Positions 1-64,000 of a DNA stretch of 64,000 nt are shown here, piece by piece. The notes beneath the pieces were generated by a model. The model was given only the letters and a program-made list of their open reading frames with translations. It searched no databases and was not told where the DNA came from. Positions within the stretch are counted from its first letter, which is position 1. Each line of letters begins with the position of its first letter. The stretch is from Nitrospirota bacterium (GTDB taxonomy: Bacteria > Nitrospirota > JACRHJ01): assembly GCA_021789495.1 (NCBI GenBank), contig JAJYJM010000009.1, forward strand, positions 4,004-68,003, in the 5' to 3' direction. A program made the translations under genes and the position numbers.

Positions 1-75
1 AATAGTCAAGGAAAATCACCGCTCTATCGCTCTTTAATACTATTATCATGGCCGCCGGATACTGTCAAATTAGTC

Positions 76-104
76 TTGACCGGGGAAAGAGTTTGTGCTA
101 ATAA
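76..104 (+). promoter_or_regulatory. sigma70-type promoter candidate (TTGACC - 17 nt - TAATAA) upstream of the fchA-like/folD pair
   Basis: TTGACC lies at 76-81. A 17-nt spacer follows, then TAATAA at 99-104. The first CDS starts 58 nt downstream. Confidence 0.4.
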
Positions 105-136
105 GTTACTTTTCTTTCAGGTGAAAGAAAAGTAAC
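105..136. repeat. Perfect 15-bp inverted repeat, GTTACTTTTCTTTCA-gg-TGAAAGAAAAGTAAC, directly after the -10 element
   Basis: Read directly from the sequence. The arms are 105-119 and 122-136 with a 2-nt spacer. No T-run follows the hairpin. Confidence 0.9.
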
Positions 137-161
137 CAAAAGAAAGCCGGACATTATTGAG

Positions 162-794
162 GTGAAAATGTATGTAGACCAGCCGATGCGGCATTTCCTG
201 GACAAGCTCTCCTCCAAATCCCCGGAACCGGGCGGCGGGAGCGCGGCGGCGCTCGTCGGCTCGGAGGCCGCGGCTCTCGTGGGAATGGTATGTTACCTCA
301 CGCTCGGCAAGGAGAAATACGCCGACGTCCAGGACGAGATAGAGATAATAAAAGACGAGTCAGAGAAGCTCCGGGCGGAGCTTATGCGGCTTTTGCAGGA
401 GGATACGGAGGCATTCGCGGCGGCATCGGCGGCATACAGGATGCCGAAGGATACCGAGGAGCAGAAGGCTGTCCGCAACAAAAAAATCCAGGAGGGCCTG
501 AAGGCCGCGACGGAGGTGCCGTTTGCAATAGGTCTTCGGGCGCTTAAAGTGGCGAGGCTGACGGTCCCGGCAGGCGAAAAGGGGAATAAGGGTGCCGTGT
601 CGGATGCAGGCGTGGCGGCCTTGTTCGCGGACGCCGCAGTGAACGCCGCCGCCATGAACGTGCGGATAAACCTGGTGTCAATAAAGGACGCGGAATACGT
701 CAAGGAGAAATGGGACACCATGCAGGCGATGGTGAAAGAGACCGGGGAATTAAAAGAGAAGGCGGCAAAGATAACATACGACAAGATAGGATAA
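162..794 (+). CDS. Cyclodeaminase/cyclohydrolase family protein (FTCD C-terminal / FchA-like methenyl-THF cyclohydrolase)
   Basis: 210 aa with a GTG start. The N-terminal motif SSKSPEPGGGSAAALVG and an all-helical sequence are typical of the family. It sits immediately upstream of folD. Confidence 0.75.
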   Translation: MKMYVDQPMRHFLDKLSSKSPEPGGGSAAALVGSEAAALVGMVCYLTLGKEKYADVQDEIEIIKDESEKLRAELMRLLQEDTEAFAAASAAYRMPKDTEEQKAVRNKKIQEGLKAATEVPFAIGLRALKVARLTVPAGEKGNKGAVSDAGVAALFADAAVNAAAMNVRINLVSIKDAEYVKEKWDTMQAMVKETGELKEKAAKITYDKIG

Positions 795-806
795 AGGAGG
801 CTTAAC

Positions 807-1721
807 ATGTCTGCGACAATCATCGACGGGAACAAAATAGGCGAGGAGATCAAGCAGGAGATAATAAAGGAGGTCGAGGCCCTGAAGGCGAAGGGCATAG
901 CGCCGGGTATTGCGACGCTTCTCGTCGGAGACAACTACGGCGCGAAGATGTACCGGGGCCAGGTAGAAAAGAATTGCGCGGAGGTCGGCTTTACGTATGT
1001 AAACTGCAACCCCGCCGAGAGCTCGACCGAGGCCGAGGTCGTTGAAGAAGTGAAAAAGCTTAACGCCGATAAATCCGTCTCCGGCATACTTCCGCTCAGG
1101 CCGTTCCCGGCCCAGATAAGCGACTCCGCAATAATTAATTGCATAGACGTAAACAAGGACATAGACTGCTTCCATCCGTCGAACATGGGCAAGCTTGTCC
1201 TGGGCGAGCCCACATTTCCGCCCGCGACTCCGGCGGCCTGCATAGAGATGCTCGACAGGCTGGGCGTTGATTTCACGGGCGCGGAGATTGTCGTCGTGGG
1301 GCATAGCAACATCGTCGGCAAGCCCGCGATGCTCATCGCCCTGAACAGAAACGCGACGACTTCCAACGTCCATATCTTCACATCCCAGAAGGGCAACACG
1401 AAAAAACACACCCTCGGCGCGGACATACTCATCGTCGCGGCGGGCAAGGCCGGTCTCGTAACGAAGGACATGGTCAAACCCGGCGCGATTGTCATAGACG
1501 TGGGTATCAACCGCGTAAACGTCCTGGATGCGGACGGCAAGCCGGTATTGAACGACAAGGGAAAGCCCAAGACCAAGACCGTCGGCGACGTGGACTTCGA
1601 GAACGTGAAGGAAGTCGCATCCGCCATCTCTCCCGTCCCCGGCGGCGTAGGCTCCGTTACGAACATGATGCTTATGAAGAACGCCCTCCGCGCCTGCAAG
1701 ATGCAGCACGGGATTTCTTAA
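807..1721 (+). CDS. folD: Bifunctional 5,10-methylene-THF dehydrogenase / methenyl-THF cyclohydrolase
   Basis: 304 aa. The N-terminus IIDGNKIGEEIK...GIAPGIATLLVGDN, then VVVGHSNIVGKP and PVPGGVGSVT, are classic FolD motifs. An AAAGGAGG RBS precedes the ATG. Confidence 0.92.
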   Translation: MSATIIDGNKIGEEIKQEIIKEVEALKAKGIAPGIATLLVGDNYGAKMYRGQVEKNCAEVGFTYVNCNPAESSTEAEVVEEVKKLNADKSVSGILPLRPFPAQISDSAIINCIDVNKDIDCFHPSNMGKLVLGEPTFPPATPAACIEMLDRLGVDFTGAEIVVVGHSNIVGKPAMLIALNRNATTSNVHIFTSQKGNTKKHTLGADILIVAAGKAGLVTKDMVKPGAIVIDVGINRVNVLDADGKPVLNDKGKPKTKTVGDVDFENVKEVASAISPVPGGVGSVTNMMLMKNALRACKMQHGIS

Positions 1722-1785
1722 TCCGTCATTTCTGAACGGAGCGAAGAATCCGAATTTCGCAGGGGGCCGGCATTGCGCCGGCCCT

Positions 1786-3048
1786 TCAAACCTTTCCCCT
1801 GTTCTCCTTCCCATAAATAATTATATATACGACAAACAGCCCGGCGGAGATTAACGCCATTATAGCGCCGTAGTAGAACGTCGCGGCGGGCGAGACATGG
1901 TCCCAGAGCCAGCCGCCGATTATGCTCGCCGGGAGGAGCGCCAGGCCCACCATCATGTTATACAGCCCGAATGCGGTCGCCTTGAATCCGGACGGCAGGA
2001 CCTCTGCTATGTACGCCTTCTGTATGCCCTCCGTCATTCCCATGAATATACCGTACGCGCCGAATAAATACCATACGTTCCGGACACTTGCATATTCTGC
2101 GAACCCGAAATATACCGCCGAGAAAAGAATAAACCCCGCCAGTATTATGCGCTTTCTGCCAAATTTGTCCGCCGCGATCCCGGCCGGCAGGGATACAAGC
2201 GAATAAATCGTGTTGAACATCATGTATAAAAGCGGGATGATTGCCGGACTTATTCCCGCGTGCCGGGCGCGCAGGATGAGGAACGCGTCGCTTGAATTAC
2301 CGGCGGAGAATATCGCAGCGATTACGACAAAAAACTTAAACCTGCCGGACAGCGCGCGGAAAGATAATCCTGACGGGCCGGAAGACCGGCTTCCTGCCTG
2401 TCCGGAAACGGCGGTTTTCTGCCGGTTGCCGGCCTGCTTACCCGCGGTTTCGCGGATAAAGAGGATTATCGTGATTACCGCGAGCGCGCCCGGTATCATC
2501 GAGACCCAGAAGACGTTGCGGAAGTTACCGGAAAAGGCCCTGAGCATGAAGAACGCCGTCGCCGGGCCTATTACCGCGCCGACGGTGTCCATTGCGCGGT
2601 GGAAACCGAAGGCCGCTCCGTACCTGTCCGGCTCGGTCGATTCGGCGATTATGGCATCCCTTGGAGCGGTGCGCACGCCCTTGCCGACACGGTCGAGAAA
2701 CCGGGCTATCAGCGCCATGTGCCAGCCGGTGGCGAGCGCGACGATGGGGCGGCTCAGTGTGGAGAATCCGTATCCACCCGCCGTCAGTCCCTTGCGTTTG
2801 CCGACTTTGTCGGACAGCCAGCCGGAGAATATCTTGACGATACTCGCCGTGGACTCGGCGACACCTTCGATGAGGCCGATTAACTCCTTGCTTGCGCCAA
2901 GGACGCTGGAGAGAAAAAGCGGCATCAGGGGATATATCATCTCGCTCGATATGTCCATGAGCAGGCTGACAACCCCGGCCACGTATATGTTGCGGCTGAG
3001 GCCAAGCTTTTTCATTGCCCTTGCTCGCTGACCACTGACGGCTGACAC
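1786..3048 (-). CDS. MFS transporter
   Basis: 420 aa with about 12 hydrophobic segments. An MFS loop motif, SDKVGKRKG, lies between TM2 and TM3. The true start may be the internal MKKLG at 3015. Confidence 0.75.
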   Translation of the reverse strand: MSAVSGQRARAMKKLGLSRNIYVAGVVSLLMDISSEMIYPLMPLFLSSVLGASKELIGLIEGVAESTASIVKIFSGWLSDKVGKRKGLTAGGYGFSTLSRPIVALATGWHMALIARFLDRVGKGVRTAPRDAIIAESTEPDRYGAAFGFHRAMDTVGAVIGPATAFFMLRAFSGNFRNVFWVSMIPGALAVITIILFIRETAGKQAGNRQKTAVSGQAGSRSSGPSGLSFRALSGRFKFFVVIAAIFSAGNSSDAFLILRARHAGISPAIIPLLYMMFNTIYSLVSLPAGIAADKFGRKRIILAGFILFSAVYFGFAEYASVRNVWYLFGAYGIFMGMTEGIQKAYIAEVLPSGFKATAFGLYNMMVGLALLPASIIGGWLWDHVSPAATFYYGAIMALISAGLFVVYIIIYGKENRGKV

Positions 3049-3064
3049 CTGGCCCCTGTTTTTT

Positions 3065-3496
3065 TTACTTTACGATTGTAACTGAGCAGTGCGAGTATGA
3101 AGCCACCCGCCTCGAAACCGAGCCGAGCAGCCAGTCGGCGACCTTGGACCTGCCCCTGTGGCCTATCACAATCATGTCGCAGCCCTTCTCCTGCGCGTAT
3201 TTTACTATCATATCGGCGGGATGCCCGACGATTACCTTGGTGTCTATTTTTACCCCCTTCTTCTCAGCCTCGGCCTTGAGGCCCTTGAAGAGGTCTTCGT
3301 AATATTTCGTGATGCCGTCAATTATGGCGCCAGGGTTCATCTCGACGTAATCCATCGGCTCCGGCATCTGCGCCACGGAAACGACTACAAGCTTTGTGGA
3401 CGCATCCGGGCAGTTGACCGCCATTTCCAGCGCGAATTTGAATGCGTCATGGGCCTTTTCCGAGCCGTCGTATGCGACAAGCACCTTTTTGTACAT
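3065..3496 (-). CDS. Universal stress protein (UspA family)
   Basis: 143 aa. It begins MYKKVLVAYDGSE and carries a C-terminal ATP-binding motif GHRGRSKVADWLLGSVS. Confidence 0.85.
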   Translation of the reverse strand: MYKKVLVAYDGSEKAHDAFKFALEMAVNCPDASTKLVVVSVAQMPEPMDYVEMNPGAIIDGITKYYEDLFKGLKAEAEKKGVKIDTKVIVGHPADMIVKYAQEKGCDMIVIGHRGRSKVADWLLGSVSRRVASYSHCSVTIVK

Positions 3497-3623
3497 ACCG
3501 TCCTCCTTTTTAAAACGGGTTCCTGGTTTACTCGCCCCCTCTCGCTATTTCTATTTAAAAGATATAGTGAACCGGACACGCGGTCAAGCGGAAATCGTAA
3601 TTTCCCGTAAAAGCACGGTATTC

Positions 3624-3653
3624 TTGACATCGAATGCCCGCTGGTGATATGAT
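3624..3653 (+). promoter_or_regulatory. sigma70-type promoter candidate for ileS (TTGACA - 18 nt - TATGAT)
   Basis: The hexamers were read directly, and the site lies 40 nt upstream of the ileS ATG. Confidence 0.4.
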
Positions 3654-3692
3654 TCCCTATTCTGACAATACCATAATTATTCAAGGATAATA

Positions 3693-6626
3693 ATGGACTA
3701 CAAAGACACCCTGAACCTACCGCGCACGGACTTCCCAATGCGGGCAAACCTCTCCGCAAAGGAGCTGGATTTCCTGAAGACCTGGAAGGAGTTAGACCTC
3801 TACGGGCTTCTCCGGGCGCGCGGCGAAGGCAAGGAGAAGTTCATTCTCCACGACGGCCCGCCCTACGCCAACGGCCATATCCATATCGGCCACGCGCTTA
3901 ACAAGATATTGAAGGACATTATCGTGAAGGCCAAGACGATGGAGGGTTTCGACGCCCCCTACGTCCCCGGCTGGGACTGCCACGGCCTCCCGATAGAACT
4001 CCAGGTTGACAAGGACCTGAAGGGTAAAAAAGACTCCATGCCGCCGGGCGAGTTCCGGGGGCATTGCCGGGAATATGCGAAAAAGTTCGTGGAGATACAA
4101 AGAGACGAGTTCATCCGGCTCGGCGTAATCGGGGACTGGCATAACCCCTACCTCACGATGAACTATCCTTACGAGGCCGCAATCGTCCGGGAGTTTGGGA
4201 AGTTCGTGGGGAACGGCGGGGTATACAAGGGCAAAAAGCCAATACACTGGTGCGCGTCCTGCGTCACGGCGCTTGCAGAGGCGGAGGTCGAATACGCAGA
4301 CCATACATCGAAGTCGGTTTATGTAAAGTTTAAGCTCGACGGAACGCTGGCGGACTGGGCGGAGAAGAAGAACCCGGCGGCTAAGGAGACGTTGAAGAAA
4401 ATTCAGGAAATAGCGGGTGAGAAACCGGTGTACGCCGTAATCTGGACGACTACGCCGTGGACGCTGCCTGCGAATTTGGCGCTGTCGGTGCATCCTGAGT
4501 TTGAATATGTGATTATAGAGGTGGACGAACTATCATCTGGCAAGAAAGAATTTTTAATTGTTGCAAATGACCTATTGGGTCCCTTCTTACAGATAACGCT
4601 TAACTCAACCTCTGTACCGATTAAATTAGACGACCGCAGAACAATTGAATTTTCGCGCTATGGAACCAGGATTATTTCTAAAGTTAGAGGAGCGTATCTC
4701 GAAGGTCTCAATTTCCAGCACCCGTTTTTAGACCGCCTCTCGCCCGTGCTGGTCGGCGAGCACGTTACGCTTGATGCGGGCACGGGGATAGTCCACACCG
4801 CGCCGGGGCACGGGCAGGAGGACTTCGAGATAGGCCAGAGATACGGCCTCGACATATACACGCCGGTGGACGACCATGGGAAATTCACGGACGACGTGAA
4901 ATTCTTCGCGGGCCGGCACGTATTCAAGGCGGACGACGCCATCATAGAGAAATTAAAAGAGGTCGGCGCGCTCCTGGCGATGGAGAAAATCTCCCACTCC
5001 TATCCGCACTGCTGGCGGTGCAAGAACCCGGTGCTCTTCCGCGCGACGGAGCAGTGGTTCATCTCGATGGAGAAGAACAATCTCCGCAGGAATGCGCTGG
5101 AATACATAAACAAGATTAAATGGGTTCCGGAATGGGGGATAGACCGCATACGCGGCATGATAGAGAACCGCCCGGACTGGTGCATATCGCGCCAGAGGTC
5201 GTGGGGCGTGCCTATTACGATATTCCAGTGCGCCGGGTGCGGCGAGCGGCTGATGGACGAAGAAATCGTCGGGCACGTGGCGAATCTCATGGAGAAGGAA
5301 GGCGCGGACATCTGGTTCACTAAGGACGCAAATGAACTCCTGCCCGGCGGGACAAAGTGCCCGAAGTGCGGCGGCGGGGAGTTTAAAAAAGAATCCGACA
5401 TACTCGATGTCTGGTTCGACTCCGGCGTCAGCCAGGCGGCGGTATTGAAGAAGCGGCCTGAGCTTGGATGGCCTGCGGACTTATATCTTGAAGGCAGCGA
5501 CCAGCACAGGGGCTGGTTCCAGAGCTCTCTCCTCACCTCTGTCGGCACGGTCGGCAAGGCCCCGTTTGTAAGCGTCCTCACCCACGGTTTTACGATGGAC
5601 GGCAATGGCAAAAAAATGTCCAAATCCAAGGGCAACGTCATCGCCCCGCAGAAGGTAATCGACCAGTACGGTGCGGAAATCTTAAGGCTCTGGGTCTCGG
5701 CGTCGGATTACACGGAAGACGTGCGCATCTCCGACGAGATATTGAAACGCCTGTCAGAGGCATACCGTCGCATCAGGAACACGGCGCGATACATATTGGG
5801 TAATTTATATGACTTCGACCCGGCCAAGGACGCCGTGCCTTATAAGGATATGCCGGAGCTTGACAGATGGGCGCTGCACCGCCTCCAGGCGCTGAACAAA
5901 AAAATCCGGCAGGCATACAACGACAGCCAGTTCCATCTCATATACCATAACCTGCACAACTTCTGCGCCGTGGACATGAGCGCGTTTTATCTGGACGTCC
6001 TGAAGGACAGACTATATACGGAAAAGCCCGGCGGAATCCTTCGCCGTTCGGCGCAAACTGCGATGCATGAGATACTCTCCGGCATGACCCGGCTGATGGC
6101 CCCGGTGTTATCGTTCACGGCGGAAGAGGTGTGGGGATTTTTGCCGGGCGCGGAGAAGGAGAAGAGCGTGCATCTGGCATCGTTCCCGGAGATGCATGAG
6201 GAGTGGACGGACGATGAGCTTGAGGCACGGTGGGACAGAATTCTCGCCATCCGGGGCGAGGCGGCACTGGAACTTGAAAAACTCCGAGCGGATAGAGTCA
6301 TAGGGCATTCGCTGGATGCAAAAGTGGAAATTTATGTCAACAAAGATTGGTATGATTTTCTTCAAAATTATACGAATGATCTCGCTTCAATTTTCATAGT
6401 CTCAGAGATAAACTTGCATGTACCTGACGAATATGATGAGGCCCTGACAAAAAGGCTGAATGATCGAAATAGGGGTATCTGTAAACGATTTCACGAGTTT
6501 TTCTTTGAAGCCTCCCCCGCCGAAGGGGTAAAGTGCGAGCGGTGCTGGCAGATTAAGAAGGATGTGGGAAGCTCCACGGCGCATCCGACGCTGTGCGGCA
6601 GGTGCGCGGGGGTATCGGAAGGGTAA
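3693..6626 (+). CDS. ileS: Isoleucyl-tRNA synthetase (type 1, with C-terminal zinc-finger)
   Basis: 977 aa. It has HIGH (PYANGHIHIGH), KMSKS (KKMSKSKGN), a CP1 editing region, and C-terminal CERC...CGRC. Confidence 0.97.
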   Translation: MDYKDTLNLPRTDFPMRANLSAKELDFLKTWKELDLYGLLRARGEGKEKFILHDGPPYANGHIHIGHALNKILKDIIVKAKTMEGFDAPYVPGWDCHGLPIELQVDKDLKGKKDSMPPGEFRGHCREYAKKFVEIQRDEFIRLGVIGDWHNPYLTMNYPYEAAIVREFGKFVGNGGVYKGKKPIHWCASCVTALAEAEVEYADHTSKSVYVKFKLDGTLADWAEKKNPAAKETLKKIQEIAGEKPVYAVIWTTTPWTLPANLALSVHPEFEYVIIEVDELSSGKKEFLIVANDLLGPFLQITLNSTSVPIKLDDRRTIEFSRYGTRIISKVRGAYLEGLNFQHPFLDRLSPVLVGEHVTLDAGTGIVHTAPGHGQEDFEIGQRYGLDIYTPVDDHGKFTDDVKFFAGRHVFKADDAIIEKLKEVGALLAMEKISHSYPHCWRCKNPVLFRATEQWFISMEKNNLRRNALEYINKIKWVPEWGIDRIRGMIENRPDWCISRQRSWGVPITIFQCAGCGERLMDEEIVGHVANLMEKEGADIWFTKDANELLPGGTKCPKCGGGEFKKESDILDVWFDSGVSQAAVLKKRPELGWPADLYLEGSDQHRGWFQSSLLTSVGTVGKAPFVSVLTHGFTMDGNGKKMSKSKGNVIAPQKVIDQYGAEILRLWVSASDYTEDVRISDEILKRLSEAYRRIRNTARYILGNLYDFDPAKDAVPYKDMPELDRWALHRLQALNKKIRQAYNDSQFHLIYHNLHNFCAVDMSAFYLDVLKDRLYTEKPGGILRRSAQTAMHEILSGMTRLMAPVLSFTAEEVWGFLPGAEKEKSVHLASFPEMHEEWTDDELEARWDRILAIRGEAALELEKLRADRVIGHSLDAKVEIYVNKDWYDFLQNYTNDLASIFIVSEINLHVPDEYDEALTKRLNDRNRGICKRFHEFFFEASPAEGVKCERCWQIKKDVGSSTAHPTLCGRCAGVSEG

Positions 6627-6640
6627 ATAACCCAAAGTAT

Positions 6641-6737
6641 GTCATTCTGAGGCCCGTTACTTTGGGCCGAAGAATCCACAGTAGGTTTTGAAGTTCTGAA
6701 AAGTCAAAGGTGGATTCTTCGCTTCGCTCAGAATGAC
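6641..6737. repeat. Full palindromic copy of the GTCATTCTGAG...GAAGAATCC hairpin-repeat family (MITE/REP-like)
   Basis: The left unit is GTCATTCTGAGgcccgttactttgggccGAAGAATCC (6641-6677). The right unit is the inverse, GGATTCTTCgcttcgCTCAGAATGAC (6712-6737). Related units occur at 11744, 12374, 21280, 50087 and 56718. Confidence 0.85.
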
Positions 6738-6745
6738 ATCCTACT

Positions 6746-6786
6746 TCCCCCTCTTAAGATAAGAGGGGGAACGGGGGGGCGTTATG
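6746..6786. repeat. Copy 1 of the second repeat family: palindrome TCCCCCTCTTA-aga-TAAGAGGGGGA followed by a GGGGGCGTTATG tail
   Basis: A near-identical 44-nt copy lies at 32790-32834, and a split copy at 56800-56895. Confidence 0.85.
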
Positions 6787-6788
6787 AA

Positions 6789-7292
6789 ATGGATTTGGTA
6801 TTGCCATTGTCCCGAAAAAGTAAGATAATATTAACAGTCGGAAGCGCGATATTCTGCCTCGACCGGCTGACAAAGCTCCTGGTTGCGCGGGACATGACGC
6901 CCGGAGAATCGCTCAGGGTTATAAAGGGATTTTTTGACATCACCCTTGTCCATAACACCGGGGCGGCGTTTGGCATTATGGCCTATGCGCCGGAGAGCCT
7001 CAGGCTCCCGTTCCTGCTTGTCAGCGCGGTTTTGGCGGTTCTGCTCCTGCTTTATTTTGTCAGGAAGACGGAGGAAAACGAGTCCCTGACGCTTGTCGCG
7101 CTCGCAATGGTAATAGGCGGTGCGGCAGGAAATATCGCCGACAGGGCGGCGCTCGGCTATGTCATCGATTTCATAGACTGGCACGCAAGGGAGTTTTACC
7201 ACTGGCCGGCGTTCAATATCGCCGATTCCGGCATTACGGTCGGAGTGTTCCTCCTGGGTTACGAGTTCCTTGTAAGAAAGAAGACGGGGTAG
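6789..7292 (+). CDS. lspA: Lipoprotein signal peptidase (signal peptidase II)
   Basis: 167 aa with four TM segments. Motifs are LVHNTGAAFG and FNIADSGITVG. It follows ileS, as in many bacteria. Confidence 0.92.
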   Translation: MDLVLPLSRKSKIILTVGSAIFCLDRLTKLLVARDMTPGESLRVIKGFFDITLVHNTGAAFGIMAYAPESLRLPFLLVSAVLAVLLLLYFVRKTEENESLTLVALAMVIGGAAGNIADRAALGYVIDFIDWHAREFYHWPAFNIADSGITVGVFLLGYEFLVRKKTG

Positions 7293-7293
7293 G

Positions 7294-8028
7294 ATGGCGG
7301 AGGTCGTTTTGGATAAGAAACTGAGCCAGGCTTTTAACAAGGGCCAGGATGCGCTCGAGAGCGGTAACTGGCTTATGGCTGTCCAATGGTTCAGGAAGTG
7401 CATAGAGATTGACCCGAAGTATGCCCCCGCATACCACGAGCTCGCGGACATATATTTCCATAACGCGCAGTATGACGCCGCGCTCGAAGTTATTATAGAG
7501 GCCATAAAGCTCGACCCCGCCGACATGGAATCCACCTTCGCGCTGGCCAGCGTATACGTCGCCCAGGAGAAGTTCCTTGAGGCCCTGCGCGTATTCAAAC
7601 GCCTGGAACAGGAGGCCCCGGAGTTCGCGCCGGAGCTTTATTACAACATGGGCGTCTGCTACAAGAACCTTGGATACCCGGATTACGCACTGGATTACTT
7701 AAAGCTCGCGCTGGAGGATGACCCCTCGTATTTCGAGTGCCTCGAAATCATCGGAAAGCTCCACTTCGAGGCCGGGAGGCTTGAGGACGCCAAAAAATCC
7801 TTCAAGGCTGCCCTGGACGCCGACCCCGGCAATGTCGAAGCGCACCACATGCTCGGCGATATTTACGCGAAAGAGATGGACTGGGACGCTTCCATCAGGG
7901 AATGGGAGACCGTGCTCGACATCTCGCCCAAGACCGACGAGGCGTTAAGAAAGCTGGCCATAACGTCGATAACCGACGCCAAGGCATTAAAAACGACAAA
8001 GGACAAGAAGGAGAGCAAGGAGAAATAA
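7294..8028 (+). CDS. Tetratricopeptide (TPR) repeat protein
   Basis: 244 aa. It has repeated 34-aa units with the A..Y..LA..Y......A pattern and a Lys-rich C-terminal tail. It sits between lspA and lgt. Confidence 0.8.
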   Translation: MAEVVLDKKLSQAFNKGQDALESGNWLMAVQWFRKCIEIDPKYAPAYHELADIYFHNAQYDAALEVIIEAIKLDPADMESTFALASVYVAQEKFLEALRVFKRLEQEAPEFAPELYYNMGVCYKNLGYPDYALDYLKLALEDDPSYFECLEIIGKLHFEAGRLEDAKKSFKAALDADPGNVEAHHMLGDIYAKEMDWDASIREWETVLDISPKTDEALRKLAITSITDAKALKTTKDKKESKEK

Positions 8029-8816
8029 TGTACCCGGTACTGTTTCACATTGGCCCGTTTACCATCCACACGTACGGCGTCCTGATTGCCGCGGCGTTCC
8101 TTGTAGGGATTACGCTGGCCGCGAGGGAGGGCAAGAGAAAGGGCATAGACCCGGAACGCATGATGGATCTGGGGCTTTACATACTGATAGCGGCGATAGC
8201 CGGCTCGCGGCTTTTCCAGGTCGCGGTGGAGCACAAATATTTTTTTCAGCACCCGCTTGAGATAGTAAAAATATGGAAAGGCGGGCTCGCCTTCTACGGC
8301 GGATTTATCGGCGCGCTCTTCGCCGGGATATGGTATCTAAAGAGACACGATATGCCGGTATGGAAAGTGGGGGACGCTCTCGCGCCGTCTATCGCGCTTG
8401 GGCAGGCAATAGGACGCCTCGGATGTTTCTCGGCGGGCTGCTGCTACGGCCTCCCGACGAACGTCCCATGGGCAGTTACCTTCACCGCGCCGGGGACGCT
8501 CGCCATTCCGGGGGTGCCGCTTCACCCTACCCAGCTCTACGAGTCGTTTTCCATGTTTATCCTGTTCGCCGTGCTATGGGCGTTCAGAAAGAAAATAAAG
8601 TTCGACGGCCAGCTCTTCTGGATATACGTCATGTCGTACAGCGTTATCCGTTTCATAATCGAGAACTATCGCGGAGACGTGGAGCGCGGCTTTATCCAGA
8701 TGGGCGGCTTTAACCTCTCCACCTCCCAGGGGGTCGCCATCTTCGCTTTTCTGACTGCGGCGGTAGCCCTGGCGGCTCTTCGCGCGCAGGCAAGGAAAAA
8801 GGGCGCCGGAGTTTAA
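8028..8816 (+). CDS. lgt: Prolipoprotein diacylglyceryl transferase
   Basis: The internal ATG at 8028 overlaps the TPR stop (TAATG). The product starts MYPVLFHIGPFTIHTYG and contains GRLGCFSAGCCYG and HPTQLYES. The listed ORF start at 7902 is an upstream in-frame extension. Confidence 0.9.
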   Translation: MYPVLFHIGPFTIHTYGVLIAAAFLVGITLAAREGKRKGIDPERMMDLGLYILIAAIAGSRLFQVAVEHKYFFQHPLEIVKIWKGGLAFYGGFIGALFAGIWYLKRHDMPVWKVGDALAPSIALGQAIGRLGCFSAGCCYGLPTNVPWAVTFTAPGTLAIPGVPLHPTQLYESFSMFILFAVLWAFRKKIKFDGQLFWIYVMSYSVIRFIIENYRGDVERGFIQMGGFNLSTSQGVAIFAFLTAAVALAALRAQARKKGAGV

Positions 8817-8831
8817 AAGCGGGCAAACCTG

Positions 8832-9122
8832 ATGCAGAGAGCCTGCGACATAGGAAAAAGGAACAAGCTGGACCCGGTGCTGAGGCGCTGGGTCCTGTTC
8901 TTTGCATCGATTTTCGGCCTCGCGGGCCTTATCGGCGGGTTTTACCTGGGCTTCGGGTTCGTAACTTCGGAGGCGGCCCTGCGCTCCCCGCTTATGGAGA
9001 AGCTGTTCCTCAATACCTTCATCGCCATATCCTGCGCCGCAGCCGGGATGATTTTCGGCGCATTCACGGGGAGCACTATTTACAGGATAATAGAGCGCTC
9101 ACGGCGCGTAAAACGGACTTGA
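8832..9122 (+). CDS. Small hypothetical membrane protein (2 predicted TM helices)
   Basis: 96 aa with two hydrophobic stretches and a basic C-terminus. I recognise no family. Confidence 0.4.
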   Translation: MQRACDIGKRNKLDPVLRRWVLFFASIFGLAGLIGGFYLGFGFVTSEAALRSPLMEKLFLNTFIAISCAAAGMIFGAFTGSTIYRIIERSRRVKRT

Positions 9123-9178
9123 CCCCACCCCGGCGCGCGTTTTTTGTATGGATTTTTACTAAAAATTCCCCCCTTCCC

Positions 9179-9207
9179 TTGACAATACGGCCCGATTACG
9201 TTATCTC
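9179..9207 (+). promoter_or_regulatory. sigma70-type promoter candidate (TTGACA - 17 nt - TATCTC)
   Basis: The hexamers were read directly, upstream of the bacterioferritin-like gene. Confidence 0.35.
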
Positions 9208-9243
9208 TTTAAAAACACCCTTTTCACTTTCCGGAGGAAAATC

Positions 9244-9663
9244 ATGGCGAGCAAAAAGTTGATGGGAATGCTAAACGACGCTATCGCGCGGGAATTACAG
9301 GTTAGTATCCAGTACATGTGGCAGCATGTCGTAATACGCGGCATAAATTCCGAATCCGTCGGCGGGACTATAAAAAGTATCTCGATAGCCGAGATGAAAC
9401 ACGCCGAAAAGATTGCGGAAAGGCTCGATTACTTGGGCGGAGTTCCCACGACCAAGCCGACGTCCATAGAGGTCGGAGGCGAAACGAAGGAAATGCTGAC
9501 CCTCGACAGACAGGCGGAAGAGGACGCGATAAAGCTTTACAAGGAAATCGCCGCCCTTGCCGACAAGGAAGGGGACATCGTTACCAGGAAACTTTTTGAA
9601 GACATTCTCGCGGAAGAAGAAGACCACCATAATACGTTCGGCACACTGCTCGAGAAGGACTGA
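9244..9663 (+). CDS. Bacterioferritin-like (ferritin-like diiron) protein
   Basis: 139 aa. ARELQVSIQYMWQH ... EMKHAEKIAERLDYLGG ... EEEDHH match the Bfr/ferritin-like helix-bundle ligand pattern. It is shorter than a canonical Bfr. Confidence 0.75.
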   Translation: MASKKLMGMLNDAIARELQVSIQYMWQHVVIRGINSESVGGTIKSISIAEMKHAEKIAERLDYLGGVPTTKPTSIEVGGETKEMLTLDRQAEEDAIKLYKEIAALADKEGDIVTRKLFEDILAEEEDHHNTFGTLLEKD

Positions 9664-9674
9664 TAATAAATTAT

Positions 9675-10076
9675 TTATCTTATCTCGCCGTTTGCCCATC
9701 GGTCTATCCGGTTCATAAGGGCGGGTTCCAGGTCGAGGAACCGGATCCCGCCCCTGCTTACCCTACCTTCTCCCCTTTTGAAACTGCCGGCCCACATAAC
9801 CCTTACCCGGCACTTGATTGCCGATTCAGTCCCAGGCAGGGTAAATTCCATGTCAAGTTCGTCCCCTTCGGCTATCGGCATATAGGTGTGGATAAGCATA
9901 CCGGTGCGGCTTATGTTCTGGGCATGACCAAAAAACTGCCTCCCGGCGTCCATCACCGGCGTTATGGTGATGACGCGGCCAGTAGAGCTTCTCCTGAAGC
10001 CGTACCTCTTCTCCAAACCCGTTGCGCTCATGTCCCCCCTCCCCCCCGGTCTCCGGTTATAACCGCGCATAATCAT
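9675..10076 (-). CDS. PilZ domain protein (c-di-GMP receptor candidate)
   Basis: 133 aa. The RxxxR motif is RYGFR and the (D/N)xSxxG motif is NISRTG. The length is typical of a single-domain PilZ. Confidence 0.75.
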   Translation of the reverse strand: MIMRGYNRRPGGRGDMSATGLEKRYGFRRSSTGRVITITPVMDAGRQFFGHAQNISRTGMLIHTYMPIAEGDELDMEFTLPGTESAIKCRVRVMWAGSFKRGEGRVSRGGIRFLDLEPALMNRIDRWANGEIR

Positions 10077-10127
10077 TATTTGCTAAAAAACCGCATAAGT
10101 CAAGAACCTCGGGCAGAAAAGTTCCTG

Positions 10128-10157
10128 TTGACAAGCAAGTGCCTTTTGGGCTAAATT
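10128..10157 (+). promoter_or_regulatory. sigma70-type promoter candidate for the tRNA (TTGACA - 18 nt - TAAATT)
   Basis: TTGACA is at 10128-10133 and TAAATT at 10152-10157. The tRNA 5' end at 10171 is 14 nt downstream. Confidence 0.45.
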
Positions 10158-10170
10158 ATCATTCTTTCAG

Positions 10171-10247
10171 GGCGGTGTAGCTCAGGTGGTCAGAGCATGC
10201 GGCTCATATCCGCAGTGTCCGGGGTTCAAATCCCTGCACCGCCACCA
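10171..10247 (+). tRNA. tRNA with anticodon CAT: elongator tRNA-Met or lysidine-dependent tRNA-Ile2. It is not an initiator. CCA is encoded.
   Basis: Cloverleaf folded by hand. The acceptor stem is GGCGGTG/CACCGCC and the D-arm GCTC..GAGC. The anticodon arm is TGCGG-CTCATAT-CCGCA and the T-arm CGGGG-TTCAAAT-CCCTG. Discriminator A and CCA follow. G1-C72 is paired, so it is not a bacterial initiator. Confidence 0.9.
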
Positions 10248-10252
10248 GAAAC

Positions 10253-10277
10253 AAAACCCTCCGGCCGGGAGGGTTTT
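10253..10277 (+). terminator. Intrinsic terminator-like hairpin after the tRNA. Its 3' arm contains the tilS Shine-Dalgarno.
   Basis: The sequence is AAAACCCTCC-ggccg-GGAGGGTTTT. The GGAGG at 10268-10272 lies 9 nt upstream of the tilS ATG at 10282. Confidence 0.6.
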
Positions 10278-10281
10278 CCAT

Positions 10282-11730
10282 ATGTCTGAAAATATCCGAC
10301 GCCTGTCTACAGGTCTCATCTCAAAAATCAGAAAGTGCTGCCACGCACACAGGATGTTCGAGCCGGGCGATACGGTGGCGGCGGCGGTCTCCGGCGGCCC
10401 GGACTCCGTCGCCATGCTGCACGGCCTCCTGGAGATGAAGGACGAACTCGGCATCTCCATCTCCGTGGCGCATCTCGACCACGGTTTCAGGGAAGAGTCC
10501 GCCGCAGAGGCCCGGTTCGTCGGAAGAATGGCCGAATCCCTGGGACTGCCGTTTTATACCGAAAAAGCCCGGTTAAAGGAACGGTTCGAAGGGCTCTCCG
10601 TAAACAGACAGGCTAAGGCAAGGGAAGCCCGTTACGAGTTCCTTGAGCGGGCGGCCATAGCCTTGAAGGCCGGTAAGATTGCCATTGCCCATACAGCCGA
10701 CGACCAGGCGGAGACGGTCCTTATGCGGCTTATTCGCGGTTCCGGCACGCAGGGCATTGCCGCCATACCGCCGATTAGGGAAAGGATAGTCAGGCCACTG
10801 ATATACGCAACCAGAAGCGAGGTGGAGGACTATCTCGCTGGGAAAAATATCGAAAGCGTATCCGACCCGTCCAACTTAAAGAAAGTATACTTAAGAAACC
10901 ACATCCGGCTTGAGCTTATGCCCGCGCTCAGGGCATACAACCCGCGCATTACGGAGGCCCTCTCTAAAATGGCGGAGCTTCTGCGGGCGGACGAGGAGTT
11001 CCTGGAGACCTGCGCCGGGGAGTCGTTTGAGTCGATTGCCGCGCGGCATAGCCCCGAATATATCGCGCTCGACCTGGGCGGGTTTGAGAAACTCCCGGAG
11101 GCCATAAAGAGGCGCGTCCTCCGGCTCGCGGTGGAGGAAATCAAGGGAGATACGTTCGGCCTTTCATACGAACATGTCCTGAATGCCGTAAATGAAATAT
11201 CCGAAGGCCATACGGGCCGGGGAATAGACATTCCGGGCGGCCTGCGGGTGGAGAAAAACTACCGGAAAATCCTGGTGCATATTCCCCATGAGGAGCCGCC
11301 TTTCAGTTGTTCCCTGCCCACGCCTGAAGCCGGGGTGTCGTCATCTGCTGAGATTCCCGGCCTGGGGCTTAAGATTGAGGCGGAGGCGCTTCCGGAAACG
11401 GCTGCCTGGGCGCAAATAATCGCCTCGGATGATAAAAACACGGCGTTATTCGACGCCGGCAGGCTGGCAGGGCCTCTGACTATACGAAACCGCAGGCCGG
11501 GAGACTTTTTTTATCCCGCGGGAATGGAAGGGAGAAAGAAACTCAAGGAATATTTCATGGATCTGAAGCTTCCGAGGGCCTTGAGGTCTCGCGTGCCGCT
11601 CCTTGAGTGCGGCGGAGAGATTGCCTGGGTCGTGGGATACAGGCGGGACGGGAGGTTTATGCCTGGGCCGGAAACAAAGAAATTCATAAGGGTCAAAACC
11701 TGGATTCCCGATAAAATCATTCGGGAATGA
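10282..11730 (+). CDS. tilS: tRNA(Ile)-lysidine synthetase
   Basis: The PP-loop is AVSGGPDSVAML, and the product of about 482 aa has a TilS C-terminal domain. The start is set at the ATG at 10282, because the listed ORF start at 10186 runs through the tRNA gene. Confidence 0.9.
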   Translation: MSENIRRLSTGLISKIRKCCHAHRMFEPGDTVAAAVSGGPDSVAMLHGLLEMKDELGISISVAHLDHGFREESAAEARFVGRMAESLGLPFYTEKARLKERFEGLSVNRQAKAREARYEFLERAAIALKAGKIAIAHTADDQAETVLMRLIRGSGTQGIAAIPPIRERIVRPLIYATRSEVEDYLAGKNIESVSDPSNLKKVYLRNHIRLELMPALRAYNPRITEALSKMAELLRADEEFLETCAGESFESIAARHSPEYIALDLGGFEKLPEAIKRRVLRLAVEEIKGDTFGLSYEHVLNAVNEISEGHTGRGIDIPGGLRVEKNYRKILVHIPHEEPPFSCSLPTPEAGVSSSAEIPGLGLKIEAEALPETAAWAQIIASDDKNTALFDAGRLAGPLTIRNRRPGDFFYPAGMEGRKKLKEYFMDLKLPRALRSRVPLLECGGEIAWVVGYRRDGRFMPGPETKKFIRVKTWIPDKIIRE

Positions 11731-11731
11731 C
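11701..11731. repeat. TGGATTCCCG...CGGGAATGAC hairpin-repeat unit that forms the last 9 codons and the stop codon of tilS
   Basis: TGGATTCCCGATAAAATCATTCGGGAATGAC matches the intergenic units at 30119-30149 and 56755-80. It also matches the inverted copy at 35994-36046. Confidence 0.75.
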
Positions 11732-11743
11732 GAGCGTGAATAC

Positions 11744-11795
11744 GGATTCTTCGCGGAGCCTGCCCTGAGCATAGCCGAATGGGGCTCAGAATGAC
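11744..11795. repeat. Hairpin-repeat unit GGATTCTTCGCGGAGCCTGCCCTGAGCATAGCCGAATGGGGCTCAGAATGAC
   Basis: It is nearly identical to 12374-12424, and the two direct copies flank hpt. Confidence 0.85.
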
Positions 11796-11838
11796 AACAA
11801 TCCCTATAGAATGACAGCACATGAACGGAGGATTACAG

Positions 11839-12366
11839 ATGCCAAATTACGGCAAGGTGGTATTTTCCAAGGCTGAGATACAAAAGAGGGTGCTGGAGCT
11901 TGGAGAGAGGATTTCAAAGGATTACAAGGGAGAGGACTTACTGCTCGTCGGGGTTATGAAGGGCGCGTTCATTTTCATGGCCGACCTTGCCCGCGCTATC
12001 AGCATACCCGTATCGATAGACTATATCGGCATCTCGGCGTTCCATTCGCGCTCAAAGGGCCGGGGCGCCGTCAGGCTGTCCTCGGATTTGAACGAGAACA
12101 TATCCGGCAAGAACGTCCTCATCGTCGAAGACATCATAAACAGCGGCCTGACAGTGGAGTATATTATAAACAACCTTAGGGCGCGCGAGCCGAAGAGCGT
12201 AAAAATCTGCACCCTCCTCGACAAAACGGACAAGCGCAGAAACGACTTCCGCCCGGACTACGCCGGTTTTACCATCCCGAACATTTATGTAATCGGCTAC
12301 GGTCTGGACTACCAGGACAGTTACAGGAACCTGCCCTACATCGCGGCCCTGGAAGAGAATGCGTGA
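11839..12366 (+). CDS. hpt: Hypoxanthine-guanine phosphoribosyltransferase
   Basis: The PRPP-binding motif is VLIVEDIINSGLT, and the C-terminal part has FVIGYGLDY-type sequence (YVIGYGLDY). The start is set at the ATG at 11839, which has GGAGG 7 nt upstream. The listed ORF starts at 11821. Confidence 0.9.
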   Translation: MPNYGKVVFSKAEIQKRVLELGERISKDYKGEDLLLVGVMKGAFIFMADLARAISIPVSIDYIGISAFHSRSKGRGAVRLSSDLNENISGKNVLIVEDIINSGLTVEYIINNLRAREPKSVKICTLLDKTDKRRNDFRPDYAGFTIPNIYVIGYGLDYQDSYRNLPYIAALEENA

Positions 12367-12373
12367 AAAATGA

Positions 12374-12424
12374 GGATTCTTCGCGGAGCCTGCCCTGAGC
12401 ATAGTCGAATTGACTCAGAGTGAC
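12374..12424. repeat. Second copy of the hairpin-repeat unit flanking hpt
   Basis: GGATTCTTCGCGGAGCCTGCCCTGAGCATAGTCGAATTGACTCAGAGTGAC has only a few mismatches relative to 11744-11795. Confidence 0.85.
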
Positions 12425-12456
12425 AGCTTTTTCTAGCCCTTATCATTCACGTCTTT

Positions 12457-13794
12457 TCATTCGCTCCCTCCGCCGCACGCGAGCATCCCCTTCGCGCAAC
12501 ATATTTCGAGGAAAATCTCGACCATATCCGGGTCGAACTGGCTCCCGGCGCAGTATTTTAGTTCCTGTATCGCGTTATCCACGCCTATCGACGGCCTGTA
12601 GGGCCTGTCGTAGGTCATCGTGTCGAATGCGTCAGCGACGGCAAGCGCCCGCGCCATTAGCGGTATATCGCCGCCCCTAAGGCCGGCCGGGTAACCGCCT
12701 CCGTCCCAGCGCTCGTGGTGGTGCCGCACCGCTGGGATAATGTCGGCAAGCTCCTTTATGGGCGAGAGTATCTCGCAGCCCTTGTCGGGATGCTTCTTTA
12801 TAAGCTCAATATCCTCAGAGGTAAGCCTCTCCGTCTTCTCGAGAAGCGTATCGTATGTGCCTATCTTGCCTATGTCGTGCAGGAGGCCAGCCAGGCGTAT
12901 CCGTTCTATCGACCTCTGGTCCATACTCAGCCGCTCGCCAATCGCCGCCGCGTATCTGGCCACACGCTCCGAATGGCCCTTCGTCCAGGGGCTTTTCGCG
13001 TCGATGGCGGAGGACAAGGCGTGGATGATGTCCATCGAGAGGCTTTCGAGGTCCGATATGAGCCTGCTGTTCTGGAGGGCCACGGAGATCTGGCGCGCCA
13101 CGCCTTTAAGAATACGCATGTCCGATGCAGAAGGCAAAACGTCCGGCGGCAAGTAAAAATTCATAACCCCAAGGACGGCGTCTTCGGATTTTATCGGTAT
13201 TATAATATGCCCGTGGGCCTTCATGCCGTTGTAGCTCGCGGTATGGTCGGGGTCGTTCATGCAGTTGCGCGAGATTATGCTCTTCCCTCCCAGGGCGGCC
13301 TTGCCGCACAGACAGTAACCCAGGGGAATGCATTCTTCTTCCTGGGCCAGTTCAGGGTCCAGGTTCAACGACGCGGCCATCCGAAGGGCGCGTTTATCCC
13401 CTTGCTCTTCCACGAGAAAGACAATCCCCTTTTTCATAACGTCAAGGAAATGAAGGTTTATCACCTCCCCCAGGGTTTCTTCCAGCATCTTTCCCTGGTC
13501 TTTGTTTTTTGAGATTATCCTGGATATGGAATTGAGCGCGGAAAGCTCGCGGTTTCTCCGTATTATCTCTTTTTTCTTCCTGTGGTCGTCATAACGCATC
13601 CGGCCAGCCACGGCCCCGGTAAACGCAAAAACAACCACGGCGCCAAGCAGATACAGCCTGAAAACAGGCTGGCTGTCGATGCGGACGGACGGGAAAAATG
13701 CGTTAATCAGGGAATAGAACAGGAAACCGGTGGCGCCGATTGCAGCGCCGCCGAGAGCGAATTTCACGGACAGGCTTAAACTTAATCTCCGCAA
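12457..13794 (-). CDS. Membrane-anchored GAF + HD-GYP domain protein (putative c-di-GMP phosphodiesterase)
   Basis: 445 aa with two N-terminal TM segments and a central GAF-like region. The HD-GYP signature is HSERVA...LLHDIGK...HHHERWDGGGYPAGL. Confidence 0.85.
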   Translation of the reverse strand: MRRLSLSLSVKFALGGAAIGATGFLFYSLINAFFPSVRIDSQPVFRLYLLGAVVVFAFTGAVAGRMRYDDHRKKKEIIRRNRELSALNSISRIISKNKDQGKMLEETLGEVINLHFLDVMKKGIVFLVEEQGDKRALRMAASLNLDPELAQEEECIPLGYCLCGKAALGGKSIISRNCMNDPDHTASYNGMKAHGHIIIPIKSEDAVLGVMNFYLPPDVLPSASDMRILKGVARQISVALQNSRLISDLESLSMDIIHALSSAIDAKSPWTKGHSERVARYAAAIGERLSMDQRSIERIRLAGLLHDIGKIGTYDTLLEKTERLTSEDIELIKKHPDKGCEILSPIKELADIIPAVRHHHERWDGGGYPAGLRGGDIPLMARALAVADAFDTMTYDRPYRPSIGVDNAIQELKYCAGSQFDPDMVEIFLEICCAKGMLACGGGSE

Positions 13795-13960
13795 TGATAT
13801 AACCTCATTGCCTCGTATTATTTTCTCGATTAACCTGACCGGTGCAATTTACTATAACCGAAAGAAACTGTCAACCCAAAAGGCGTCTTGTTTTATATTG
13901 TTTATGCATTCGCAATATGTTATATTTTATTGTTAAATTGTGTAATTCGACGGAGGTTTA

Positions 13961-15861
<1,901 letters not shown>

Positions 15862-15862
<1 letters not shown>

Positions 15863-16770
15863 TGGACCGCAGCGCCGCGTCGGTAACCATACCTCGCCTC
15901 CGGATGAAAGACGGCGTCCTCGATCTCTCAAGGACGCGCATCATGGGAGTTATCAACGTAACGCCTGATTCCTTCTCCGACGTGGGCCGGTTTTTCCAAA
16001 ATAACTCCAAAGCGATAGAGGCCGCGCTCCATATGGCGGAAGACGGCGCGGACATCATCGACGTTGGCGGGGAATCCACCAGGCCGGGCGCCGGGGCCGT
16101 CTCGCAGGAAGAAGAGACGGCGCGTGTCCTGCCGGTAATCGAAGGCATAAGGAAACACTCCGGCATCCCCGTTTCGATAGACACGTTCAAATCCGCCACG
16201 GCCCGTGCCGCAATCAAAGCCGGGGCGTCCATGATAAACGATACAACCGGCCTGATGTTCGACCCTGCGATGGCGGAAGTTGCCGCAAAAACCGGCGCGG
16301 CTGTCGTCATAATGCACATAAAGGGAACGCCCGCCGACATGCAGGCCGACCCGCAATATACTGACCTACTTGGGGAAGTGAAGGGATATTTAAAGGCCGG
16401 CATCGACAGGGCGCTCAAAGCGGGGGTTCCCGAAGACAGCATATCAATCGACCCCGGGATAGGCTTCGGAAAGACTCTCGAACATAACCTTGAGCTTATA
16501 GCGAGACTCGGCGAACTGGCGGGGCTCGGTTATCCCGTGGTTCTGGGGGTGTCGAGGAAGGCTTTCATAGGAAAACTGACCGGCGGGGCGCCCGTTTTCG
16601 ACAGGCTGGAAGGCACCATCTCCGCGTCCGTGCTGGGAATAGCCAACGGCGCGAATATCATCCGCGCGCACGACGTCAAGGCCGTCCGCCGCGCGGCTGA
16701 TGTGGCGGACGCGATACTGAGGGCGGGAAGCCCTCACCCCCTACCCCTCTCCCGGAGGGTGAGGGGTTAA
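15862..16770 (+). CDS. folP: Dihydropteroate synthase
   Basis: MGVINVTPDSFSD, DIIDVGGESTRPG and DPGIGFGK are classic pterin-binding motifs. The start overlaps the ftsH stop (TGATG). The last ~12 codons lie in a CCCTCACCC/GGGTGAGGG hairpin element. Confidence 0.92.
16731..16765. repeat. CCCTCACCC ... GGGTGAGGG inverted repeat that encodes the folP C-terminal tail
   Basis: The arms are 16731-16739 and 16757-16765. A compositionally similar CT/GA-rich hairpin lies at 60479-60523. Confidence 0.6.
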
Positions 16771-16785
16771 TTCTAACGGAGCTTT

Positions 16786-17550
16786 ATGCTTGAGGCGATA
16801 AGGGACATACGAGTATGGGACGCACTGGACATCATAGTCGTCGCGTTCATACTCTACCGCGTGTTCCTCCTTATAAAGGGGACGCGGGCGGTGCAGATGA
16901 TGTTCGGCCTGGGGATAATCCTGCTCGCGCTGATATTCTCGCGCTGGGTTGGGCTTTATACGCTGAACTGGCTCGTCCAGAGCTTCATGACGCAGATAGT
17001 CCTGGTAGTCCTCGTCCTGTTCCAGCCGGAGCTTCGACGCGCGCTGGCGCACATGGGGGAGAACACGCTTTTTTCGTCGCTCTCGCCCATCGAGTCATCG
17101 AAATTTCTCGACGAGATAGTCAAGGCGGCGGTATCGCTCGCCAACAGGCGCATAGGCGCGCTTATAGTCCTGGAACGGGAGACGGATCTTAAAAACATAA
17201 TCGACATGGGCACGCCCCTGGAGGCGAAGGTCAGCAAGGAGCTGCTGCTAAGCATCTTCCACCCGACCTCGCCCCTGCACGACGGCGCGGTAGTGGTGCA
17301 GGAGGGCCGGATAGCCGCGGCGGGGTGTTTTCTGCCGCTTTCCATGAGCCCCACTGTGGCAAAGGAACTCGGCACCCGCCACAGGGCGGCCATCGGCCTG
17401 ACGGAGGAGACGGACGCCTTCGTCATAGTCGTCTCGGAGGAGACCGGAACCATATCCGTCGTGCAGGGCGGAAGGCTCACCCGCGATCTCGACGCCGTAA
17501 CGCTCAGGCGCGCCCTTACGGGGATATTCAAGACCACTAAAAAGAAATAA
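16786..17550 (+). CDS. cdaA: Diadenylate cyclase (c-di-AMP synthase), membrane-anchored CdaA type
   Basis: 254 aa with three N-terminal TM helices. The DAC domain motifs are GALIVLERE, PLHDGAVVV, GTRHRAAIGLTEETDA and SEETGTISV. Confidence 0.92.
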   Translation: MLEAIRDIRVWDALDIIVVAFILYRVFLLIKGTRAVQMMFGLGIILLALIFSRWVGLYTLNWLVQSFMTQIVLVVLVLFQPELRRALAHMGENTLFSSLSPIESSKFLDEIVKAAVSLANRRIGALIVLERETDLKNIIDMGTPLEAKVSKELLLSIFHPTSPLHDGAVVVQEGRIAAAGCFLPLSMSPTVAKELGTRHRAAIGLTEETDAFVIVVSEETGTISVVQGGRLTRDLDAVTLRRALTGIFKTTKKK

Positions 17551-17567
17551 CAGGGGGATCATTTCAA

Positions 17568-19154
17568 ATGTCTTTTGCCGGCAGGTTCGGGGACGCAGAG
17601 GAGAGAATACCGCGGGGGATCCCGTCGATTGGCGCGATGTTATTCTTGATACTCTTTTTAGTTACGCTCTACCACGGCTCACAGTTGCTCAGCGACGGCG
17701 ACACCGGCTGGCATATAATAAGCGGCGAAAGAATACTCGCCACCCACGCGTTCCCCCATGTCTATCCGTATTATTACACCATGAGCGGCGCGCATTGGCA
17801 GGACTTTGAATGGCTGTCGGAGGTGCTGATGGCCGTTTGCTATAAGATGATGGGGCTAAACGGGGTTGTGCTGCTCACTCTGTCCGTCATAACCCTGACT
17901 ATCATGTTTCTTTACAGGTTTATGCTGCGCAGGGGCGTGAATCCCGTGTTGGCCGCCCTTTTCACCATCCTGGCGGCGAAGGTCTCATCCGTCCACTGGC
18001 TGGCGAGACCGCATATCTTTTCCTTACCGATGACGCTCGCCTTCTTCGTAATACTCGACACCTATCAACGCGGCGAAAAGGACCGCCTGCTCCTTCTGCC
18101 CCTGCTTACCATACCGTGGGTTAATCTCCACGGAGGATATATCCTCGGAATCTTCTTCGTTGTCGTTTACGCGAGCGGAAATCTGCTCCTGTCCGTCATA
18201 TCTCCCGGCGATAGGCGCGGGTACCGGACTAAGGCCGGAAGACTTTGGCTTATCCTTGCGCTATGTGTCGCGGCTGCCTGCATAAACCCTTACGGCCCGG
18301 CGCTCCTGACCCTGCCTTTCCGCCTTGTCGGCAATAAATTTCTGGTGAACCATATATGGGAATTTCAATCCCCGAACTTTCACTATGAATTGCCGGCAGA
18401 GATCCTGTTCATTGTGTCGGGCGCGATATTTGTAATAGCCGGAAGAAAGCCGAACCTGTTTGAGGGGGCGCTGATAATCCTTCTTGCCCACATGTCGCTT
18501 TTTGCGATGAGGTTCTTCCCGCTCTTCGCCCTGGTGATTACCCCGATGGCGGCGGTGAGGTTTGAGGACGCGCTCTCACGCATTCTGGCCGGCGCAAGAC
18601 ACTCAAAGATATTGGAGGGGATAGGGCGGAGGCTTAAAAAGGCCGGAAAGACCTTTGCCGCCGTCGAGATGCGGCCCACATGGCGCCTGCCGGTAATTGC
18701 CTGCCTGGCCATTACCTTCGCTATAGCGGTCAACGGAGGGAAGGTCATGAACATAAAGGTAATGGACATGCACTTCTCCTCTAAAAGTCTTCCCGTGAAT
18801 GCTGTAAACTTTGCGCTGGATAACAATATAAAAGGCAACGTGTTCAATGATTTCGCCTGGGGCGGCTACATCGTCTACAGGTCGTATCCGCGCTATAAGG
18901 TCTTTATCGACGGCAACTGGCTCGGACTGCCCATGATGCGCAAATACATGAAGATACTCTCCGGGAGAGCCGGATACGAAAAACTGCTTGAAAAATATAA
19001 TGTGGACTGGGTGATTGTCGCCCCGCACGTGCCGTTAGTGCAGCTTCTGCTGGCAACCGGGAAGTGGAGTCTGGTTTACAAGGACAAAAACGCCGTGGTT
19101 ATTCTGAAGGATGCTCCCGAAAACCAGGGAATCGTCGGGAAGTATAGAATTTGA
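17568..19154 (+). CDS. Polytopic membrane protein with a C-terminal extracytoplasmic domain, possibly a GT-C-fold glycosyltransferase-like protein
   Basis: 528 aa with at least 10 hydrophobic helices. An acidic first-loop motif is SDGDTGWH. A soluble tail of about 130 aa follows. The family was not recognised with certainty. Confidence 0.45.
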   Translation: MSFAGRFGDAEERIPRGIPSIGAMLFLILFLVTLYHGSQLLSDGDTGWHIISGERILATHAFPHVYPYYYTMSGAHWQDFEWLSEVLMAVCYKMMGLNGVVLLTLSVITLTIMFLYRFMLRRGVNPVLAALFTILAAKVSSVHWLARPHIFSLPMTLAFFVILDTYQRGEKDRLLLLPLLTIPWVNLHGGYILGIFFVVVYASGNLLLSVISPGDRRGYRTKAGRLWLILALCVAAACINPYGPALLTLPFRLVGNKFLVNHIWEFQSPNFHYELPAEILFIVSGAIFVIAGRKPNLFEGALIILLAHMSLFAMRFFPLFALVITPMAAVRFEDALSRILAGARHSKILEGIGRRLKKAGKTFAAVEMRPTWRLPVIACLAITFAIAVNGGKVMNIKVMDMHFSSKSLPVNAVNFALDNNIKGNVFNDFAWGGYIVYRSYPRYKVFIDGNWLGLPMMRKYMKILSGRAGYEKLLEKYNVDWVIVAPHVPLVQLLLATGKWSLVYKDKNAVVILKDAPENQGIVGKYRI

Positions 19155-19212
19155 AATCATGCCGCATACAGGGCCGACACGGCAGACGGCCACTGCCATC
19201 GGGCTGGTAAAC

Positions 19213-19917
19213 ATGATTCAACGATTAAGACATCTGATATTCGACAATATTGTCATAAAAATATTCTCGCTCGTATTTGCGATAATATTATGGCTCCATG
19301 TCTCGACGCGCGGCACCTCCGAGGTCAACTTCATGGTGCCTCTGGAACTCCGGGATATACCGGCGCGGATGACGGTTGTCGGGAACGTGCCGGGGCTTGT
19401 GGACGTCCGCGTCCAGACACGCGAGACGTTCCTGCGGCGGCTGACGGCGCGGGATTTCGCCGCCTTCATAAGCCTTGCGGGCGCCAATCCCGGCGATTCC
19501 GTATATACTTTAACCCCGTCCAACGTCCGCGCCCCGGGTAATGTCAAGGTAAAGAGCGTCAGCCCCTCGGAGGTGCGCCTTAGGCTGGAAAAACTGACCA
19601 GGAAAGTCCTGCCGGTAAGGGCGGAGCTTTCAGGCCGGCTTCCGAACGGCTACCACATCCGCAAAGTGGAGGCCAACCCCGATTCCGTCACGGTGGAAGG
19701 CCCTGATAACCTCGTCAGGAAGCTGGAGGATATACGGACGGGAAAAATCGACATAAGCGGAATAACCGGCAAAGTCGAAAAGATGGTTCCCCTTGTCTCC
19801 CCTGAAGCTGAAAACGGGGAGAACGTCAGGCTCTACGACGACAGCGCCGAGATAATCATAATCGTTTCCAGGGACAGGCAGCCGGTCAGCCGGCAGCGCT
19901 ATAAAGGTGCAAAGTGA
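19213..19917 (+). CDS. cdaR: YbbR-domain protein (CdaA regulator CdaR-like)
   Basis: It has an N-terminal TM segment ([16 protein letters not shown]) followed by repeated YbbR-like beta units. Its position between cdaA and glmM fits CdaR. The start could also be at 19159. Confidence 0.75.
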
Positions 19918-21263
19918 GAAAACTCTTCGGCACGGACGGCATAAGAGGGACCGCGAACATCCACCCGATGACGACGGAAATGGCCATGAAGCTTGGCCGG
20001 GCCGCGGCCTATGTTTTCAGGAACAGCCGCGCCAGGCACAGGATCGTCATCGGCAAGGATACCCGCCTCTCCGGATACATGCTGGAGTCCGCTCTCACGT
20101 CCGGCATATGCTCGATGGGCATGGATGTCCTCCTCGTCGGGCCGCTCCCTACTCCGGGCATAGCATTCATAACGAGGAGCCTGCGGGCGGACGCCGGAGT
20201 CGTCATATCCGCCTCGCACAACCCGTACGAGGACAACGGCATCAAGTTTTTCTCCCGCGACGGGCTGAAGCTTCCGGACGACGTGGAAGACAGGCTTGAG
20301 CAGCTTATCACCTCCGGGGAGATAGACCACATCCGTCCGACAGCCGAGGAGGTCGGCAAGGCCTTCAGGATAGACGACGCGGTAGGACGCTATATCGAGT
20401 TCGTCAAGAGCACCTTCCCGAAAGGGATGACCCTTGAGGGCCTGAAGGTTGTCGCGGACTGCGCCAACGGCGCGGCATACAAGGTTACGCCGCGGGTATT
20501 GAAGGAACTCGGCGCCGACGTATACGTGTTAAACGACAAACCGAACGGCTCCAACATAAACGCCGGATGCGGCTCGCTCCATCCGGAGATAATCCAGAAC
20601 GCCGTCGTGGAGCAGGGAGCGGACATCGGCATAGCGCACGACGGAGACGCCGACCGCGTCATATTCTGTGACGAAAAGGGCCGGGATTTCGACGGCGACA
20701 AGGTAATGGCCCTGTGCGCCATAGACATGAAAAGGCGAAAATGCCTGGCGAAGAATACCGTCGTCGCCACGGTGATGAGCAACCTTGGTCTTGAAATGGC
20801 GCTCAAGGGGGCCGGAATAAAGCTCATAAGGACCGCCGTGGGGGACCGTTACGTGGTCGAAGAGATGCTCAGGGGAGGCTATAACCTGGGCGGAGAGCAG
20901 TCCGGCCACGTGGTTTTCATGGACTATAACACCACTGGCGACGGCATAATAACAGCGCTCCAGGTGCTCTCGATAATGAAACGCAAAGGCCGGAAACTAT
21001 CCGTCCTTGGGAAGGTTATGACCACCTACCCGCAGGTGCTTGTCAATGTAACTGTGCGTGAAAAAAGGGAAATTACGGATGTTCCCGCTCTGGCCGAAAA
21101 AGTGAGAAGGGCCGAGGCTTCTCTTGACGGGACGGGTAGAATCCTGATAAGATACTCCGGAACGGAACTCAAGCTCCGCATAATGGCCGAAGGGAGCGAC
21201 AAGGCGCATATAGAAAATATAGTTCATAATCTGGCCGAAGCGGTGCAGAAAGAACTGGGGTGA
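19914..21263 (+). CDS. glmM: Phosphoglucosamine mutase
   Basis: 449 aa. It begins [10 protein letters not shown] and has the active-site motif [13 protein letters not shown] and the metal site DGDADR. The GTG start overlaps the cdaR stop. Confidence 0.95.
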
Positions 21264-21279
21264 CGGGGAATCGAAAGCT

Positions 21280-21305
21280 GTCATTCTGAGCGCAACGAAG
21301 AATCC
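21280..21305. repeat. Single (half) unit of the GTCATTCTGAG...GAAGAATCC repeat family
   Basis: GTCATTCTGAGCGCAACGAAGAATCC lies directly after the glmM stop. Confidence 0.8.
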
Positions 21306-21337
21306 GCCTTTTTAGAGAGCATTATCACGAGAGTCTT

Positions 21338-23884
21338 ATGCTTGAAAAAGACCTGCACATACACGAACTGATGGAGCTTTTTTCCGCAGTAATGCAGCTC
21401 GTGAAAAATGCCTATATAATCAATTTCGGCCATATCCGCATCCTTAGAGACATCTTTACCATCATCCCCTCCTGGGCCTATCTCTTCATCGGCGCTTTCA
21501 CCCTCTGGCTTATCTATATCACCCTCAAGTTCATTATCTCCAGGACATATCGCCTCATAATGAGCAGGTTCCACGGCTCATCTCTCAGCATGTCCATCGA
21601 GAAGAGAAAGATGTATTCACAGGCCAAAAAACTGGCCGGCAAGAAGCAGTTTGACCGTGCGGCGGATTTGTATATGTCTCTGCACGAAGACGCGCTGGCC
21701 GCGAAGGTGTTCGAGAAGGGCGGTCTTCTCGCCAAGGCCGGGCGGATTTACGAAAAGATGGACAAGATAGACAAGGCGATAGAACTCTACGAGAAGGCCG
21801 GAGAGCACTCCTGGCACGCCGAGGCGCTGATGAAACAGGAAAAATACGCCCAGGCGGCGGAGGTGTTCAGAAAGGCGGGCAAGCCCATCCTGGCGGCTGA
21901 GGCTTATGAAAAGGCGGAGATGCACACGGAGGCGGCCCGGCTTTTCGAGGAGGCGGGCCATACGTTATTTGCCGCCATGCATTTCGAGAAGGCAGGGAAC
22001 CTCGACAAGGCCGCCATATACTACGACCGCGCCTATGTCGAGACAACGTCTTCCAAGGAGATGAACGTCGCCCATATAGAGAAATACAATCAGTATTCGA
22101 TAAAGGCGGGGCAATATTACCGCGAAACAGGGCAATACAAGAAGGCGGTGGAGTGCTACGCCCGTGTGAAGGCGTATATCGAGGCCGCCGAGTGCGCGCT
22201 CCTGGCCGAAGACAAAACCAGGGCCGCGGAGCTCTTCGAATCCGGGAAGCTCTATGAGAAATCAGCCGAGATATTCCGCGAACTCGGTAACACCCGCAGG
22301 GCCGCGGAACTCATGTCCGATAAGTATTTCGCGGACGGCAATTATGTGGCCGCGGCTGACATGCTTGCGGAGTCGGGAGATTTCGTCAAGGCGGCTGAGC
22401 TTTATAACGGCGCCGGGGAGTACGGCAAGGCCGGGGATTGCTACATGCGCCAAAGGGAATATTACGATGCGGCGGCGATGTTCGAGAAGGCGGGAGAGGA
22501 CCTCAAGGCCGCCCAGGCTTACGAGAAAAACGGAGATTTCAAAATTGCAGCCGAAATCTACATGAACATAGGAGACGTCGAGAAGGCGTCGTCCATGGTC
22601 GAGGCCGCCGGGGAGTATTTCGCTGCGGCGGAGATGTACAGGAAGGCTAATCTCCCGGCAAAGGAGTTCTCGTCGCTCCAGAAGGTGCGCCAGGGCGATC
22701 CGGGGTATCTGAACGCCTGCGGCAGGATGGCGGACATCCTGCGTGAACAGGGAAAGCTCGACGTCGCGGAGCAGAAATACATAATAGCCATCGGCCAGTC
22801 CGAGCCGGACGAGGAGAACATAGGCTATTTCTACGGCCTCGGCACGATATACGAGTCCGGCGGGAAGTTCAGGGAAGCCCTCGGAATGTACAAGAAGATC
22901 CAGCTTGTGGACATCGCATACAAGGATGTCGAGGAGCGCGCGAAGAGATGCGAGGCCCAGGTCTCCGTTGCGGCGACCCAGGCCGGGGCGACCCAGTCCG
23001 GCATATCCCGCCCCGGAAGCTCCGCCGCGGGCCGGACTCCCGGCGTCGAAGGCAGACCGGCGGACAGGCCGTCTTCGGCCACGTCTGACTCCGCCAAGAG
23101 ATACACAATCCTCCAGGAGATAGGACGGGGCGGGATGGGCGTCGTCTACAAGGCGATGGACAATACCTTGAACCGCGTAATAGCCATAAAACTCCTGCCC
23201 AAGAGCATCAGCGAAAACCCAAAGGCCATTATGCGCTTCTCCGCCGAGGCGCGCTCGGCGGCCCAGCTTAACAACCAGAACATCGTTACGCTTTACGACT
23301 TCCAACAGGCCGGCGGCAGAAGCTTCATCACGATGGAATATGTGGAAGGCGTAACCTTGAAGAAGCTCCAGGCAATGGTGGAGAGCCTGCCGTTAAATAA
23401 GACCCTCAAGATTATCTACCAGTGCTGCCAGGGGCTGGATTACGCCCACAAGAAGGGCATAATACACCGCGACATAAAGCCCAGCAATATTATGATAAGC
23501 AAGCAGAACGTGGTAAAGATAATGGACTTCGGCCTTGCAAAAAGCCCCGGAGAAGAGACCCTTACGGACGCCGGCTCCATTAGCGGCACGATAATGTACA
23601 TGTCGCCGGAACAGCTTCAAGGAAAGAAGCTCGCCCCCACCACGGACATCTACTCGCTTGGCATTGTCCTCTACGAGCTGGCCGCCGGAAAACATCCGTT
23701 CTCCGACGGGGACGCGGCATACCACCACATCCACACTCAGCCCGCGCCGCCCCTCCAGCTAAGGCCGGAGATACCGGGAAAGCTGAACGAAATAATCCTG
23801 AAATGCCTTGAGAAGGACCCGTCCGGGCGGTTTGAAAGCGCCTATCATCTCGCAATGGCACTAAGGGAAGTTCCTCTGAAATAA
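21338..23884 (+). CDS. Membrane-anchored helical-repeat (TPR-like) protein with a C-terminal Hanks-type Ser/Thr kinase domain
   Basis: 848 aa with a TM segment near residues 45-70. About 450 aa of roughly 20-aa A..(Y/F)EKAG....AA repeats follow, then a Ser/Thr/Pro/Gly linker. The kinase motifs are GRGGMGVVYKA, HRDIKPSN, DFGLA and SPEQ. Confidence 0.85.
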   Translation: MLEKDLHIHELMELFSAVMQLVKNAYIINFGHIRILRDIFTIIPSWAYLFIGAFTLWLIYITLKFIISRTYRLIMSRFHGSSLSMSIEKRKMYSQAKKLAGKKQFDRAADLYMSLHEDALAAKVFEKGGLLAKAGRIYEKMDKIDKAIELYEKAGEHSWHAEALMKQEKYAQAAEVFRKAGKPILAAEAYEKAEMHTEAARLFEEAGHTLFAAMHFEKAGNLDKAAIYYDRAYVETTSSKEMNVAHIEKYNQYSIKAGQYYRETGQYKKAVECYARVKAYIEAAECALLAEDKTRAAELFESGKLYEKSAEIFRELGNTRRAAELMSDKYFADGNYVAAADMLAESGDFVKAAELYNGAGEYGKAGDCYMRQREYYDAAAMFEKAGEDLKAAQAYEKNGDFKIAAEIYMNIGDVEKASSMVEAAGEYFAAAEMYRKANLPAKEFSSLQKVRQGDPGYLNACGRMADILREQGKLDVAEQKYIIAIGQSEPDEENIGYFYGLGTIYESGGKFREALGMYKKIQLVDIAYKDVEERAKRCEAQVSVAATQAGATQSGISRPGSSAAGRTPGVEGRPADRPSSATSDSAKRYTILQEIGRGGMGVVYKAMDNTLNRVIAIKLLPKSISENPKAIMRFSAEARSAAQLNNQNIVTLYDFQQAGGRSFITMEYVEGVTLKKLQAMVESLPLNKTLKIIYQCCQGLDYAHKKGIIHRDIKPSNIMISKQNVVKIMDFGLAKSPGEETLTDAGSISGTIMYMSPEQLQGKKLAPTTDIYSLGIVLYELAAGKHPFSDGDAAYHHIHTQPAPPLQLRPEIPGKLNEIILKCLEKDPSGRFESAYHLAMALREVPLK

Positions 23885-23920
23885 GTTTTCTTTTCGAGCC
23901 ATTTGTGTTTTTGCGGTTCA

Positions 23921-26533
23921 ATGAACTTCACGAAACACGAACACGCGTCACATCCTCTTCTTGTCCCCGCCGCCGCCCTGGCCTGCGGCATAGCCGCGGG
24001 GAAGGGTTTTGAATATTTTCCCTATTCCATCCCGGCGCTCTCGATAGTCGCTCTTGCGGTATTTTCCCTCTTTTCCAGGGCGTTCCACAAATCACGAACA
24101 CGGATAACTATCATCGCGGTTCTATTCTTCATGTTCGGTTTCGCCTCGTTTTACCTCTACGGCCCCGGCGCCCCTTCCGTCTCAGCCGGGCTTGCGGGAA
24201 AGGGTCTCATCCGGCTCACGGCGGCGGTTGTGCGTCCGCCGGAGGAAAGCGGCGGCTTTACCCGGCTTGTCGTGGAACCCGCCGCATCTGCGCCGTTCCC
24301 CGGAAGGAAAGGTCTTATACTCCTTGCGATTAAAGGAACCGGCCTCGGCGTCCGCTACGGGGACGTCATATCCGGAGTGGTCTCTTTGGAGAAGCCGGGG
24401 GGCTTCAGGAACTTCGGGGAGTTCGACCGGGGCCGCTACGACGAAGACGAGTGCAGGGACGCGGAAGGGTACGCAAACCCTGAGGATATTTCCTTAATCG
24501 CCCGCGGACGCGGGATACTCTCAAGTCTTTACGCCTTCAGGCTGAGGCTCTCAAGGCTTGCCGTTGCGAGCCTTCCCCCGGAGCAGGCGGCGCTTTTCAA
24601 CGCCATGGTGCTTGGCGACCAGAATGCCGCTTCGGACGACATGCGGGATAATTTCTCCGCATCGGGGACGACACACCTGCTGGTGGTATCCGGTTCTCAC
24701 ATAGCGCTTCTCGCATCGCTTGTGTTCGGGCTTGTAATAGCCGTTTCATATATCATCCCGTACCGCCTCGCACTTCGGTTCAGCCTGGCTCTGGACAGGA
24801 ACAAGGCCGCGGCCCTGGCCGCGCTACCCGCGGCGGCGGCATACGCGCTCCTGGCCGGTATGCACGTATCGACGGTGCGCTCCATCCTGATGATAACGGT
24901 CTTCCTTTTGTCCGTTATTATCGACCGCGAGCGGGACAGCCTGAACGTCCTGGCCGGGGCCGCCATGCTGGTGCTTGTAATCGACCCGTCTTCCCTCTTC
25001 TCCATTTCCTTCCAGCTATCGTACTGCGCCGTGTTGTTCATGGCACTTGCATTCGTCAAGATTAAAAATTACGCGCGGGAAAGAGGCGGTATTTATTCGG
25101 GCATAAAGAGCCGGGTTTTCCTGACATTCGCGGCCTCGCTTGCCGTATTCGCCGGAACGGCCCCGCTTGTCGCAAAGTATTTCAACTCCTTCTCGTGGAT
25201 ATCGGTGCCCGCGAACATCGCGCTTATCCCCGTTTCCGGTTTTATACTTGCCCCGCTTGGGCTTTTATCGGCAATTTTATACGCCGTCCATCCGTCAGCC
25301 GTCCTGCCGCTCAAGGGCATCATCTCTTTTCTGTTCGGCGTATTTTACAGGCTGGTTGAGTTCTTCGCCTCCGCGCCTCATGCCAACCTTCACCCGCCCG
25401 CGCCAACGTTTCCGCTCCTGCCGGCGTTTTATGCAATATCGCTTTTGTTTCTTGTCAAGAAAAAATCGCCCGATGAATCGGGCAGCCGCGGGAACAAAAA
25501 ATCCGGGCCGGACGCAAACATAACTAATATTTTCGGCGGAAGAGGCACTCGCAGGAGAAAAACCGCTTTCGCTGCGGGCGCCGCCGCTTTCCTGGCGCTC
25601 GGCCTTTTACCGACGATGCCTGCGCATGGAAAAAAGATGGAGGTAACATTCCTCGACGTGGGGCACGGGGATTCATGTCTTCTGTCCCTGCCGGACGGGA
25701 AAAACATCCTGGTGGACGGCGGCGGTAAGGATTTTAATGGTTCGACCGGCCTCGACCCGGGCAGGGCCGCCGTCGCGCCCTACCTCTGGAACCGCGGGAT
25801 AAGGAGGCTCGACGCGGTGCTCCTCACGCATCCCCACCCCGACCACATGAACGGGCTTGTCTATATTCTCAAAAATTTCGACGTCGGCGAGCTTTGGGAA
25901 TCGGGCCTTGCGTCGCGCTCGGAGGCCTACAGGGAGCTTCAGACGCTGGCGATAGATAAGGGAATCCGCCGGGTAATATTCCGGGGGCGCGGGAGCTTCA
26001 ACGTAGACGACGTGCAGTTCCAGGTATTAAACGACGCCGCCTGCCCGGTAGCGGACTCCGGAAAGCCTATCTATTGGCTGGAGAATGACCGCTCGGTGGT
26101 GCTCAGGGTAAAATACAGGAAGGTTTCATTCCTGTTGGGAGCCGACATACAGGATGAAGCGGAAGAGGCCATGCTCGATGCAAAACCGCCCCTGCCGCTT
26201 GCGTCCACGGTCTTGAAAGTCCCGCACCACGGCGGGAGGACGGCGATGTCTCCGGAGTTTGCGGCGGCGGTGAGGCCCGAATACGCGGTTATATCGGAAG
26301 GGAACATAAAGGCCTACCCTGCCCCGTCGCCCGAAGCCGTGGCCGACCTCCGGGCCGTCGGCGCCAAGGTTTTCTGCACGCGCTGGAACGGCGGGGCGTT
26401 TTTCCGAACGGACGGGAATACCGTTGAAGCTGCGTCCTACGAAGACCTTGCGCTAAAGCCGGCGACGGATTTCGCCGCAGAAAGGGGAAATATCATCCGG
26501 CTTGAGAGACAACTATCCTATAATTTCCTTTAA
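23921..26533 (+). CDS. comEC: ComEC/Rec2 DNA-internalisation channel protein with a C-terminal metallo-beta-lactamase domain
   Basis: About 870 aa with a polytopic competence domain (SGTTHLLVVSGSH). The MBL motifs are VGHGDS ... HPHPDH ... VPHHG. The start is chosen at MNFTKHEH (23921). Confidence 0.88.
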   Translation: MNFTKHEHASHPLLVPAAALACGIAAGKGFEYFPYSIPALSIVALAVFSLFSRAFHKSRTRITIIAVLFFMFGFASFYLYGPGAPSVSAGLAGKGLIRLTAAVVRPPEESGGFTRLVVEPAASAPFPGRKGLILLAIKGTGLGVRYGDVISGVVSLEKPGGFRNFGEFDRGRYDEDECRDAEGYANPEDISLIARGRGILSSLYAFRLRLSRLAVASLPPEQAALFNAMVLGDQNAASDDMRDNFSASGTTHLLVVSGSHIALLASLVFGLVIAVSYIIPYRLALRFSLALDRNKAAALAALPAAAAYALLAGMHVSTVRSILMITVFLLSVIIDRERDSLNVLAGAAMLVLVIDPSSLFSISFQLSYCAVLFMALAFVKIKNYARERGGIYSGIKSRVFLTFAASLAVFAGTAPLVAKYFNSFSWISVPANIALIPVSGFILAPLGLLSAILYAVHPSAVLPLKGIISFLFGVFYRLVEFFASAPHANLHPPAPTFPLLPAFYAISLLFLVKKKSPDESGSRGNKKSGPDANITNIFGGRGTRRRKTAFAAGAAAFLALGLLPTMPAHGKKMEVTFLDVGHGDSCLLSLPDGKNILVDGGGKDFNGSTGLDPGRAAVAPYLWNRGIRRLDAVLLTHPHPDHMNGLVYILKNFDVGELWESGLASRSEAYRELQTLAIDKGIRRVIFRGRGSFNVDDVQFQVLNDAACPVADSGKPIYWLENDRSVVLRVKYRKVSFLLGADIQDEAEEAMLDAKPPLPLASTVLKVPHHGGRTAMSPEFAAAVRPEYAVISEGNIKAYPAPSPEAVADLRAVGAKVFCTRWNGGAFFRTDGNTVEAASYEDLALKPATDFAAERGNIIRLERQLSYNFL

Positions 26534-27178
26534 ATCCCGAACCCGCTCGGCGAAGAAGTCCGGACCCGCCTCCCGAAGCTTCGTTCTGCCTCCGTAGCCG
26601 TAACCCACAAGACAGCACTTCATCCCCGCGGCGCGCGCGGCAAGCAGGTCGTTTATGCCGTCGCCCACCATGACGGCATCTGCCGGAGATATATCCAGCT
26701 CCTTCAGCGCATGCAGGAGTATCGCCGGATCGGGCTTTACCGAAAGGCCGGGGACCCAGCCCTTCACGCAGGAGAAAAGCCTTGATAAATCAAGGCCGTT
26801 CAAGATAAGCCTGGCGTGCGTCAGGGGCTTGTTCGTGGCCACGCATAGCCTCATCCCGTCGGCGCCGGACAGCGCTTGGAGCGCCTCCCGTATCCCGTCA
26901 TACGGGATTGTGGTGTCGAGGACATGGTCTTTATATATCCGCCAGAATCTCTCGACTCCTTCGTCCACAATATCCGAGGCCTGTTTGCCGGTTACGGACT
27001 CCGGCGGGAACGACGCCAGTACAAGCTTGTGTATCCCGCCGCCTATCAAGCCGTAAATCTCCCCGTCGTCCTGCGCGGGGAAACCCATGTCCTTCAGCAT
27101 CAGGTTCACGGAGACCGCTATGTCCTTCCGGGAATCCACCAGTGTCCCGTCGAGATCGAAAAGAGCCGCTTTTGGCAT
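26513..27178 (-). CDS. HAD-IA family hydrolase (phosphoglycolate phosphatase-like)
   Basis: 221 aa. Motif I is LFDLDGTLVDS, and it also has ATNK and the motif IV GDGINDLLAARAAG. Confidence 0.85.
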   Translation of the reverse strand: MPKAALFDLDGTLVDSRKDIAVSVNLMLKDMGFPAQDDGEIYGLIGGGIHKLVLASFPPESVTGKQASDIVDEGVERFWRIYKDHVLDTTIPYDGIREALQALSGADGMRLCVATNKPLTHARLILNGLDLSRLFSCVKGWVPGLSVKPDPAILLHALKELDISPADAVMVGDGINDLLAARAAGMKCCLVGYGYGGRTKLREAGPDFFAERVRDLKEIIG

Positions 27179-27283
27179 AAGTCCTCTATTTTCTTGGAAC
27201 TATCAAAAATGAACAATTAAGTAATATTAATTTATTCTCTTAATATTTGCAAACGGTTTTTAATATAAAAACATTCCCGCTTT

Positions 27284-27312
27284 TTGACACTTCATTGAAT
27301 CTCTGTTATATT
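27284..27312 (+). promoter_or_regulatory. sigma70-type promoter candidate (TTGACA - 17 nt - TATATT) in an AT-rich intergenic region
   Basis: The hexamers were read directly, 62 nt upstream of the DUF4912-like gene. Confidence 0.45.
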
Positions 27313-27373
27313 TTTTAGAGTTAATTAGTGAATTTTTTTAATTATTGACAAAAAGCGGGACGGAGCCTGGTCA

Positions 27374-28459
27374 ATGAAAAAGTCTGTTCTGGAAAAGCTT
27401 GAAGAACGCGAGCTTCTGGAGCTTGCCCAAAAGCTCGGTATAAGCGTCAGGAAAGGGGCAAAAAGGCCTGAAATTATTAAACTCTTACAGTCCGCAAAAG
27501 CCGCTCCCGCGCCTCCCGCCGAATCTCATGCGCATGGTGCTCCTCACGCCTCCTCCGAGGCCGCCCGACATGCCGAAGCAGGTCAACCGGCGCAGACCAT
27601 CCAGCAGGAGGTGGAAGAGAGCAAATTCTATACCGGGACTCCGCCGGAGGAGTTCCGCCTGCCCTCCGAACTGCCATACCATTACGGAGATGACCGCATA
27701 GTCCTTCTTGTCCGGGACCCGCACTGGACGTATTCCTACTGGGAGGTCTCGCAGAAAAAGCTGGAAATCGAGCGCGGGAACCTCGGCATGGCCGGAGAGG
27801 ACGCATACCTGGCGCTTAGGGTGTACGACGTAACGGACGTCCGTTTCGACGGCAGTAACGACCACGGCCATTACGACATAGGCATTTACGACAGGGTCGG
27901 GAACTGGTATGTAAATACGGGAATGCCGGGAAGGTCGTTTATCGTGGACCTGGGGCTTAAGACGCGGGACGGACGGTTTGTAACCCTTGCCCGCTCTAAC
28001 GCCGTCCGGACGCCAAGGGACTCCGTCTCGGACGTCCTGGACGAGGAATGGATGGTCCCGGACAGCGATTTCGAGAGGATTTTCGCGCTATCCGGGGGCT
28101 TAAGCGCCCTTACCGGCGCCTCCTCGGCAGACGTGCGCCTTGCCGGCGGAGGGAAACTGCCCTTCGGCATATCCTCTCCCGGGATGGGCTCGCTTGCGCT
28201 CATGTCGCCAGTCAAAAAGAAACAGAGGGCGTTCTGGTTCGTTCTGAACACCGAGCTTATAGTCTACGGCGCGACCGAGCCCGACGCGAAGGTAAGCATT
28301 CAGGGGCGGCCCGTAACGCTCCGTCCCGACGGCACCTTTACACTGCGCTTCGCCCTCCCGGACGGAAAGCAGATTATAGAATGCTCCGCCACGTCGGCGG
28401 ACGAGGTCGAGACAAGATGCATAACACCGGAAGTAAGCAGGTCAACAAGGGTAGGCTAA
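27374..28459 (+). CDS. Rho_N-like N-terminal helix + DUF4912-like protein
   Basis: 361 aa. The N-terminus is LLELAQKLGISVRKGAKRPEIIKLLQ, and the core motif is YGDDRIVLLVRDPHWTYSYWEV. This family commonly neighbours GH57 glucan-branching genes. Confidence 0.65.
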   Translation: MKKSVLEKLEERELLELAQKLGISVRKGAKRPEIIKLLQSAKAAPAPPAESHAHGAPHASSEAARHAEAGQPAQTIQQEVEESKFYTGTPPEEFRLPSELPYHYGDDRIVLLVRDPHWTYSYWEVSQKKLEIERGNLGMAGEDAYLALRVYDVTDVRFDGSNDHGHYDIGIYDRVGNWYVNTGMPGRSFIVDLGLKTRDGRFVTLARSNAVRTPRDSVSDVLDEEWMVPDSDFERIFALSGGLSALTGASSADVRLAGGGKLPFGISSPGMGSLALMSPVKKKQRAFWFVLNTELIVYGATEPDAKVSIQGRPVTLRPDGTFTLRFALPDGKQIIECSATSADEVETRCITPEVSRSTRVG

Positions 28460-28462
28460 GAG

Positions 28463-30061
28463 GTGTCGAGTTTGGAGAAGGGTTGTCTCTCTATAGTGCT
28501 GCACGCGCATCTTCCATTCGTAAGGCACCCGGAATACGAGGATTTCCTTGAGGAGGACTGGCTTTTCGAGGCCATAAGCGAGACCTACATCCCGCTAATA
28601 AACGTCTTCGATTCCCTCGTCGCCGACAATGTGGACTTCCGCATCACGATGAGCCTCACGCCGACGCTCATCGCAATGCTCACGGACCCGTTCCTCCAGG
28701 AGCGCTACCTCCGCCACATAACGCGGCTTATCCAGCTCTCCGAGAGCGAAGTCGAGCGCACGCGCTGGCAGCCGCAGTTCCACGACCTCGCCCGCATGTA
28801 CCGGGAGCGGTTCAACAACTGCAAATACGTCTTCGAGACGAAATACGGCAGGAACCTGGTATCCGCGTTCAAGAAATTCCAGGACATGGGGAAGATCGAG
28901 ATAATCACCTGCGCCGCCACGCACGGTTTCCTGCCGCTCATGGAACTGAACCCGAACGCGGTGCGCGCCCAGATAGCCATTGCCGCGCAGAACTACGAAA
29001 AACACCTTGGCCGCCCGCCCAAGGGCATATGGCTGCCTGAGTGCGGCTACTATCCCGGCCTGGAAAAGACTCTGAAGCAGTACGGCATAAAGTTCTTCTT
29101 TACGGACAGCCACGGCATCCTCTACGGCTCTCCAAGGCCCAAATACGGCGTCTTCGCCCCGATATATTGCCCCAACGGCGTAGCCGCGTTCGGGCGAGAC
29201 CTCGAATCCTCCAAGCAGGTCTGGAGCGCACAGGAAGGCTATCCTGGAGACTACTGCTACAGGGACTTCTACAGGGACATCGGCTTCGACCTCGACTACG
29301 ACTACATCCGCCCCTACCTCCACGGCGACGGCACACGGACGAACCTCGGCGTAAAGTATTACCAGATCACAGGCCCGACGGACCACAAGGAGCCGTACGT
29401 CCGGGCGCGCGCCCTCGGCAAGGCCGCGGAGCACGCCGGAAACTTCATGTTCAACCGCGAGAAGCAGGCGGAATATCTATTCTCCATCATGGACAGAAAA
29501 CCGATAATCGTGTCCCCCTATGATGCGGAGCTTTTCGGGCACTGGTGGTTCGAAGGGCCAGAGTGGCTGGACTTCCTCTTCAGGAAGCTGCACTTCGACC
29601 AAGACAACATCCGGCCAATCACGCCCATGGAATACCTGGATGAGAACCCGAAGAACCAGAAGGCCACGCCGTCGCTATCGTCGTGGGGATACAAGGGCTA
29701 TGCAGAGGTATGGCTGGAGGGTTCCAACGACTGGGTATACCGGCATCTGCACAAGGCGGCGCAGAGGATGACCGAGCTTGCCGGGAACAATAATCCGGGA
29801 AACCCCGCAGACGGCCTGACGCTGCGCGCGCTGAACCAGGCGGCCAGGGAGCTTCTGCTCGCGCAGAGCTCGGACTGGGCTTTCATAATGAAGACGGGCA
29901 CGATGGTGCAGTACGCCGTAAAGCGCACGAAGGACCACGTCAACAGCTTCAACGCGCTTTACGGGATGATCAACGAAAAGAGAATAGACCGGAAATTCCT
30001 TGAAGACCTTGAGAACCGGGACAACATCTTCCCGGAACTGGATTACAAGGTATATGCGTAA
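28463..30061 (+). CDS. GH57-family 1,4-alpha-glucan branching enzyme (DUF1957-containing)
   Basis: 532 aa. It has LHAHLPFVRHPE, WLPECGY and SPYDAELFGHWWFEGPEWL. The C-terminal helical domain is typical of GH57 branching enzymes. Confidence 0.85.
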   Translation: MSSLEKGCLSIVLHAHLPFVRHPEYEDFLEEDWLFEAISETYIPLINVFDSLVADNVDFRITMSLTPTLIAMLTDPFLQERYLRHITRLIQLSESEVERTRWQPQFHDLARMYRERFNNCKYVFETKYGRNLVSAFKKFQDMGKIEIITCAATHGFLPLMELNPNAVRAQIAIAAQNYEKHLGRPPKGIWLPECGYYPGLEKTLKQYGIKFFFTDSHGILYGSPRPKYGVFAPIYCPNGVAAFGRDLESSKQVWSAQEGYPGDYCYRDFYRDIGFDLDYDYIRPYLHGDGTRTNLGVKYYQITGPTDHKEPYVRARALGKAAEHAGNFMFNREKQAEYLFSIMDRKPIIVSPYDAELFGHWWFEGPEWLDFLFRKLHFDQDNIRPITPMEYLDENPKNQKATPSLSSWGYKGYAEVWLEGSNDWVYRHLHKAAQRMTELAGNNNPGNPADGLTLRALNQAARELLLAQSSDWAFIMKTGTMVQYAVKRTKDHVNSFNALYGMINEKRIDRKFLEDLENRDNIFPELDYKVYA

Positions 30062-30074
30062 ATAAACCGCATCT

Positions 30075-30110
30075 GTCACCCCCGTGAAAACGGGGGCCCA
30101 GTGACTTTTG
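30075..30110. terminator. Hairpin (CCCCCGT-gaaa-ACGGGGG) between the convergent GH57 and aspS genes
   Basis: The stem is 30079-30085 / 30090-30096, with outer GTCAC/GTGAC pairing. The TTTT at 30106-30109 is distal, so this is a weak intrinsic-terminator call. Confidence 0.35.
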
Positions 30111-30118
30111 AAAGTCGC

Positions 30119-30149
30119 TGGGTTCCCGATTAAACCATTCGGGAATGAC
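30119..30149. repeat. TGGGTTCCCG...CGGGAATGAC hairpin-repeat unit
   Basis: TGGGTTCCCGATTAAACCATTCGGGAATGAC matches the unit embedded in the tilS 3' end at about 30 of 34 positions. Confidence 0.8.
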
Positions 30150-30157
30150 GGGTTTGT

Positions 30158-31927
30158 TTACGTCACCACGTCAAGCTTTATATGCAACTCCCTCAGCTGC
30201 GCCTTGTCCACGTCCGAGGGCGCGTCGGTCATCAAGTCTGTCGCCTTCTGCGTCTTAGGAAACGCAATGACGTCGCGGATGGACTCCGCCCCCGTAAGTA
30301 TCATGGTCAGCCTGTCCAGGCCGAACGCGATGCCTCCGTGCGGCGGCGCGCCGTATTCCAGCGCCTCAAGCAAAAACCCGAAACGCTCCCTGGCCCGCGC
30401 CTCGTCGATCCCAAGCGCCGTAAACATCGCAGACTGGACATCCGTCCTGTGTATGCGGATGCTCCCTCCGCCGACTTCGCTGCCGTTTAATACAATGTCG
30501 TACGCCCGCGCCTTTACCTTCTCCGGGTCGCTCAGCAGAAGCGGCACATCTTCCGGTCTTGGCGAAGTAAACGGATGGTGCATCGCCTCCCAGCGCTTCT
30601 CGTCCTCGTTGTATTCGAACTGCGGGAAGTCCGTCACCCACAGGAAATTAAACTTCGTTGCGTCTATCAGATCGAGCCGCTTTGCGACTTCCAGCCTGAG
30701 CCGTCCCAGGACATCGTCCGCGACTTTCCTCCTGTCCGCGACGAACACCAGCAGGTCGCCTTCTTTTGCATCAAGGGCATTTGATATATCAGCGAGCGTT
30801 GATTCGTCGAAGAATTTCTTTATCGGAGACTCTATCCCCTGCGCGGTTACCTTCATCCATGCCAGCCCCTTCGCCCCGAAGGATATGGCGAGATTGGTTA
30901 AATCCTCTATCTCCTTCCGTGACATGGAGGCCATGCCCTTCGCGTTCATCCCCTTCACGACGCCGCCGGATGAGAGCGCGCCTTTCATTACCTGGAACTG
31001 CGTTGTCTTCACGATCTCGGATAAATTTTCAAGCTCCAGTCCGAAGCGGGTGTCCGGCTTGTCGGAGCCGTATCTCTCCATCGCGTCCGAGTAACTCATC
31101 CGCGGGAATGGGATAGATAAATCGATTCCCTTTATTTCGCGGAATATGTCCTTCATCATGCGTTCGATGAGCGAATATATATCCTCTTCGTTTATGAATG
31201 ACATTTCCATGTCTATCTGCGTGAACTCCGGCTGGCGATCGGCCCGGAGGTCTTCGTCTCTGAAGCACTTCACAATCTGGTAATACCTCTCGAAGCCGGA
31301 GACCATGAGTATCTGCTTGAAAAGCTGCGGAGACTGCGGAAGCGCGTAGAACTTGCCCGTGTTCACCCTCGACGGGACGAGGTAGTCACGCGCGCCTTCC
31401 GGCGTGCTCTTCGTAAGCATCGGCGTCTCGACTTCCATAAACGCCTCTTTATCCAGGAAGCTTCTGACTATCGAGCATATCCTGTGGCGCGCCATGAGGG
31501 ATTTCAGAAGCGGCCTTCGGCGGAGGTCAAGATAGCGGTACTTGAGCCGAAGCGCCTCGGACGCATCGGTGTCGTCCGTCAGGGGGAACGGCGGAGTTTT
31601 AGACGTGTTTAATATCTCGATTTCATTTATATATACTTCAATCTCACCCGTCGGAAGATCCGGGTTCGCCGTCCCTTCGGGACGCATGAAAACCTTGCCC
31701 CGCGCCGCTATGACATATTCGGAGCGGACCTTGTCGGCAACGGAAAGCGCGGTCTCATTAGTATCCGCGCTGAAGGCGATCTGTGTAATCCCCGCACGGT
31801 CCCGAATGTCTATGAATATCAGCCCGCCGTGGTCGCGCCGGGTCTCAACCCAACCCGCAAGGACGACTTCCTTCCCCGCGTCCGACGCCCGGAGGCTCCC
31901 GCAGTCGTGAGTGCGTTTCAATTCCAA
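30158..31927 (-). CDS. aspS: Aspartyl-tRNA synthetase (bacterial type with GAD insertion)
   Basis: 589 aa with an N-terminal OB fold. Class II motifs are [16 protein letters not shown] and GGGSIRIH ... GLDR. Confidence 0.96.
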
Positions 31928-32003
31928 ATCAGTTCTCCATAGCGTAGCTGCCGCATTTATGGGGCTTTTTTGAAATCACTCGATAAATCGATCAGCTACA
32001 AAA

Positions 32004-32771
32004 TTAAACGGCCGCCCTCTGTTTTTCCGGCTCTTTCCCCGCCGCCTTCAAGAGCGCCCTCACCTCGCCCGGCGTAAGTTCCCGGTATCCTCCCGCGGGC
32101 AATGCGCCCATACCCACGGGGCCGACTTTCGTCCTCTTGAGCTTCTGCACCGGGTGGCCGAGGGCCTCGCACATGCGCCGCACCTGGCGGTTCCTGCCCT
32201 CGTGTATCGTAATCTCAAGCCAGGAATTCGCGCGCGTGAGCTCCAGCTTCCTGACTTTCGCCGGGGCCGTCATTCCGTCTTCGAGCCTCACGCCGCCTGC
32301 CAGCCGCCTGAGCGTCGCATCGTCCATCACGCCCTTGACTTTTACCTCGTAAGTCTTCTGCACCTCTTTCGACGGGTGCATGACGGCGTTGGCAAAATCC
32401 CCGTCGTTCGTAAGGATAAGCATCCCCTCGGAATCGTAGTCCAGCCTGCCCACCGGATAGACACGCGCGCCGATGCCGGAAGACCGGCTTCGGCCAAGGA
32501 GATCCATCACGGTCTTACGCCCCTGGGGGTCTTTTGTCGTGGTGACATAGCCTTTCGGTTTGTTTAAAAGCAGGTAGATTTTTCCCCCGGATTCCCGCCC
32601 CACGACGCGGTTTCCAACCTTTATAACGTCTTCCTCCGGGTCCGCCTTTTGGCCGAGTTCGCTCACGACGCGCCCGTTGACGCGCACTTTGCCCTCAAGG
32701 ATAAGCTCTTCGGCCTCCCTGCGGGAGCAGACGCCTGCGGCGGACAGAATTTTCTGGATTCGTTCCAACAA
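32004..32771 (-). CDS. rluB: RsuA/RluB-family 23S/16S rRNA pseudouridine synthase
   Basis: 255 aa with an N-terminal S4 domain. The catalytic motif is GRLDYDSEGMLILTNDG. Confidence 0.85.
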   Translation of the reverse strand: MLERIQKILSAAGVCSRREAEELILEGKVRVNGRVVSELGQKADPEEDVIKVGNRVVGRESGGKIYLLLNKPKGYVTTTKDPQGRKTVMDLLGRSRSSGIGARVYPVGRLDYDSEGMLILTNDGDFANAVMHPSKEVQKTYEVKVKGVMDDATLRRLAGGVRLEDGMTAPAKVRKLELTRANSWLEITIHEGRNRQVRRMCEALGHPVQKLKRTKVGPVGMGALPAGGYRELTPGEVRALLKAAGKEPEKQRAAV

Positions 32772-32789
32772 ATTTCACCTATTCCTTCA

Positions 32790-32834
32790 TCCCCCTCTTA
32801 AGATAAGAGGGGGAGCGAGGGGGCGTTATGAAAA
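32790..32834. repeat. Copy 2 of the TCCCCCTCTTAAGATAAGAGGGGGA + GGGGGCGTTATG repeat
   Basis: TCCCCCTCTTAAGATAAGAGGGGGAGCGAGGGGGCGTTATGAAAA differs from 6746-6790 at about 3 positions. Confidence 0.85.
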
Positions 32835-32851
32835 GGGGCCGACGCGCGTAG

Positions 32852-34366
<1,515 letters not shown>

Positions 34367-34392
34367 TTAGCACAAATAACATGCGCATGCAA

Positions 34393-34419
34393 TAAAAAAG
34401 CCCCGGACAAGCCGGGGCT
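34393..34419 (-). terminator. Rho-independent terminator after the DUF2795 gene
   Basis: The minus strand reads AGCCCCGG-cttgt-CCGGGGCT followed by TTTTTT. Confidence 0.7.
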
Positions 34420-34435
34420 TCAAAGGAGTAAAAAT

Positions 34436-34681
34436 TTACGCCGCCATCTCTTCCCTCGCCTGCTCGTAGTTCTTCAGCACGTCCGCCATGCCGACATACT
34501 GTCTGTCCGGCATGTTCTGGAGCAGGTTTATTACCGCCTGGTCTGCGCCGTTCTGTTTTGCGTGCTTAATCAACTCGCCCCTGTTGCAGGGGAAATTGCA
34601 CCCTTTCAGATGCTGCGTGATATTGGCCGGAGACTGGCCCGTTGTCCCGCCCTGGCTGCCAAATTCACTCTGCTTCGGCAT
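34436..34681 (-). CDS. DUF2795-family small protein
   Basis: 81 aa. PANITQHLKGCNFPCNRGELIKHAKQNGADQAVINLLQNMPDRQY is the characteristic DUF2795 core. Confidence 0.75.
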   Translation of the reverse strand: MPKQSEFGSQGGTTGQSPANITQHLKGCNFPCNRGELIKHAKQNGADQAVINLLQNMPDRQYVGMADVLKNYEQAREEMAA

Positions 34682-34834
34682 GTTTTCACCTCCCTGTTAG
34701 AAAACAACCGGCGGCCCCGATGCCCTGAGAGCCACCCCGCGTAACTCAGCCCTTGAAGGGCCTACGGTTCAAAGTATAGCAACCGGGCCGCAATTCCGCA
34801 AACAGGCGTCCCGGCGCATAACGCCCGTTTTTTA

Positions 34835-34863
34835 TTGACTTCCCGCCCCGGCCAAGATATATT
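34835..34863 (+). promoter_or_regulatory. sigma70-type promoter candidate (TTGACT - 17 nt - TATATT)
   Basis: The hexamers were read directly, 40 nt upstream of the icd-like gene. Confidence 0.45.
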
Positions 34864-34903
34864 TTCAATCTTGATTAATTCATAAAATCAAAGGAGAAAA
34901 ATC

Positions 34904-35986
34904 ATGGCATATCGCGTTACCTTCATACCCGGCGACGGCACCGGGCCTGAGATTGCCGAGGCGACGAGGAGAGTCCTCGAAGCCACGGGCGTGAAATTCG
35001 ACTGGGACATCCAGGAGGCGGGGATAGACGTCTTCGAGAAGGAGGGGACGCCGCTTCCGGACAGGGTCGTGGAATCACTGATAAAGAACAAGGTCGGCAT
35101 AAAAGGGCCGGTTACGACGCCCGTCGGGACGGGTTTCCGGAGCGTCAACGTTACGCTTAGGCAGAAGCTGGATTTATACTGCTGCCTCAGGCCCTGCAGG
35201 ACGTATGAAGGCGTGCGCACGCGCTACGACAACATCGACCTGGTAATCGTCCGCGAGAACACCGAGGACCTCTACGCCGGGATAGAATACGAGAAAGGCT
35301 CAGACGGCGCAAGGGCGATAATCGACACCGTGAAGGCCCACGGCGGGCGCGAGATAAGGCCGGATTCCGGCATAAGCATAAAGCCAATATCCGTCGCGGG
35401 CACGGAGAGGATCGTCCGGTTCGCGTTCGATTACGCAAGGCAAAGCGGCAGGAAAAAGGTAACGTCGGTGCACAAGGCGAACATAATGAAGTTCTCCGAC
35501 GGCCTGTGGCTTGAGGTCTCGCGCCAGGTGGCGAAGGAGTTCCCGGAGATAGAGTTCGAGGACAGGATCGTTGACAACATGTGCATGCAGCTTGTCCAGA
35601 AGCCGGAGCTCTACGACGTCATAGTCCTGCCGAACCTCTACGGCGACATCCTCTCCGACCTCTGCGCCGGACTCATCGGCGGCCTGGGCGTAGCTCCGGG
35701 AGCCAACATCGGCACAATCGGCGCGCTCTTCGAGCCGACCCACGGCTCCGCGCCGAAATACAAGGGCTTAAACAAGGTCAACCCCGTCGCCATGATGCTC
35801 TCCGGCGTGATGATGCTGGAACACCTTGGCGAGCGCGATGCGGCGAAAAAGATGAAAACGGCCATAGCCGACGTCATCCGCGAGGGCAAGGACGTAACCT
35901 ACGACCTAAAGCCCCGCCCCGACGACCCCACCGCCGTCGGCACAAGCCAGATGGCGGACGCGATAATAAAGAAGATGAAGGGATAA
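34904..35986 (+). CDS. Isocitrate/isopropylmalate dehydrogenase-family enzyme (NAD-IDH / homoisocitrate dehydrogenase-like)
   Basis: 360 aa. It has [11 protein letters not shown] and [10 protein letters not shown] plus the family-typical length. Substrate cannot be fixed by eye. Confidence 0.85.
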
Positions 35987-35993
35987 AAGGCTT

Positions 35994-36046
35994 GTCATTC
36001 CCGCCCATTCGGCTTCGCTCAGGGCAGGCTCCGGCGGAAATCCAGG
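35994..36046. repeat. Inverted-orientation hybrid repeat unit (GTCATTCCCGC ... GGAGCC-type core ... GGAAATCCAGG)
   Basis: Its reverse complement shares CGGAGCCTGCCCTGAGC..GCCGAATGG with the units at 11744 and 12374. It also shares the GGGAATGAC terminus with the units at 11701, 30119 and 56755. Confidence 0.75.
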
Positions 36047-36051
36047 AATTT

Positions 36052-36090
36052 AAAAAAAGCCCGCAGCGAAAGTTGCGGGCTTTAATTTTA
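36052..36090. terminator. Bidirectional rho-independent terminator (A-run, GCCCGCA/TGCGGGC stem, T-run)
   Basis: AAAAAAAGCCCGCAgcgaaagtTGCGGGCTTTAATTTTA lies between the convergent icd-like gene and the 78-aa gene. Confidence 0.7.
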
Positions 36091-36125
36091 TGCTCTTCCT
36101 AAATCGTCCAGAAAAGCATCTTAAT

Positions 36126-36362
36126 TTATTGATTTCGTTCCGCCATTAATTTCTGTCCTACTGGACTATCTAACGGGATGACATTTGGACTTTTGCAACT
36201 TGGGCACGCCTCATATTTTGTGGTCAGTCTCCAAACTGAATAAATAAGCCCAGGAACCAGAAGGAAACACCAAAGGATAATTTCGATCAATATGCTACCC
36301 TTTGTTATTTTTTTAGGATACCCTATGTTTCCACACGTCGTACATATGGATTGTTTTGACAT
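36126..36362 (-). CDS. Small zinc-ribbon membrane protein with LITAF-like topology (CxxC - hydrophobic helix - CxxC)
   Basis: 78 aa. The order is CTTC, then a ~22-aa hydrophobic segment ILIEIILWCFLLVPGLIYSVW, then CPSC. It lies in a low-GC patch. Confidence 0.55.
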   Translation of the reverse strand: MSKQSICTTCGNIGYPKKITKGSILIEIILWCFLLVPGLIYSVWRLTTKYEACPSCKSPNVIPLDSPVGQKLMAERNQ

Positions 36363-36553
36363 TCTCGCCCTCCTTTAATTTTAAACGCCTATCCCTTGTT
36401 AGAGATGGGCTTTTATCCTTCGCCTTGCCAACCACAGCCCACGCCTTACTTGGGTATAACGTATAGCTTGTGTTGCTGCCTCCTCAAAAATGATTACAAA
36501 GAATACTATGTATTCATTGCCGTTGTCAAGAATATAATGTATACAATCCTCAT

Positions 36554-36712
36554 ATGAAACAAGAAACGGTTATAACCATTCGAGTAACATCCGAGATAAA
36601 ATCGATTATCCAAAAACTTGCCGAGAAAGATGACAGAACCATTGCATGGATGGCGAGAAAGCTTATCGTCGAAGCCCTCGAAAAACGCCGTCTCATTAAA
36701 CCTCAGAAATAA
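36554..36712 (+). CDS. Ribbon-helix-helix (CopG/Arc-type) small DNA-binding protein. It is not in the supplied ORF track because it is under 60 aa.
   Basis: My own translation gives MKQETVITIRVTSEIKSIIQKLAEKDDRTIAWMARKLIVEALEKRRLIKPQK. The pattern is a beta-strand (ITIRV) followed by two helices, typical of RHH antitoxins and repressors. No partner toxin ORF is visible. Confidence 0.55.
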   Translation: MKQETVITIRVTSEIKSIIQKLAEKDDRTIAWMARKLIVEALEKRRLIKPQK

Positions 36713-36770
36713 TCCCGCCTTTCCCTTTTTGCCTTGACACATTGGCAGCAATGATTAGATAATTCGGGTA

Positions 36771-37397
36771 GTGAAAGAGAAATACCTTAAACTCGCCTAC
36801 GTCCTCGCGGTAATCACCATAATCTACAACCTCGCGGAGGGTATCGCCTCCGTCTGGCTCGGATGGGACGGCGGGGCGTTCTCGCTTATCGGCTTCGGGC
36901 TGGACTCATTCGTCGAGGTCGCATCCGCCGTGGGGATACTGCATATGGTAAGGAACCGCCGCCTGCACGAGCACGGGCACGACCAGTTCGAGAGGCGCGC
37001 GCTCACGATTACCGGCGGCGGGTTCTACCTCCTTGCGGCGGGGCTTGCGGCGACGGCGGCCTATAACGCCCGCAGGGGCCACAGACCCGAAACCGCCTTC
37101 TGGGGCATCGTCATCTCCGGGCTTTCCATTTCCACGATGTGGCTTCTCATGCGGCTTAAGATGAAGGCCGGGCGCGCGCTCGGTTCGGACGCGATAATCG
37201 CCGACGCCGCATGCACGAAGACCTGCCTTTATCTCTCCGTCGTCCTGCTCGCCGCGAGCCTGGGCTACGAGCTTACGGGGTACGGCTGGCTGGATTCCCT
37301 GGGATCATTCGGAATAGCATGGCTGTCTTTCAGAGAAGGCCGCGAGGCGTTCGGAAAGGCCAACGGGAAGGCGTGCTCCTGCTGCTGCGAAGACTGA
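36771..37397 (+). CDS. Cation-diffusion-facilitator-like membrane protein (TM domain only) with a Cys-rich C-terminal tail
   Basis: 208 aa with a GTG start and about 6 TM segments. The CDF-like TM2/TM5 acidic motifs are LAEGIAS and DSFVEV. It ends in KACSCCCED. There is no cytoplasmic CTD. Confidence 0.55.
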   Translation: MKEKYLKLAYVLAVITIIYNLAEGIASVWLGWDGGAFSLIGFGLDSFVEVASAVGILHMVRNRRLHEHGHDQFERRALTITGGGFYLLAAGLAATAAYNARRGHRPETAFWGIVISGLSISTMWLLMRLKMKAGRALGSDAIIADAACTKTCLYLSVVLLAASLGYELTGYGWLDSLGSFGIAWLSFREGREAFGKANGKACSCCCED

Positions 37398-37489
37398 CGT
37401 GGGACATAAAAACAGGAGTCCACTCCTGGGGCAGTTGAAGAACCCGCCCACCACCTGCCATTCCCGCCCCGCATCATGCCACCCCACCC

Positions 37490-37565
37490 GTCATTGCGAA
37501 CGAAGTGAAGCAATCCCAGGTTTTAAAATCCGGGATTGCCGCGTCGCATCCGCTCCTCGCAATGA
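37490..37565. repeat. Full palindromic copy of a GTCATTGCGA...GCAATCCC variant of the hairpin-repeat family
   Basis: The sequence is GTCATTGCGAacgaagtgaaGCAATCCCaggttttaaaatccGGGATTGCcgcgtcgcatccgctccTCGCAATGAC. Confidence 0.8.
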
Positions 37566-37828
37566 CAAGCAGATTCCTTCCACTCCACGCCTGACACGGT
37601 TGTTGGGAATTTACTCATATTAACACTCAAACTTCAATAGTAAACCTAATCGGTCGGGGAAGTTCATTGTCAATAGCAATTCCGGATTGCTTTTGAAACC
37701 TGCCGATTATTAAAGTAAAAAAGTGTAGTAACCACGAATTTCCCCCGGCATCGGAAACGGGCCGAAAACAGGCCGTTTTCGGGCATTTTCGGGGCAAAAA
37801 ACGGGCGCGGGGAAGGTGTGATTTTTAT

Positions 37829-37858
37829 GCGGAATAAGAGAAATTTCTCTTATTCCGC
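37829..37858. repeat. Perfect 30-bp palindrome GCGGAATAAGAGAAA|TTTCTCTTATTCCGC
   Basis: Read directly from the sequence, with no spacer between the arms. Neither strand has a T-run after it. Confidence 0.9.
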
Positions 37859-37986
37859 AAGGGGTTGCGTAGCATATAAACGACTGCTTATTTGACGGAA
37901 TCGGTTTTGTAACTATCTGAAATTAAAGGATATTTTCCCGGAGAAATCGGCGGTTCAGGGCGTTCCGCGTGGAACATCAAGGCCGG

Positions 37987-39210
37987 CTATGCGGCTGAAA
38001 ACTGCGTCCCACTTTCCAGCGCGGGAAGGCGGATGATGAAAGTTGCGCCCTTGCCCGGCTCGCTTTCGACGCTTATTATGCCGCCGTGGTCGTTAATCAC
38101 CCTGTCCACGACGGAAAGCCCAAGCCCCGTGCCCTCCCAGTCGGACTTGGTCGTATAAAACGGGATGAAAATCTTGTTTAAGGCCTCTTTTTCGATTCCT
38201 ATGCCGGAGTCCTTCAGGCTTATCTCGATGTATTCTCTCTGCGCGGGCGGCGTGTCCCGGAGAAGCTCCGCCTTCGTATTCCCCTTCATTTTCCTTACCC
38301 GGATGGCAATATCGCCGCCCTGGGGCATGGCATGGACGGCGTTAACGAGCAGGTGGGAAAATACCTCCTCCATCTCCTCCGCCGAGGCCAGCACTTCGGG
38401 TATCTCCGGCTCCATGTCCAGTATTACCTTTATGCCGTTCTTCATGAACTGGGTGGACAGTGTCCGGAGCGACGCCCTTATCGTGGAGGGCAGGTCTATG
38501 GGCCTTTTTTCGCGTTTTATTCTGCGGGAGAAGAGATTCAGGTTCGTGACAATCGCGTTTATCCTGTCCACGTCCGACATTATCTTCGTTAAGTATTCGC
38601 GCTTCGGGTCGTCGCCCTCCAGCTCTTCCATCATAATCTGCGAATAAAGCGCAATGGAATTTAGGGGATTGCGTATCTCATGGGCCATGCCGCCGGACAT
38701 CTCGCCCAGGGAGGCCAGGTTCGTCTGGTGGATAAGCCTGTCCTGCGTCTCGACCAGGTCTCTTGTCCTCTCCTCGACCTTGCGCTCAAGGCCACGGTTG
38801 AGCTCCTGTACCTCTTCCTGCAGACACCTCGCCTTTATCTCGGCGCCCCTTATCCGCAGGGTATCCTTCACAACCTTTATTATCTGCTCTCTGACGAACG
38901 GCTTTATGACGTAATCGCTCGCCCCGGCCTTCATAACCGACGCTGCCACTTCCTCGCTGCCTCGCCCGGTTACCATAACCACATAAATCTCGTCGGAATA
39001 TTCCTTTATTCTCTTTAAGACTTCAAGGCCGGTCATGTCCGGCATCATGTAGTCGAGAAGGACAAGCTGTGGGTTTCCATCCCTGGCCGACTGCATGGCT
39101 TCGGCGCCGTTAAAGGCGGAAATCACTTCATACCCGGCAAGTTCGAGGATCTTTGAGAGGACTTTTACAATATCCTGCTCGTCGTCCACGACGAGTATTT
39201 TATCAGGCAT
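37987..39210 (-). CDS. Hybrid REC-histidine kinase (N-terminal receiver, HisKA, HATPase; no obvious sensor domain)
   Basis: 407 aa. The REC domain is ILVVDDE...LLDYMMPDMTG...KP, the H-box is MAHEIRNPLN, and the G2 box is GTGLGLSVV. Confidence 0.9.
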   Translation of the reverse strand: MPDKILVVDDEQDIVKVLSKILELAGYEVISAFNGAEAMQSARDGNPQLVLLDYMMPDMTGLEVLKRIKEYSDEIYVVMVTGRGSEEVAASVMKAGASDYVIKPFVREQIIKVVKDTLRIRGAEIKARCLQEEVQELNRGLERKVEERTRDLVETQDRLIHQTNLASLGEMSGGMAHEIRNPLNSIALYSQIMMEELEGDDPKREYLTKIMSDVDRINAIVTNLNLFSRRIKREKRPIDLPSTIRASLRTLSTQFMKNGIKVILDMEPEIPEVLASAEEMEEVFSHLLVNAVHAMPQGGDIAIRVRKMKGNTKAELLRDTPPAQREYIEISLKDSGIGIEKEALNKIFIPFYTTKSDWEGTGLGLSVVDRVINDHGGIISVESEPGKGATFIIRLPALESGTQFSAA

Positions 39211-39245
39211 CTTGGAACTGAACTCCCTTGGAATGATAATTGTGA

Positions 39246-39274
39246 GCTATATCACAAATATGCTGCAATGTCAA
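39246..39274 (-). promoter_or_regulatory. sigma70-type promoter candidate for the REC-HK gene (TTGACA - 17 nt - TATAGC on the minus strand)
   Basis: The plus strand shows GCTATA at 39246-51 and TGTCAA at 39269-74. An AAGGGAG RBS precedes the ATG at 39210. Confidence 0.4.
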
Positions 39275-39382
39275 TAAAATCACGAAATCGCGCAAAGAAA
39301 TATGCGCATAATCACTCTGTCAGCCGTTTTGCACGTTAATTTGATAACCGTTATTATATCACAAAACAGGGCTTTTTACCCT

Positions 39383-42300
39383 TTACAGCTGCTCCGGCAG
39401 ACCCTTGAGGCTTTTCTCGTCCATCTTGACCCTGAGCTTCACGTAAGGGCCACGGCCCTGGAAATCCTCCTGGGTCAGGTCCGAATCGAACTTGTCGAAG
39501 GAGTAGCCCGCCGAAAGCCATATGTCCTTTATCACCCTGTAACCGGCCTCCGCCGCGCCTCCGAAGAGGCGGCTTTGGCAGTGGTGGCCGGTTAACATCC
39601 GGGCGGTGCCGCCTATGTCTATGCGGTTGGTCAAGTCATAGAAGGCCTTTACTGAGACAAGGTCCGTAAATACGGGAATGCCGCCGGTTACCGCATACTT
39701 GCAGGCGTATTTCCCGCTAATCTCCATCCTGGCGGAAGGCGTCAGGACGCCGTCAGCCGAGAAGATGTACGAGTTGCCGTCCAACCCTTGCGCTGCCGGG
39801 TTCTTCTCGTATTTGTATTCGAACTTAGCCAACGCGTTGAATACGTCCGTCCAGGCCGGGCGGTATGCTATTCCGGTTGCGGCCCTGGAGAGTATCCGCG
39901 AGCCGGAGCCGGACTGGTCGTCGAAATAGCGCCCGCTTGTAAGCAGGAAGAAGTCGCTGTCGAGCTTGTATGCGCATCCGAGTTCCGCAAGGTATGACGT
40001 GTCTCCGGTGGCGTGCCTGTACTCGAAGCGGGAGGTTGCCTTGATGTCCTTTCCTTCGAGATATGCAAGGCCAAAAGACGATGCGAATGCGTCCGGCTCC
40101 GCAAGCTTCTCCTGGCCGGAGAGGGTTTTCAAGTCCTCAACGGAGACATCGCCCGTAACGCCGCAGCCTATATTGAACTTGTTCCTTATGCCTATGCTCT
40201 GCTCGTTCCTGGATCCGTCCGCTCCGCCGACAAGCCTGTATTCGTCGAAGGCCACGGTATTCTTCGCAATAGTGGATTCCGCGCCCGCCACGGTCCTCGC
40301 CTGGGAGCGGTCGTCGAGCTGCATATACTGCTCGCGGACGTAAAGGCGGGTGGACTGGGTATACTGGTATTCGACCCCGGCCTCGGTCATGTTGTCCCGG
40401 TTGCGCAGTATGTCCTGCGTGCGGTCCGCGCTCACGGTAACGTCCTTCCAGGGCGTTGCCGAGAGGAATAACTTCAGCGCGGTAAGCCTGCTTGGAATCT
40501 CCTCGCTGTTGTCGAACGGGAACCTCGTCGTCGGGAGATTGGCCGGCACGAACGTCTCCGTGGACTGCTGGTACTGGAAGTCAAGGCCGGCCTTGAATAT
40601 CTTCAGGAAGGCCGTCTTAAGCCCGGCGGAGGCGAAGTCGTCGTGCATGTGGTTTACGCGGTCTTTCTCCACGAAGAACTTCCCGCAGGCGTCGGTATCC
40701 TTTGCCACCTTGTAATCGACATCCGCACCGTAGCTCTCCTTCCCGGCCTGGTAGTTCGTCGCGGAGGGGTTCTGGAAGAAGTCGCCGACGTTATAGTAAT
40801 AGGCGCTCGCCTTGAGATTGGTTATGGGGTTCGCGCAGAGCTTCAGAGACCATGCGGAGCCCACCTTCGGCGTAAAGATGCTGTCTATGTTGAAGAGCGA
40901 ATCCGTCTGGGCCCACTCGCCCTTGACGACGGTCTTGAGCGGCAGGCGGGCCGTAACGTCCGAGCCGAGGAGCCTGTTGTCCGACACGTCGTTCTGCTCC
41001 ACGATGCCGGTGAAGCCCGTCTCAAGCCACGAAAACGGGTCTATCGCCGCCCGGCCTCCGTATACGTAGTGTTTCTGCGTGCCGAGGTTCTCGTAGCTCA
41101 CGATTATATATACGGGATTGAAGTTGTCGTCCCGGACGGGAATCGGGGACTTGAAGAGTATCGAACCCATCTCGTAGTCTATGGTGTAGTCCGTCCATCT
41201 CGTCATCGGCGCCCTGCTTATGACGCGCTCAGGCTGACGCCAGTCGCGCGTCTCGATAACGACCATCTCGCTCCCGACGACAATCGGCGCCTTCGAGAGG
41301 AAGTAGTAGCCCGCGATGCCCTTTCCGGGTATGGCGTCCACTACCTGGGCGTTCTCGGTACGGCTGACGAAAGAGCGCATCTTGAAACGCTTCGTGTCCA
41401 CGTCCGCAACAAGACCTGTGAACGTCCTGTTGTATGCCGCAAGGCCGCCCTGGTTAAGATTGGTCTGGAAATCCCCGTAGGTTACGGACGAGCGGTCCTT
41501 CTCCGCGCGCAGGTACAACTTGTCGCTGGAGAGCGCTTCGTAGCCAATCCTGCTGTCGTCGCCAAGTATCGGATACTGGCTCTCGGACTCTACGTTGCTT
41601 ATGGCGGACTTAAACAGCCCCACGTCCTGCTTCTGCTTCGCGGAATCGTAGGAGGCCGTAAGGAGCGTGCCCCAGCCTATGTCGCCCTTGGCGAAGAACG
41701 CCCCCCGGCCTCCGAAGAAGAAGTTGTTGTCGAGCCAGTTGTCGCTCGCAAACGTCCTGCCCTGTGCGTTCCTTGTCGAGCCGTATCCTATGGCGACCTC
41801 GCCATCGCCCACAGCGATCATCTTGCGAAGATAGGGCGAGAAGAACACTGGGACGGTCTCCGTTACGCCGTTGCACGACACGGTTATTTTATCTCTGCCC
41901 GTGCGCCACGGGGACTTCAGGTGGAATTTCACGTTCCCGTCCGCAGGCTCGAACTGCGTCCCCGGCTCGGTTTTGTCCATGTCCTTGTCGAGTATTTTCC
42001 CTCTGGAGGTTTCCACGGTTACCGTGCCGGGATAGCCCACAACCGCGCCCTTTTCGTCGAGTATCTTTACGCTGAATTCCGTAACGGTCTTGCCGTCGGC
42101 GGGGATTTCCGCCTTTGCCGGGGTTACGATTATCTTCGCCGGCCTTCCGGAGGCGCGAAGGGTTATCGTCGCCGCGGCAATCTTTCCGGAGGCGTCCTTC
42201 GCCTCGGCCTTTATTTTATTATCCTCGCCCGGAACAACTTCCACGCTTATGAATTCGTATACGGCGACGCCGCTCACCGGGTCTTTCGTCGTCCTGCCGA

Positions 42301-44206
42301 GATGCCCGTTTACCTCTTCCCCGTTCACATACAGCGACAGCGCGTCGTTTATCGGCGCCTTCACGACGACCTTGACCTTCCTGATATAAGCCGTCGCGCC
42401 GTCCCTTGGAGAGAGGATTTCGAGCGCGGGCGACATATGCTTTATCCGCTCCTTGACGGGCTGTTCAGCCGAGGGCTGTGCGACTGTTTCCTTCGCGCCG
42501 TTTTGCGCCTGCTGCGGGTTGGCGCCCGTTTTAATCGGGCCGATGTCGCCCGTTACGGCAAAATCCGCCTTGAAAAGCCCGCCCGAAGGCATGTCCACGA
42601 ACTGCGACGCCTCGTCTCCCATGAACCTGTCGGACAGCGCCTCAAGCTTCGCGCCCTTCGGGAGCGATGTCTCGTCCACGCGCAGGACGTGCGTCCCGGC
42701 GGTTACGCCGAATATCGAGAACTTCCCGTCCGTGCCGGTAATAACCCGCGTGCCGTCCTCCATATATATAACAACTCCGGGTATGCCCGGCTCGCCTTCG
42801 TCCTGTATCCTGTTCCTGTTTTTGTCCTGGAATATCTTTCCGATGATTACTCCCTTGGACGTAAACACGCCTCCGTTAATAATCAGGCTGAACCGGGCCT
42901 TGTTGGACATGAGGACGCCGCCCGTCGTTGAGCCTGTCGCAAAGGCCGTGTTTACGGCAGTAGTCCCTTCCCGGCTGTCCGGGCCGACGGACGCGCTGTA
43001 GGAAAGAACTGCCGTCCCCCCTGCGGGAAGCGCGCCCGCGCCAAAGACAAGCTCCGCTCCCGAAATCGCCGGGTCGGGCGCCTTCCTGCCGTTTATCGCC
43101 GCGGAGCCTTTCAGGTAGTGCAGCCCTTGCGGCATGACGTCTGTAATTGTAAGTACCGAAACGTCCGTCTTCCCGGTATCCTGAACTGTAACTGCATACC
43201 GGACTATGTCGCCGATCGACGCGGAGTTCCTGTCCGCGGTCTTGGCGACCTGGAGATAGCTCACGGGCGGGTCTGCGGGCATGTCGATGTCGAGCGGCTG
43301 CGTCCCTGTATTAATCGTAAAACTGCCGCCGTAGGAGCCCGGAGTAACGATATTGTAGCCCGCCGGGAAATCCGCCGCCGGGACGGTTGACGGGAATATA
43401 TAGCCGCCGCCGGGAGATACCGTAATGTGATAATTGCCGGGGTTCACGTATTTGAAGCTGAACTGGCCGTCCGCGCCCGTAACGACCGGGTTTTGCTGGG
43501 CTATCGGGACTGCCGGAGGTTGGGGAAGAACGGCGGGCCTGCCGGTTGCGTTGTCAACGAGGGTAACCGTGGCCCCGCTTATCATCTGGCCGCTTGACGA
43601 ATCGAAGACCCTGCCGTACGGGTCCACGAGCGCGGTATCGTCCACGGTGGATATTTGGCTCGCCTGGTCGGTATATACCACCTTCAGCGTCGAGTCGTCG
43701 CCCAGCGATAGGACGCCGTCGCCCGGAACGGGCGGGCCGCCGTTGGATGTTATGCTGCCCCTGTATATCCCGGTTCCCTGGCCGGTCTCGGCGAGGGCGA
43801 CGGTGACGGTATCGAACACGCTCTTTGAACCCGGCCCGATGTAACTGGAAATCGTTGCGGACACCTTTCCGGGAGTGGAAGGGTCGGGGTCGAAGTTCTT
43901 GTCCGTAACCTGCACGTATACCGTATCTCCGACATTATACTGGTAGGCCTTGTTCCAGGACGAATCGCAGAACTGCACCTCTATGGGAAGCGGTGTGCCG
44001 ACGACCGTATCTGCGGAGGCTGAAATCTGCGGTATCGGGTTCCCGACGCCGTTATTGTAATTCGCGTAAGCGGTGTTCGTGATATGGGTGCCGGGCGCGG
44101 GGTCGGCGGCCCATGCCTGCGGGAGGGCAAAAAGCGCTCCCAGGAGGCACAGGATTACCGCCGCCCCTGCCCGGAATTTCATACGTATGTCATGCAGCGC
44201 GCCCAT
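39383..44206 (-). CDS. Giant (1607 aa) secreted multidomain protein. The order is signal peptide, Cna-B/SdrD-like, DUF11-like and Ig-like (Big_1-like) modules, then a ~750-aa C-terminal outer-membrane beta-barrel-like region.
   Basis: The signal peptide is AVILCLLGALFALPQAWA. Cna-B-like segments are ATVTLVDNATG...TGADGQFSF...PGNYHITV and GVVIYMEDGTRVITGTDGKFSIFGV. The DUF11-like segment is GDIVRYAVTVQDTG...TDVMPQGLHYLKGSA. The Ig-like segment is IIVTPAKAEIPADGKTVTEFSVKILDEKG. The C-terminal third has many alternating-hydrophobic strands such as ATSRFEYRH, FNALAKFEYKYE and IWLSAGYSFDKF. Confidence 0.75.
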   Translation of the reverse strand: MGALHDIRMKFRAGAAVILCLLGALFALPQAWAADPAPGTHITNTAYANYNNGVGNPIPQISASADTVVGTPLPIEVQFCDSSWNKAYQYNVGDTVYVQVTDKNFDPDPSTPGKVSATISSYIGPGSKSVFDTVTVALAETGQGTGIYRGSITSNGGPPVPGDGVLSLGDDSTLKVVYTDQASQISTVDDTALVDPYGRVFDSSSGQMISGATVTLVDNATGRPAVLPQPPAVPIAQQNPVVTGADGQFSFKYVNPGNYHITVSPGGGYIFPSTVPAADFPAGYNIVTPGSYGGSFTINTGTQPLDIDMPADPPVSYLQVAKTADRNSASIGDIVRYAVTVQDTGKTDVSVLTITDVMPQGLHYLKGSAAINGRKAPDPAISGAELVFGAGALPAGGTAVLSYSASVGPDSREGTTAVNTAFATGSTTGGVLMSNKARFSLIINGGVFTSKGVIIGKIFQDKNRNRIQDEGEPGIPGVVIYMEDGTRVITGTDGKFSIFGVTAGTHVLRVDETSLPKGAKLEALSDRFMGDEASQFVDMPSGGLFKADFAVTGDIGPIKTGANPQQAQNGAKETVAQPSAEQPVKERIKHMSPALEILSPRDGATAYIRKVKVVVKAPINDALSLYVNGEEVNGHLGRTTKDPVSGVAVYEFISVEVVPGEDNKIKAEAKDASGKIAAATITLRASGRPAKIIVTPAKAEIPADGKTVTEFSVKILDEKGAVVGYPGTVTVETSRGKILDKDMDKTEPGTQFEPADGNVKFHLKSPWRTGRDKITVSCNGVTETVPVFFSPYLRKMIAVGDGEVAIGYGSTRNAQGRTFASDNWLDNNFFFGGRGAFFAKGDIGWGTLLTASYDSAKQKQDVGLFKSAISNVESESQYPILGDDSRIGYEALSSDKLYLRAEKDRSSVTYGDFQTNLNQGGLAAYNRTFTGLVADVDTKRFKMRSFVSRTENAQVVDAIPGKGIAGYYFLSKAPIVVGSEMVVIETRDWRQPERVISRAPMTRWTDYTIDYEMGSILFKSPIPVRDDNFNPVYIIVSYENLGTQKHYVYGGRAAIDPFSWLETGFTGIVEQNDVSDNRLLGSDVTARLPLKTVVKGEWAQTDSLFNIDSIFTPKVGSAWSLKLCANPITNLKASAYYYNVGDFFQNPSATNYQAGKESYGADVDYKVAKDTDACGKFFVEKDRVNHMHDDFASAGLKTAFLKIFKAGLDFQYQQSTETFVPANLPTTRFPFDNSEEIPSRLTALKLFLSATPWKDVTVSADRTQDILRNRDNMTEAGVEYQYTQSTRLYVREQYMQLDDRSQARTVAGAESTIAKNTVAFDEYRLVGGADGSRNEQSIGIRNKFNIGCGVTGDVSVEDLKTLSGQEKLAEPDAFASSFGLAYLEGKDIKATSRFEYRHATGDTSYLAELGCAYKLDSDFFLLTSGRYFDDQSGSGSRILSRAATGIAYRPAWTDVFNALAKFEYKYEKNPAAQGLDGNSYIFSADGVLTPSARMEISGKYACKYAVTGGIPVFTDLVSVKAFYDLTNRIDIGGTARMLTGHHCQSRLFGGAAEAGYRVIKDIWLSAGYSFDKFDSDLTQEDFQGRGPYVKLRVKMDEKSLKGLPEQL

Positions 44207-44228
44207 ACCGGTCTGCGTCCGGACGCGC

Positions 44229-45530
44229 CTACTTTATCTGCGCCTGGAACTGGAGTATCCACGTCCCGCCGGGCGCGATGGTAACGGGATTGGTGGATAC
44301 CGTGGTCGTGCCGCCGTTGTAGGATGCGTTGCCTGCGGACAGGCTGCCGCTCGAAGCCCCGGCCTCTGCCGAGCCGCTCACATAGGTCGTGTTGGCCGGA
44401 AGCGGGTCGGATATGACGACGCTGCTTGCGGGACCCGCGGTCGCGCTGTTCGTCGCGGTGATGGTGTAAGTCAGTGTGGCTCCGGGCGCGGCGCTCGCCT
44501 TGTTCACTGCCTTGATAAGCGAGAGCGCGGGCGCAACCAGCGCGGGCGTTACGTTCACGGACGGGTTGACTGTTCCGCTCGTGTCGAAGGTGATGTTCGC
44601 CGTGTTCGTGATGGGGCTGCCCTGGGTGTTCGCATTGGCGGTAACCTGGAATGTCAGGGTATCGGTCGCGCTTGCGTTCACTGTGCCGACGTCTATGGTA
44701 ACCTTCCCGCTGCTGTAGGCCGTCGTGCTGCCGCCGCCGTACGCGGTTTCGGATGTAGCGTCAGGCACGCCGGTTCCGTTCAACTGGATGGTGCCGGCAA
44801 CATACGTAAGGCCCGCCGGTATCGAGTCGGTGATTATGACGCTCGATGCCGCCACGTTGCCGGTATTGGGCACGGTGATGGTGTAGGTGAACGGAACACC
44901 TATTGTCGGGCTCGCCGTGGAGGATGTCTTCGAGGACGTCGAGAGATTGTCGGTATTGGCCGTCGTCGTGGCAATATCCGTGTCGGACTTGGTGCCGTCG
45001 CCGACGGAGGTCGCCGTCGCGGTAGTAACTGCCGTCGATCCCGCGGTGGTGCCGGACGGAATCGTTACGACCATGTATGCGACAGTCGAGGCGTTCTGGC
45101 CAATCGGCCCAACTGTCAGGGTGTTGGTCGCGCCGCTTCCGTTGGACTGCGTGCTGAACTGCACGGACGAAGGCGCCCAGCCGCTCGTGTTGGCCGAGGA
45201 AAGCGTAAAGCTGTCGTTGCCGTTGCCGTTGTTGTATACCGTAACGGTGTAGATGACGCTTGTGCCGTCCGCGCCGCTCTTGGCGTCCGTCCCCGGCGTA
45301 ACCACGACTCCGTAGATCTGCGTTACGGTCGTTGTGACGGTGTTCGAGTTTACAGCCGTCTGGGCCGCGCCGTTCGCATTATTGTAATTTACAGTCGCCT
45401 GGTTGCTGATGGTCGTCCCGGAGGGCGTGAAGGTGTTGTTCGTGAAGGACGACTGCCCCGCCATCGCAGCCGAGGCCGCGAGCAGCGTGATCGATACGGT
45501 TAATAATACCTGCATGAGTAAACGTTTCAT
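44229..45530 (-). CDS. Secreted multi-DUF11-repeat protein (Thr/Ser/Asn/Gly-rich, Cys-free)
   Basis: The start is chosen at MKRLLMQ, which has AAAGGAG 8 nt upstream. The signal peptide is LLAASAAMAG. DUF11-type repeats include FTYTITVPNTGNVAASSVIITDSIPAGLTYVAGT and LTYTITATNSATAGPASSVVISDPLPANTTYVSGSA. Confidence 0.8.
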   Translation of the reverse strand: MKRLLMQVLLTVSITLLAASAAMAGQSSFTNNTFTPSGTTISNQATVNYNNANGAAQTAVNSNTVTTTVTQIYGVVVTPGTDAKSGADGTSVIYTVTVYNNGNGNDSFTLSSANTSGWAPSSVQFSTQSNGSGATNTLTVGPIGQNASTVAYMVVTIPSGTTAGSTAVTTATATSVGDGTKSDTDIATTTANTDNLSTSSKTSSTASPTIGVPFTYTITVPNTGNVAASSVIITDSIPAGLTYVAGTIQLNGTGVPDATSETAYGGGSTTAYSSGKVTIDVGTVNASATDTLTFQVTANANTQGSPITNTANITFDTSGTVNPSVNVTPALVAPALSLIKAVNKASAAPGATLTYTITATNSATAGPASSVVISDPLPANTTYVSGSAEAGASSGSLSAGNASYNGGTTTVSTNPVTIAPGGTWILQFQAQIK

Positions 45531-45628
45531 CTTAATGCTCCTTTCATGGTTCATAAAACTACATTGTCAATACAAACGGCTCTGAAAAATTTTGCCTGCA
45601 TTTCACCTCCGTTTCTTTATCGGTTTTA

Positions 45629-46120
45629 TTATTTAACCCTCGCCTTAAAACTTACGCTGCCGGATGCCTTCGGCAAGATTTTCTTTATCGTCCACTTTAT
45701 GTTCGTATACGTCTGCGGGGGCGCGGCCTTCTTCACGCCGCCTGAGACTCTTTTCGGAGTCCTGCTGAAAGTCTTGCCATTGTCTATGCTGAACGAAACT
45801 GCCGCGCCGGCGCCTTTCGCGCTTCCGCCAACATAGGCCATTCCATACGGCACCGGGTCCGCTATCACCGCATCGGTCGCCTCGGAATCCCCGGAGTTGG
45901 TGTAGGCAATCGTGTATAAAATCACGTCGCCCTTCGTTGTCATTTTCGCCGGCGCCAGTTCGATTGTCTCCTTGCCGTTTTTGACTATCCTCACCTCCTG
46001 TTCGGCCTTCATCTTCAGTGTCAGTTTCGGGGCCTGCGCCATTGCCGAGGCCGCAAACGCCGCTACCGCAAAGGCCGAGACCGCCATGATAAAAAACCTT
46101 TTTACAAACTTCCCGTTCAT
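45629..46120 (-). CDS. Small secreted single-DUF11-domain protein (163 aa, Lys-rich)
   Basis: The signal peptide is AVAAFAASAMAQA. The DUF11 core is VILYTIAYTNSGDSEATDAVIADPVPYGMAYVGGSA. AGGAGG lies 7 nt before the ATG. Confidence 0.8.
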   Translation of the reverse strand: MNGKFVKRFFIMAVSAFAVAAFAASAMAQAPKLTLKMKAEQEVRIVKNGKETIELAPAKMTTKGDVILYTIAYTNSGDSEATDAVIADPVPYGMAYVGGSAKGAGAAVSFSIDNGKTFSRTPKRVSGGVKKAAPPQTYTNIKWTIKKILPKASGSVSFKARVK

Positions 46121-46147
46121 CCCGTTACCTCCTGATCTCGTGGTTAA

Positions 46148-47983
46148 TCAATTCACCGTGGTCTTGTAGCCCAAAGTCCCGCCCGCACCGACCGCCAGGG
46201 GCGAGAGAGTCCATTTGACGCCCGTTACGGGCGCCGCGTCAGAGCTGTTCCATGTAACGCCTCCATCATGACTGAACAAAATCGTCGTGCCCGCGCCCTG
46301 CGCGCTGCCCGTTACGTAAGTCGTGTTTGCCGGGACGTTGTCGAGGAAGATAAGCGCATAGGCTGGCGCGTCCCCGATGTTCTTGTATGTTATCGTGTAG
46401 GTAATCGCGGCTCCGGGCGGCGCGGACGATTTGTCCACGCTCTTGCTCATGCTGATTATCGGGCTTAAGACAAGGAGCGATGCAGTGTTCCCCGTAGAAA
46501 CCGGCCCGAAGTTCGTCCCGGATGCGGCGGCGGTGTTCGTGAAAGTCCCGCCCGTGTTCGGAGTTACGGCCTGGAAGCCAATGGTCTCAGTCCCGCCGAC
46601 GGAGAGTGTCCACGAACCCGACCATGTAAGCGTCTGTCCGGATATTGCCGGGTCGGACGTCGTAAGTCCGGTGGTCGAGCCGGGCTTATACGTGAACCCC
46701 GCCGGGAGCGTGTCCGTGAGGGTTGTCATAGCGCCGGGCAGAGTCCCGGCGGGAGTCGCGGGATTCGTCAGTGTTATGGTATATGTAACGGCGGTGGAAT
46801 CCAGCGCCTGGGTCGGGGAGACTGTTTTCGCAATGCCCACGTTCGGCGAGCTGACCGTAAAGCTGTCGTAGTAGTTGGATACCCCCGTAACGGGGTTTAC
46901 GACGTTTATCCTGTAGACGCCCGGCGTCCAGGAGATCGGTATCGAAAGGAGCGAGGCGCCAAGCGCCTCTCCGTTTCCGTTTGTGGTAATCGTCCCGCTC
47001 CAGAGTTTCGTGGCGCCCGACGGGTCGTACACCTGAACGGCAAGTGCCGTGTTCCAGGGGAAGCCGTAGGCGTTCACGGTCAGGGTCTGGCCGCCGAACC
47101 ATGTGCCCGCGCTGCTGGGCGGGTTGGTGTCCCTCGTGTCGTACAGGAACCCATCCACGCCGGGGTTCCCGAAGGTGAAGAGCGCTGTCTCCGTGAAGTC
47201 CAGGGAAGACCTGCCGGAAGCGGGGTCTATGAAGTAGTCCTTGTTTATCGTGTTCGCTTCCGTCGAGGTGCCGTAGAAAGCCCGGACGGGGGTATTGAGC
47301 GTGATGGGCGCGTTTGCGCCGAGATATGGAGAGCCGGCCTCGAACCACGAAAACGGCACCGTAATGTCCACGGTGAAGATATCCGCGCTGGTCGTCTGGT
47401 TTACCACGCCCGTATCCGTTACCGTCATGTAGCCCGTGCTGTCCGTCCAGGTCGTCCCCGCCCCGCCCGTGCCGTTTTCCGTGATGGCGCCAAGGACGAC
47501 GTTCAGGGGATTGTCCGCCGAGGCGGATGTCCCGTTGAAGAGCATCAGTTCACCGGGAGTGCCGGTCTTGCTTATCTGTACGCACCAGTTCTGCACGGAG
47601 GCGGAGGTCGGGGCCAGCGCGTCGGAGGTGTCGAGGAACACGGCAATGCCTGTGTTGTTGTTCACCTCCCACACGCCCTGGCTGTTCAGGCTTAAGGGGT
47701 TGTTGTTCAGGAGGATACGGAAATAGACGTTACCGGTCGTAGTGCCGTCACTCCCGACGGAGGCCGAGGCCCATGTCCCGTAACCGCCCGTGGGGCCGTC
47801 GGAGGATATGTCCTGGTAATCCTTGAGGCTATTCTCGCCGTTGTCGTCATAGATCGGGTTCCAGTTGTCGCCGCGGTTTATCGTCGCCCAGTTCGCGAAT
47901 ACGGCAAGGGCCGTCCGCGGCGGCAGGACGGAGAAAACGACCAGCAGGCATAAACCAAAGATAACCAGACCTCTCGGTTTCAT
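46148..47983 (-). CDS. Secreted 611-aa protein: unrecognised N-terminal ~380-aa domain plus two C-terminal DUF11-type repeats
   Basis: The signal peptide is LLVVFSVLPPRTALA. The DUF11 repeats are VTYTITLTNPATPAGTLPGAMTTLTDTLPAGFTYKPGS and ITYTITYKNIGDAPAYALIFLDNVPANTTYVTGSA. An AAGGAG RBS is present. Confidence 0.8.
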   Translation of the reverse strand: MKPRGLVIFGLCLLVVFSVLPPRTALAVFANWATINRGDNWNPIYDDNGENSLKDYQDISSDGPTGGYGTWASASVGSDGTTTGNVYFRILLNNNPLSLNSQGVWEVNNNTGIAVFLDTSDALAPTSASVQNWCVQISKTGTPGELMLFNGTSASADNPLNVVLGAITENGTGGAGTTWTDSTGYMTVTDTGVVNQTTSADIFTVDITVPFSWFEAGSPYLGANAPITLNTPVRAFYGTSTEANTINKDYFIDPASGRSSLDFTETALFTFGNPGVDGFLYDTRDTNPPSSAGTWFGGQTLTVNAYGFPWNTALAVQVYDPSGATKLWSGTITTNGNGEALGASLLSIPISWTPGVYRINVVNPVTGVSNYYDSFTVSSPNVGIAKTVSPTQALDSTAVTYTITLTNPATPAGTLPGAMTTLTDTLPAGFTYKPGSTTGLTTSDPAISGQTLTWSGSWTLSVGGTETIGFQAVTPNTGGTFTNTAAASGTNFGPVSTGNTASLLVLSPIISMSKSVDKSSAPPGAAITYTITYKNIGDAPAYALIFLDNVPANTTYVTGSAQGAGTTILFSHDGGVTWNSSDAAPVTGVKWTLSPLAVGAGGTLGYKTTVN

Positions 47984-47998
47984 CTCTCAGATCTCTCC

Positions 47999-48220
47999 TT
48001 AAGCGTTGAAACCGAACCGCTTGAACTGGTCGTCCAGCCAGAGCTTTTCGACCTGCGCCAGCTTCTTCATGTCCATCGAGGCCACAATCCGGCGCTCCAT
48101 GTCCGTTAAGTCGTATCCCTCCTCGAAGCAGGCGACTTCCAGTTCGCGCCCGGCCCTATCTCGAAAATGCGCGTCGGTAATCAGGCGTCCTATAAGCTGT
48201 TCCACGGCTTTCTGCGACAT
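47999..48220 (-). CDS. 73-aa leaderless helical protein, the first gene behind the sigma54 promoter, with an N-terminus reminiscent of Nif11/NHLP-clan small proteins
   Basis: The start is set at MSQKAVEQLIGRLITDAHFR, with AAGGAG 8 nt upstream. The listed ORF start at 48304 would run through the promoter. It has no signal peptide, one Cys, and no Gly-Gly/core region. Confidence 0.65.
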   Translation of the reverse strand: MSQKAVEQLIGRLITDAHFRDRAGRELEVACFEEGYDLTDMERRIVASMDMKKLAQVEKLWLDDQFKRFGFNA

Positions 48221-48275
48221 ATTGGTTATCTCCTTTTTAACGGGGTTAATTGTCAACTTAATAATCATGGATAGT

Positions 48276-48291
48276 TGCAAATGTCGTGCCA
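48276..48291 (-). promoter_or_regulatory. sigma54 (RpoN) promoter: TGGCAC-GACAT-TTGCA on the minus strand
   Basis: The plus strand reads TGCAA-ATGTC-GTGCCA at 48276-48291. This is an exact match to the -24 TGGCAC / -12 TTGC consensus with the canonical spacing. It lies about 55 nt upstream of the ATG at 48220. Confidence 0.85.
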
Positions 48292-48347
48292 TGCGAAATA
48301 ACACAATAAATTCAATATGTTATATAGAAATTACGGATTCTTGCCGT

Positions 48348-48362
48348 GGCCCAATAAGGGCC
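48348..48362. promoter_or_regulatory. Palindromic candidate enhancer (UAS) site 1: GGCCC-AATAA-GGGCC
   Basis: The extended shared motif is TGGCCCAAT-nn-GGGCCG-(g)AGG. The site is 57-71 bp upstream of the sigma54 promoter. Confidence 0.5.
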
Positions 48363-48474
48363 GGAGGAAAGCTGCTTGGTAAGGATTGGGCAAACCTGGG
48401 GCGTAGCTTATTTTGGATATTTACTTTTAAAATTAATTGGTTAGATAGGGGAGCGGGATTTTTCGGAAGGACTT

Positions 48475-48489
48475 GGCCCAATCCGGGCC
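48475..48489. promoter_or_regulatory. Palindromic candidate enhancer (UAS) site 2: GGCCC-AATCC-GGGCC
   Basis: It carries the same extended motif as site 1. The two centres are 127 bp apart, and an AT-rich tract lies between them. Confidence 0.5.
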
Positions 48490-48527
48490 GAGGATAGCCC
48501 AAAAGGGCTATTTTTAACCATAGCGGG

Positions 48528-49907
48528 TTATTCTTTTTCCATAGTGGAGAGCTTTTTCCTGTTGAACATCTTCCGGTTGATTTTCAGGCGCTGGGCGGCA
48601 AGGGTCTTGTTGCCTCCGCAACACTTTAAGGTCTCCTCCAGGATAGTGTTAACCACGGCGTCGAGCGAGAAACTCTCATCGTCGAGTTTAAGCTGTATGC
48701 CCATGCCGCCTATGGAGACCGTATCGGGATTCCTGTTAATCACCAGGTGTTCCGGACGGATAAGCTCGTCGTTCACGAGAATGGCGGCCCGCTCCAGGCA
48801 GTTCCGGAGCTCGCGCACGTTCCCCGGCCAGTCGTATGCCATCAGCACTTCTATCGCCTTGTGGGATATTCCGGGAAGCGGTTTGCCGAGATGATGCCGG
48901 AAAACGGGAAGGAAGAAATCTACAAACAGCATGATGTCTTCCTTGCGCTCCCGAAGCGGCGGGATGACAATCGGGAAGACGTTCAGGCGGTGGAACAGGT
49001 CTTCCCTGAATTTTTCCTGCCGGACGAGTTCCCTTAAGTCCCGGTGCGTAGCAGCAATAACACGGAAATCTATCGGAAGCTCCCGGTCGGAGCCTATCTT
49101 GTAATAAGTCCTCTCCTCAAGCACCCTCAGGAGCTTGGCCTGCAAGGGAAGCGGCATGTCGCCGATTTCGTCGAACAGAAGTGTGCCGCCGTGCGCCAGC
49201 GCGAACTTCCCTACCCTGTCCCTGTCGGCCCCGGTGAACGCGCCCTTGACATGACCGAAGAGCTCGCTCTCAAGCAGCGTATCCGGGACGGACGCGCAGT
49301 TGACGCCGACGAAATTGGACGGCAGGCCCCCGCTGACGAAATGAACGGCTCTTGAGAGAACCTCCTTGCCCACGCCGCTTTCCCCTAGTATCAGGACTGT
49401 CGTCTGGTGCAGCGATGCAACCCTCTCGGCCAGCACCAGCGCATGGCGCATCCGGGGAGACTGGGTTGTGATTGACTGGAAGCTGTATTTCGAGGCGAGG
49501 TGTTTTCTGAACCCGGAGTTCTCTCTTGCCAGGCAGCCGTAATCGAGCGCCCGTTTTATTACCATCGCCAGCTCGTCCGGCGGAGAGTTCTTCTCGAGAT
49601 AATCGAACGCGCCGCTCTTCATGGCCGTCACAGCCGTCCCGACGCCGCCCTGGGCGGTAAGGATAATAAACGGCGTATCGTCGCCCCTGCCCCTGAGGAC
49701 GCGCAAGAACCCGATTCCGTCCAGCCCCGGCATTACCAGGTCGGAAACGATAAGCTCGTAATCCTCGTCTTCAAGGACCTTGATTGCTTCTTCGGCGGAT
49801 TTCGCAACGGAAACCTCATACCCCATACCGCCCAGCATATCCTTCAACAGATGGGCGCAACTGTCGCTATCCTCTACAATCAGAATGCGTTCGCTGGACA
49901 TAATCAA
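48528..49907 (-). CDS. NtrC-family sigma54-dependent response regulator (REC - AAA+ - Fis-type HTH)
   Basis: 459 aa. The REC domain is ILIVEDSD...[10 protein letters not shown]. Walker A is GESGVGKE, the GAFTGA loop is present, and ESELFGH follows. The C-terminal HTH is [16 protein letters not shown]. Confidence 0.93.
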
Positions 49908-50086
49908 CGCTCGCCTTGATTCATCGAACTAAACCCTATTCTAATTTCTTAAAGCAAAACGGTCAAGAATAAAAAATTTCCGCTTTCCAAACCAATCATA
50001 ATACTTGCGCGCCGATTTTACAAATTATAATAAACAATAATGTTATTAGTGATAGCTATCAGGGCTGATGCAACTCATTTCATACT

Positions 50087-50160
50087 GTCATTCTGAGGCA
50101 CCAGCCGAAGAATCCGCTTGTAAATTATTAATGCAGATTCTTCGCTCTGCTCAGAATGAC
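50087..50160. repeat. Full palindromic copy of the GTCATTCTGAG...GAAGAATCC repeat family
   Basis: The sequence is GTCATTCTGAGgcaccagccGAAGAATCC ... GATTCTTCgctctgCTCAGAATGAC. Confidence 0.85.
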
Positions 50161-50230
50161 ATACTGCACGCGTCTCCGGCTTTGTAGGGGGCAAATTTCC
50201 TGCAATTCTGACGTCCGCGCCGGGGACGGA

Positions 50231-51763
50231 TTATATCAGCTTTCTGTCGAGGCTTCTGTATTGTATCGCCTCGGAAACATCCTGGGCCTGAATGCTCTCG
50301 CGGTTTGCCAGGTCGGCTATCGTGCGGGCTACCTTGATAATTCGGTTGTATGCGCGGGCGGAGAGGCCGAGCCGCTCCACGGCGTGCTCGAGGAGGGAAT
50401 GGGTTTTGTCGTCCACGGCGCAGAAGCGCTTCAGGTGCCTGGGCTTCATCTGGGAATTGCAGTAAATGCCGTCCCCGCCAAGCCTTTCAAGCTGTATATT
50501 CCGCGCCCTGTTCACCCTTTCGCGCACTTTTTCTGAGCTTTCCCCCGGACGGTCGTCGGAAAGCTCACGATACTTCACGGACGGGACTTCCACGTGCAGG
50601 TCTATCCTGTCCAAAAGCGGCCCGGATACGCGCGCGCGGTAGCGCTGTATCTGGTTCGGTGTGCACGTGCACTGGTGAGAGCTGTCCGTATGAAACCCGC
50701 AGGGGCAGGGGTTCATGGCCGCGACGAGCATAAAGGACGCGGGGAAGGTTATGGAGGCCGTGGCGCGGGAGATGGTCACCTGCCTGTCCTCCAGCGGCTG
50801 GCGCAGGACTTCAAGGGCGTTCCTGTGGAATTCCGGCAGCTCGTCGAGGAACAATACCCCGTTATGCGAAAGGCTGACCTCGCCCGGCTTCGGGTATGCG
50901 CCTCCGCCGATAAGCCCCGCGTCGGAAATGGTATGGTGCGGGCTTCTGAAAGGCCGGGTGGCCACGAGCGGCATGTCCGGCGGGATAAGACCTGCGACGC
51001 TGTGGACTTTGGTCGTCTCGATGGCCTCGTCGAAGCCCATGTCCGGGAGCACGGTCACAAGCCTCCTGGCGAGCATGGTTTTGCCGGAGCCGGGCGGGCC
51101 TATCATCAGGACGTTATGTCCACCGGCAGCGGCAATCTCAAGCGCCCTTTTTACGTGCTCCTGGCCCTTGACCTCGGAGAAGTCCTCCAGATACCTGGAG
51201 TTTTCCTGGAACAGGCGCGATATATCCATCCGGAATTTCTGAAGAATCCCCTCGCCCCGAAAGAACTCCACCACGGAGGCGAGGTCGTTTGCCCCGTAAA
51301 CGTCCACGCCGCCTACAACAGCCGCCTCTTTCGCGTTCGCGTGAGGCAGTATGAGGCCCTTTAACCCCGCTGCGGACGCCTTCACGGCCATCGAAAGCGC
51401 GCCCCGGACGGGTTTTATGCGCCCGTCGAGAGAGAGCTCCCCGACAATCATATACCCGGACAAGGCTTCCTGCTGAAGGATACCTTCCGAGGCGATAATG
51501 CCGAGGGCTATCGGGAGGTCGAAGGCGGAGCCCTCCTTCTTTACGTTGGCCGGGGCCAGGTTTATGACAATCTGCTTGAGCGGGAAGTCGAAGCCGTTGT
51601 TCTTGAGCGCGGAACGGACCCTGTCCTTGCTCTCTTTTATAGCCGCGTCCGGAAGCCCCACCGTGGCGAAATAAGGAAGACCCCTCGCCGTTACATCTAC
51701 CTCCACGTCAACCACGTATGCGTCTATCCCCAGCACGGCGCTTGAGGTTATTTTTGAAAGCAA
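50231..51763 (-). CDS. comM: YifB/ComM-family Mg-chelatase-like AAA+ ATPase
   Basis: 510 aa with an N-terminal Lon-protease-like domain. Walker A is GPPGSGKT, and [10 protein letters not shown] and the C-terminal ChlI-like region are present. Confidence 0.9.
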
Positions 51764-51844
51764 ATCAGCACTCCTTATTTAAAAATTGAGGGATTATAAC
51801 CGCAAGAGGGGGCAGACCGCAAGCCATTTATGGATAAATAAGGT

Positions 51845-51873
51845 TTGACTTGTATTTTTTAATTTTATAAAAT
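51845..51873 (+). promoter_or_regulatory. sigma70-type promoter candidate (TTGACT - 17 nt - TAAAAT)
   Basis: The hexamers were read directly, 58 nt upstream of the HEAT-repeat gene. Confidence 0.45.
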
Positions 51874-51931
51874 ACAGCGTTACATTCTTTTCCAAGCCTG
51901 TAGCCCAATAAACGCAGAGAGACAGGGTGAT

Positions 51932-53698
51932 ATGGACGAGTTGTTCCAGAAAAGCCCGGAGCAGTCCTTAAAACAGCCGGAAGAGGCGTCTTCCGTCCCG
52001 GAGGTCGAGCTTAAGGCGGTGCGCGAGCTTCTGCAATCCCTCCTCAAGACCAAGCGCGCCTTCGAGATGTACCCGGCCAATAATCCCATCCTCGTGAAGT
52101 TTCAGGACGACATATGCCGCAGGTTCGACGATTTCTTCAATGACGCCGACAAGCTGCCCCTGCTCATACGCCAGCAGGAGATACTCTACAAGGGTCAGAA
52201 CGTATACAAGAACGCGGAAAAGGACGATAACCTGGCTCTCCTGTTCTACAAGGACGGCCTGCGCGACCTCACCTTCCTCGAAGGCTTCTCCCATGAAGAG
52301 CTTATGGACTTCATCGAGGTCATAAGGGCGAAGCCGGATACCCTGAGCGAGAACTGGGACGACGACATCGTCACACTCCTGTGGGAGAAGGACTTCGCGC
52401 ATCTGCGGTATTATGTCGTCGAGGAGTTCTCCGACGGAGAGGCCATGTCCGAGGAAGAGGCGCAGAGGCTCCTCGCCGGGGAGAGCAATGACGACCTCTC
52501 GGAAGCGTACAAAGACGCGGACGAGGGCAAGGATAAGGAAATATTTTCGCCGCTCGAATCCATCTCGATGGGGTTCAAGGGCGTTTTCAGCCTAGGCGAG
52601 GAGGAAGTAAAGACCCTGAAGGACGAGATAGAGGGGCTGACCGACGAGAAGTTCCTCGACGAGGCCATATACTGCCTCTTCGAGAGCCTCTTCATAGAAA
52701 AAGGCTCTCCTGATTTCGAGCTGATTGCGGGAAGCCTCGAATCGGCGCTCTCATATCTCGTGCATACCGGCGGCTTCAGGACGGCCTCCAATATCCTGAA
52801 GAGATTCAGGGAGCTTTCGGGCGGAGAGGGCTTCAGCCGGCACGAGACCGAGCGGCTGAAGACCGCGATAACCCGCGCGGGGAGCGAGAGCCGGGCAAAG
52901 ATACTCTCGGAGGTATTAAACAGCGGCAGGGAGATAAACATCGACGACTTCCGGCAGTACCTGGGGCAGCTCGACCGCGCCTCCATAATCCCGCTGTCGA
53001 ACCTTATGGGTGAAGTGCAGGACATAAAATACCGCAAGACCCTAATAGACGCCCTTGTATCCCTCGGCAGGGACAACATAGACGTGCTGGCCGCCGGTCT
53101 TAAGAGCGGGCAGTGGTATATAGTCCGGAACGTCGCCGCGATACTCGGCAGGATAGGCGACAAAAAGGCCCTGGAATACCTGAAACAGGCCGTGAAACAC
53201 CCGGAGCCGAAGGTGCGCCGCGAGGTCGTGCGCGCTCTCGGCATGGTCGGCGGCCCGAAGGCCGGGGAGATACTCCTCGAAGTGCTCGACGACACGGACC
53301 CGCAGATAAGAATGGCGGCGCTACGGTACCTTCCTCAGGCCCAGAACTACTCCGTCCTCGACGTGCTCGTGGAAGTCATAACGCGCCAGGATTTCGAGGA
53401 AAAGGCGCTCTCCGAAAAGCGCGTGTTCTTTGAGGTGCTGGCCGAGATAGGCCAGGAAAAGGTCATGCCGTTCATGATAAAGCTCCTCAAGAGAAAGAGC
53501 TTCCTGTTCGGCAGCGTCAAGAACGAGGAGATGCGCGTCTCGGCGGCGTACGGCCTCGGCAACATCCGCCACAAGGACTCGCTTAAAGCCCTTGAGTCCG
53601 TCTCGGCTCACGCAAAGAAGGGAAGCGCGCTCTATGAGGCCGTATCCTATTCCGTCCACAAGCTCGCCGGGACGGACGGCGCCGCCCAGGAGGCCTAA
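51932..53698 (+). CDS. HEAT/armadillo-type helical repeat protein
   Basis: 588 aa. The C-terminal half has canonical PBS-lyase/HEAT units, for example VRNVAAILGRIGDKKALEYL, KVRREVVRALGMVGGPKA and QIRMAALRYL. Confidence 0.7.
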   Translation: MDELFQKSPEQSLKQPEEASSVPEVELKAVRELLQSLLKTKRAFEMYPANNPILVKFQDDICRRFDDFFNDADKLPLLIRQQEILYKGQNVYKNAEKDDNLALLFYKDGLRDLTFLEGFSHEELMDFIEVIRAKPDTLSENWDDDIVTLLWEKDFAHLRYYVVEEFSDGEAMSEEEAQRLLAGESNDDLSEAYKDADEGKDKEIFSPLESISMGFKGVFSLGEEEVKTLKDEIEGLTDEKFLDEAIYCLFESLFIEKGSPDFELIAGSLESALSYLVHTGGFRTASNILKRFRELSGGEGFSRHETERLKTAITRAGSESRAKILSEVLNSGREINIDDFRQYLGQLDRASIIPLSNLMGEVQDIKYRKTLIDALVSLGRDNIDVLAAGLKSGQWYIVRNVAAILGRIGDKKALEYLKQAVKHPEPKVRREVVRALGMVGGPKAGEILLEVLDDTDPQIRMAALRYLPQAQNYSVLDVLVEVITRQDFEEKALSEKRVFFEVLAEIGQEKVMPFMIKLLKRKSFLFGSVKNEEMRVSAAYGLGNIRHKDSLKALESVSAHAKKGSALYEAVSYSVHKLAGTDGAAQEA

Positions 53699-53701
53699 AG
53701 G

Positions 53702-55159
53702 ATGCCGGAAACCGTCACATCCCCATTCAAGACCGAAGGGAGCGGCGCAATCGCCAAGCACTCCCGCGTATTCATAAACCAGCTCCAGGTGCTCATCCGC
53801 ACCAGCCAGATACACGACATCGGCAACGTAGCGCTCGTCCGTCCGGCAACCAACCTCATGGGCGCGCTCGAAGGGCTTTTCAAGACGGATACGGAGTTCT
53901 CCCTAAAATGCCGCGGCGAATACCTCTACATCGACGATACCCGCGTCCGCTACGACATCGAGGACATGATAAGCTACGAGTTCGTATCGGGCGTTATGAA
54001 GGAGAAGAAGATAGGCTCCTTCAACTTCCAGAAGCCCGTATCGCAGGACGACCTGAAAAAATTCGCCTTCGCCCTGAACTCGTTCGTCACTCCGGGGCCC
54101 GACGACCAGCCGGACGAGGAGTTCAACGATCTTCTCAAGGAAAGAGGTATCTACTCCATCTGGGCCGGGCCGTTCGAGGAAGCGGAACAGATTAAACTGG
54201 ACGACCTTGCCGACCGCCGCAAGATGGCCAAGAAAACATATTTCCAGGCCGTCTCCGTCACCAAGGGCGTAATGAACAGCATCAAGAGCGAGCAGCCCAC
54301 ACACCTGAAAAAGGTAAAGCGCGTCATCCAGGGCATCGTGGACATCATACTCGGCGAGGAGGCATCGCTCCTCGGACTTACGGCCATAAAGGACTTCGAC
54401 GAATACACCTACAACCACTGCGTGAACGTCAGCATCCTTGCCATGACCATAGGCCAGAAGCTCGGGCTGGACAAGAACATGCTCACGAAACTGGGCATAG
54501 CGGCGCTCTTCCACGACATAGGCAAGGTGGACGTGCCGATAGAGATACTGAACAAACCCGCGTCGTTCACGGAAGACGAGTGGACCATAATGCGCAAGCA
54601 CCCTGAGATGGGCGTTAAGGCAATCTCTAAAATCCGCGGCCTTAACGAACTCGCCGCAAGCTCCATGGCCGTCGCCTTCGAGCACCACATCTTCTACGAC
54701 CTGACGGGCTACCCAGTGACGAGGGAAAAGAAGATGCCGAACTTTTTCTCCCGAATCGTCTCCGTATCCGACCAGTACGATTCCATGACCTCGGCCAGGG
54801 TCTACGCGAGGATACCTTATTCTCCGGACAAGGCACTCTCCCTGATGATGGAGCGAAGCGGCGTGCAGCTCGACCCCCTGCTCTTCAAGATTTTCGCAAA
54901 TATTATAGGCGTTTACCCCATTGGGACTCTCGTCATGCTGGATACGAGGGAACTGGGGCTGGTGTTCGAGTCGAATCCCAATCCCGAAAAACTCGACAGG
55001 CCGAAGGTTATACTCATAACCGACTCCTCCGGGAAGCGCGTCGCCGGCAAGACCGTGGACTTAAGCGAAATCGGGCCTGCGGGGGCATACAAACGCAGCA
55101 TAATAAAGGCCCTCGACCCCAAAAAATACCGCATAAACCTCGCCGAATATTTTCTTTAA
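53702..55159 (+). CDS. HD-GYP domain protein with a long N-terminal uncharacterised domain
   Basis: 485 aa. The motifs are HCVNVS...LFHDIGK...KHPEMG...EHHIFYDLTGYP...VSDQYDSMTSARVY. Confidence 0.85.
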   Translation: MPETVTSPFKTEGSGAIAKHSRVFINQLQVLIRTSQIHDIGNVALVRPATNLMGALEGLFKTDTEFSLKCRGEYLYIDDTRVRYDIEDMISYEFVSGVMKEKKIGSFNFQKPVSQDDLKKFAFALNSFVTPGPDDQPDEEFNDLLKERGIYSIWAGPFEEAEQIKLDDLADRRKMAKKTYFQAVSVTKGVMNSIKSEQPTHLKKVKRVIQGIVDIILGEEASLLGLTAIKDFDEYTYNHCVNVSILAMTIGQKLGLDKNMLTKLGIAALFHDIGKVDVPIEILNKPASFTEDEWTIMRKHPEMGVKAISKIRGLNELAASSMAVAFEHHIFYDLTGYPVTREKKMPNFFSRIVSVSDQYDSMTSARVYARIPYSPDKALSLMMERSGVQLDPLLFKIFANIIGVYPIGTLVMLDTRELGLVFESNPNPEKLDRPKVILITDSSGKRVAGKTVDLSEIGPAGAYKRSIIKALDPKKYRINLAEYFL

Positions 55160-55188
55160 ATCTTGTTTTTTTCTGATAGAATTAAGCC

Positions 55189-55932
55189 ATGCAACTCGAC
55201 CTCTTCGGCAAAAAGGCCGCCAACTCGTCCGTCTGGACCGTAAAAATAGACGGCAAAACAATAAGTTACACCCTGCGCAAGTCCGCGCGGGCGAGGCATG
55301 TCTGGCTGCGGCTCGGCATCGGCACGGGTCTGGAGGTCGTCGCTCCGGCAAAGATGCCGCTTAAAGAGCTCGACCAGATACTCGCAAACAAAAGGGCCTG
55401 GATTGAGCGGCACATGACCCTGCCTGTGGCGGAGAAGCCCCTGCACGTAAGGCCGCTCGGAAACGGCTCGAAAATCAAATACTTAGGTGAGGATCGCCTG
55501 CTCCGGGTACGCATAAACGGGGGCATGGGAAGCGTCCGGATGGCCGGCGAGGAGGTATTCATGGAGGCGCCGCCGGGCGGCCCGGAGGTCGTAAAAGAGC
55601 TGCTCGAGGAGTGGTATAAAAAAATGGCGCGTAAGATAATTATCGAGAAAATAAGGAAATTATCGAATGGCCGGAAGATTGGCCGGGTAGCAATCCGGGA
55701 TCAGAAGACCCGGTGGGGGAGCTGTTCGGCCAAGGGAAACTTAAGCTTTAACTGGCGGCTTGTCATGGCGCCGCCCAGGGTGATAGATTACCTTATAATT
55801 CACGAACTTACGCACATTGAGCGGCCCGACCACTCGAAGAAATTCTGGGCGAAGGTGGCGGAGCGCTGCCCGGAATACGAGGAGCGCGAGGCATGGCTGA
55901 AGACGCACGGCCTGACCCTCTGGCCCGCGTAA
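55189..55932 (+). CDS. YgjP/DUF45-type (M48-like) zinc metallopeptidase
   Basis: 247 aa. It has RWGSCSAKGNLSFNWRL and the HExxH site IIHELTHIE. Confidence 0.85.
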   Translation: MQLDLFGKKAANSSVWTVKIDGKTISYTLRKSARARHVWLRLGIGTGLEVVAPAKMPLKELDQILANKRAWIERHMTLPVAEKPLHVRPLGNGSKIKYLGEDRLLRVRINGGMGSVRMAGEEVFMEAPPGGPEVVKELLEEWYKKMARKIIIEKIRKLSNGRKIGRVAIRDQKTRWGSCSAKGNLSFNWRLVMAPPRVIDYLIIHELTHIERPDHSKKFWAKVAERCPEYEEREAWLKTHGLTLWPA

Positions 55933-56073
55933 AAGCCCCCTCCCCAGGCCCCTAAAACGCCCGGAATCCGCGCCCCTGGCATCTGCCCTTGAGCCGCTAT
56001 AACTACCGCAGAAGTCCCTTTTCAAAAAATAGGGCCCCCCCCATATTTTTCATTGATTGTCGTTTTCACTGTC

Positions 56074-56373
56074 TTATTTTGCAATCCTGAAAACGAAACT
56101 CATAAACCCAAGCGAGATTAAATCTCCCTCGCCAAGCTTCCTGGGCGCGTCCGGCTCGACGCGAACGGAATTGACGAACGTGCCGTTGCTGCTGCCTTCG
56201 TCCCGGATGTACCAGCCGTCCTCGCCCTTGACGAACGTCGCGTGGACGCGCGAGACGTACTTGCTCCCCTTCAGGCGGCTTACGTTCACGTCCGCCTCCC
56301 TGCCGATTGTCAGCCCGTCGAGCAGCGGGAAATGAAAACTTTCGTCGTCCTCAAAGTAGAGTGAGGGTTTCAT
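56074..56373 (-). CDS. Stand-alone FHA domain protein
   Basis: 99 aa. The motifs are GREADV...VSRVHA...DEGSSNGTFVN...GDLISLG. Confidence 0.88.
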   Translation of the reverse strand: MKPSLYFEDDESFHFPLLDGLTIGREADVNVSRLKGSKYVSRVHATFVKGEDGWYIRDEGSSNGTFVNSVRVEPDAPRKLGEGDLISLGFMSFVFRIAK

Positions 56374-56699
56374 GGGGCCTCTTCATCAAAATTAATTAAA
56401 TGCGGAAATCCTAAATCTCCTTTTTCTTGCCCAGCCTCCCACGTTATTTCATAATCCACTTCGTGCTGATAATAATCAAGGTCATAAGAAATCAGATTTA
56501 AACAAAGCTGTAGAGCCTGTATGGAATCAACTCCTCCAGCGTATCTTACTTTTTCAGAGCCTATTCCGTTAATTTGATATGGGCAATAATAATCTGGACC
56601 ATCTGGAAATTTTTGCGGTATCCCAATGAGCACAACTATTTTATCCGTTCCCAATTCAAAAGTTCTGGTTGCAATAATTGTCCCTAGCTCAATGTCCAT
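56370..56699 (-). CDS. Hypothetical 109-aa protein encoded by low-GC DNA, translationally coupled (ATGA overlap) to the FHA gene
   Basis: The frame is open, there is no signal peptide, and the C-terminus is acidic. GC is about 35-43% in hand-counted 60-nt lines, against about 62% in the adjacent FHA gene. I do not recognise the family confidently. Confidence 0.55.
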   Translation of the reverse strand: MDIELGTIIATRTFELGTDKIVVLIGIPQKFPDGPDYYCPYQINGIGSEKVRYAGGVDSIQALQLCLNLISYDLDYYQHEVDYEITWEAGQEKGDLGFPHLINFDEEAP

Positions 56700-56717
56700 T
56701 TCCCCTCACAAAAAACA

Positions 56718-56780
56718 GATTCTTCGCTCCGCTAAGAATAACATACTAAATTCCTGGATTCCCGCTTTCGCGGGAATGAC
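56718..56780. repeat. Degenerate GATTCTTC...CTAAGAATAAC unit followed by a TGGATTCCCG...CGGGAATGAC unit
   Basis: The sequences are GATTCTTCGCTCCGCTAAGAATAAC (56718-42) and TGGATTCCCGCTTTCGCGGGAATGAC (56755-80). Confidence 0.75.
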
Positions 56781-56799
56781 AATTTTTTCTACTCCTCCA

Positions 56800-56895
56800 T
56801 CCCCCTCTTAAGTTAAGAGGGTCGCTTAGGCGCGATGCATGTTTGGGTTCCGCCCCTTCGCGGCGTAAAGGATGACAGAGGGGGCGTTATGTCGC
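56800..56895. repeat. Copy 3 (interrupted) of the TCCCCCTCTTAAG..AAGAGGG / GGGGGCGTTATG repeat. Its tail supplies the comF stop codon.
   Basis: TCCCCCTCTTAAGTTAAGAGGG is followed by a ~55-nt insert and then AGAGGGGGCGTTATG. The TTA at 56887-89 is the comF stop on the minus strand. Confidence 0.7.
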
Positions 56896-57615
56896 CCTTG
56901 CAACCGTCAATACATATACCTTCTCAGCGCCGGCTTTTTTGAGAACCTTCGCGCACTCGCGGACTGTCGCGCCGGTGGTGTATACGTCGTCCACGAGTAG
57001 GACGCGCCTGCCCGCAAAATCCCCGCCTTCCACGGCAAACGCGCCCTTCACGTTCTCCTCGCGCTCGGCGGAAGAAAGCTCCACCTGCGGGCGGGTGTAT
57101 CGTATCCTTGAGAGCCCGTCCAGGTTGAGCGGAATATCGAGCGTCCGTGCCGCATACTTCGCCAGAAAGAGCGACTGATTGAAGCCGCGCCTGGCGAGCC
57201 TGCGCCTGTGAAGCGGCACCGCCGCCGCGACATCCGCATCGGGGAAAAAATCTCTCGCCCCGCCCGCCGCGAGCGGCCCCAGGAACTCCTGCATCGCCCT
57301 GAGGCGCCGGTATTTGTATATGTGTATCGCCTCGCGCACCGTCCCCTTGTATTCGACAGCCGCGCGGGCCGCGGTATAGCCGGGCGGCTGGGAGAGGCAT
57401 TCGAAGCAGGGGTGGTCGTCCCCGGAGCCGTCCGGGAACGGCACGCCGCAGACCGTGCATAAGGGAGATTCTATGGGATGCATGTCGCTGGCGCACTTAT
57501 CGCAAAAGAATTTGGAGCCGATGTCAACTTTCCGCCGCCGGTCGACCGGCCCGCCGCAGCATCGGCAGCGCCTGGGATAGAGCGCGTCGAGGAGGAAACT
57601 AAACGGGTTCATCAT
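56887..57615 (-). CDS. comF: ComF-family protein (phosphoribosyltransferase-like, N-terminal zinc ribbon)
   Basis: 242 aa. It has CRCCG...CDKC...CTVCG...CFEC, and the PRT motif is VLLVDDVYTTGAT. Confidence 0.85.
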   Translation of the reverse strand: MMNPFSFLLDALYPRRCRCCGGPVDRRRKVDIGSKFFCDKCASDMHPIESPLCTVCGVPFPDGSGDDHPCFECLSQPPGYTAARAAVEYKGTVREAIHIYKYRRLRAMQEFLGPLAAGGARDFFPDADVAAAVPLHRRRLARRGFNQSLFLAKYAARTLDIPLNLDGLSRIRYTRPQVELSSAEREENVKGAFAVEGGDFAGRRVLLVDDVYTTGATVRECAKVLKKAGAEKVYVLTVARAT

Positions 57616-59155
57616 GGCAGATGAGGCTTCGGCCCGTCATCTCGTCCGGTTTTTTTATTCCCATGATTTCGAGGATTGTCGGGGCGGCGTCTCCGAGCCT
57701 GCCGCCGTCCCTGAGTGCATGGCCTTCCAGGCATAATATAAACGGGACTTTATTCGACGTGTGGGCTGTGTAGGGTTCCTTTCCCTTTGGGTCGTACATC
57801 CGCTCTACGTTGCCGTGGTCGGACATAACGAAGGCCGCGCCGCCCCTGGATATGACCTCCGGGATAATGCGCGCGAGGCAGGCGTCCACCGTCTCGCAGG
57901 CCTTTATCGCCGCGTCCATGATGCCGGTATGCCCCACCATGTCGGGGTTTGCGAAGTTCATTACGACGACGTCGTATTTGCCGGATTCGACGCGTCTTAT
58001 CACCTCGTCCGTCACCGCAAGCGCGCTCATCCGGGGCTTTAAGTCGTATGTCGCCACATCGCGCGGCGAGGGAATGAGGCATCTGTCTTCGTTTTTGAAA
58101 GGCGTCTCCACACCGCCGTTGAAGAAGAATGTCACGTGCGCGTATTTCTCCGTCTCGGCGATGCGGAGCTGCGTCAGGCCGTTATTCGCTATCACCTCGC
58201 CGAAGATGTTGCTGAGGCTCACGGGCGGAAACGCGACGGGGAGATTAAAGGTTTTGTCGTATTCCGTCATGCAGACGAACGAGGAAAGCTTCGGGCGTTT
58301 CCTTCTCTCAAAACCCTTGAAATCGTCCAGCGCAATCGCGCGCGTAATCTCCCGCGTCCTGTCCGTGCGGAAATTGAAGAATATCACGCTGTCGTTGTCG
58401 TTCATCAATCCGGCGGGCGCGCCGCCTTTGACTATCACCGTGGGGACGATGAACTCGTCCGTCCGGCCATTTTTATACGACTGCTCGATGGCCGCAAGGG
58501 CCGTACCGGCTTTCTCTCCTTCGCCCAGGACAATCGCATCGTATGCTTTTTCAATCCTGTCCCAGCGATTGTCCCGGTCCATCGCGTAATACCTGCCGGA
58601 GACAGTCCCGATGCGGGCGATTTCGCCCATGCCGTTTTCATCGATGAACCGGACAAGCTTTTCCATGTATCCGAGGCCGCTCTGCGGCGGGGTGTCGCGC
58701 CCGTCCATGAACGCATGGACGACGATATTCCGGACGCCCCTTTCTGCGGCCATTTTCATCAGCGCATAAAGGTGCGCCTGGTCGCTGTGCACGCCGCCGT
58801 CGGAGAGAAGCCCCATGAGGTGAAGGGCGGAGTTGTTTTTTACGGCGCATCCCATCGCACCGAGTATGACCGGATTTTTCTGCATTTCGCCGTTTCTTAT
58901 GGCGAGGTTAATGCGGGTGTAGTCCTGGTATACAACCCTGCCCGCGCCTATGTTCAGGTGCCCCACCTCGGAGTTCCCCATCTGGCCTTCGGGAAGCCCC
59001 ACGTCCTCTCCGGACGCGGCAAGGGCGGTATTCGGATATTTTTCGAGCAGGGAGTTGTAGAAGGGCAGCCTCGCCTGGGCCTTGGCGGAATATGCCGGGT
59101 CTTCCTCGACGCCCCAGCCGTCTATGATTATGAGAGTTATCGGGCGGTAAGCCAT
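57599..59155 (-). CDS. gpmI: 2,3-bisphosphoglycerate-independent phosphoglycerate mutase
   Basis: 518 aa. It has LIIIDGWG, GNSEVGHLNIGAGR and SDHGN. Confidence 0.96.
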   Translation of the reverse strand: MAYRPITLIIIDGWGVEEDPAYSAKAQARLPFYNSLLEKYPNTALAASGEDVGLPEGQMGNSEVGHLNIGAGRVVYQDYTRINLAIRNGEMQKNPVILGAMGCAVKNNSALHLMGLLSDGGVHSDQAHLYALMKMAAERGVRNIVVHAFMDGRDTPPQSGLGYMEKLVRFIDENGMGEIARIGTVSGRYYAMDRDNRWDRIEKAYDAIVLGEGEKAGTALAAIEQSYKNGRTDEFIVPTVIVKGGAPAGLMNDNDSVIFFNFRTDRTREITRAIALDDFKGFERRKRPKLSSFVCMTEYDKTFNLPVAFPPVSLSNIFGEVIANNGLTQLRIAETEKYAHVTFFFNGGVETPFKNEDRCLIPSPRDVATYDLKPRMSALAVTDEVIRRVESGKYDVVVMNFANPDMVGHTGIMDAAIKACETVDACLARIIPEVISRGGAAFVMSDHGNVERMYDPKGKEPYTAHTSNKVPFILCLEGHALRDGGRLGDAAPTILEIMGIKKPDEMTGRSLICHDEPV

Positions 59156-59159
59156 CGGC

Positions 59160-60467
59160 TCAGCAATACTTGTCCAGGTCTATGGAATAGGTGTTCCATT
59201 TGCCGCAGCGCGGACACCTGCCGGACCACTCCGTGGAGAAGTGGTCGCAGTTATTGCAGCGATACGGCACCACGGGCTTGTCTCCGTATGCCAGGGCCCT
59301 TTTGAATTCAGCCGCGGCGGGCTGATACGAGCCTCTGCGGAGGTAGAGGTTTCCGAGGAGCTTGTGCAGGTCGGCAAGCTGTCGGGTGGAACTGTCTATC
59401 GACGATAGAGTGCCGAACGCCTCGTCTATCATCTCAAGGCGGTAGTAGAGCTTGCCGAGGAAGAAATTGAGCGAGACGTCCTTCGGATTTTTAGCCAAGG
59501 CGGACTTATAGAAATTTATTATCCTGGCCGGGGTTCCGAGCTTCAAGTAGAGGTCCTCAAGGCGGTGCAGGAGCGTAATCGAGCCGGTCGTCCTGTACGC
59601 CTCCTCCCAAAGAGACGCGGCCTCGGAACTCCGGTTCTCTTCTATGTATACCTCGCCAAGCCCAAGGTATGCGGGCACGAAGTCCTTCTCCGTCTTCAGG
59701 ATGTTCTTGAATGCGCGCTTCGCCTTTTCGAGGTTTCCCCCTTCGAGCAGGACCCTGCCGGTCTCATACCGAAGCCCCACGAGGCGCCCGTGCTCCGCCT
59801 CCCGCTCTTTGGGCGGCAGGGTCAGCTTCAATATCCTCTCCTGGGTCTCCTCGGCCTTCTCGAAATTGCCGCCGGACTGGTGGATGTCCCGTATACGGGT
59901 AAGCGCGCGCAGGTTCCCCTCGTCTTTTCCGAGTATGTCCTCAAGCGTCCGAAGCGCGTCGTCTATCCTGCGGGCGTCCTCGTAGTCGAGCGCCAGGGCG
60001 AACAGCGCCTCGATATTGCCTTCATCGGCTTCCCGGGCAAGGGAATGGAACCTTATCGCCTCCAGGTAATCGCCCTCCTTGTGCCTTATGGAACCGAGCC
60101 TCAGGAGCGCGTCGGCATGGTCCGGCTTGAGCGCAAGGACATTGTCGAAATGCTTGGCGGCAAGGTCTGCCCTGCGGGAGAGGAGCGCGTTCAACCCCTT
60201 GGAATACAGCACCTGCACCCGCGAATCCCGCTGGCGGTCGCGGCTGACCTTCCATTTTTTGAAGAACTCCCCGGTCGCCTTTATGTAAGTGCCTATCAGC
60301 ACGACGAGCGCGCCGAATATCGCGGAGCCGAGCATCAGCGCCATCTTGGAAGGCTCGAAAAGCACCTTGCCGGGAAGCGTTATGCTCACGTCTCCGGGGT
60401 TCAGGTAATCCACCCAGACGATGAACGCCGCGAAGGTTATAAGGAGGACTATTGCACGAATGAACAT
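59160..60467 (-). CDS. lapB: LapB/YciM-like LPS assembly regulator (TPR + C-terminal rubredoxin-type zinc finger) with a LapA-like two-TM N-terminus
   Basis: 435 aa with two N-terminal TM helices and multiple TPR units. The C-terminal zinc finger is CNNCDHFSTEWSGRCPRCGKW. Confidence 0.85.
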   Translation of the reverse strand: MFIRAIVLLITFAAFIVWVDYLNPGDVSITLPGKVLFEPSKMALMLGSAIFGALVVLIGTYIKATGEFFKKWKVSRDRQRDSRVQVLYSKGLNALLSRRADLAAKHFDNVLALKPDHADALLRLGSIRHKEGDYLEAIRFHSLAREADEGNIEALFALALDYEDARRIDDALRTLEDILGKDEGNLRALTRIRDIHQSGGNFEKAEETQERILKLTLPPKEREAEHGRLVGLRYETGRVLLEGGNLEKAKRAFKNILKTEKDFVPAYLGLGEVYIEENRSSEAASLWEEAYRTTGSITLLHRLEDLYLKLGTPARIINFYKSALAKNPKDVSLNFFLGKLYYRLEMIDEAFGTLSSIDSSTRQLADLHKLLGNLYLRRGSYQPAAAEFKRALAYGDKPVVPYRCNNCDHFSTEWSGRCPRCGKWNTYSIDLDKYC

Positions 60468-60529
60468 TTAATAATTAATTAACCCTCTCCCCCGACCCCC
60501 TCTCCCATTTAAAGGGCGAGGGGCAAATC

Positions 60530-60985
60530 TCAGTAGTGATACGTCCGCCCCTGGATTATAGTAAAGGCCCGGTATATCTGCTCCAGCAGTATGAGCCGCG
60601 CCATCTCGTGCGTGAAGGTGAGCCTTGAGAGCGACAACTGCCAGTCCGCCCTCGCCAGCACATCGTCCGACAGGCCGAACGGGCCGCCGACCGCAAAAAC
60701 CATGTTGCGCCCCCGTTCCATCAGAGGGGCGAGCTTCCCGGCGAATTCAACCGAGCCGGGGTTTTCTCCCCGCTCGTGCAGGGCGACGAAGTAATCATGC
60801 GGCGCGACTCTTTCCAGTATCGCCCGGCCCTCATCCTTTAAGGCGTCCGGCCCGGCTTTTGAAGAGCCCTTTATCTCCCGGACTTCGATCTTTGTCTGCC
60901 GCCTGAGAAGCCCCAGGTATTTCCCGATGCCGTCGCTTATGAAGCCTTCCTTCGTCTTTCCGACTAATATAAGGAGCATCGGCAT
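60530..60985 (-). CDS. rlmH: 23S rRNA (pseudouridine1915-N3)-methyltransferase
   Basis: 151 aa of SPOUT fold. It has FAVGGPFGLSD and LSLSRLTFTHEMARLILLEQIYRA. Confidence 0.92.
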   Translation of the reverse strand: MPMLLILVGKTKEGFISDGIGKYLGLLRRQTKIEVREIKGSSKAGPDALKDEGRAILERVAPHDYFVALHERGENPGSVEFAGKLAPLMERGRNMVFAVGGPFGLSDDVLARADWQLSLSRLTFTHEMARLILLEQIYRAFTIIQGRTYHY

Positions 60986-61338
60986 CAGGCGGCTTCAGGC
61001 GGAATATCGAGCCGCGGCGCGTCGCCCCAGAGGCCGTCCAGGTCGTAGAACTCGCGCGTCTCCGGCTCGAAGATATGGACTATTATATCCCCGTAGTCCA
61101 TCAGCACCCATCTGCACTCAGGAAAACCCTCCACGCGGAGATAATGCTCCCGCCCTCGGGATAGCCGGAAGTCTATCTCCTCCGCTATCGCCTTCACCTG
61201 CCTTGTGTTAGCCCCGGAGCATATGATAAAATAATCGGCGAGCGTGGTTATCTCCCTGACGTCGAGCGCCAGGAGGTTTTCCGCTTTTTTTCCAAGGGCG
61301 GCATGTGCTGCCAGTACCGCCTTTACCTTGGAGTCCAG
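60985..61338 (-). CDS. rsfS: Ribosomal silencing factor RsfS, with an uncertain 5' end because no ATG/GTG/TTG is available
   Basis: The frame is open from 61383. My own translation upstream of the listed 70-aa ORF gives ...LGKKAENLLALDVREITTLADYFIICSGANTRQVKAIAEE..., the conserved RsfS core. The only start-like codons are CTG at 61338 and 61314. Confidence 0.7.
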   Translation of the reverse strand: MDSKVKAVLAAHAALGKKAENLLALDVREITTLADYFIICSGANTRQVKAIAEEIDFRLSRGREHYLRVEGFPECRWVLMDYGDIIVHIFEPETREFYDLDGLWGDAPRLDIPPEAA

Positions 61339-61401
61339 CCCCCTGAACTGCTCTTTTGAGTATCCCGTGGCTTGCCCGAATTGTTATTTGTTGTTGATAA
61401 G

Positions 61402-62064
61402 TTAGACGTACAACCTGTTTTGAATTATATACGACTCCACCCTCTCAGGCAAGAGGTATTTGACACTTCTCTTCATATGGAGCCTTTTCCTTATGTCCGT
61501 TGACGATACGTCCATCCGCACGGTCGAGACGAGCCAGAGATCTCTTCCGGAGACCATCTCCATCTTTCCCATGGTCCGCACCTTCTGGTCGAGGGCGTCG
61601 AGAGTCGCCACGTCCACCTCGCGCACGTAGCGGAACTTGGCGAGTTTCTTGTAATCCGCGCCCGGGCGGAAAGAGACGACGAAATCGCAGAGCTTAATCA
61701 GCCTGTCCACCGCGTGCCAGGAGCCTATCTCAAGGAAGCTGTCCATGCCCGCGATGAAAAAAAGCTTCGCGTCGTTTCCGTAATTCTCCTGCATCATCTC
61801 TATCGTCCGGACGGAGTAAGACGGCCTCGGCAGGGTCAGTTCCACGTCCGAGACCTTGAAGTATGGGTTGTCCTCGCAGGCCATCCTCACCATGTTCAGC
61901 CGGCACTCCGGGGTTATGCCCTGCTCCACCTCTTTATGCGGCGGCATGGCCGAAGGGACGAAGACGACTTCCTTCAGCCCCATCTCCTCGCGGCACTGCT
62001 CCGCGACGTCAAGGTGCGCGATATGAATCGGATTGAAAGTCCCGCCGAAGATGCCGATTCTCAT
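61402..62064 (-). CDS. nadD: Nicotinate-nucleotide adenylyltransferase
   Basis: 220 aa. It has GIFGGTFNPIHIAH and a C-terminal SSTDIRK. Confidence 0.93.
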   Translation of the reverse strand: MRIGIFGGTFNPIHIAHLDVAEQCREEMGLKEVVFVPSAMPPHKEVEQGITPECRLNMVRMACEDNPYFKVSDVELTLPRPSYSVRTIEMMQENYGNDAKLFFIAGMDSFLEIGSWHAVDRLIKLCDFVVSFRPGADYKKLAKFRYVREVDVATLDALDQKVRTMGKMEMVSGRDLWLVSTVRMDVSSTDIRKRLHMKRSVKYLLPERVESYIIQNRLYV

Positions 62065-63317
62065 TCTCTTATCTGCCCCGAACCCATCACGATGAATCTC
62101 TGCGTCGTAAGCTCTTCCAGGCCCATCGGGCCGCGGGCGTGTATGCGCGTCGTGCTTATTCCTATCTCCGCGCCCAGGCCGAACTGCCCGCCGTCGTTGA
62201 GCCTCGTCGAGGCGTTCACGAATACCGCGGACGCGTCCACCTCCCGGAGGAACCTCTGCGCATTGGTATAATTCTCCGTAACAATCGCCTCGGAATGCTG
62301 GGAGCCGTATTTCCCGATGTGCTCCATGGCCTCATCCATGCTCTCGACTACCTTGAGGTTCATGGCGAGGTCATTGTATTCTTTGTACCAGTCCTCCTCT
62401 TTTGCAACAGAGAGGCCCTTCACGAGCTTCCTGGCTTTTGCATCCGCGATAATCTTTACCTTCGCGGCCTTGAGGTCTTTGGTTATCCAGGGCAGGAATT
62501 CTTCCGCGATTGCCGAATGCGCAAGCAGGCACTCCATCGCGTTGCACGTGCCGGGGCGCTGAACCTTCGCGTTCATGCAGATGTCGTGCGCCATGTCGAG
62601 GTTTGCGAACTCGTCCACGTATGTATGGCAGACGCCTTTGTCGTGCTTGATGACGGGTATGCGGGAGTTCTCCGTAACCATCTTTATCAGGCCCTCGCCG
62701 CCCCTGGGGATGATGAGGTCGATATATTTATCCTGCTTCAGCATCTCAAGCACGGCCTGCCTGTCCGTCATCTCTATGAAGCTCACGGCCTCTTTCGGGA
62801 TGCCTGCGTCTTTGAGCGAGTCCTGGAGGATTTTAACAATAGCCGTGTTCGAGTTTACCGCCTCGGAGCCACCCCTTAGTATCACTCCGTTCCCGGACTT
62901 AAGGCACAGGGCGGCGGAGTCGGCGGTTACGTTCGGGCGCGATTCGTAGACGATGCCGATGAGGCCGATTGGAACCCTGATTCTCCCCACCTCCATCCCG
63001 TTCGGGCGCTTCCATATCTTAGTAATCTCGCCCACCGGGTCGGGCAGGGCGGCAATCTCCCGAAGGCCATGCGCCATCGCCTCTATGCGCGAAGGGTTAA
63101 GGGTAAGCCTGTCCAGCATAGCCCTGCTTAAGCCCTTCTTCTCGCCCTCCGTGATGTCCTTGTAGTTCTCCTTTACGAGATGCGCCTGTGCCGCAATGAG
63201 CCTGTCCGCCATCGTAAGAAGCGCCTTGTTCTTCGCCTTCGCGGGCGTGTTGGCAAGCCTCTTCGAGGCTTCCTTCGCCTTCTGCGCGGTCTTTGATACG
63301 TAGGATTTTATGTCCAT
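62061..63317 (-). CDS. proA: Gamma-glutamyl phosphate reductase
   Basis: 418 aa of the aldehyde dehydrogenase fold, including VYESRPNVT and the catalytic Cys in GTCNAMECLL. It overlaps the nadD start by 4 nt. Confidence 0.95.
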   Translation of the reverse strand: MDIKSYVSKTAQKAKEASKRLANTPAKAKNKALLTMADRLIAAQAHLVKENYKDITEGEKKGLSRAMLDRLTLNPSRIEAMAHGLREIAALPDPVGEITKIWKRPNGMEVGRIRVPIGLIGIVYESRPNVTADSAALCLKSGNGVILRGGSEAVNSNTAIVKILQDSLKDAGIPKEAVSFIEMTDRQAVLEMLKQDKYIDLIIPRGGEGLIKMVTENSRIPVIKHDKGVCHTYVDEFANLDMAHDICMNAKVQRPGTCNAMECLLAHSAIAEEFLPWITKDLKAAKVKIIADAKARKLVKGLSVAKEEDWYKEYNDLAMNLKVVESMDEAMEHIGKYGSQHSEAIVTENYTNAQRFLREVDASAVFVNASTRLNDGGQFGLGAEIGISTTRIHARGPMGLEELTTQRFIVMGSGQIRE

Positions 63318-63358
63318 GAAACCTCCGGTTATGCTACTTTCTTCCTGTCTTTTACAGA

Positions 63359-63595
63359 TTAAGATAACTTCTCCAGCAACTCGAAATACCTTTCTCTTGA
63401 AATTCCCGCCGTCGTTAAATTTGTCTTTATATGCGTTACCGGAACATTGCGCGGACTTGATTTTATAACTACCGGACGCATAATTCCCGGTTTCGTCATG
63501 ACTATATGGTCGCCCTTTGTTCTTGAGATTGTAAAGCCTTCTTTCTCGAATATTCTGATTAATATCTCGTAATGGATTGGGATTATTTTCGGCAT
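63359..63595 (-). CDS. hicA: HicA-like type II toxin (YcfA family mRNA interferase)
   Basis: 78 aa. LIRIFEKEGFTISRTKGDHIVMTKPG is the HicA dsRBD-like core with the catalytic His. It lies 2 nt downstream of the hicB-like gene. Confidence 0.7.
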   Translation of the reverse strand: MPKIIPIHYEILIRIFEKEGFTISRTKGDHIVMTKPGIMRPVVIKSSPRNVPVTHIKTNLTTAGISRERYFELLEKLS

Positions 63596-63597
63596 TT

Positions 63598-63864
63598 TTA
63601 TACCGCGAAACTCAGTTCTTTCTCGGCAACAGGCTTACGGGCTGTCCAGGTGTCGCCGTCCATATAAAATCCTGCTTCGGCCAATACCTGCTCCAGCGTC
63701 CCCATTTTCTGACACTCTTCCAGAAATAACGTTATCGCTTCCTGAGTCGATGCCTCCGCCTCTTCGGGATTATCGCCGAAGCTCGAAACATTTAACTCCG
63801 GGCAAAGTCCCACGAACTGGCCGTCTTCCTTGAATATTTCGAGATGAACTTTTATCTTAAGCAT
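63598..63864 (-). CDS. hicB: HicB-like (UPF0150) antitoxin
   Basis: 88 aa. VHLEIFKEDGQFVGLCPELNVSSFGDNPEEAEASTQEAITLFLEE matches the HicB N-terminal RNase-H-like fold signature. It has no C-terminal DNA-binding domain. Confidence 0.65.
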   Translation of the reverse strand: MLKIKVHLEIFKEDGQFVGLCPELNVSSFGDNPEEAEASTQEAITLFLEECQKMGTLEQVLAEAGFYMDGDTWTARKPVAEKELSFAV

Positions 63865-64000
63865 TTTCGGCTCCTTCCTGTTTTTTACCGTATCTTAGTT
63901 TTTTACTATCAATCCCGCCGCAAGTCAAGATAAAACAAATAATTCATATATTTACAGTTATTATGCCGAAGGCGACCATGGCCATGCCGACAATTATTCT

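Follow-up and report, generated by a model that had tools for sequence, protein, structure and literature searches.

Chaperone-usher fibers (FimD/PapC; FimH, FimA, FimI/PapH) are built from Sec-exported, Ig-fold subunits in which the last strand of a domain is supplied by the N-terminal extension of the next subunit, and they comprise a tip without a donor, a shaft with both donor and acceptor, and a terminator with a donor only. The same operon encodes a barrel of the outer membrane whose Ig-like domains are periplasmic and in which a beta-sandwich is inserted after about six strands; the operon has no ATPase. Here we report that a locus of a Nitrospirota bacterium appears to share this arrangement, the donor-strand trait being present as judged from sequence and in another fold. 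The locus lies within the window, the whole 64,000-nucleotide stretch of DNA that was analyzed, and includes a gene for a 1607-aa protein. We consider it moderately probable that this protein comprises modules D (residues 34-555) and E (593-1607) of a conserved five-module envelope system, A-B-C-D-E, which would form a barrel-held, self-linking fiber.

The likeness does not extend to homology, as no part of A to E is homologous to a chaperone-usher component. The usher model PF00577 had no match at E<=1 among 32 members of the barrel family, and no usher was present among the best 50 of 146 fold matches. The predicted barrel of E has about 36-38 strands, compared with 24 in ushers, and its insert is unlike the usher plug. 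No PapD-like chaperone is present, no gene besides A-E being conserved in 85 loci, and B is a truncated CLIPPER domain rather than a two-domain PapD fold. The subunits are CLIPPER domains of the CnaA type, the terminator is fused to or coupled with the barrel, and a covalent lock is possible.

In Clostridium perfringens BsaA (TasA family) and in Sulfolobus threads, an N-terminal strand enters the sheet of a neighboring subunit, as proposed here, and a donor Asn, an acceptor Lys and an acidic catalytic residue of the acceptor yield an intermolecular isopeptide bond. Those subunits have a TasA/camelysin-like fold, whereas ours are of the CLIPPER/CnaA type; their hosts are monoderm or archaeal, with no outer-membrane part, and in the CLIPPER system we infer the bond from conserved residues only. 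Searches of Pfam and NCBIfam gave CLIPPER-type matches only, and none to TasA/BsaA or thread subunits. Sortase-assembled pili (RrgA/RrgB/RrgC, SpaA) likewise combine CnaA/CnaB-type domains, Lys-Asn chemistry and a tip-shaft-base layout, but A to C have no sortase, LPXTG or sorting signal, their host is diderm, and joining would proceed by domain completion rather than transpeptidation. The split-domain logic is the same as in the SpyTag/SnoopTag systems engineered from sortase pili.

Type V proteins also carry an Ig array and a barrel on one polypeptide, and an Invasin_D3/Big_1-like domain stands beside the barrel here. The E barrel, however, is three times larger and non-homologous, and array and barrel are separable in most lineages. 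Type Va was rejected, since the array is Ig-like rather than a beta-helical passenger and only a 5-residue helix is predicted before the barrel strands, with no pore-filling linker. Type Ve (intimin/invasin), in which a 12-strand barrel at the N-terminus precedes Big_1 repeats at the C-terminus, was also rejected, the order here being the reverse, with no intimin-type barrel match and a sub-threshold Invasin_D3 domain. In size, E belongs with SprA/Sov of type IX secretion (36 strands), SlpA (30) and LptD (26). A superfamily of 38- and 40-strand barrels was predicted from sequence in 2021, its families 002/003 having no assigned function or partners (PMC8346858); the 38-strand class of that study and the ~37 strand elements of E agree in size class only.

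Domain anatomy and gene order

The open reading frame at 39383..44206 on the (-) strand is present as called and encodes 1607 aa. All features described below for this protein and for the genes upstream lie on the same strand. The translation opens with a Sec-type signal, MGALHDIRMKFRAGAAVILCLLGALFALPQAWA|ADP (residues 1-33, 44108..44206), which is cleaved after AWA and belongs to a layout shared by orthologues. Next comes a donor segment at the N-terminus of module D (residues 34-68, 44003..44107; ADPAPGTHITNTAYANYNN...), which amounts to the final strands of a CLIPPER domain on their own, the Asn included. The remainder of module D is an Ig array (residues 69-555, 42542..44002) with the same domain order in relatives, and in it Pfam identifies a CarboxypepD_reg/SpaA-like domain at 198-267 (CarboxypepD_reg, 53.8 bits), a complete CLIPPER domain at 318-440 (DUF11/CLIPPER, PF01345, at 318-438; 49.3 bits, cut-off 24.6) and SdrD_B at 458-512 (42.7 bits). 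A low-complexity linker (residues 556-592, 42431..42541; GDIGPIKTGANPQQAQNGAKETVAQPSAEQPVKERIKHMSPA) marks the junction of D and E. Module E begins with two Ig-like domains (residues 593-828, 41723..42430), among them an Invasin_D3/Big_1-like domain at 690-784 (28.4 bits, sub-threshold against the 33-bit cut-off). These domains, presumed to be periplasmic, are also kept at the N-terminus of E-only proteins. Residues ~800-1607 had no match in Pfam or NCBIfam, even at E<=1, and no sequence match in the PDB. An earlier, sequence-only reading had described a Sec signal followed by about 850 aa of Ig-type segments; translation and Pfam bear out the signal and the Ig-type domains, but the Ig part plus linker stops near residue 828. 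The strands quoted in that reading, and the C-terminus ...GPYVKLRVKMDEKSLKGLPEQL, are found in the translation.

Three genes lie directly upstream: A (46148..47983, 611 aa), B (45629..46120, 163 aa) and C (44229..45554, 441 aa), followed by gaps of 27, 74 and 22 nt, respectively. Each encodes a signal peptide and one or more DUF11/CLIPPER domains (PF01345 scores of 68.8, 32.7 and 72.4 bits for A, B and C; same cut-off). In A, the signal peptide is followed by a variable N-terminal region, a complete CLIPPER domain at 378-508 and a truncated CLIPPER acceptor at 507-610 (positions 2-97 of the 131-position HMM), and there is no conserved donor strand. B consists of a signal peptide and a single truncated acceptor (residues 61-162, HMM 16-97), also with no donor strand. 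C combines a signal peptide, a donor segment (residues 33-77, 45324-45458; GTTISNQATVNY...SNTVTTTV), internal CLIPPERs and a truncated terminal acceptor (residues 341-440, 44235-44534), and it matches RrgB_K2N_iso_D2, an isopeptide-domain model. A, B and C have no LPXTG signal or hydrophobic tail and end flush with the truncated domain, and sortase is absent from the window neighborhood and from the 85 loci.

The barrel family contains 2977 clusters (50% identity) at E<=1e-3 and 1177 at E<=1e-30; most of its proteins are 1600-2500 aa long and carry the barrel at their very C-terminal end. Modules A-B-C-D-E stand in this order in nearly all of the 85 loci, which span about 10 phyla (Nitrospirota, Syntrophales, Lentisphaerota, Marinimicrobia, Latescibacterota, Gemmatimonadota, Bacteroidota/Ignavibacteriota/Chlorobi, Alphaproteobacteria and cyanobacteria). 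All of the at least 80 loci listed belong to diderm phyla, and no neighbor gene besides A-E is conserved across the 85. D and E are fused in 29 of 70 scorable loci, including the one in this window. In the other 41 the array and the barrel are separate genes, at odds with the idea of a passenger-then-barrel single unit. Split D and E are translationally coupled genes, with intergenic gaps mostly of -25 to +6 nt and two exceptions of 172 and 347 nt, and E-only proteins carry their own signal peptide followed by an 'LxIxSP...' Ig domain. Some relatives have a peptidoglycan-binding OmpA domain that stands between array and barrel or closes a separate D protein at its C-terminus, which implies that the array is periplasmic at least where it adjoins the barrel; this domain is absent from the 1607-aa protein and from most relatives. 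One relative gave a weak match to the Chlamydia OmcB repeat.

Split CLIPPER domains and the isopeptide triad

A, B and C each close with a CLIPPER domain cut at position 97 of the 131-position model. Terminal CLIPPERs stop at HMM positions 94-98, no more than 5 aa from the stop, in 17/26 A, 53/58 B and 48/63 C proteins, whereas 96% of 501 internal CLIPPERs reach positions 110-131. The missing strand, GTxIxNxA, is what C and D open with, directly after the signal peptide. Within 60 aa of the signal peptide, the donor motif h-x-N-x-[ASG] was found in 41 of 42 C proteins and in 47 of 55 D or D-E proteins, and it is rare elsewhere (B 1/39, A 3/13, E-only 3/25). Residues 36-68 of module D match the CLIPPER tail-HMM, and hhalign places the donors at CLIPPER positions 100-116, immediately past the truncation point, with P-values (0.0012 and 0.03) that are modest because the donor segments are short.

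In chimeras, the CLIPPER HMM score of a C acceptor rose by 11.2 bits once a C donor was appended and by 12.2 bits with a D donor, against +3.1, +2.0, +0.2 and -0.5 bits in controls, a gain inflated by the choice of donors with a regular expression that already demanded the N-x-A core; yet donors shuffled without a change in composition brought no gain. The alignment was completed in 100% (C donor) and 93% (D donor) of cases. The truncated ends of A, B and C, together with the missing strand that opens C and D, imply head-to-tail donor-strand complementation, and we infer that the subunits are joined in this way in trans. Gene C may also complement its own acceptor intramolecularly. The orphan CLIPPER strand of module D has no matching acceptor inside D-E itself. 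A connection between the barrel protein and the three upstream DUF11 proteins had been suggested earlier, and the conserved order in the 85 loci and the matching donor and acceptor half-domains both uphold it.

Model positions K9, D/E47 and N106, whose counterparts in the solved CLIPPER domain 9IFR are K715, D748 and N806 (PMC12617251), co-occur in 357 of 466 internal CLIPPER domains and are jointly missing in 37. At the terminal domains this triad is split, with K and D on the acceptor and N on the donor. The acceptor Lys is kept in 83% of A and 80% of C proteins, and Asp/Glu in 89% and 100%, respectively; 0% of gene B orthologues have Lys at the in-register isopeptide position. Because acceptors keep Lys and Asp and donors carry Asn, the joints could be locked by an intermolecular isopeptide bond, and the conserved residues point to a Lys-Asn lock of this kind.

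A predicted giant outer-membrane barrel and its insert

We modeled the barrel with AlphaFold2, using an 808-aa query and a 32-sequence alignment (pLDDT 79.5, pTM 0.70). In this model the C-terminal ~770 aa form a near-continuous series of beta-hairpins with 36-38 strands, or about 37 elements. The first ~6 strands (residues 829-954, 41345..41722) fall at E30-43, E49-55, E98-104, E107-115, E129-138 and E142-155 of the query and contain a low-confidence loop at residues ~860-888. Foldseek returned 146 PDB matches at E<=1e-3, of which the best 50 are all outer-membrane barrels, mostly large, with no solenoid among them. Deinococcus SlpA is the top match (E 4e-9), accompanied by LptD, and the matches include SlpA (30 strands), LptD (26), TonB-dependent transporters and MtrB. 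TM-scores against barrels of the SprA/SlpA/LptD class are only 0.15-0.28, and SprA, SlpA and LptD have no sequence similarity to the module E barrel. The barrels of relatives give weak generic outer-membrane-barrel matches in Pfam. A covariation test of barrel closure was uninformative, its positive control having failed.

The sequence-only reading had anticipated an unusually large beta-barrel-like region, and model and fold matches support this, pointing to an outer-membrane barrel with some 36-38 predicted strands. The size estimate of that reading is right in placing the region beyond a T5a barrel, but the strand count exceeds those of ushers, LptD and TonB-dependent receptors, to which it had been likened. 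The suggestion of an autotransporter-like protein fared less well. Comparison of 32 members with the autotransporter, intimin/invasin and usher (PF00577) models gave no match at E<=1, and PF03797, the 12-strand type Va barrel, was not matched at that threshold by the query or 31 relatives.

The other ~31 strands (residues 1041-1595, 39422..41086) end with a beta-signal-like last strand, YVKLRVKM, which is followed in the translation by the tail DEKSLKGLPEQL and the stop codon (39383..39421). In the family consensus, the C-terminus GPYlKLRFKF-DE plus a short basic tail is a classical beta-signal, and this protein has M where the consensus signal closes with F. Many family members carry a short 'DE + basic' tail, some stop precisely at F or Y, and some have a C-terminal OmpA domain instead of a tail. 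The 10-aa tail lacking a terminal aromatic, which had drawn attention earlier, reflects a local substitution and not a family trait, the consensus ending in F. OmpA domains occur both N-terminal and C-terminal of the barrel in relatives, so that both barrel ends should be periplasmic.

After ~6 predicted strands the barrel is interrupted by a 7-strand beta-sandwich (residues 955-1040, 41087..41344), where conservation within the family is highest; it includes the segment previously put forward as a possible plug. Modeled alone, the insert reached a pLDDT of 96.6 and a pTM of 0.84, and its nearest folds are phage tail and tail-fiber sandwiches (TMq 0.57-0.65, E 0.04-0.1); no usher plug and no TonB-dependent transporter (TBDT) plug were returned by the fold search. 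A conserved, independently folding insert was thus present where a plug had been sought, but it is unlike the plugs of ushers or TBDTs.

The proposed fiber and competing explanations

Based on these observations, we propose that Sec exports A, B and C, all of which close with a CLIPPER (CnaA-type Ig) domain missing its final strands. A, with no donor, would be the distal tip; C, with donor and acceptor, the polymerizing and repeated shaft subunit; and D, with a donor only, the terminator, anchor and base of the fiber, its Ig domains forming a stalk. At each joint the acceptor Lys, aided by the catalytic Asp, could bond spontaneously to the donor Asn, as in a Tag/Catcher pair of natural origin. 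Lacking that Lys, acceptor B might act as a non-covalent cap or holder of donor strands. BAM would insert barrel E via the C-terminal beta-signal, and E could then serve as an outer-membrane platform that lets the fiber and D stalk through and tethers them, covalently in fused forms such as this protein and by the peptidoglycan-binding OmpA domain in some split forms. More tentatively, since we hold it plausible rather than probable, this would be an undescribed diderm fiber pathway with no chaperone, sortase or ATPase, in which split CnaA-type domains are completed in trans, locked by Lys-Asn bonds, and exported through, and covalently continuous with, a ~38-strand barrel. No periplasmic chaperone was found in the 85 loci; premature polymerization in the periplasm would need preventing, and this counts against the fiber model.

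It is unlikely, though worth weighing, that the CLIPPERs instead polymerize beneath the outer membrane as a periplasmic envelope scaffold, with the barrel a mere anchor and nothing exported. Such a structure might tie peptidoglycan to the outer membrane or make up a layer beneath that membrane, in the manner of Deinococcus SlpA or the OmcB layer of Chlamydia. The peptidoglycan-binding OmpA domains in D or E of several relatives would equally fit a periplasmic structure, the best structural match of the barrel (SlpA) is an outer-membrane-to-cell-wall tether, one relative has the weak OmcB match, and the operon contains no energy source or known translocon component. However, 36-38 strands are far more than an anchor needs (OmpA has 8), the OmpA domains are missing from the 1607-aa protein and most relatives, and the large variable N-terminal region of module A is typical of tip adhesins. 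CLIPPER arrays, moreover, are known as stalks of surface fibrillar adhesins (PMC12617251).

We regard as improbable a self-contained autotransporter-like adhesin that threads its Ig passenger through its own barrel, with the upstream DUF11 genes encoding independent surface proteins. The order of signal peptide, Ig array and C-terminal barrel is consistent with it, and in the fused form the array has to emerge on the periplasmic side, at the N-terminal end of the barrel, as type Va passengers do. The barrel, however, is about three times too large for type Va and resembles no type V barrel, D and E are separate genes in 41/70 loci, the three upstream genes accompany them in an unchanged order from phylum to phylum, and D opens with a CLIPPER strand that lacks an acceptor in D-E. 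That the barrel works as a gated channel for lipids, polysaccharides or small molecules, with the insert as plug and the Ig domains as periplasmic accessories, is very improbable; LptD, TonB-dependent transporters and FadL-type proteins are among the matches and a conserved inserted domain is present, but a TonB box and plug homology are both lacking, the insert looks like phage tail sandwiches instead of transporter plugs, no genes for transport or biosynthesis are kept in the neighborhood, and the strict co-occurrence with donor/acceptor CLIPPER proteins is left unexplained. We give scarcely any credence to a soluble beta-solenoid or sandwich array in place of a membrane barrel: although closure rests on prediction and the covariation test was uninformative, the pTM of 0.70 for one compact fold, the best 50 of 146 structural matches (all closed outer-membrane barrels, with no solenoid), the terminal beta-signal, the weak outer-membrane-barrel Pfam matches of relatives and the restriction of the family to diderm lineages among the at least 80 loci listed argue against it.

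If the fiber model is true, it would add a new class of Gram-negative-type surface fiber to the chaperone-usher, type IV, type V, curli and other classes, and one that needs only Sec, BAM and five self-organizing proteins. The system is spread over many environmental phyla that have received little study, among them Nitrospirota, Syntrophales, Marinimicrobia, Lentisphaerota, Ignavibacteriota and cyanobacteria. Some ~3000 clusters of large outer-membrane proteins now labeled 'hypothetical', and the many short DUF11 proteins with abrupt ends, would gain a function, and the model would represent the first donor-strand, possibly covalent, polymerization of CLIPPERs. At ~38 strands the barrel would be among the largest single-chain barrels known, and the locus offers a testable case for the purpose of a 36-38-strand barrel. 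The naturally split Lys-Asn domains may serve as orthogonal protein-ligation tags.

The 544-bp gap upstream of gene A contains an exact match to a candidate sigma-54 promoter, TGGCAC-N5-TTGC, at 48277..48291 (-). It is the sole match in the window at <=1 mismatch and lies on the operon strand; about 2.9 matches are expected by chance, so that the case for a sigma-54 element rests on position and strand. A sigma-54 activator gene at 48528-49907 adjoins the candidate, and expression of the operon is probably sigma-54 dependent.

The five-module unit and its relatives

The open reading frame at 39383-44206 (-) encodes a 1607-residue protein that begins with a Sec-type signal peptide (…ALPQAWA-ADP). 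Pfam places CarboxypepD_reg (residues 198-267), DUF11 (318-438), SdrD_B (458-512) and, below threshold, Invasin_D3/Big_1 (690-784) in its N-terminal half; the last ~800 residues match nothing in Pfam or NCBIfam. DUF11 has since been renamed CLIPPER (PMC12617251), the name used here. Directly 5' on the same strand, and separated by gaps of 27, 74 and 22 nt, lie genes A (46148-47983, -), B (45629-46120, -) and C (44229-45554, -), whose products of 611, 163 and 441 aa each carry a signal peptide and CLIPPER domains. The sequence-only reading had described this frame, its signal peptide, its Ig-type domains and the three upstream DUF11 genes, and that description holds. Sequence searches of PDB chains gave no match to either the barrel region or protein C.

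An exhaustive HMMER search shows the barrel family to be large: clustered at 50% identity, it comprises 2977 clusters with E<=1e-3, and 1177 clusters remain when the limit is set at E<=1e-30. Its members are mostly 1600-2500 aa long with the barrel at the extreme C-terminus, and all are named “hypothetical” in their sources. Using a 4-sequence alignment of the insert region, we retrieved related loci, the closest of them in Nitrospirota metagenome-assembled genomes (MAGs; 90% and 81% identity in that region); the window's own DNA was found in mine-drainage metagenomes. The 85 loci analysed come from Nitrospirota, Syntrophales/Smithella, Lentisphaerota, Marinimicrobia, Latescibacterota, Gemmatimonadota, Bacteroidota/Ignavibacteriota/Chlorobi, Alphaproteobacteria and cyanobacteria. 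Across them one gene order recurs: an A-like protein whose size varies, B-like and C-like proteins of 150-190 and about 560-630 aa respectively, a long Ig array (D) and the barrel protein (E). No other conserved gene was found around these loci, specifically no chaperone, sortase, ATPase or inner-membrane component, and we therefore take A-B-C-D-E to be the unit.

The window is one of 29 loci in which D and E form a single gene. In 41 others they are separate genes, with gaps of mostly -25 to +6 nt (two exceptions, 172 and 347 nt) and a signal peptide of its own on E. The junction in the window is a Gln/Ala/Pro-rich low-complexity linker (residues 556-592; 42431-42541, -), at the position of which 41 related loci have a stop codon followed by a new start and a second signal peptide. 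The gene for the 1607-residue protein thus resembles two genes, ancestrally or alternatively separate, that have been joined. Among the separate D proteins, several carry a C-terminal OmpA domain.

A few of the loci merit individual comment. L069, labelled Synechococcus sp. UW140, has a 2471-aa D and a 1016-aa E, sizes that match the Bacteroidota MAG loci L046-L049, so this contig may be mis-binned rather than cyanobacterial; the genuine cyanobacterial loci L082, L084 and L085 have a different layout. L073, labelled as a Chitinophaga pinensis MAG, is a 4.3 kb contig whose end truncates E and is too short for the same comparison of gene sizes.

Truncated CLIPPER domains and candidate donor strands

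Aligned to a 131-position CLIPPER model built from the system's own proteins, the last domains of A (residues 507-610 of 611), B (61-162 of 163) and C (341-440 of 441) all break off at model position 97, with a single residue left before the stop codon. In 17/26 A, 53/58 B and 48/63 C proteins from the analysed loci, the terminal domain likewise finishes at positions 94-98, no more than 5 aa from the C-terminus; 96% of 501 internal CLIPPER domains reach positions 110-131. The part absent from the terminal domains is the last two strands (…GTITNTAT…SASATVTV), and just such a last-strand segment forms the N-terminus of mature C (AGTPAGTxIxNxAxxxYxDANGN…SNxVTTxV) and of mature D or D-E (ADPAPGTHITNTAYANYNN… in the window). 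In 41/42 C and 47/55 D proteins the core motif of this putative donor is found no more than 60 aa from the signal peptide; the figures for B, A and E-only proteins are 1/39, 3/13 and 3/25.

Profile-profile alignment with hhalign places the donors at CLIPPER positions 100-116, right after the truncation point (P 0.0012 and 0.03). A CLIPPER HMM restricted to the tail lacked the power to score donors by itself, and hhalign and a chimera test took its place. Appending a donor to C acceptors raised the CLIPPER score by 11-12 bits and completed the alignment in 93-100% of cases, a gain somewhat inflated by the selection of donors with a motif that includes N-x-A. The corresponding changes for controls were +3.1 bits for mature B N-termini, +2.0 for E N-termini, +0.2 for shuffled donors and -0.5 for reversed donors. 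The window's A protein also begins with a string resembling the N-x-A motif (VFANWATINRG), as does its closest relative, L006. Other A proteins begin AWPT..QWIP..., and we rejected A as a donor-bearing subunit on the grounds that the FANWATIN string is confined to these two; chance or an additional, lineage-specific donor could account for it.

The completed domains could also be covalently closed. In the solved CLIPPER domain 9IFR, a first-strand Lys is joined to a last-strand Asn by an isopeptide bond with an Asp catalyst (PMC12617251). In the internal domains of the present system, the equivalent residues K9, D/E47 and N106 are jointly present in 357/466 and jointly absent in 37, which is the covariation of a functional triad. 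In the truncated A and C acceptors, respectively, the Lys is retained in 83% and 80% and the acid in 89% and 100%; the donor carries the Asn, and B has a Lys at the in-register position in 0% of cases. Because of this distribution, an intermolecular isopeptide bond could lock the trans-completed domain in A-C, C-C and C-D joints, and not in joints with B. Donor-strand exchange followed by a lock is documented in BsaA of Clostridium perfringens and in archaeal threads, which share the principle but have unrelated folds and involve no outer membrane.

The C-terminal barrel and its insert domain

The sequence-only reading had proposed an unusually large barrel-like C-terminus, and modelling supports it. 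AlphaFold2, run on residues 800-1607 with 31 homologues (pLDDT 79.5, pTM 0.70), returned a nearly unbroken hairpin meander with 6 strand elements before the insert domain and 31 after it, 37 in all, so the true strand number would be 36 or 38. Foldseek found 146 PDB matches to this model at E<=1e-3, and the best 50 of the 146 are all outer-membrane barrels, mostly large ones, headed by Deinococcus SlpA (30 strands, E 4e-9) and followed by LptD (26 strands), TonB-dependent transporters and MtrB. The region is thus predicted to be a very large outer-membrane barrel, its closure and exact strand number resting on these fold matches; a non-barrel fold, for which there is little support, is scarcely credible. 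The TM-scores are low (0.15-0.28), and the barrel therefore matches no known family. It may belong to the superfamily of 38- and 40-strand barrels that was predicted from sequence in a 2021 survey (PMC8346858), which assigned it no function. Mean-field direct coupling analysis (DCA) of 223 sequences in a reduced alphabet, applied to strand pairing and barrel closure, was dominated by gap artefacts and failed its positive control, missing most adjacent-strand pairs.

Among 32 family members, Pfam gave weak, scattered matches to generic outer-membrane barrels (DUF2490 in 6/32; OmpA_membrane, OMP_b-brl, Porin_4, Toluene_X) and, even at E<=1, none to the usher, autotransporter, intimin-barrel or DUF3570 models with which the earlier reading had suggested comparison; homology to these four was rejected. 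That reading had also called the order of passenger and barrel autotransporter-like. A self-contained autotransporter is improbable and is contradicted by the separate D and E genes in 41 loci, the lack of type V homology and the orphan donor strand carried by D. Nor does the missing terminal aromatic residue set the barrel apart as had been thought: it is a local substitution. The terminal strand of 171 relatives has the consensus G-P-Y-l-K-L-R-F-K-F; “DE” and a brief basic tail come after it, and some proteins stop exactly at F or Y. A peptidoglycan-binding OmpA domain lies C-terminal of the barrel in some relatives and N-terminal in others, which places both barrel termini in the periplasm, as in ordinary outer-membrane proteins.

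Residues 955-1040 form the most conserved stretch of the whole barrel family (GxGISGYYxL…SExVxIETRDR…DYxIDYxxGxILFKxPVPS…NPVxIxVxYE) and contain the segment for which a plug had been proposed. Modelled alone from 51 homologous segments, they give a 7-strand beta-sandwich (pLDDT 96.6, pTM 0.84) whose nearest PDB folds, all weak matches, are accessory sandwich domains from the tail tubes and tail fibres of phages (YSD1, phage Chi and the T7 gp17 N-terminus; TMq 0.57-0.65, E 0.04-0.1). The proposed segment thus does lie in a conserved folded domain, but no usher or TonB-receptor plug occurs among its best 50 PDB fold matches, and the usher-like plug reading was not confirmed. Following about six strands, the insert would be on the periplasmic side, as in ushers. 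In the larger model its first and last strands continue from the flanking barrel strands, and it may therefore project from the barrel rim rather than fill the lumen.

Proposed assembly and genomic setting

Beyond the sequence anatomy, synteny and predicted folds, the mechanistic steps are ones that we infer. C, with both donor and acceptor, would polymerise; A and B, with an acceptor only, would cap solely the donor-exposing end, and D, with a donor only, solely the acceptor end. These complements suggest a fibre A (or B)-C(n)-D in which D either shares one protein with the barrel E or is encoded beside it. We infer E to be conduit and anchor for the D stalk and fibre across the outer membrane. 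The periplasmic end of D or E would, in relatives, be held by the peptidoglycan-binding domains. B consists of one truncated CLIPPER domain, and nearly all loci conserve it at 150-190 aa. It might act as a cap, form the tip or, like a chaperone, bind donor strands reversibly while they are in the periplasm.

This layout parallels FimH-FimA(n)-FimI/PapH on the usher of chaperone-usher pili, but with a different fold, a non-homologous and far larger barrel, no recognisable chaperone and a covalent option. We regard the system as analogous, though not homologous, to the donor-strand pili that ushers assemble, with an isopeptide lock as a possible addition; that it constitutes a distinct, widespread fibre or secretion pathway is a tentative view, held at somewhat less than an even chance. 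The main alternative, a periplasmic or tethering scaffold with the barrel as mere anchor, fits the OmpA domains of relatives and the barrel's resemblance to SlpA but leaves unexplained both the barrel's size and the adhesin-like variable head of A, and we consider it unlikely. A small-molecule transporter has little to support it and is very improbable. Nothing in the literature that we searched describes an A-B-C-D-E operon, CLIPPER acceptors that are truncated or a barrel that partners DUF11 proteins; papers on tafi and on F-ENA bear on the system only tangentially.

Upstream of A, a 544-bp gap contains an exact sigma-54 promoter consensus (TGGCACGACATTTGC; 48277-48291, -). Just upstream, adjoining this putative promoter, is the gene for an NtrC-type sigma-54 activator (response regulator, AAA and HTH_8; 48528-49907, -); the operon is closely followed by a gene for a receiver-HisKA-HATPase hybrid kinase (37987-39210, -). 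Two-component genes adjoin the operon in 11/85 related loci, mostly downstream. Past the activator gene is one for a Mg-chelatase/ComM-YifB-like AAA protein (50231-51763, -), and on the other side of the operon are housekeeping genes (GuaB, AspS, RluB-like, LeuB-like and a GH57 branching enzyme; 28463-35986); the operon thus has an ordinary chromosomal context and is not on an obvious mobile element.

In L003, a locus from a candidate division WOR-1 MAG, a gene for an SLH-domain protein (5222-6469) lies just upstream of the operon equivalent, which may point to a connection with cell-wall or S-layer anchoring in that lineage. Two antisense frames, of 762 and 476 aa, overlie the barrel gene and gene C in the window (40643-42931, + and 44073-45503, +); their translations are rich in Arg, Gly, Ala and Val and have no domain features, and they therefore look like shadow frames of GC-rich coding DNA rather than genes.
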